NCBI GenBank assembly: GCA_002269645.1
Contig: NIVC01003656.1
Coordinates: 1-37,420, forward strand
DNA: 37,420 nt
Direction: 5' to 3'
Source of the DNA: Macrostomum lignano
Taxonomy: Eukaryota
The notes under the pieces are model-generated. The model saw only the letters and a list, made by a program, of their open reading frames with translations, was not told the origin of the DNA and did no database searches. Numbering within the stretch: the stretch's first letter is position 1; the number at the start of each line of letters is the position of its first letter. Shown here piece after piece: positions 1 to 37,420 of the stretch. Made by a program: the position numbers and the translations under genes.

Positions 1-163
1 TAACTGCTTGTTTTATTAGAAAGCTGGAAGACTGCCTAAATAATTATATTACTATGCTGATGATATTATAATAATTTGCTAAATAAGCATTTAAAAGTCT
101 AGTCGATAAGATCGAAACAATATTTCACTAAAAAATCGATTAACCAAATCAAACAAAGCGCAC

Positions 164-395
164 CTTATCCAAGCACTCTTGACCATTAGCCTTGAGTCAA
201 CCTCCACCTGTCGCAGGGAACCGTCTGGCAGGACAATGTCAACGTGAAAGCATTTCTGCTTGTTGTTGACGCTGGCGCCTACTATGGATGACGGATAGGG
301 TAGCTAGCACTGGCGAGTTGGCGCGGCGAGCCGACACTGACAGTGGCGTCCTCTGACCGGCCGCTGCTGATTGCATCATGCGACGATGAAGCCAT
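164..395 (-). CDS. Possible exon of a third gene with a beta-grasp (FERM-F1/RA/RBD-like) motif
   Basis: GC-richer island in AT-rich DNA. Minus strand 252->164 reads CFHVDIVLPDGSLRQVEVDSRLMVKSAWI and ends at AG|GTGCGC. The upstream ATG at 395 (MASSSHDA...) is in another frame. Similarity is judged by eye only. Confidence 0.3.
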
Positions 396-1029
396 GATGG
401 TGGCTGCTTCCCATTCAATTCAATACTATTTAATCTAATAGTCTTGAAAATAAGAAGGAACAGAATGATTTTTAGCTTGTTTTTCCCCTAGTTGCTTTTT
501 GCACGACTTGTTGGACTTCAAACAAGCCTTACCGTTTTTTTCTTTTTCAGTTTGCCCTAGGACCCTAGGCCCAGCTATAGCTCTTGTCCTGGGTTCTTCC
601 AGTTCGGCCTGTGTTTGCACTTATATTTGTTCGTTTGGAGGTTTTGGGGTGTGAAGCAATTCCAAGCCCTGTACTCTAGAGATAGCAGAGGTTAAGCTAG
701 TGTACAGTTTACTCCTATACCCAATAGATTGTACAGTCCAGACTAGGGAGGAGGGTTTGGGAATGTACATAGCCAAAGCTAATGGCCTTGGGGCTTGGCC
801 AATACAACACTAGCTGAATTTTACCAAATGGCCTTGCCTTGGGGGTTTGGGGGCTTGTCGTGTCTATTTTCATACAACTTGCTCCACTCATACTGTACTG
901 TGTCACGCAGTTTATGCGTGTCAGCGTCACACATTTGCCCTGAGCTTTGCTTTTTTACATTTTACAATGAATAAGGCTTCTGTAGAGGAGGTCCTTCCTA
1001 CCAAGACGCACGAAATGATCTTCTAACGA

Positions 1030-1076
1030 TACAGTATCAAGGACCACTAGAACTTCTAGTGGTCCTTGTACAGTAT
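1030..1076. mobile_element. 31-bp palindromic micro-element (1038-1068) with 8-bp TSD, hAT-like
   Basis: TACAGTAT | CAAGGACCACTAGAA C TTCTAGTGGTCCTTG | TACAGTAT: perfect 15-bp inverted arms and perfect 8-bp flanking direct repeats. Confidence 0.7.
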
Positions 1077-2492
1077 TAGCACGACCACACCCATTTTGCA
1101 CTGTCCTGACTGTCGTTCTTTTAAAAAATCTTGAAAGGCGCTTTTTTGGCTTGCATGCTTGCATGCGGTTCAAAGGATTTAAAGCAAACAAAAAACAACT
1201 ACGGAACGCAATAACCTAAAATAATCAAAGGGCATTTCATTGTAGCAGCGATATTTTTAGTAGAAGAGCATTGTTTCCTTTAGTTTAATAAAACAAATAA
1301 TCAGAATGTTAGAAGCAAGTAGGAGACAACCAATTAATAATTTCTAGTTTGAATTCATGTTTAAATGGACACAGCTGTAAACTGGAAGCTAAGAAAGGAT
1401 TATTAGCAATATATGAACATACTGGCCAGTACGGATCTTCATTTTTGCAAAAATTTTTATTACAGTAGCTATGTGTAGTGCATGTGTTTCATAGTATGTG
1501 TATAGGTAGGTATGCTGGAGTAAAGTTCTGAATATTCGAGTTCGTGAAATTTCAAGCACGTGAAGTTTCGAATTTAGGAAGTTTACCTACTGTCTACGAC
1601 GTTTTCGAGCTTGTTTCAAACCTATAACCGTTGTTGGATCATAAGTTAATAAAGACCTTCAATTGTTCACGCTGAACTTGTCCTAACGCAGACGAAAAAA
1701 TTAACTGCCTACTAGTCTACTGACGAGTAGCACAACAGACATTTTCCTACTTTTTATTCTATCACGGCTCATAAATTCAAAAGATTAAACACAAATGAAA
1801 TTGCATAAAGTCCATTAACTAGTATTACCGTAATGATGCAGACTTGCAATACCAAACTGTATATTTTTTGTGCATTTTTGTTAAATTCAGATTATCAAAT
1901 TAGATTTTAGTATAATGGATTACGATTAGACGGGAGCCTACGCATCTCTCAATGTTCATTTTCTGAAATTTTCTGAAGAGTTCATCTTAACTTGCTTCTG
2001 CATCTAAATTCAATATTATTGCGAAAGCAGACAGCAAAAGAGTTAACTATGTATACTGTCCTTTTATCAATAGCGCACAAAATTCGACTTATTTGTGAAG
2101 GAGTTATTTACAAAAGGTTATATAAATCAATTGGACACACGTACCTGTAATTGTATAAGGAATGAGTATGGGGCATTGCGGTAACAGAGAGATTTAGCAG
2201 ACAACACCTGACCTCTTCATGCAATAATAAAGCACATTATTAGAACACACAAAATCGTTTTATCCACATCTATTTAAATTTTTTGGGCCAAAGTCAAAGA
2301 CGAGCCCCCTTCTATGCAATTTCATCCATAGAACTTCTATTTTTTATGGTATACATGTGTAGTGCTGCTTTAGACTTGACAAGCTTGACAGTGAACTATA
2401 ATCAATTAATCAATAGTAATATATTAAAAAGCTAGTCTAAATCAGTTTTGAGTGTCACAGATCGAGCAAAAGCAGCAATGTTTTTAATCTTT

Positions 2493-2678
2493 TCAACCGT
2501 CCGAGAGCCGCTCCATCCAGTTGGGTGACTTGAAGAACTCCGGCACCTGTTGGTCCATTCGAGCAATCACCTTGTAGATTGGCTTCTTCCACGACTGCTC
2601 CTGGTCTTTGCTGGCTGACAGGGCCTTGAAGAACTCACGCAGGGTTGCCTCGATCACATTGCGAAAATGGCTGGGGAC
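2493..2678 (-). CDS. pros: Prospero/PROX coding exon 5 (last; Prospero domain C-terminus)
   Basis: Acceptor cccgcag|, then VPSHFRNVIEATLREFFKALSASKDQEQSWKKPIYKVIARMDQQVPEFFKSPNWMERLSDG*. Matches the Prospero-domain hallmark (LREFF...SWKKxIYKVI). 186 nt, phase 0. Confidence 0.97.
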   Translation of the reverse strand, partial: VPSHFRNVIEATLREFFKALSASKDQEQSWKKPIYKVIARMDQQVPEFFKSPNWMERLSDG

Positions 2679-2761
2679 CTGCGGGTTGGGGGAGCGGATG
2701 GGATGAACTGGGATTCTGGGGATTTAAATTTGTCTTCTATGGTTGTCGAAAGGGTGCGGGA

Positions 2762-2912
2762 TGGCAAGTAACCAAACTCTTAAGTATGGGACTGGGAGTG
2801 TGGGGTGGCAGGTAACCAAGCTCTAAAGTGTGGGGAATGGCAGTGTGGGGTGGCAGGTAACCAAGCTCTAAAGTGTGGGGAATGGGAGTGTGGTGTGGCA
2901 GGTAACCAAAGT
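2762..2912. repeat. 45-bp minisatellite, about 3.3 copies, in pros intron 4
   Basis: TGGCAGGTAACC recurs at 2806, 2851 and 2896, with a variant at 2762. Confidence 0.9.
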
Positions 2913-2980
2913 CATAAGCCTTATAGTGTTGGATGGTAAGGAGCCACAAAGCACCGGAGGCACCTGGCAGCGCCATTTAC

Positions 2981-3125
2981 CTCAATCTGGTTGTTCCTGT
3001 TGTAGTGCAGGTTGAGCACCCTGTAGATCTCCGAGTCAGAGTTAATCACGATGTCCTCAGCCGAGGGCACGCCCTCAACGATGGCCTGTCGGGCGTACTT
3101 CTCCATCTGGATGTAGAAGAACTCG
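2981..3125 (-). CDS. pros: Prospero/PROX coding exon 4 (homeodomain end and Prospero domain)
   Basis: ctccttgcag|C, then [48 protein letters not shown]|gtaaat. 145 nt; phase 2 in, phase 0 out. Confidence 0.97.
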
Positions 3126-4890
3126 CTGCAAGGAGACGGGGAGAGAGGCTTGGAATTTTAGTCGCTGATTATCTTACTTATAGTAAGTAGTAGTGTAAAT
3201 TTCAGTCACCGCAGAACTAGCATCTGCGAACTCCCATTGATTCATTGATTCAAACATGTACGCTCTTGGAAAATCTGCTGGGAACCAATCTGGGACAGTA
3301 CTGCATGACTTTATCTCGAAGACACAATTCAAAGCTTTGTTCAACAAAGCCATTCGGATCGGAATTTAATACGAGACAAAAACCTCCATTATTGGCAGCA
3401 AATATATTGAGCAAGGAAGGAAGACAATGCTGAATTGAGCACAGTAAACTCGCAGCTTTGAGCAAAGCAGTGAGTGACAGTGAGCAGTATTTTAGAGGAT
3501 TATTAGGTGTCCAAGTGTCAACTGATGGTGGCGATAATGGCCCACTGAGGGACATTAAATGGACAATGTGCAGTGGGGCGGGGCAGTGTGGACCCGGCCT
3601 CCAGTTAGTTCCCCGTGTGGCGTGGTTTGAGCTGAACAAACAAGCAAAGCTGCAACATTCGCTGGCTCGGGATGGGCAGCGGGATCTGATGAGTGTTTAG
3701 TGCGATGATGAGATGAAGGAAATAGAAGTTTGAGAGTGCCAGAGACAGTGGAGTCCCGGGCTGACGGTCTTATTTGAGCGGCCAAACCCTGAGCACGCGG
3801 CCCCGCCAGCTTCACCCTCTTGAGTCCCTCACGGCCGGCCTTGAGTCTCTGCTTCTCCTAGGCCGGGGAGGGGGGCGATGTTTGACCAAGACCCCCAGGC
3901 GCCCGAAGGTGCGCTGATAGTTAATTATTTTGATGACCCAGCCGAGGCCCAGAAATCTACACTTTGCCTTCATTCCGGGCCCACCCTCATCCACTTGGTT
4001 GCATTCTCACCTCCCCCCCCCTAACGCGTATGGGGGAAGAGCTCCCCTGAGATCACTTCTCAATATCCGCGATTCCCTCGGCAAGCAGAAATTTGGGAAT
4101 AATGAAGAGAGGTGGTGCAGAGGCGAAGAACCAAAGCGAGTAAGTCAAATAAGCATTTTGGGTTGCCGCTGTTAGTCAGATTTAGTGAGCCTCGGCTTCT
4201 CCCTGTAACCTTCTCCTGCAGTGTTGACTCTGCCTCGGGTCCGAAGCGCCACCAAATCACCCCCCCCCCCGCGGTGAGTCGGCCAAGTTGCCTAATCTGG
4301 GAAACCCACCATGGAATTGGGAAAACTATTTTTCCAGTTTAAATCATTGGGCAAAAGTTATAAAACATCTCTGAGAATGGCGCCAAGTAAGATGCGGAGC
4401 TGTTTCAAGTCAGCAGAGTCGCCAAGTTGTAGTCGGGCCGCTTCCTAACTCAATTTGGCAACCCGCGAGCTTTTCACAAAATACGGAATCCCCCTAGAAA
4501 CTGTCTTCCCCGATCCCACAGCGAATTCCCACCAGGGGTTTGAGGCCGGGGTCGCCACTTAAGACCCGGGGAAGAACCGGTGGTGCCGACGCTTCAAAAG
4601 TGGCTAAAGCAATTTTCTCCGGAAAAAATACGCCGCGCAGATGCCAAGAATGACTCGACAAAAAGAGGCCTGTCCGGAACATCTGCATAAATTTCTTTGC
4701 TGCGACTCGACTCGCAACTTTCCCTTCTGTGCCACCTCTCTCTCTGCCTCTCGCCTCCACGGCCTCATAAACTGATTATTTGGCTTCTGAACTGAGGACT
4801 CCGAAACATCTCTGCTTTCAGCTTCAAGGGACTGGCAGCAGCCCTGCCTGTCTCTACGTTCTGACTTTCAGTTTGCCCTTGTATCTTGCT

Positions 4891-5800
4891 CACTGTCTCT
4901 CCCCCTGTCTCTCTCCCTGTCTCGCTCCCCGTCTCTCCCCCTGTCTCTCTCCCTGTCTCGCTCCCCGTCTCTCCCCCTGTCTCTCTCCCTGTCTCTCCCC
5001 CTGTCTCTCTCCCTGTCTCTCCCCCTGTCTCTCCCCCTGTCTCTCTTCCTGTCTCTCCCCCTGTCTCTCTCCCTGTCTCTCTACCTGTCTCTCCCCCCCG
5101 TCTCTCTCCCTGTCTCACTCCCTGTCTCTCTACCTGTCTCTCCCCCTGTCTCTCTCCCTGTTTCTCTACCTGTCTCTCTCCCAGTCTCTCCCCCCGTCTC
5201 TCCCCCCGTCTCTCTCCCTGTCTCTCCCCTGTCTCTCTCCCTGTCTCTCTACCTGTCTCTCTCCCAGTCTCTCCCCCCGTCTCTCCCCCGTCTCTCTCCC
5301 TGTCTCTCCCCCCGTCTCTCCCCCCGTTTCTCTCCCTGTCTCTCCCCCTGTCTCTCTCCCTGTTTCTCTACCTGTCTCTCTCCCAGTCTCTCCCCCGTCT
5401 CTCCCCCGTCTCTCTCCCTGTCTCTCTCCCTGTCTCTCTCCCTGTCTCTCTACCTGTCTCTCCCCCTGTCTCTCTCCCTGTCTCTCTACCTGTCTCTCTC
5501 CCAGTCTCTCCCCCCGTCTCTCTCCCTGTCTCACTCCCTGTCTCTCTACCTGTCTCTCCCCCTGTCTCTCTCCCTGTTTCTCTACCTGTCTCTCTCCCAG
5601 TCTCTCCCCCGTCTCTCCCCCGTCTCTCTCCCTGTCTCTCCCCCTGTCTCTCTCCCTGTCTCTCTACCTGTCTCTCTCCCAGTCTCTCCCCCCGTCTCTC
5701 CCCCCGTCTCTCTCCCTGTCTCTCTACCTGTCTCTCTCCCTGTCTCTCTCCCTGTCTCTCTACCTGTCTCTCCCCCGTCTCTCTCCCTGTCTCACTCCGT
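4891..5800. repeat. Degenerate ~12-bp pyrimidine-rich minisatellite (CCCTGTCTCTCT / CCCCGTCTCTCC / TACCTGTCTCTC) in pros intron 3
   Basis: Direct reading; source of the SPCL/VSLP ORFs. Confidence 0.95.
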
Positions 5801-5855
5801 CTCTGTCCATGCCACAACCCCTGCCAGTCTTTCTTCGCATCCGTCTCTCTCTCAG

Positions 5856-5856
<1 letters not shown>

Positions 5857-5928
<72 letters not shown>
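5857..5928. repeat. (CT)n microsatellite
   Basis: About 36 perfect CT units. Confidence 0.98.
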
Positions 5929-5939
<11 letters not shown>

Positions 5940-6697
5940 CTATTGAATCTTAATAATTCCAGCCATGCAAGACAAGTCTGGATAGATGCGCAACAGACCA
6001 GAGAGGTGGCAAGGATTACATAGATCTCAGATCCCGCCTCGGAGTGCCAGCCGTCACAATGGGATTGCAGAGGCGGAACGCACACACAGGCTTAAGCAGC
6101 CTATCCGAGGTGAGTGGAGCAAACAAGGCTATCGCAGAACAGGAGAAACAGAAAGAGATTTTAGAGAGATTGGTGAATAAGTGAATAACGGAGCAAATGC
6201 AGCCGGCAGTTATCTCTGATTTTAGACGCTGAGTCTCTGCGCGCCCCGCTCCTTTTCCCACCCAGCCTCTCCAGCGCAGTCTTGCCATCTTTTGCTAGCA
6301 GAGCAGTCACGGAACAATAATATTAAAAAGCTCAGCGGAGCAGCGCACTGAGAATCGCAATTCACTCAGGCTTCGCTCGCTCACTTACTCAGAAACCTCT
6401 TTGCCAGACAATGGGGAGACGGAGCAGGCAGATGCTCTCTGCTGGGGATTTGTCTTCTCAGCGCCCGGTTGCAGAAATGCGAAAGACAAAGATGAGAGAG
6501 AGAGAGAGAGAGAGAAAGAGATTCAATCAGCGCTTTCCAATTGAGACGTGCGGGAGAAGAGCCAAGCTGAGCACTGCTGAAAGAGGCTTTCTGATGCGAT
6601 TGAGATGAAGACTCAGTCTGAGCGCTTTAGATTGATTCGATATCGGAAGAACACTGAAAGAAACTGAATTTTTAATAAATGAGATTTAAAAGCTCAC

Positions 6698-6852
6698 CGA
6701 AAATTGGAGAACCACTTCACCAGTTGTGCCGTGTTGTTCTTGTTGAACTTCACGTCCGGGAAGTAGGCCTTGAGCACCGCGGAGCTGGGGTAGCGGTTGT
6801 AGAAGAACAGCAGCTTGGCCTTGCGCAGGTGGATTGGCGTCAGCGTCGTGGT
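6698..6852 (-). CDS. pros: Prospero/PROX coding exon 3 (atypical homeodomain)
   Basis: gcgcag|[51 protein letters not shown](R)|gtgagc. Classic Prospero homeodomain. 155 nt, phase 0 to phase 2. Confidence 0.98.
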
Positions 6853-7407
6853 CTGCGCGCATATTCGATTGAGAATTGGTTAAGGAATCATTTCGAATAC
6901 GGGTTCCGCTTTGCTCGGAACCTGCGACTCCACAGGTGTTTCGTTGCCCGCCCGGCCCAACTCCCCCATCGAGACAAAGCCGCAATTAGCTGCTAATACG
7001 GTAATAGGAGACACAGAGATGCCCAGGTAAACAAAACTATATTAGCCAGTGGAAACTAGCTAAGAGGGTAGTGCATTTTGTGTTGCTTATAGTAGAGAAG
7101 TTGGTTACAGACCCGTTGATGCCTCTGTTTACATCCGCGCCTGGCGGAGTTGCGGGGAGGAAGAAAAGGAATTTTCGGAGGAAGCTGAATCTGGGAGAAG
7201 TGACTTGGGGCACCCGAAGCTGGGCCCAGCTGGTGGGGGACTCCGGTGGCCCATGCAGTGTAAACAGTGATGTCAGGCCGACTGGAACAAGGATTGGAAT
7301 GTCAGAGATTAACAACCAGAAGCTGGCGGGTTGAACGGCTGGGCTGGGAGGTGCCCTGGAGACCCAAGACTCTGTGACCCGGGACTTGGCCGCCTGTTGT
7401 ACTGTCG

Positions 7408-7935
<528 letters not shown>

Positions 7936-8956
7936 TTGGTTGGTAGAGTACATGTAGATCGGTAGGTAAATAAGCAGACAGTGTGAGATTGACACAAAAG
8001 AACTCAGGCAGACAAGAAGCAGAAAGCGGGTGCTCTCGACTTTTTCCTGCCGCGCCTCTTCTTTTCTGCCCCGTCACGAACCCAAAAACGCATTTTCTGG
8101 CCTTCAGTCAGCTTTCTTCATTGTTCCCCCCAGTTTCCTTCTGTTTCCTTCTTCCGGGCAAAGGCTAAAGAAACACAAATTATGGAGCAGCTTTTTGAAA
8201 GCAAAATGAGGGCCCCGGTTTTTCTTTGCCCGACCGCCGTTCCCGCACCCTCTGACGAGCAGGCAGCCTGCAGCAGCCGCCGACTTCCGCTAGAACTGAA
8301 GTGCCAGTTCTGTCATTTTCTTTGTCTTTCGCTGTCCCACTTGGAGCGCGGGCCATTGACTTTGAACTGTACAGCTGGGCATTTCCAGCCCTTCTAAAAC
8401 TCCTATGGCCTCCCATACATAGAGACGGGCCTCGCGATAGCAAAGTGAACAGCATTTCGGAGCTGTCGTAGAATTCTTTATGGGCCTCTCAGGTTTCTCG
8501 AAGGAGCAGGCGGGCCACTACTGAGGTGTCGAGTTCGATGACTTGCTGCTCCCCACGCATCCCCAGGGGAGCCCGGCGGTCGAGCAGTTTAAAACCCAAT
8601 CCAAGCAATTTCTTCGAAGAATTCTGGCACAGGATTCCTGGAGACCAGCCGCTGGAATCAGATATTCATGGGGGCGGGTGGGGGGGGAGAAGACTCGAGC
8701 TGTTCGATGCCCCATCAATTTTAGATTCAGGAGAGTCTCGAAGTGGGAATTCCTGCGGCCTGCGCGTAAGAGATGGGCAGAGCCGAGAAATGTCATCAAG
8801 GAGTGCGCGGCTAATTTTCTTGCTTGGGTTGCTGGGTTGGATTGCCTGTGTCTCCTAGGAGAAGGGGGCACAGATGGAAGCGAATGGGGCTGATGCATCT
8901 TCCAGTCTTGAAGGAATTTGTTTAGAAAAGAAACAAAAATAGCGCATGCCAAATTC

Positions 8957-9166
8957 GAAACGGCGCATCTCATTCTTGAAACGGCGCATCTCATTCTTGA
9001 AACAGCGCATCTCATTCTTGAAACAGCGCATCTCATTCTTGAAACAGCGCATCTCATTCTTGAAACGGCGCATCTCATTCTTGAAACAGCGCATCTCATT
9101 CTTGAAACGGCGCATCTCATTCTTGAAACGGCGCATCTCATTCTTGAAACGGCGCATCTCATATTC
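8957..9166. repeat. 21-bp minisatellite GAAAC(G/A)GCGCATCTCATTCTT x10
   Basis: Ten near-perfect units starting about 40 nt inside pros intron 2. Confidence 0.97.
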
Positions 9167-9205
9167 AAAACAGCGCCTGCGAAAAAATTTTTTCGAAAAG
9201 AATAC

Positions 9206-9511
9206 CTGCGCCAGACACTCGAATGGTCCTCCGGCGGATGTCGAACTCAGCACCATGTCAGCAGATTCCATGCCACCGCCGTTGCCGCCGCCGAAGGAGG
9301 CTGGGGATGAGGCTCCGCTGTTGTTATTGTTGTTGTTGTTGTTGTTCTGGCCTCGAGGAGACGAGGCCAGGGAGTCCTGTTGATGCTGCATGGCCAAGTG
9401 GTCCTGATGCGATCCCGTCAGCCCTGTCTGGCAGAAGCCCAACTCCGGCTCATCAGCGCTGGACAACTGCTGGTGGCGAGAGGTCCTTGGCGACAGGCGG
9501 GTGTCCGTCAC
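9206..9511 (-). CDS. pros: Prospero/PROX coding exon 2
   Basis: atcgcag|VTDTRLSPRTSR... completes the conserved KKKRxKVTDTRxxPR motif across intron 1. Contains poly-Asn (9320-9346) and ends ...PFECLAQ|gtattc. 306 nt, phase 0/0. Confidence 0.9.
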
Positions 9512-10250
9512 CTGCGATTGTCCGGTCAGGAGGAGAGACCATGGAGTTAGGCCATAGACATTCCCACCTGACACTTTCGGGCCAAAGTGTCAATCAGTTA
9601 GAAGCTGGGTGTTAATTCATACTTCTCAGGAAATTTCTCCTTTTTTAAAGACGAGACAAGAAAACTCCCTCCAATGGCTTATTGTTCCCCGCGTACCTCA
9701 TCTCTTCTCTCTTGCCATTTCTGCTTTCACTTCTAATTCAGAGAAAGAGAGAGAGGGGGAGACAAAAGAAGGCTCTGGCACTTGGTTGATGAAGAAGAAA
9801 TTTTTCTCCAAGTTTCCCCTTCAGCCAGCCATCAAAAACTGTTGCTTCTGCTACAAAGCCAGAAATCCGGTCCGTTGCTGTCGAGAAAACGCAAAAGAAT
9901 AAAAGGAAGCAGGGAGATTCTCTCAAGTGTCCTCTCTCTCTCTCTCTCGCAGTGTCAAGACATGCGCCCAGCCTCTTTCATAACAGATGCAGCGCATCAG
10001 CGGCCCCGCACACCGCGCGAATGAATAACGCATGAAGCCTGCACCCGTAATTAAATAGAAGATTCTTTTGCCTGGGAATGCGGCCCCTCCACTTGCGCCT
10101 CCTTAGCCAGCGTGGGAAAACTTTCCCGAACCGCTGTACCTTGGCCGGCTGCCTCAGCTCAACTCAGTTTCCTTTGTCTGCGCCAGGAGAAATGAGGTGG
10201 GGCAGGAGAAACCCTGGACGAAAAAACAATAATGAACGGCCCCGGCTCAC

Positions 10251-12026
10251 CTTAGTTCGCTTCTTCTTGGGGGTGTTCACCACCAGAGGCAGGGCCTCGC
10301 ACTGCTCCCCGCTCTGCTGGAAGCTGGACAGCAGGTGGTTCATCGATGAGTGCTGCTGCTGAGGCGCCTGCGGCTGTTGCTGCGGTGGCTGCTCCTTCTT
10401 CTGGAAGAGGCCAGCAGCAGCGGCTGAGTAGAATGATGACGGATGCGGCAGCTGCGGAGCCTGCGGCGGCGGTGGCGGTGGCGGCGGTGGCGGCGGCGGC
10501 GGTGGCGGCGGAGGCGCGCAGGCGAACTGCGGAGGCAGCGCACCGCGCCAGTGCTCCTCGATGAGGCGGCGCCCGAACTCCGGCAGCGAGTAGAGCGGAT
10601 GCGGAGGCGGATGCTGGTGCGGATGCTGATGCGGATGCGGCGGCAGTTTTGGAAAGCGGGCGGCGGCGGCCTCTTCAAACAGCTGCGAGACGTGCGGCAT
10701 TGAGAGGCCATAGAGACCCAGCCCTCGCTGCTGCTGCTGCTGCTGCTGATGTTGTTGCAGCTGCTGAAATTGCTGCTCCTGCAGCCGGGCCGCTGCCAGA
10801 CGCAGCTGAGCCTTCATGCCTTCGCGAATTTTCGCCATTAACGAATCGACCATCTTGCTGACATCCTCGCTCACCTGCTTCTTGAGTGAATCGGCCAGAC
10901 TGCGGATCTGCGCCTCGGTCAGGAAGGGCGCCAGGCCCGCCTGCTGGGTCGGCGGAGGCGGCGGCGGCAGCTGCGGGCCGCGTGACGGCTGCGACACCTG
11001 CGGCTGCTGCGGCTTCTGCTGGTGAGCCGGTTGAAGCTGCGTCGACGGCTGCTGCTGCTGTGGCTGCTGCTGTGGTTGCTGCGGCTGCTGCCGGGGCTGC
11101 GGCGGCCTTGAAATTTTCGCCGATGTCTCGCAGCTCGACGCGGTGTCGTTTAGAAGCGAGTCACTCAGCAGAGAGGCCGCCGCCACGGCCTCCGTACCGC
11201 TGCTGCTGCTGTTGATGTTGCCGCTGCCGCCGCCGCCGCCGCCGCCGCTGTGGACTCCACTAGCGCCGCTCTCCCCATCCGACTCCGGCGCGGGGCTGCC
11301 CGCCTGGCCGCAGGAGGCCAGCAGGAGCCTGGAATAGTCCGCCTGCATCTGCGTCAGCCGCTCCTTCACCTTCTGGATCTCGGAGCGCATCTCGGCCGAC
11401 TGAAGCAGCTGGTGCGGCCCCAACAGCGGCTGCGGCGAGCTCTGCTTCCGCTTGCTCTGTCGGCGGCGAACGCTGCTCACAATGTCTTCGATTCTGGCGC
11501 GCTTCGCCCGACTGCCGGTGGCGCCTTCGAAGTCGTCCGTGTCGTCCCCATCGAGGTCGCCTTCGGCATCGTCGGAGGCCGTGGCAACGGCAGCGGCGGC
11601 GGCTGCGTCGGCTTCGACCTCCTCTCGAACGTCGGTGTCGTCGGCATCTCCCGCAGACAGGCCAGCGGCGCTGCCGAAATAATCTGCCTCGTCCTCGTCC
11701 TCCTCCTGGCCGGCCGAGGCGATTTTCAAAGCGAGCGGCTGATCGCAGGCTTCTTCCGCCTCTCTTCCGGCCGCAGCTTCTCCGGCCTCATCATCGTCCA
11801 TCGCCTCTTCATCATCGTCGTCTCCGTCAGCCTCATCGTCGGCGTCCTGCATGGCGGCTCGGCTGGGCCGGAGGATGCTGCGGACATAGTAGTCCGCGAG
11901 CTTGCGCTGCTCCTGACTGTCCGGCTGGCCGACTTCGGCTGGTGGCACCGAAGCCTCAGCATCCGCGCTGCTGTCCGCTTGCAGCATTGCGGAGGCCGCC
12001 GGCGGTTTGGCTGCCGCGCTCATCAT
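10251..12026 (-). CDS. pros: Prospero/PROX coding exon 1 (low-complexity N-terminus)
   Basis: MMSAAAKPP..., with PROX motifs KRARIEDIV, LADSLKKQVSEDVSKMVDSLM and EALPLVVNTPKKKRTK|gtgagc. Poly-Q/P/A/D tracts; 592 codons. The start ATG is inferred, so a few upstream codons are possible. Confidence 0.92.
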
Positions 12027-12097
12027 CTCGACGACTGTTGAACTGCAGAGTTGGCGCTCGATACTGACCAGCAAGTTCCGGATGTGCGATCCGAGTC

Positions 12098-12113
12098 CTG
12101 CACGGAAGGTTAG
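12098..12113 (-). other. Splice acceptor upstream of the pros ATG
   Basis: Minus strand ttt-CTAAC-cttccgtg-CAG|G: branch point, pyrimidine tract and AG, 71 nt before the ATG. Confidence 0.6.
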
Positions 12114-13506
12114 AAAGCAGATTTGGAGCAGAAATAACTTTCGAATCGGGGGAGAAGGGAGGGTGGCGCTGAGCTGTCTAAACTTGAAACTCCACAAGCT
12201 TTGGGGGGTCTCGTTTTGTTTTTAGGAGAAACTGGCGGCGACTGGAAGGGTTGCGGGAGCTGGCGGCGGGGAGGGGGTTGGGAACAGGAAGTCGCTCATC
12301 TGGGATCGATGATGGCCGGGGAGGAGTCAAGATCCGGCTTGTATTTTTACAAGGGGAAGGCAGCAGCTTCTCTGTCGCTTCTCTCCATCAACTTTGCCGC
12401 CAACTGGCGGTTCAAGCCGATGGAAACTTATTCGAAAGAAATTACCCCACCAGGCCGCTTAAGATAATGATTCGCTTCCTCCAAATTGTTCGAAGGGGGC
12501 GCACGGAGCAATTATCCCCAAAATGGATAGGATCCTCATCCCCCCCCCCCCAGCCGGGAGCTGAGAGCGGCTAGCTATAGGAAAGCAATTTAGCTGAGGC
12601 CAAAGTCACTCAGAGTTGCGGAGCTGAAGGCAGGCAAAGCCCCGGCCGTCTGGCGGGAGCGACAGTCGTGGACAAAAATGATGCGGGCATCTTCAAAACA
12701 AAAAAGCCAGCTCAGATGGTTGCGGAGCCTCCCTCTGTGGTGGCGGGCAAGATCGCCATCCCCCCATGACCGGAGCGCTTTAGGAAATTTTCATGAAATT
12801 TTTATGCGCCCCACCCCTCAGAGCGCCACCATCTCCCCGTTAGATCCCCTCGGCGTCCTGAGCCTTCCCAGAGCCTTGCTCAGCTCAGCCCCAGATCAGG
12901 GAGGCAGACTGTTGCTCCGTGGGTTGCACAGTGGGTTCTCATTCAGCGTGTTGCTGCCCCTAAGCAGTTTCTGTCCCTCATCCTTCTTAGCAGCAGCCCG
13001 CACCTCTTCATCAGCAGACTCATCATCGGGTGTTCTGCCGCGTTTTAAGTTTTAAAAACTGAGTTCAACCAGAAACAGAGAGAGACACAGGTGGGTGGGG
13101 ACGGGGTTGCTCAACCTCGTGTCTCCTGCTGCCCCTGCAACTTTGATAATCATTAATTTTATTGCACCTGCGAGGCGCGGAGGGGGGGGCATTCAGCAAT
13201 AAACGCGGAAAACTTCGCGGAGGCCCTGGTTTAAAGAAACCGGCGTTCCCTTGAGTCGCCTGGGCAGGCGCTGAGGATTTTAGGATTGGGATGCGAACAT
13301 CCCCGAGCTCAGTAAGAACTGACGCCTCCCTGATCCCCAATTTTCGGACAATTGTCAGGCAGTAAAAAAGAAACTTCAAATATGAATTATTAATTTTTGA
13401 TTTTTGAGTCACAATCAGATATATCAGTGTCCTGCTCCCAATGCTTCAATGCTGGTAGAACATGGGGCGGGATTTTATTCGGGAAAATATTAAAACGCTT
13501 TTGTTG

Positions 13507-13602
13507 ACTTACCGAACTTCGAGTTCAGGCCTTGCGTAGTGAAGCTTAGTAGCAAATACAAATTGACAACGATGGGGTCCGCCGGGGCTTGTCAGTTTTA
13601 TA
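13507..13602 (-). promoter_or_regulatory. Putative pros core promoter and short non-coding first exon
   Basis: Minus strand TATAAAA at 13602-13596 and perfect donor TCG|GTAAGT at 13512-13507, which pairs with the acceptor at 12098. Confidence 0.4.
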
Positions 13603-14574
13603 ATAACACAGCCCCCTCCTCAGGGTCCTCCTCAGTTCAGGGAAGATCTTGGGAGGAGGCTATCACCCGCTCCTGACTGGCTGCGCGCCCGCCTCCCCGT
13701 CTCCCCGACCTGATGGAGAAGCCTCCCAGCCTCCGTCTTGCCACCGCCATCGGCCTCTCACCATTGGCCGAGAGCAGGGAAGACCAAAAAAGACACTAAG
13801 AATGGACCTGAAAATTATCAGGGCGCTGCCGACATGAGGGCTCAACTTTTTAATGCTTTTTGCTTTTGTAGCGTGCGGGTTCGGCTTGAAGTTGTCTGAC
13901 AGTTCGGCTGCTGCTGGTGGTAGCGGAAGAGTTTTGCCAGCCTTTAGTCTGGTTTCCGCAACCAGCAGAAGATCCACTGGAGTTTGTTCGTCATCCCAGA
14001 ACAAAACAGAGGCCTTGGTAAAGCAAAACAATGCCTTAAAATCCACCTCAACTCACTTATGTGGAACCCGCATTCTCCTACACGAGACGAGCTGCAAGCA
14101 AAAGCCTAGCAGTCCTTCTCTCTGGTTAGTTAACGGAAACTGCCTGCTTAGCAGGTATCTCCCTCAGTCTCTCATCTGCTTCATTTTCTTTCGACTCCAT
14201 TTTTCTACTCCAGTAATTAAAGCGATTTCCTGTTTGAAAAAATGGCAGAATTATTAGGCAATTAATTAGTTGGATAAAATCGACGAGACTGCCGGAAGCT
14301 GGTCAAGATGACTCCAGCCTGACCCAGATAACTGGACCGCTTCCGGGATGTTTGCTTGCAGTGTATTATTTTCAACTCTTCATCATTTATTAGCCAAAGT
14401 CTCCCAACGGGATTGTTAAATCTTTCCTCCCCATGGGGGCAGAACGTGCTCAAATAATAACAAAATTTATTAGTAGGCCTTGCGTCATCAGTCTTGCTTC
14501 GGAGGTCAAAACTCGACTTTGCTTCTGGGGTACCCAGCAATACCATTGTGTAGCCTTGGTTTCTTGGGGTAGAG

Positions 14575-19830
<5,256 letters not shown>

Positions 19831-20606
19831 ACCTAACCAACCTTGGTATGTCTTAAGTCACCTGGATTTGTGGCAATTATTCTTTCAACCTTGATTTTAA
19901 AGTTTTTTTTCACTTTACTAAAATCTGTACAGGCGATCCTCAGTAACCGAACCCATCCAGCTAATCAATCAAGAGCTGCCAAGCAGAGCCAGCTGGGCCT
20001 TACGGCTTCAACAGTTCATTTCGCTCCAATAGTTTGTGAAAGATGTCAAAATTTTGTTACAATATTCTTCCTGTAATGCGGTCTTACTTTGTTGCATCAT
20101 ATCGAGCCTTCATCAATCTGTCAGAACTTTCTTATCGCTTCTTTTAGAGACTGACTTTTATGCCCCCCCCCCGTCTGGGCGTGCTCCATCTGGAGTAGCA
20201 ATATCAATACTGATCGCGTATTGCTGCGCGCGGCCTTCGTCTTTCGACAATGCGGGAAGAACAAGAGGGTAGCGACGATCGGCCACGTGTTGTGCGCGAT
20301 AATATTTTTAGAGATGGCTTTTATGACTGGCAGATCAAGGCATGAGGACAGCTCGTCAGCTGAGTTGACTGGGAGAGGTCCGAGACCCTCATCTTCATCA
20401 GTTTTGGAGTCTTCTTTCTGAATTGGATCCTCTGCAGTTCCGAGGTCTACTGCAGGTTCACATGCGGGTGGGTTGCTGATCGCATTTCCTCATTGAAGGC
20501 AATATCTGCTCTGGGGTCTTTTTTAGTTTTCTAATCATTTTCCTCTTCAGGTATCAAGCTGATAGCATTTAGTTAGCGGTAGAATGAATGCAGATTACAC
20601 AGGCAT

Positions 20607-21135
20607 AGTAGGTCAGACAAGTAGGTCGGACAGGAAGGTCAGACAGGTAGGTAAAGACAGGTAGCTAAAGATAGGTAGGTGAGGACAGTTTGGTAAAGAC
20701 AGGCTGGTAAGGACAGGTAGGTAAAGACAGGTTGGTAAGGACAGGTATGTAAAGACAGTTAGATAAAGACAGGTAGGTAAATACAGGTAGGTAAAGACAG
20801 GTAGGGTAAAGACAGGTAGGGTAAAGACAGGTAGGTAAAGACAGGTAGGTAAAGACAGGTAGGTAAAGACAGGTAGGTAAAGACAGGTAGGTAAAGACAG
20901 GTAGGTAAAGACAGGTAGGTAAAGACAGGTAGGTAAAGACAGGTAGGTAAAGACAGGTAGGTAAAGACAGGTAGGTAAAGACAGGTAGGTAAAGACAGGT
21001 AGGTAAAGACAGGTAGGTAAATACAGGTAGCTAAAGATAGGTAGGTAAGGACAGTTAGGTAAAGACAGGTAGGTAAAGACAGGTAGGTAAAGACAGGTAG
21101 ATAAGGACAGGCAGGTAAAGACAGGTAGGTAAAGA
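20607..21135. repeat. 14-bp minisatellite AGGTAGGTAAAGAC
   Basis: Perfect core at about 20830-21010 with degenerate edges. Confidence 0.96.
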
Positions 21136-21644
21136 AAGATAAGTAAATATGAGGTTAGTCATAGCAGGTAAATACAATACGCTATGACGCCATAACCAGG
21201 TGCAAAATCATCTCTCAGTTGAGTGCAGCTCCTTCTTCTTCACGAGTGTTTCATCTTTCCTCTTTGGGCAAGATAAATTTCTATCGCAATAAATTTCCCC
21301 ACCTGAGATGAGGAGGCCAGAAGGTGGGTCTCTTCTCTCTCCCACCTCTCAAGACTTATCTTCGCAGAGTTTTTTTGTTAAAATCCTTTCAGATTCTGAT
21401 CCTCGACTTTCTCATTTAATAATAATAAAAATGGTGGCAGCTCTGCACCCTTCTGCAATGATGATTTTTTTTGCAAGGAGCTCCTTGACTCGATCGCCAT
21501 CTGTTCGATAGTTGCACCTAATTGCAGGACCAGCTCAATGGTGCCAACCCCCCTCCCATTTTCTGACAACTTTAGTCTCACTGCAGACAAGTTTGTGTGT
21601 TATATTTTGCTAAACTTTCTCAAATTATAAGGATTGATAAAAAC

Positions 21645-22251
21645 AAATTAGATCATAGATTGCACTAAAATACAAATTAGATCATAGATTGCACTAAAAT
21701 ACAAATTAGATCATAGATTGCACTAAAATACAAATTAGATCATAGATTGCACTAAAATACAAATTAGATCATAGATTGCACTAAAAAACATTAGATCATA
21801 GATTGCACTAAAATACAAATTAGATCATAGATTGCACTAAAATACAAATTAGATCATAGATTGCACTAAAATACAAATTAGATCATAGATTGCACTAAAA
21901 TACAAATTAGATCATAGATTGCACTAAAAAACATATTAGATCATAGATTGCACTAAAATACAAATTAGATCATAGATTGCACTAAAATACAAATTAGATC
22001 ATAGATTGCACTAAAAAACATATTAGATCATAGATTGCACTAAAATACAAATTAGATCATAGATTGCACTAAAATACAAATTAGATCATAGATTGCACTA
22101 AAATACAAATTAGATCATAGATTGCACTAAAAAACATATTAGATCATAGATTGCACTAAAATACAAATTAGATCATAGATTGCACTAAAATACAAATTAG
22201 ATCATAGATTGCACTAAAATACAAATTAGATCATAGATTGCACTAAAATAC
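21645..22251. repeat. 29-bp AT-rich minisatellite AAATTAGATCATAGATTGCACTAAAATAC x~21
   Basis: Period of 29 (21645, 21674, ...); highly homogeneous, no spacers. Confidence 0.97.
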
Positions 22252-22298
22252 ACAAATACGCAACCAAACGGCTCCGGAGCCTCCTGGACCAGCTGTTT

Positions 22299-22348
22299 CC
22301 CCGACCAGGGAATACTCGAGTATAGTATAGAGTATTCCCTGCCCCAAC
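22299..22348. mobile_element. 36-bp hairpin micro-element (22306-22341) with near-perfect 7-bp flanking direct repeats
   Basis: CCCCGAC | CAGGGAATACTC GAGTATAGTATA GAGTATTCCCTG | CCCCAAC. Confidence 0.45.
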
Positions 22349-22810
22349 ACTGACTGCAGCTTATCAATCAAGCACATCGTCCTTAACTAAATCCTCCAGC
22401 TCACAATTTAGCATGCTGACTCTTCGCGTGCTCAACACTTTGCATCAAGTTGTTGCAACGGGGGGTTGGCGGGGGGTGAGTCTTCTGGAAGCGACAAAAA
22501 AGCTGCATTAAAACGCTTCGCGAACCGCTTGAGAACATTTTTATTGGCAAGAGTTCTTCCCGATGCGAAGTCCGCACCTTTTTTATGGATTGCTGCTGAG
22601 AAGTGGAAGAAGCTGATAAACTGCGCAAAAATAAATAAAAAAGCGCTATTGAAGATAGCGGTGGACTCAATTGCGGTACTGTCTCATTGACTCTGACTTG
22701 AGTATTGGAGCGAGGCGAAATCGAGTGGGGAACAAAGGCATGACCCATGAACCCCTTCGAATATTAATGAACGGCTGAGAGAGAGAGGTGAAGACCGGCA
22801 GAAAAATAGG

Positions 22811-23250
22811 GGAGAGAGGGGCAGACAGAGAGGGGCAGACAGAGAGGGGCAGACAGAGAGGGGCAGACAGAGAGGGAAGAGAGGAGAGAGAGGAGTAGAC
22901 AGGGAGGGGAGAGAGGGGAGACAGGCAAGGGAGAGAGGGGCAGACAGGGAGGGGAGAGAGGGGCAGACAGGCAAAGGAGAGAGGGGCAGACAGGGAGGGA
23001 GAGAGGGGCAGACAGGGAGGAGAGAGAGGGGCAGATAGGGAGGGGCAGACAGGGAGGGGCAGACAGGGAGAGGCAGACAGAGAGGGGCAGACAGGGAGGG
23101 GCAGACAGGGAGTGGCAGACAGGGAGGGGCATACAGAGGGGGAGAGAGGAGAGAGAGAGGGGCAGACAGAAGGGGAAGAGAGGAGAGAGAGAGGGGCAGA
23201 CAGGGAGTTGAGAGGGGCAGACAGAGAGGGCAGAGAGGGGACAAGTAGAC
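22811..23250. repeat. Degenerate purine-rich repeat (GAGGGGCAGACAG(A/G))
   Basis: Direct reading; source of the LSAPL/CLPL ORFs. Confidence 0.93.
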
Positions 23251-25790
23251 AGAGAAGGAGATAAAAGGATGTAGAGAATGAGGAGCAGGGAGAGCCGCAG
23301 CATTCGGAGAACCAGGTAGGAGTCGCCTCTGCCCTCACTTGGGCTGAAAACCATAATGAGCTTTCCGAACGGAAATGCAGCACAGCTCAACAACATACAG
23401 CAAGACAAAAGAAAAAAACTGCTCCTGTAGAGATGAAAAACTTCAGTTAGTCAATCGAGAGTCAATTAGTTTGCAAGCTGGAGCCGGACTGTGCTCAGGA
23501 AGTACCTGACTCCGTGTCTCCATCGCTTAGTGTTGTGTCTATTAAACTGCGTGGCTGCTGCGTGTCTTCCAGATCCTCTCCAGCAGAGGGGGCTGGAGGA
23601 GGAACTCCAGCGAAGGCCCTCCTTGCCCGAGCTCCCCAAAGGCTGGCTGCTCCAACACGCAGGACTTGAAGTGCCAGGAAGCAGCAGAGCGCACAGGAGA
23701 GTCCTAATAAAAATCCCCTTTCTACTCTTTTATTTGAATTCCTGTGTCTGGTTTTTTGTGCCACACCATAGCGCCCCCCAGTATCTCGCATTCCGATTTG
23801 CAGTTCACCCCATTCTTCTCCCTACTCATCTCTCATCTTTGGGCGGCTCCCCTGCTTGGGTCTCTGCAGCTTAATTGGAGAAAGATGAGGCATTTCAGGA
23901 CCGAGTGGTGCGCTGCTGGGAAGGGAAAACAATGGAGGAGAGGAGAGTGGGGGTTGGGAGATCTGCCCACTGCTTGGGAAGCTTCCGGTAGGCGCGCCTG
24001 AACAGCCATTAGGAAGAAAGAATCATTGAGGTATGTCAGCTCAGCCCCCCTCAAGTGACCGGGCAGGCCAGAAAGTTGAGAGCACCTCTGAGTGGCCAAT
24101 TTTATGACGAGAAGTTTCGAAGGCGAAAACTGGGCCCAATAAATTCCCAATTCACCTGATCAGTTTGCCAGGGGGAGGGACGAGAGTGGGGATCGGGGAA
24201 GTTTTTCATTTGAGTTCGAAGAAGCGACCAGAATATTTAATCTTCTTTTTTTCCTAGAGATGATGCTTTCTGCTCCCGGGCTGCGGAAGCGAGTCAGGTC
24301 CCCGCAGTATCCTGCTGGGGCCATCAAATTCAATTAGCTGAGAGCCTTGCCCTCAGACAGAAAACTATTGGGGTGATTGGTCAGGATTAACGATGATTTG
24401 GACTTGGAGCACCTTTTGTCTAAAATCTTTGTCTGGAACCAAGTCAGCCGCTGCGCTGACCTGCCGGACGACATGAAACAGCCAGTCGCGTGAGCAGCAC
24501 AATTGTCTTCTAACAGAGTTATTGCTGACGGGTGTGGGATGTGTTCCGCTTGCCTGGCCCTTACCTTCTGCCAGAGTCTGCGGCGCTTGATGATCACCTG
24601 GAGACAGCGGGTGGGGGGTTGTTGGCTGAGGAGAAGGCAGAAGCTGGAGGGAGGACAGGCAGACCAGTCACTGAGAGGCTGGTGCGGGCCCTGTAAGATA
24701 ATGGATTAGTGTGTTGGCCGTTGATCCTGCTCAGGGCTCACGGATATCTCTGCTACTGCAGCCTTAGGCAGGCCTGGGGTTTGGAAGTAGCGGCTCCGGT
24801 CCCGCCAAGTCAAATCCCCCAGAACACCCCCCCCCCTAGAAGCAAGAGGCAAAAAGCAAGTTTCTCTCTCTCTGTCTCCGCGTGTGTGCTGTATGGCGTG
24901 AAGTCGGGCCTGGCTGCCCAGAGCCGTCATGAGCGGACGAGAAACAAATACAGAGAATTGAAAGACTAAAGAGATGGAGTGGGAGACGGGCAGGCGTAGA
25001 GGAAAGAGGCCCAGGTGAGGAGATGAGGAGAAGTAGGAGATAAACGACTCCCCCCAGCAGCCAGTTACTGGGATGAGCAGCATTGAGCACAATAGGCTGG
25101 ATGCTGAATATATTGGTCATCGGGAGCGGGGAGATGAGAAGGCGGACTCACCGGCCACTTAACTTTTTGTGCACCGCCCCCCCCCCGGGTTATTTTGCTG
25201 CCAAAGATTCAGGCGCTGATGCTGAGAGGAGAAGTTTTGCAGCTCTTATGGCCCCGGCCATTTATTTGCAGCGAGTGGCCCGGCCATCCCTGCAGCCTCT
25301 TTTAGAAGCCTCTGCATTGCTGCAACCGCTGCCCGGGGGCCGATTGTAAAACTAACAAGCAGGCGTAAATAAGTAATACGCTCCATCATGGCCCTGAAAG
25401 TTGGGGGGGGGGTGGGGTTGGAGCTTCCAAAAGTGGTAGAAATATAGATTAAGAGCTCAGGACTCCCAGGAGCGGTTTAGAAACAATTTGCAAGATTGGC
25501 CCCCTCCGCCTCGCGAGAAAAAATACTCAATTTCCTGGCCGGAGAGATGCGGGCTTGAGAACCGACCGGGGGGGGGGGAGAGACTGGGAGGATGGAGCAG
25601 TGGGAAACGAGATCGGGACAGCAGGGGCTTGCCGCGATGGAAAGAATATTTTTTGTCTGAGGATATCCAACCCAGACTTCCACCTGGGATGCTGGCCCGA
25701 CCGTGAAATAAATCGGATGACGAAGAGAGGAGACTGGGAATTAATATTGTCTGATAAAAGGCAAATCAACTGCGAGAGAAGAGAGAATTC

Positions 25791-26613
25791 AGGAATGAAG
25801 GGAGCGAAGATTAGGAATGAAGGGAGCGAAGATTAGGAATGAAGGGAGCGGAGATTAGGAATGAAGGGAGCGGAGATTAGGAATGAAGGGAGTGGAGAAT
25901 AGGAATGAAGGGAGCTGAGATTAGAAAAGAAGGGAGCAGAGATCAGAAATTTAGGGAGCGGAGATTAGGAATGAAGGGAGCTGAGATTAGAAATGAAGGG
26001 AGCAGAGATTAGAAATGAAGGGAGCAGAGATCAGAAATGTAGGGAGTGGATAGGAATGTAGGGAGCGGATAGGAATTTAGGGAGCGGATATGAATGTAGG
26101 GAGCGGATAGGAATGTAGGGAGCAGATAGGAATGTAGGGAGCGGATAGGAATTTAGGGAGCGGATATGAATGTAGGGAGCGGATAGGAATGTAGGGAGCG
26201 GATATGAATGTAGGGAGCGGATAGGAATGTAGGGAGCGGATATGAATGTAGGGAGCGGATAGGAATGTAGGGAGCGGATAGGGATGTAGGAAGCGGATAG
26301 GAATGTAGGGAGCGGATAGGAATGTAGGGAGCGGATATGAATGTAGGGAGCGGATAGGAATGTAGGGAGCGGATAGGAATGTAGGGAGCGGATAGGAATT
26401 TAGGGAGCGGATATGAATGTAGGGAGCGGATAGGAATGTAGGGAGCGGATATGAATGTAGGGAGCGGATGGGAATGTAGGGAGCGGATATGAATGTAGGG
26501 AGCGGATATGAATGTAGGGAGCGGATATGAATGTAGGGAGCGGATAGGAATGTAGGGAGCGGATAGGAATGTAGGGAGCGGATAGGAATGTAGGGAGCGG
26601 ATAGGAATGTAGG
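25791..26613. repeat. Minisatellite grading from 22-bp AGGAATGAAGGGAGCGGAGATT to 19-bp AGGAATGTAGGGAGCGGAT
   Basis: Unit length changes at about 26040. Confidence 0.95.
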
Positions 26614-27036
26614 AAACTTCAAAGAAAAAGATGAAGCCGTGAAAACGAGATGCCAGGCTCCATCAACTGCTTCCCAGAATAATTTTCCCCGATCATTTTG
26701 TTTCGATTTTCGAAAGCCAACGGAAGCTGCGCCAAGTCGGTTGGCACGCCGGCCGCTGCTTCATCAAATCCAGAGGGGCGATCGCGAGGCAAATGGCAGC
26801 TTCTTGAGAAGTCGCTTTCCCACTCCCGGGCACTGAGAGAGGAAATTGTCCCTTGCGATGTCTTAATTTCCTGTGCCGACACGCATAGACGTTGCCCTCC
26901 CCCCAGATTTTCTTTGTTCGATTTTTCCCGCATCTTGGCGCGGTTTTCAGTTCCTGATGCCGCGCACCTCCGGCTGCTGCCCGCTTTCTCGGAGACTCCG
27001 CCCGCGGGTCCTTATAATCTCTTTGATCGCTTTAAT

Positions 27037-27505
27037 CCCTCTAGTCTCTCTGATCCCTCTGATCCCTCTAATTTCTCTAATCTCTCTAATCTCTCTGATC
27101 TCCCTAATCTCTCTAATCACTTTTTGATCTCTTTAGTCCCTCTAAACTCTCTGATCTCTCTAATTTCTCTAATCTCTCTAATCTCTCTAATCTCTCTGAT
27201 ATCTCTGATTTCTCTGATTTCTCTAAACTCTCTAAATCTCTCTGATCTCTCTAATCTCTCTAAACTCTCTGATTTCTCTAATTTCTCTAATCTCTCTAAT
27301 CTCTCTGATCTCTCTGATCTCTCTATAACTTCTCTAATCTCTTTTTGATCTCGCTAATCTGTCTAATCTCTCTGATCTCTCCAATCCCTCTAATCTCTCT
27401 GATCTCTCTAATCTCTATAATCCCTCTAATGCCATTAATCCCTCTATTCTCTCTAATCTCTCTAATCTCTTTAATTCCAGTAACCCCTCTATTCCCTCTA
27501 ATCTC
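27037..27505. repeat. Degenerate 9-bp repeat CTCTCT(A/G)AT
   Basis: Direct reading; source of the ISL ORFs. Confidence 0.92.
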
Positions 27506-28200
27506 TCCCCATCCCCAATCAGGAATCCAGAAAGACCCAATCTCTAAATCGCCCCCCCTCAGTCGCAGTTCAATGGATAATCAGTGGAGACGGGAGCGCA
27601 GGAGATCGAGATGTCTGAAGGAGGAAAAAGCGCAGCCCAGGCGCCATCAGTCACAGAGACCCGCTGAGCCGAGCAGATCCAGTCTGCTTATCCAGAATTC
27701 GCGAGCAACTGCTTTGGCCAAAAAGAGAACCTAAAAATCCCTCCCACTGCTTCTCTTCTAGAAGAAGAGAGAGAAGAGATTACAGCAGCAAGGAACGAAG
27801 CCTAAGACAATGGATGAACGGTTGCTGGAGGCCTCCCCCCCCCCGGTAAGATACCGGTGCCGCCGCTCTGCCATCCGCCCTCCTCACCAAAGCATTGTTG
27901 CGATAAAGAAATAAAAAGCTAAAAAATGAGACTTCTGCAGACGAAAAAGCAAGCCGGCGATCGCTTTGGTTGCTGAGGAGGGGGGAGGGCAAAATGATGG
28001 GCTTGCAGGAAGAGTTTTTTGCTTTTGTCTGCGCTGAGCACATCTTCTCCGCACCGCTGGAGATTTCCTGCATCTTTTGTATTCCCACAGTCAAGGATAA
28101 TTATTGATAAACAAAGGCAGAGGAACCCCTGCTGGTGAAAAGGAGCAGCAGAATTTTTAACTTTCTACTAAATACTAATCTTCCTTTTCTGCATCCTCTT

Positions 28201-29005
28201 CCCCTCAGCCTCCTCTTCTCTCCCTTCAATCTCCCCATCTCTCCCTGCAACCTCCCCATCTCTCCCTTCAACCTCCCCATCTCTCCCTTCAACCTCCCCA
28301 TCTCTCCCTTCAACCTCCCCATCTTTCCCTTCAACCTCCCCATCTCTCCCTGCAACCTCCTCATCTCTCCCTTCAACCTCCTCATCTCTCCCTTCAACAT
28401 CCTCATCTCTCCCTTCAACCTCCTCATCTCTCCCTGCAACCTCCCCATCTCTCCCTTCAACCTCCCCATCTTTCCCTTCAACCTCCCCATCTCTCCCTGC
28501 AACCTCCTCATCTCTCCCTTCAACCTCCTCATCTCTCCCTTCAACATCCTCATCTCTCCCTTCAACCTCCTCATCTCTCCCTGCAACCTCCCCATCTCTC
28601 CCTTCAACCTCCCCATCTTTCCCTTCAACCTCCCCATCTCTCCCTGCAACCTCCCCATCTCTCCTTTTAACCTCCTCATCTTTCCCTTCAACCTCCCCAT
28701 CTCTCCCTGCAACCTCCCCATCTCTCCCTTCAACCTCCTCATCTTTCCCTTCAACCTCCCCATCTCTCCCTTCAACCTGCCCATCTCTCCCTGCAACCTC
28801 CCCATCTCTCCCTTCAACCTCCTCATCTTTCCCTTCAACCTCCCCATCTCTCCCTTCAACCTCCTCATCTTTCCCTTCAACCTCTTCATCTTTCCCTTCA
28901 ACCTCCTCATCTTTCCCTTCAACCTCCCCATCTCTCCCTTCAACCTCCTCATCTCTCCCTTTAACCTGCCCATCTCTCCCCTCAGCCACCCCATCTCTCC
29001 CCTCA
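28201..29005. repeat. 21-bp minisatellite CTCCCCATCTCTCCCTTCAAC x~37
   Basis: Direct reading; a 7-unit (147-bp) block is duplicated internally. Confidence 0.97.
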
Positions 29006-29108
29006 GTCTCCTTTCTCTGCCTGAGCTACCAGTATCTCAAACGATTAAAGATGGACATCTTTTTTTGCTAAGTCAATTAGACAGAATAAAAGGGTACACA
29101 TAAGATTG

Positions 29109-29114
29109 TTTATT
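29109..29114 (-). terminator. Candidate polyadenylation signal (AATAAA) of the FHAD1-like gene
   Basis: TTTATT on the plus strand, about 220 nt downstream of the predicted stop. Confidence 0.45.
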
Positions 29115-29332
29115 TACGCATCTCTTTGATAACAGCAAACAGGTTTGAGTAGCGCTCTACCAGCTAATATTACAAAAGATTAAAATAATAATAATATATC
29201 AGAGAGTGAAGACTTGTGAGCAAAGAGATAAAAAATTGACAGGTAGAATGCAGCTGAAAATCACTTTAATGTCCGCGAGCCTCGGAAATCATACAGCTGG
29301 GATCGTATGTACAGCAGCGAGCAGAACCTGTG

Positions 29333-29377
29333 TCAGACTTCTCCGCCTCCCAGCAGCTCGGATTCGTGCGGAAGACC
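29333..29377 (-). CDS. FHAD1: FHAD1-like putative terminal exon [14 protein letters not shown]
   Basis: Acceptor accgccag|GGT in phase 0 matches the upstream donor CTG|gttggt; ends in TGA. Confidence 0.55.
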
Positions 29378-29392
29378 CTGGCGGTGTTGGAG

Positions 29393-29571
<179 letters not shown>

Positions 29572-29666
29572 CGCATAATTGCGTGATTCCAGTTTTCACT
29601 GTTTTTCTACTTGCAGTAGATAATTCGCATATTCAACAAAAATCCAATAGGACTAAAAGAACCAAC

Positions 29667-29807
29667 CAGTGAAGTCTGCAGCCGGGACAGCTTGGTGCTG
29701 GCATTGCGCAGGTCCTTCTCCCGCGAGCGCAGCTCCGCCTTCAGCGAAGCGATCTCATAGTCCTTGCGCTTCATTCTCTCCCGGATGGCTCGCTTGCGCG
29801 CGGCCTC
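29667..29807 (-). CDS. FHAD1: FHAD1-like exon
   Basis: atctcag|EAARKRAIRERMKRKDYEIASLKAELRSREKDLRNASTKLSRLQTSL; coiled coil, phase 0. Confidence 0.85.
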
Positions 29808-29959
29808 CTGAGATTAAGCGAAGGGAATTTAAAAGTTGAGCATATTTTTTAGATTAGATAGAGGCGGTCGGACACACAATGCAAAAAGTACGGGAGAACT
29901 CTGTTGAGCACTTGTTAAATAACACCTGATAATTTTTTACTGTTTAATTGTCCCACAGT

Positions 29960-30494
29960 CCAAATATCCCAAATATCCCAGTATCACAATATCCCACATC
30001 CCAATATCAATATCCCACATCCCAATATCCCACATCCCAATATCCCACATCCCAATATCCCACATCCCAATATCCCACATCCCAATATCCCACATCCCAA
30101 TATTCCACATCCCAATATCCCACATCCCAATATCCCACATCTCAATATCCCACATCCCAATATCCCACATCCCAATATCCCACATCCCAATATCCCACAT
30201 CCCAATATCCCACATCCCAATATCCCACATCCCAATATCCCACATCCCAATATCCCACATCCCAATATCCCACATCTCAATATCCCACATCCCAATATCC
30301 CACATCCCAATATCCCACATCCCAATATCCCACATCCCAATATCCCACATCCCAATATCCCACATCCCAATATCCCACATCCCAATATCCCACATCCCAA
30401 TATCCCACATCCCAATATCCCACATCCCAATATCCCACATCCCAATATCCCACATCCCAATATCCCACATCCCAATATCCCACATCCCAATATC
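29960..30494. repeat. 15-bp minisatellite CCCAATATCCCACAT x~35
   Basis: Near-perfect array filling the intron. Confidence 0.98.
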
Positions 30495-30519
30495 CTCCCT
30501 CCCCTTTCCACCGGCCAAC

Positions 30520-31041
30520 CTTTTCCTCTCCGTCGCTGTCATCAGCTGCGGGCGCAGCTTCAGCAGGCCGCGGCCGAGACTTCGCAACGATGGCCGAGGT
30601 GGCACCGCCTCCGCCGCCTCCGCCTCCATTCGCAGTCGCCGCCTTGGCCTGGCCGAGGCTGGCTCTGAGCAGCTCCGATTCTTCCGTGCGCGCCCGAAGC
30701 TGCTCGGCCAGCGCGTCGACCTGCGCCGAGCGCGCCTCGGCCAGTTGGAGCGCCTGGCGCAGGCGCGCCAAGTCGCCGTCGTAGCCCTCCAGCAGCTGGT
30801 CCTTGCGCTCGGCGCGCTCCCGCATCTGACGGACCCGCTCGGCGATGAGCTCGGCGGCTTTGTCCCGCTCGGAGGTCAAACGGCGCCGCTCGGCAACGTC
30901 GGCCGCCTGCGACATCGGCAGCTGGCCGGGGAGGGGGCCGGTGAGGCGGAGCGCGCCGGTCAGGGCGCTGACCAGGCTGAGGTAGCAGCGCTCGGACGCT
31001 TCCAGACTGGCGGCCGCCTGCGCGTGCGTGCTGCGCTCCGT
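30520..31041 (-). CDS. FHAD1: FHAD1-like exon
   Basis: ccccag|TERSTHAQAAASLEASERCYLSLVSAL...ERKDQLLEGYDGDLARLRQ...GEEK|gttggc. 522 nt, phase 0/0. Resembles the FHAD1 C-terminal motifs as I recall them (ALELSEKLY; RKEELLRGYEKD). Confidence 0.85.
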
Positions 31042-31059
31042 CTGGGGGTTTGGGCGGTG

Positions 31060-31655
31060 GGGGATTTCCTCACTTGAGCTGGGAAATCGCGGGAAATCCC
31101 AAATGGAAGGGATTCCCCGTAGTAATGACCTTAACGGAAATCCTAATAGGTGGGATTCCCTGAGCGATTAATCAGACGGAATTCTCTTCCACCGAAGGGA
31201 TTCCCAGTAGTAGTGATCTGAGTAAAGATATCAAAACTTGGGGTTCCAAGGAACATTTATTTAAGGGAAATCCCAATGAGAGGGACTTCACATAAAATAA
31301 AAAATCCCTTTCTCAACTAATTCGACGAAAATCCCAATGAGGATTCTGCATCACAATCTGAAACAATTCCCATACTGATTAACTTGACTGAAATCCCAAT
31401 GGGATAGATTCATTCCTCTGACTGGTTAAAAAGATGGAAATCCCAAAAGAGAGATTCCAATTCTCAATGAATTCGAGGGAAATCCCAGTAGGGGGAAACC
31501 CTAGAGTGGTTAATTAGATGGAAATCCCCTTGGAGGGATTCCCCTTCTTAAAGAATTTTCAATGAATTCGAGGGAAATCCCAGTAGGGGGAAACCCTAGA
31601 GTGGTTAATTAGAGGGAAATCCCCTTGGAGGGATTCCCCTTCTTAAGAGGGACTT
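31060..31655. repeat. Diverged ~45-bp dyad-symmetric repeat (GGAAATCCC...GGGATTCCC) with a 95-bp-period duplication
   Basis: Motif pair recurs about 12 times; near-identical ~84-bp blocks start at 31466 and 31561. Confidence 0.8.
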
Positions 31656-31689
31656 CACAAATGAGTTAAAAAGCGCAGTGCAGCCAAAC

Positions 31690-31880
31690 CTGCAGCTCAG
31701 CATTCGTGGTGGCAATCCTGGCCAATCCGGTGGATCCCAGCTCCTTGTCCAGGTCCCCAGCCAGGCCAGTGGGAGTCTGCGAGTACCGGCCGGTCTCGGC
31801 CAGCGCCTGCCGCGATCGCATCTCGGCCAGCTCGCGTTTGAGCAGCGCCACCTGCTGCACCGTGTGGTCGTGGCTGTTGG
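31690..31880 (-). CDS. FHAD1: FHAD1-like exon
   Basis: tcgccag|..NSHDHTVQQVALLKRELAEMRSRQALAE...NAELQ|gtttgg. 191 nt, phase 1 to phase 0. Confidence 0.82.
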
Positions 31881-32049
31881 CTGGCGAAGGCGGTACGTAG
31901 GGTTTAATAAGGGGATTTTTCAACTCTGGGATTTTAACTTTTTTCAATGTAGAAGGTGGCGATTTTTTTGGGAAGTTGGGGAACTTTCTGTGGTAGCCTC
32001 CCCCCACAGTTCCTGAAGGGGATTCTGTTTGGGAGAAGAAACTGGGAAA

Positions 32050-32685
32050 GGGGAGGTTCTACCTGGGAAAGAGGAGATTCTACCTGGTGAAGGGGAGATT
32101 CTACCTGGGAAAGAGGATATTCTACCTGGGAAAGAGGAGATTCTACCTGGGAAAGAAGATATTCTACCTGGGGAAGGGAGATGCTACCTGGGAAAGAGGA
32201 GATTCGACCTGGGAAAGGGGATATTCTACCTGGGAAAGGGGATATTCTACCTGGGGAAGGGGAGATTCTACTGGGAAAGAGGAGATTCTACCTGGGGAAG
32301 GGGATATTCTACCTGGGAAAGGGGAGATTCTACCTGGGAAAAGGGAGATTCTACCTGCCTGGGGAAGGGGAGATTCTACCTGGGGAAGGGGAGGTTCTAC
32401 CTGGGAAAGGGGAGATTCTACCTGCGGAAGGGGAGGTTCTACCTGGGAAAGAGGAGATTCTACCTGGGGAAGGGGAGATTTTACCTGGGAAAAGAGAGAT
32501 TCTACCTGTGGAAAGAGGAGATTCTACCTGGGAAAGGGGATATTCTACCTGGGAAAGGGGAGATTCTACCTGGGAAAAGGGAGATTCTACCTGGGGAAGG
32601 GGAGATTTTACCTGGGAAAAGAGAGATTCTACCTGTGGAAAGAGGAGATTCTACCTGGGAAAGGGGATATTCTACCTGGGGAAGG
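32050..32685. repeat. 21-22-bp minisatellite GGGAGATTCTACCTGGGAAAG x~29
   Basis: Direct reading; source of the GKGEILP ORFs. Confidence 0.96.
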
Positions 32686-32738
32686 GCAGTTTCTCCACGG
32701 AGGGAGAGGATTCAACGAGTCCATCTCCAGTCACTCAC

Positions 32739-34228
32739 TGGTTGGCCTGCCCAGCTCCAAGTCCTTCAGCCGCTGCCGCAGTTCGCTGAGCGCCTCGCGC
32801 TGGTGCCGAATGATGTCGGCGTGTCGCTCGCCCCGGCACTGGTGGCCCAGCGCTGCGAGCTCCGACTCCACAGTGCCGCTGTCGGCCCGGGCCTCCGCCG
32901 CCTCCGCCGCCGCCTCCGCCGCCTCCGCCGCCTTCGCTTTGGCGGCCGAATTTGACGAGATTCGATCGGCCTGCTGGCGCAGCTGCTGCTGCAGCTCCTT
33001 GGCTTGGGCGTCCCGCGCCTCCAGCGTCGACTTCAGTTTCTTGATGACACCGCGCTGCTTCTCCAGCTGGGCCGCGGACTCGGCAAGCCGGTCACGCTGC
33101 CGCTCCGTCAGCTCCGTCAGCTTGTCCGCCCGGGCGTTCGCGGCCGCGGCCTCCGCTTCCGCGTTGCGCTGACGCCGGCGACAGGCCTCCAGCTCGGCGG
33201 TGGACCGCGGCGGCTGTGGCGACGGCTGCTGCTGTGGTGGCGGAGGCGGCTGTGCAGCCCGCGATGCAGCAGCCGCTGCCGGCGTTGCTGCCGCGGCCTC
33301 CGCTTCGGCCAGCCGAGTTGCCAGGCGGCCGAGCTCCGCTCGGATGCCCGCGTTTTCTCGGCGCAGCGAGGCCGCCTCCGCCTCGGCGGCGTCCAGCTTT
33401 GCCTTGGTCGACTGGAGATCGCCAGATGCTTCAGCTGGAGCCAGCGGTGGCGGCGGCGGAGCCTCGATCGGGGGCGTTGGCGTTGGATCGACTGTCTTCA
33501 CGGAAGCGTTGGATGGTTCAGCTTGCTTCTGCTGCTGCTGCTGCTGCAGGCGCTGCTGCTCCGCCAGCTGTTGTTCCAACTGCCGCTGCTGCAACTCGTG
33601 CCGGGACCGCATGCTGTCCGCCTCGCTCCGCGCCGACTCCAGGTCAGTTTGCAGTCGGCCGCCCTGGCGCCGCGTCTCCTCCAGCTCGTCTTGCAGCCGG
33701 CGATTTTCCGCCGACAGCCTCCGGAGTTGCTCGCGCAGCTCGCGCGCCTCCGCCTCGCGCCGCTCGTCCGACTTGCGCGCCGCCGCGTCCGAAGCCTCGC
33801 CGCCGGCCTCCGCCTCGGCCAGGCGGGCGCGCAGATCGGCCTCTCGTTGGCGCACCTCCTCCAGCTCCTTGGCCAGGGCGCCGCCGCGAGCCGCTTCCTC
33901 GTCATGGCGCCGTTTAAGCGCCTCTTCCAGGTCGGCGAGCGCCGCGCGCTGACCAGCGGCCTCGCGCTCGGCTGCCTCTCGCCGGCGCTCGGCCTCGGCA
34001 GCGACTGCGGCCTCCACGGCGGCGGCGCGCTCCGACGGGCCTCGGCGGCGGCGGCTTCCAGGGCGTCGGCAAGCCGCGCCTCCCAGTCCCGGCGCAGCCG
34101 TTCGCCCAATTCGGTCAGGTCGGAGCCGGCGCGCGACTCCAGCTCGGCTAGGCGAGCTCGGGAGCGCGCCAGCTGGGCTTCAGTGTCGGACCAGCGCGCT
34201 CGCAACTGCGCCAAATGATGCGCCGGGC
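32739..34228 (-). CDS. FHAD1: FHAD1-like large coiled-coil exon with a 1-nt frameshift near 34032
   Basis: ccctcag|..[12 protein letters not shown]...EARR /shift/ ERAAAVEAA...[33 protein letters not shown]..a|gtgagt. The CRGERH...QREALSELR motif matches FHAD1 as recalled. Length 1490 is 1 nt short for phase 1/1. Confidence 0.85.
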
Positions 34229-34506
34229 CTGAGGGCGCGGATTTGAATTGCCGGCTAATGAAAGCTTGAGGCGCAAAATAGCCTATTACTAACCGCTGCC
34301 AATTTAGCTTAACCTGCACTGCTAAAAACTGATCTAGACCTGCCGAAAGTCGACAATCTTTATTCACTACTATTAACAACGTAAAATAAGTAGTCAAGCG
34401 TGCGCATGACTTATTAATCTTTTACTGAATCCAGTTAAATCCAGAAAATTGCGTCCCTTCTCAGCTATTTAAACAAAAAACACCGGAAATCCAACCGAAA
34501 ACTCAC

Positions 34507-35048
34507 TGGCGTCGGACAGGCGCACCGAGGCGCCGCACTCCTCCAGAGCCGCCTCTGTGTCCTCCTGCCACCGCAGCTGCTGCCGCAGGTCCTCCAGCAC
34601 CGCCGCAGTCAGCGGCCTCAGCGGCGCCGCTTCTGCTGCCTCGGCCGCCGCTTCCGGAGACGCCGCAGCCGCCTCGGCCGCCGTTTCGGCCGCCGCCAGC
34701 AGCGCCACCTCGTCGGCCAGGGCGGCAGCTGACCGGCCACGCTCGGCCAGCCGTCCGAATGCTTCGGCCAGGCGGTCGCGGCAGGCGGCAACAGCGCCGG
34801 CGCCGAGGGCGCGCGCTCGACCGACGTCTTCCAGCGCGGCGCGCAGTCGATCAGCTTCGGCGCGCAGTTCGGCGCGCTGTTCAACGGCGCCAGCCACGGC
34901 GTCCAGCAGCTCATCGTCAGTAACCAGGCCCTCCGGCCGCGGCGCGTCGGGCATACCGAAGGCGATGGACATCAGGCGGGAGCGGAGCCGCTCCAGGCGG
35001 TTGCTTGCCTGCTGAAGGTCCACCCTGACCAGCCGCTCCGCGCGCTTC
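34507..35048 (-). CDS. FHAD1: FHAD1-like exon
   Basis: gccgcag|G KRAERLVRVDLQQASNRLERLRSRLMSIAFG...VTDDELLDAV...SDA a|gtgagt. 542 nt, phase 2 to phase 1. Confidence 0.87.
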
Positions 35049-35158
35049 CTGCGGCAAAATTTAGGAATGATGGATCTCTGGAGTGACCATCTGGGCGGGT
35101 GACTGTTCTTGCTGATCCTCTTTGCTGCTGCTGGACGCTTTGAAACTTCGCTTGTCAA

Positions 35159-35543
35159 ACACCTGTCAATCCACCTTCAATCACCTGTCAATCCACCCTC
35201 AATCACCTGTCAATCCACCTTCAATCACCTGTCAATCCATTCTCAATCACCTGTCAATCCATTCTCAATCACCTGTCAATCCACCCTCAATCACCTGTCA
35301 ATCCATTCTCAATCACCTGTCAATCCATTCTCAATCACCTGTCAATCCACCCTCAATCACCTGTCAATCCATTCTCAATCACCTGTCAATCCATTCTCAA
35401 TCACCTGTCAATCCATTCTCAATCACCTGTCAATCCATTCTCAATCACCTGTCAATCCATTCTCAATCACCTGTCAATCCACCATAAATCACCTGTCAAT
35501 CCATTCTCAATCACCTATCAATCCATCCTTAATCACCTGTCAA
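35159..35543. repeat. 22-bp minisatellite TCAATCACCTGTCAATCCA(TT/CC)C x18
   Basis: 18 counted copies of CACCTGTCAA (one variant), in register with the adjacent exon donor. Confidence 0.97.
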
Positions 35544-35559
35544 TCAGAGTGCCACTCAC

Positions 35560-35792
35560 CTGTCAACCGCCTGCGCCCTGGCCGTCTCCAGCTCCGCGCC
35601 AAGCTGACGGGCCGTCGCTGCCTCCCGTTCGGCGACCGCGTGCGCTGCGTCCAGCCCAGCGCGCAGGTCACGAGCGGCCGCGTCGCGCGCCTCCGAACGC
35701 GCCTCCGCGTCGCGCAATCGAGCGCGCAAGTTGGCGAGTTCGCGCTCTCGCACCTGTCGCGCCTCGGCTTCGGCTTTGGCGTCGGCGGGAGT
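35560..35792 (-). CDS. FHAD1: FHAD1-like exon
   Basis: ccctcaag|TPADAKAEAEARQVRERELANLRARLRDAE...AQAVD ag|gtgagt. 233 nt, phase 0 to phase 2. Confidence 0.85.
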
Positions 35793-35833
35793 CTTGAGGG
35801 AGGAGGAGTGAGGAAGGATTAGGAAAACTGAAT

Positions 35834-35965
35834 GGATGAAGGATGCAAGAGGCTGGATTGATGAAGGATTTGGGGAATGGAGGCTGGAAAGATGAAGGAT
35901 TGGGGATGGAGGCTGGAAAGATGAAGGATTGGGGATGGAGGCTGGAAAGATGAAGGATTCGGAAA
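35834..35965. repeat. 29-bp minisatellite GGAGGCTGGAAAGATGAAGGATTGGGGAT x~4
   Basis: Direct reading. Confidence 0.88.
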
Positions 35966-36606
35966 TGGTGACTTCAAAGGGAATAGCAACTATAACAAAA
36001 TGCTGGATGAAGGACCAGAAGAAAGCAGTTGCTGCTGCTATACAAGGCATTTTGGGAAGTCTACCGAAAAAAACTGAACTTAAAATGGTGAAGTGGCTGC
36101 CTGCGTGGTGACGTGAGCAGCACCTTCAATGCTCCAAAGGAAACGAATGGAAATGAGCAAAAAAGACCTTAAAGTTTCTATGACTATCACTACCGAAGGC
36201 ATGCAATTAAATGCAATTCAATATTCTGTTCTGCTTGAGGCAGAAATCCCCTCACATCGCACAGCGTTGTGAAACTGATAACATTAATTTTGTGAGCCCT
36301 TGATTTGCTAATAATTTTACCTTCCAATAAATCCGTTATAACAGCACTGAAGCAGATAATTGCAGGGTTAGCAAAATGGTAGGTAAAGATGAGAGAAATT
36401 AATAACCAATTGTTTGGTCACTAGTTTGATTAGGTTGATTGCATACTCACTTTAGTTGTCAAGCTAGTTATTCGTTGGTCCTTCGTTTTTATTGTATCTT
36501 TTAGTGTCTCGATTTCTCTGGCCAATCGGGTTATCGTTGCGTCCTGAAATTAGTGCGCAATAAAAGCTCGTTGTGATAAGCAGTAAAAGTTTAGAGGGTG
36601 GAGAGG

Positions 36607-37265
36607 GTGTACGCTCGTACATTGGCTCAGCTAGGGTCGGGGTAAAGCGAGAATGTACACTAGCTCAGCTAGTTGTCGGGAGGGTAGCAAGAGTGTACAT
36701 TGGCTCAGCTAGGGGTCGGGGATAGCGGGAGTGTACATTGGCTCAGCTAGGGGTCGGGGGATACGGGAGTGTACATTAGCTCAGCTAGGAGTCGGGGATA
36801 GCGGGAGTGTACATTGCTCAGCTAGGGGTCGGGGGATAGCGGAGTGTACATTTACTCAGCTAGGAGTCGGGGATAGCGAAGTGTACATTGGCTCAGCTAG
36901 GGTCGGGGGGATAGCGGAGTGTACATTGGCTCAGCTAGGGTCGGGGGATAGCGGGAGTGTACATTAGCTCAGCTAGGGGTCGGGGGATAGCGGGAGTGTA
37001 CATTAGCTCAGCTAGGGGTCGGGGGATAGCGGGAGTGTACATTAGCTCAGCTAGGGGTCGGGGGATAGCGGGAGTGTACATTAGCTCAGCTAGGGGTCGG
37101 GGGATAGCGGGAGTGTACATTAGCTCAGCTAGGGGTCGGGGGATAGCGGGAGTGTACATTAGCTCAGCTAGGGTCGGGGGATAGCGGGAGTGTACATTAG
37201 CTCAGCTAGGGGTCGGGGATAGCGGGAGTGTACATTAGCTCAGCTAGGGGTCGGGGGGATAGCGA
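36607..37265. repeat. ~39-bp G-rich minisatellite GTGTACATTAGCTCAGCTAGGGGTCGGGGGATAGCGGGA x~17
   Basis: Direct reading; degenerate at the left end. Confidence 0.96.
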
Positions 37266-37339
37266 GGGTGTAGAGTGGAATTCAATGAAAAGAAGCATCT
37301 CAGCAATTAGTCAGAGAGATTCTAAACGCAAAGCCAAAC

Positions 37340-37420
37340 CTTTCCAGTCATGTCCCTCTGCATCTGGGTGAGCAGCCCGCAGCAATGCCGGCGTCTTTGC
37401 GCAACCGGTCGAGTTCGCGA
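37340..37420 (-). CDS. FHAD1: FHAD1-like exon, truncated by the window edge, with a probable 1-nt frameshift near 37378
   Basis: RELDRLRKDAGIA /shift/ GLLTQMQRDMTGK|gtttgg; the phase-0 donor is compatible with the next exon. Confidence 0.65.

What the first reader, a model, noticed from the sequence alone, without database searches (positions are those of the whole stretch)
1030..1076. 31-bp pure-palindrome mobile element with a perfect 8-bp target-site duplication
Seen: TACAGTAT, then a 15-bp arm, a single C, the exact reverse-complement arm, then TACAGTAT. Knowledge: 8-bp TSDs and (C/T)A(A/G)NG termini characterise hAT DNA transposons, and CAAGG fits. Inference: a non-autonomous element reduced to two abutting TIRs, much smaller than typical MITEs and easily missed by repeat finders. 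It lies about 1.4 kb past the pros stop, so it may be a hairpin in the 3' UTR.
Basis: partly seen in the sequence, partly recalled or inferred. Interest (0 to 1): 0.7.

Follow-up and report, generated by a model that had tools for sequence, protein, structure and literature searches.

The report
Tiny transposon scar downstream of prospero
A perfect 31-bp palindrome flanked by a perfect 8-bp duplication, 1.4 kb past the prospero gene, is most likely the leftover scar of a cut-and-paste DNA transposon, which is ordinary, and there is no evidence that it is a tiny element that still moves.

Summary
The sequence reads TACAGTAT | 15-nt arm CAAGGACCACTAGAA | C | reverse-complement arm | TACAGTAT at 1030-1076. 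It lies 1417-1463 nt past the prospero stop codon (2493-2495, minus strand). Chance expectation is about 3e-9 per window.

It is best read as a transposon remnant. An element inserted and made an 8-bp target-site duplication, and later all but 15-16 nt of each terminus was lost.

Which family it came from is open:
- The CAAGG terminus and the 8-bp duplication fit hAT.
- hAT excision does not leave termini behind, and the hAT target consensus is only half met.
- The symmetric retention of no more than 17 nt per end matches P-element excision scars (17-nt staggered cut plus end joining).

A 31-bp element would lack the subterminal sequences that hAT and P transposases need, so mobility is unlikely.

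No second copy lies in the window, and the source genome could not be searched. Two animal-like metagenome loci carry the same palindrome core with different centres. There it has no duplication and sits at one end of a roughly 70-bp shared unit.

A second structure of the same kind, with a CAGGG terminus and a 7-bp 6/7 duplication, lies at 22306-22341. Overall this is ordinary and of low-to-moderate interest.

The parts
1030..1037 (.). Left copy of the 8-bp direct repeat TACAGTAT (putative target-site duplication)
   Evidence: family D4, 100% identity. Together with base 1029 it forms the quasi-palindromic 9-mer ATACAGTAT.
1038..1052 (+). Left arm CAAGGACCACTAGAA (putative outer 15 nt of a transposon terminus; begins CAAGG)
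   Evidence: I1, 15 nt, 100% complementary. The same 12-14 nt occur in metagenome loci L002/L004 and L003.
1053..1053 (.). Single central C. It is either the 16th base of one terminus or a filler base at the junction.
   Evidence: The centre differs in the related loci: CATC in L002 and nothing in L003.
1054..1068 (-). Right arm TTCTAGTGGTCCTTG, the exact reverse complement of the left arm
   Evidence: I1.
1069..1076 (.). Right copy of the 8-bp direct repeat TACAGTAT
   Evidence: D4. The window flanks beyond the repeats show no similarity to the flanks of L002 or L003.

Best explanation
This is an immobile remnant of a cut-and-paste (TIR) DNA transposon of the 8-bp-duplication class.

Proposed sequence of events:
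1. Inferred from the structure: an element whose termini begin CAAGGACCACTAGAA inserted into ...CGA-TACAGTAT-TAG..., and the staggered 8-bp target cut was filled in to give the two TACAGTAT copies.
2. Inferred: almost the whole element was later lost, and only 15-16 nt of each terminus remained, joined head to head.

The route I think most likely is excision by a transposase that cuts inside the inverted repeat, as P-element/THAP9-type enzymes do. These leave 17-nt 3' overhangs of transposon sequence on the donor, which are then trimmed slightly and end-joined. That naturally gives a near-perfect palindrome of 34 nt or less between intact duplications.

Two other routes lead to the same product:
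- Abortive gap repair after excision.
- Deletion between the left terminus and a direct subterminal copy of it at the right end. L002 and L003 show such a terminal hairpin.

The family (hAT or P) is not resolved. The scar has no demonstrated function. If long prospero 3' UTR isoforms include it, it would form a strong RNA hairpin.
For: - Exact anatomy and extreme non-randomness.
- The sequence shared with L002/L004 and L003 ends at the inner edges of the direct repeats on the left, and within 2 nt of them (a shared TA) on the right. The window flanks are otherwise unrelated to the flanks of those loci, as expected for an inserted piece.
- The same pattern gives 0 hits in 596 Gb of prokaryotic genomes and 0 in viral contigs. 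The only other metagenome hit, L001, is a bacterial coding sequence inside an assembly fold-back.
- L004 carries an animal CortBP2 exon, so the core occurs in at least one other animal genome.
- The centres differ between loci (1, 4 and 0 nt) while the arms are identical, and no locus keeps more than about 16 nt per side.
- P transposase cuts 17 nt inside the inverted repeat, and the donor ends with their 17-nt overhangs are end-joined (PMC7776569; PMC2895639).
- P and hobo both make 8-bp duplications, and TIR elements prefer AT-rich palindromic targets (PMC3276498). The inferred empty site contains ATACAGTAT.
- A second structure of the same type lies at 22306-22341: CAGGG terminus, 36 bp, 7-bp 6/7 direct repeat. 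Shuffles give about 0.2 such structures per window under the loose criteria, and my own estimate, not run with a tool, is about 1e-4 for 12-nt arms. Such scars therefore recur in this genome.
Against: - No parent element, transposase gene or second copy with this terminus was found. The source genome could not be searched.
- L002/L004 and L003 carry the core without any 8-bp duplication. There it sits at the end of a roughly 70-bp shared unit, which a simple footprint model does not predict.
- The terminus has no similarity to known P termini that I can recall or that the papers list (CATGATG... for Drosophila P from memory; CATACCTGTCAAC for Pdre2). The P target consensus GTCCGGAC is not met.
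- The CAAGG terminus points to hAT, whose chemistry should not leave termini behind.
- The 8-mer is quasi-palindromic, so part of its 'duplication' appearance could come from a longer imperfect palindrome.
Confidence: 0.58

Rival explanations
1. The 31-bp palindrome is itself a non-autonomous mobile element, a 'micro-MITE' made of two abutting inverted repeats. It would be moved in trans by a hAT (or P) transposase, and it inserted here making the 8-bp duplication.
For: - Perfect arms and a perfect duplication suggest a recent event.
- The CAAGG terminus and the 8-bp duplication fit hAT.
- The same core is present at two other animal-like loci.
- A second small palindrome with a duplication lies in the window.
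Against: - There is one copy in 37 kb.
- The other loci lack duplications and are embedded in a larger unit.
- Characterised hAT and P elements need 100-200 bp of subterminal sequence to move: Tol2 needs 200/150 bp and P needs 138/216 bp.
- The centres differ between loci, which is not expected for copies of one mobile unit.
Confidence: 0.1
2. The palindrome is the terminal hairpin of a larger repeat, for example the 3' stem-loop of a LINE/SINE-type retroposon. It was inserted here as an extremely 5'-truncated copy by target-primed reverse transcription, which also makes target-site duplications of variable length.
For: - In L002 and L003 the palindrome sits at one end of the shared unit. The upstream 28-nt block is conserved (z = 11) and the downstream sequence is unrelated (z about 0).
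- The TA that follows the palindrome in L002, L003 and the window could be junction microhomology.
Against: - No reverse-transcriptase ORF or tail repeat lies near L002-L004.
- No duplication flanks the roughly 70-bp unit.
- The truncation would have to fall exactly at the base of the stem.
- The termini fit a DNA-transposon motif.
Confidence: 0.1
3. This is a local, non-transposon palindrome. A 47-nt imperfect hairpin (about 22 bp with one mismatch and one bulge) arose by fold-back or template-switch repair, or is kept as a structured RNA or DNA element downstream of prospero. On this reading the apparent duplication is a by-product of the self-complementary TACAGTA.
For: - The flanks pair and extend the stem. 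The fold is much more stable than shuffles.
- In L002 the palindrome likewise extends into the flanks, to 20-nt arms.
- The arms are identical across loci while the neighbouring block differs at 4 of 28 positions. This is compatible with constraint on the stem.
Against: - An 8/8 direct repeat needs no mismatch or bulge, whereas the longer-palindrome reading needs both.
- A fold-back copy of the left flank would give ATACTGTA on the right, not TACAGTAT.
- There is no Rfam match.
- There is no local template for the arm.
- Polyadenylation hexamers lie upstream of it in the mRNA sense.
Confidence: 0.12
4. The structure is an assembly or sequencing artefact, such as a small fold-back introduced at a palindromic k-mer.
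For: The palindrome is 31 bp, a common k-mer size. L001 shows that fold-back chimeras do occur in public assemblies.
Against: - Artefactual fold-backs produce long inverted duplications of neighbouring sequence. They do not produce a 15-nt arm of foreign sequence bounded by an exact 8-bp direct repeat.
- The arm sequence occurs nowhere else in the window.
- The same core exists in independent public contigs.
Confidence: 0.03

Closest known systems
P-element excision footprints (Drosophila P; THAP9/Pdre relatives)
   Same: Both 8-bp target-site duplications are retained. Between them lies a short near-perfect palindrome made of the outer 17 nt or less of each inverted repeat (here 16 + 15). This is the product expected from the 17-nt staggered cut followed by end joining.
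   Different: The terminus is unrelated to known P termini. The target is AT-rich and does not match GTCCGGAC. No THAP9-type transposase or full-length element was available to link to it. The organism is not a fly: its homeo-prospero domain is at most 76% identical to anything in the protein collection.
hAT superfamily elements and hAT-derived MITEs (Ac/Ds, hobo, Hermes, Tol2)
   Same: The duplication is 8 bp. The inverted repeat is about 15 nt, within the short TIR lengths I recall for hAT (about 10-25 bp; Hermes 17 bp). The terminus fits YARNG (CAAGG, and CAGGG for the second structure at 22306).
   Different: hAT excision forms hairpins on the flanking DNA, so its scars do not contain termini. 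The nTnnnnAn target rule is half met and nnnTAnnn is not met. There are no subterminal repeats, because there is no interior. The size is far below any hAT MITE I know of (own knowledge).
Internally deleted non-autonomous elements made by abortive gap repair or direct-repeat deletion (Ds from Ac, KP-type P deletions, P-MITEs)
   Same: Termini and duplication are kept and the interior is lost. The repair-based origin is discussed for P-MITEs in PMC1562414.
   Different: Known derivatives keep about 100 bp or more of each end and remain mobile. This one keeps 15-16 nt per end and is probably dead.

Membership tests
hAT superfamily | 8-bp target-site duplication | tested here: met
   TACAGTAT on both sides, 8/8 identical. 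This feature is not specific, because P elements also make 8-bp duplications.
hAT superfamily | Terminus (C/T)A(A/G)NG and short inverted repeats (about 10-25 bp) | tested here: met
The terminus is CAAGG and the arms are 15 nt.
hAT superfamily | Target preference nTnnnnAn (Ac family) or nnnTAnnn (Buster family) | tested here: not met
   In TACAGTAT position 2 is A (T expected) and position 7 is A (correct). The reverse complement also satisfies only one of the two positions. Positions 4-5 are AG or CT, not TA. One site cannot exclude a statistical preference.
hAT superfamily | Longer or autonomous element with the same terminus that encodes a hAT (BED/DDE/dimerisation) transposase | not testable with these tools
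   The source genome is not in any searchable collection. None is present in the window or in L002-L004.
hAT superfamily | Excision scar made of altered flanking bases (flank hairpin chemistry), without retained termini | tested here: not met
   The structure consists of retained termini with unaltered duplications. This argues against a hAT excision scar. It does not argue against a hAT deletion derivative.
P superfamily (excision footprint) | 7-8-bp target-site duplication kept on both sides | tested here: met
   P makes 8 bp and 1360 makes 7 bp.
P superfamily (excision footprint) | 17 nt or less of each terminus retained, joined head to head | tested here: met
   16 + 15 nt here. L002 has 14 + 4 + 14 and L003 has 12 + 12.
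P superfamily (excision footprint) | Terminus related to a P-type element that encodes a THAP-domain transposase | not testable with these tools
   No genome access. There is no similarity to the Pdre2 terminus given, or to the Drosophila P terminus as I recall it.
P superfamily (excision footprint) | GC-rich palindromic target (GTCCGGAC in Drosophila) | tested here: not met
   The target is the AT-rich TACAGTAT. The preference may be lineage-specific.
MITE (mobile miniature inverted-repeat element) | Multi-copy family of near-identical copies, each with its own target-site duplication | tested here: inconclusive
   There is one copy in 37 kb. Two other loci in metagenomes share the core but have no duplication and have different centres. 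The genome itself could not be searched.
MITE (mobile miniature inverted-repeat element) | Retains the subterminal cis sequences needed by the transposase (typically more than 50 bp in total) | tested here: not met
   The total is 31 bp with no interior.

The most novel reading that the evidence does not exclude
The 31-bp palindrome is itself a transposable unit, and would be the smallest TIR element I know of in a eukaryote. It would consist only of two 15-nt transposase recognition ends. It would be shared between distant animal genomes (the window, L002/L004 and L003), and here it would have been dropped into a long prospero 3' UTR, where it forms a dsRNA stem of about 22 bp.
Probability: 0.08. 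Interest if true: 0.65.

Novelty: new member of a known kind. Interest (0 to 1): 0.25.

Why it matters
If this reading is right, the site records a past insertion and loss of a DNA transposon next to a key neural fate gene. Together with the second scar at 22306-22341, it suggests that cut-and-paste elements with CARGG termini were recently active in this little-sampled, repeat-rich animal genome.

Scars of this size are invisible to standard repeat annotation. Catalogues of them could date transposon activity, and could reveal whether the enzyme cuts in the P style (staggered, inside the repeat) in lineages far from flies. The scar itself has no demonstrated effect on prospero.

Tried and rejected
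- **Same-species data.** I made three protein searches: the large prospero exon, the homeo-prospero C-terminus, and concatenated N-terminal segments. I also made two exact look-ups. Nothing closer than 76% identity turned up, so no other haplotype, empty site or genomic copy could be examined.
- **L001.** This hit is a bacterial coding region inside an assembly fold-back, so it is a chance match.
- **Known RNA families.** There was no Rfam hit at gathering score anywhere in the window. Only noise (E > 6) appeared around the palindrome, and no tRNA was found. L002-L004 likewise gave nothing.
- **U7-snRNA-like reading of the L002/L003 unit** (Sm-like AUUUUUAGAG followed by a 3' hairpin). Dropped, because there is no U7 hit and no histone-complementary stretch.
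- **Helitron 3' hairpin.** Dropped, because Helitrons make no duplication, and the end is GTAG with the wrong flanking bases.
- **CRESS-virus origin** (AGTATTA next to the stem). Dropped, because the motif is outside the loop and viral contigs gave 0 hits.
- **Homology between the window flanks and the 28-nt block of L002/L003.** None found.
- **Duplications around the L002/L003 unit.** None of 9 nt or longer.
- **Literature search for the arm sequence.** It returned only primers and shRNA oligonucleotides.
- **Pfam on ORFs of L003, L004 and the second window gene.** The only hit was a CortBP2 exon in L004, and a PDB search with that exon found nothing.

Full report
**Observation.** The window reads ...cttctaacga TACAGTAT CAAGGACCACTAGAA C TTCTAGTGGTCCTTG TACAGTAT tagcacg... 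at 1030-1076. The repeat finder reports a 15-nt inverted repeat that is 100% complementary with a 1-nt spacer, and an 8-nt, 100% identical direct repeat directly outside it. With local base composition such a structure is expected 3e-9 times in the window and about 9e-5 times per Gb. Block shuffles never reproduce it. The arm occurs nowhere else in the window, even allowing 3 mismatches, beyond what chance gives.

**Context.** The window is animal DNA, very rich in micro- and minisatellites, with strongly varying GC content. A prospero gene lies on the minus strand. Its last two exons are 3125-2981 and 2678-2493, with AG/GT borders, and translate to a typical homeo-prospero C-terminus ending at the TGA at 2495-2493. 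The best database matches all carry PF05044 but are at most 76% identical. On the mRNA strand, AATAAA or ATTAAA hexamers occur 740, 1037 and 1209 nt after the stop codon, before the palindrome, and again at 2064 and 2481 nt. Whether the palindrome is transcribed is unknown. If it is, it forms a very stable hairpin (87 nt, -36.7 kcal/mol, z = -6.2). The stem extends into the flanks because TACAGTA is nearly self-complementary.

**Looking for relatives.**
- The source species is absent from the protein collections. Three searches and two exact look-ups failed.
- A pattern scan for CAAGGACCACTA-N(0-30)-TAGTGGTCCTTG found four metagenome contigs. It found none in 596 Gb of prokaryotic genomes and none in viral contigs.
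- L001 is a bacterial coding sequence inside an assembly fold-back, so it is a chance match.
- L002 and L004 are the same locus (99% identical over 2.5 kb). L004 carries a CortBP2-domain exon, so it is animal DNA. L003 is an independent locus.
- L002 reads TTGCTA-CAAGGACCACTAGA-CATC-TCTAGTGGTCCTTG-TAGCAA. L003 reads CTA-CAAGGACCACTA-TAGTGGTCCTTG-TAG.
- The core is thus identical to the window over 12-14 nt per arm. The centres differ (1, 4 and 0 nt), and no locus keeps more than about 16 nt per side.
- These loci have no 8-bp duplication.
- L002 and L003 also share a 28-nt block upstream of the palindrome (24/28 identical, z = 11) but nothing downstream (z about 0). In that genome the hairpin therefore sits at one end of a unit of about 70 bp.
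- The window flanks show no similarity to that block. What the window shares with those loci is bounded at the inner edge of the direct repeat on the left, and within 2 nt of it (a shared TA) on the right.
- I regard the relationship as likely but not certain. One family of chance matches among the many natural palindromes in a terabase-scale collection cannot be fully excluded.

**Mechanism.** A foreign piece bounded by a perfect 8-bp direct repeat is the signature of staggered-cut integration. An 8-bp duplication is typical of both hAT and P elements.

For hAT:
- In favour are the CAAGG terminus and the arm length.
- Against it, hAT transposases make hairpins on the flanking DNA at excision, so hAT scars do not contain transposon termini.
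- The Ac-type target rule nTnnnnAn is met at only one of two positions, and the Buster rule nnnTAnnn is not met.

For P:
- P transposase cuts 17 nt inside the inverted repeat. This leaves 17-nt 3' overhangs of transposon sequence on the donor, and these are then end-joined.
- The expected product is both duplications intact with 17 nt or less of each terminus joined head to head, which is exactly the geometry seen here (16 + 15).
- That route explains the symmetry of the remnant, which random internal deletion does not.
- Against it, the terminus resembles no known P terminus and the target is not GC-rich.

Two other routes give the same product:
- Abortive gap repair after excision (discussed for P-MITEs).
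- Deletion between the left terminus and a direct subterminal copy at the right end. The L002/L003 arrangement, a terminal hairpin preceded by a degenerate third copy of the arm, would make this easy.

All these routes share one conclusion: this is a transposon remnant. I put about 0.58 on that conclusion, with the P-type footprint as the single most likely route.

**Mobility.** Characterised elements of both candidate superfamilies need far more than the inverted repeats to move. Tol2 needs 200 and 150 bp of its ends, and Drosophila P needs 138 and 216 bp. A 31-bp element has no interior at all. With one copy in 37 kb, and related loci that lack duplications, I rate the 'mobile micro-MITE' reading at about 0.1.

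**Rivals.**
- A 5'-truncated retroposon tail is suggested by the end position of the hairpin in L002 and L003. It lacks any reverse transcriptase, tail repeat or duplication there.
- A local 47-nt palindrome would need one mismatch and one bulge where the duplication reading needs none. A fold-back copy would give ATACTGTA, not TACAGTAT, on the right.
- An assembly artefact is unlikely for a foreign 15-nt arm with exact direct repeats whose core recurs in independent contigs.

**A second case.** A relaxed scan for short palindromes with 7-9-bp flanking repeats finds only two structures in the window. One is the finding itself. The other is 22306-22341, CAGGGAATACTC-GAGTATAGTATA-GAGTATTCCCTG, flanked by CCCCGAC and CCCCAAC. 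Shuffles give about 0.2 per window under the loose criteria. Its terminus also fits CARGG, and its 36 bp is again close to 2 x 17. This supports the idea that such scars recur in this genome.

**Verdict.** This is an ordinary kind of object, a DNA-transposon remnant from an uncharacterised family. The family assignment to hAT is unproven and the claim of mobility is unsupported. Interest is low to moderate.

Noticed in passing
window 22306-22341: A second short palindrome with duplication-like flanks: CAGGGAATACTC | GAGTATAGTATA | GAGTATTCCCTG, between CCCCGAC and CCCCAAC (7 bp, 6/7 identical). The terminus CAGGG resembles Ac-type hAT ends, and the 36-bp length is close to 2 x 17 nt. It is probably another transposon scar.
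   Followed up: partly
window 14575-19841: An uninterrupted (TAAC)n microsatellite of about 5.3 kb (1317 copies, 97% matches). The 14-20 kb region has 26-31% GC and a GC skew down to -0.97.
   Followed up: no
window 4889-5937, 7408-7923, 8942-9176, 20629-22252, 25791-30495, 32042-32694, 35155-35545, 36617-37272: There is a very high density of mini- and microsatellite arrays (48 Tandem Repeats Finder rows), and many of them create long spurious ORFs. The genome is unusually rich in tandem repeats.
   Followed up: no
window 10164-12197 (minus strand): A 677-aa open exon, 66% GC, with poly-Q, poly-P and poly-A tracts and a PLVVNTPKKKRTKV motif. It is presumably the large N-terminal prospero exon. 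It has no detectable relative in the 5.8-billion-protein collection even when the low-complexity parts are removed, so the lineage is poorly sampled.
   Followed up: partly
window 2754-2909: A 45-bp tandem repeat (3.5 copies, 90% matches) lies inside the last prospero intron, between exons 3125-2981 and 2678-2493.
   Followed up: no
window 30277-35158 (minus strand): Several long GC-rich ORFs (212, 428 and 229 aa) encode Ala/Glu/Arg/Leu-rich, coiled-coil-like sequence. They look like exons of a second gene and have no Pfam match.
   Followed up: partly
L002 1600-1669 and L003 3302-3373: A shared unit of about 70 bp in animal-like metagenome contigs. It consists of a 28-nt block (TTCAGTTCAG..TAGAGTGGCCT, which contains a degenerate third copy of the arm), a variable spacer, and then the perfect palindrome at the very end of the unit. 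The arms are identical between the two loci although the block differs at 4 of 28 positions. Its nature is unresolved (transposon end, or a small structured element).
   Followed up: partly
L001 2551-2919: A bacterial metagenome contig (JAAUXY010098739.1) contains an inverted duplication of about 260 bp within a coding region. It looks like an assembly fold-back chimera.
   Followed up: partly
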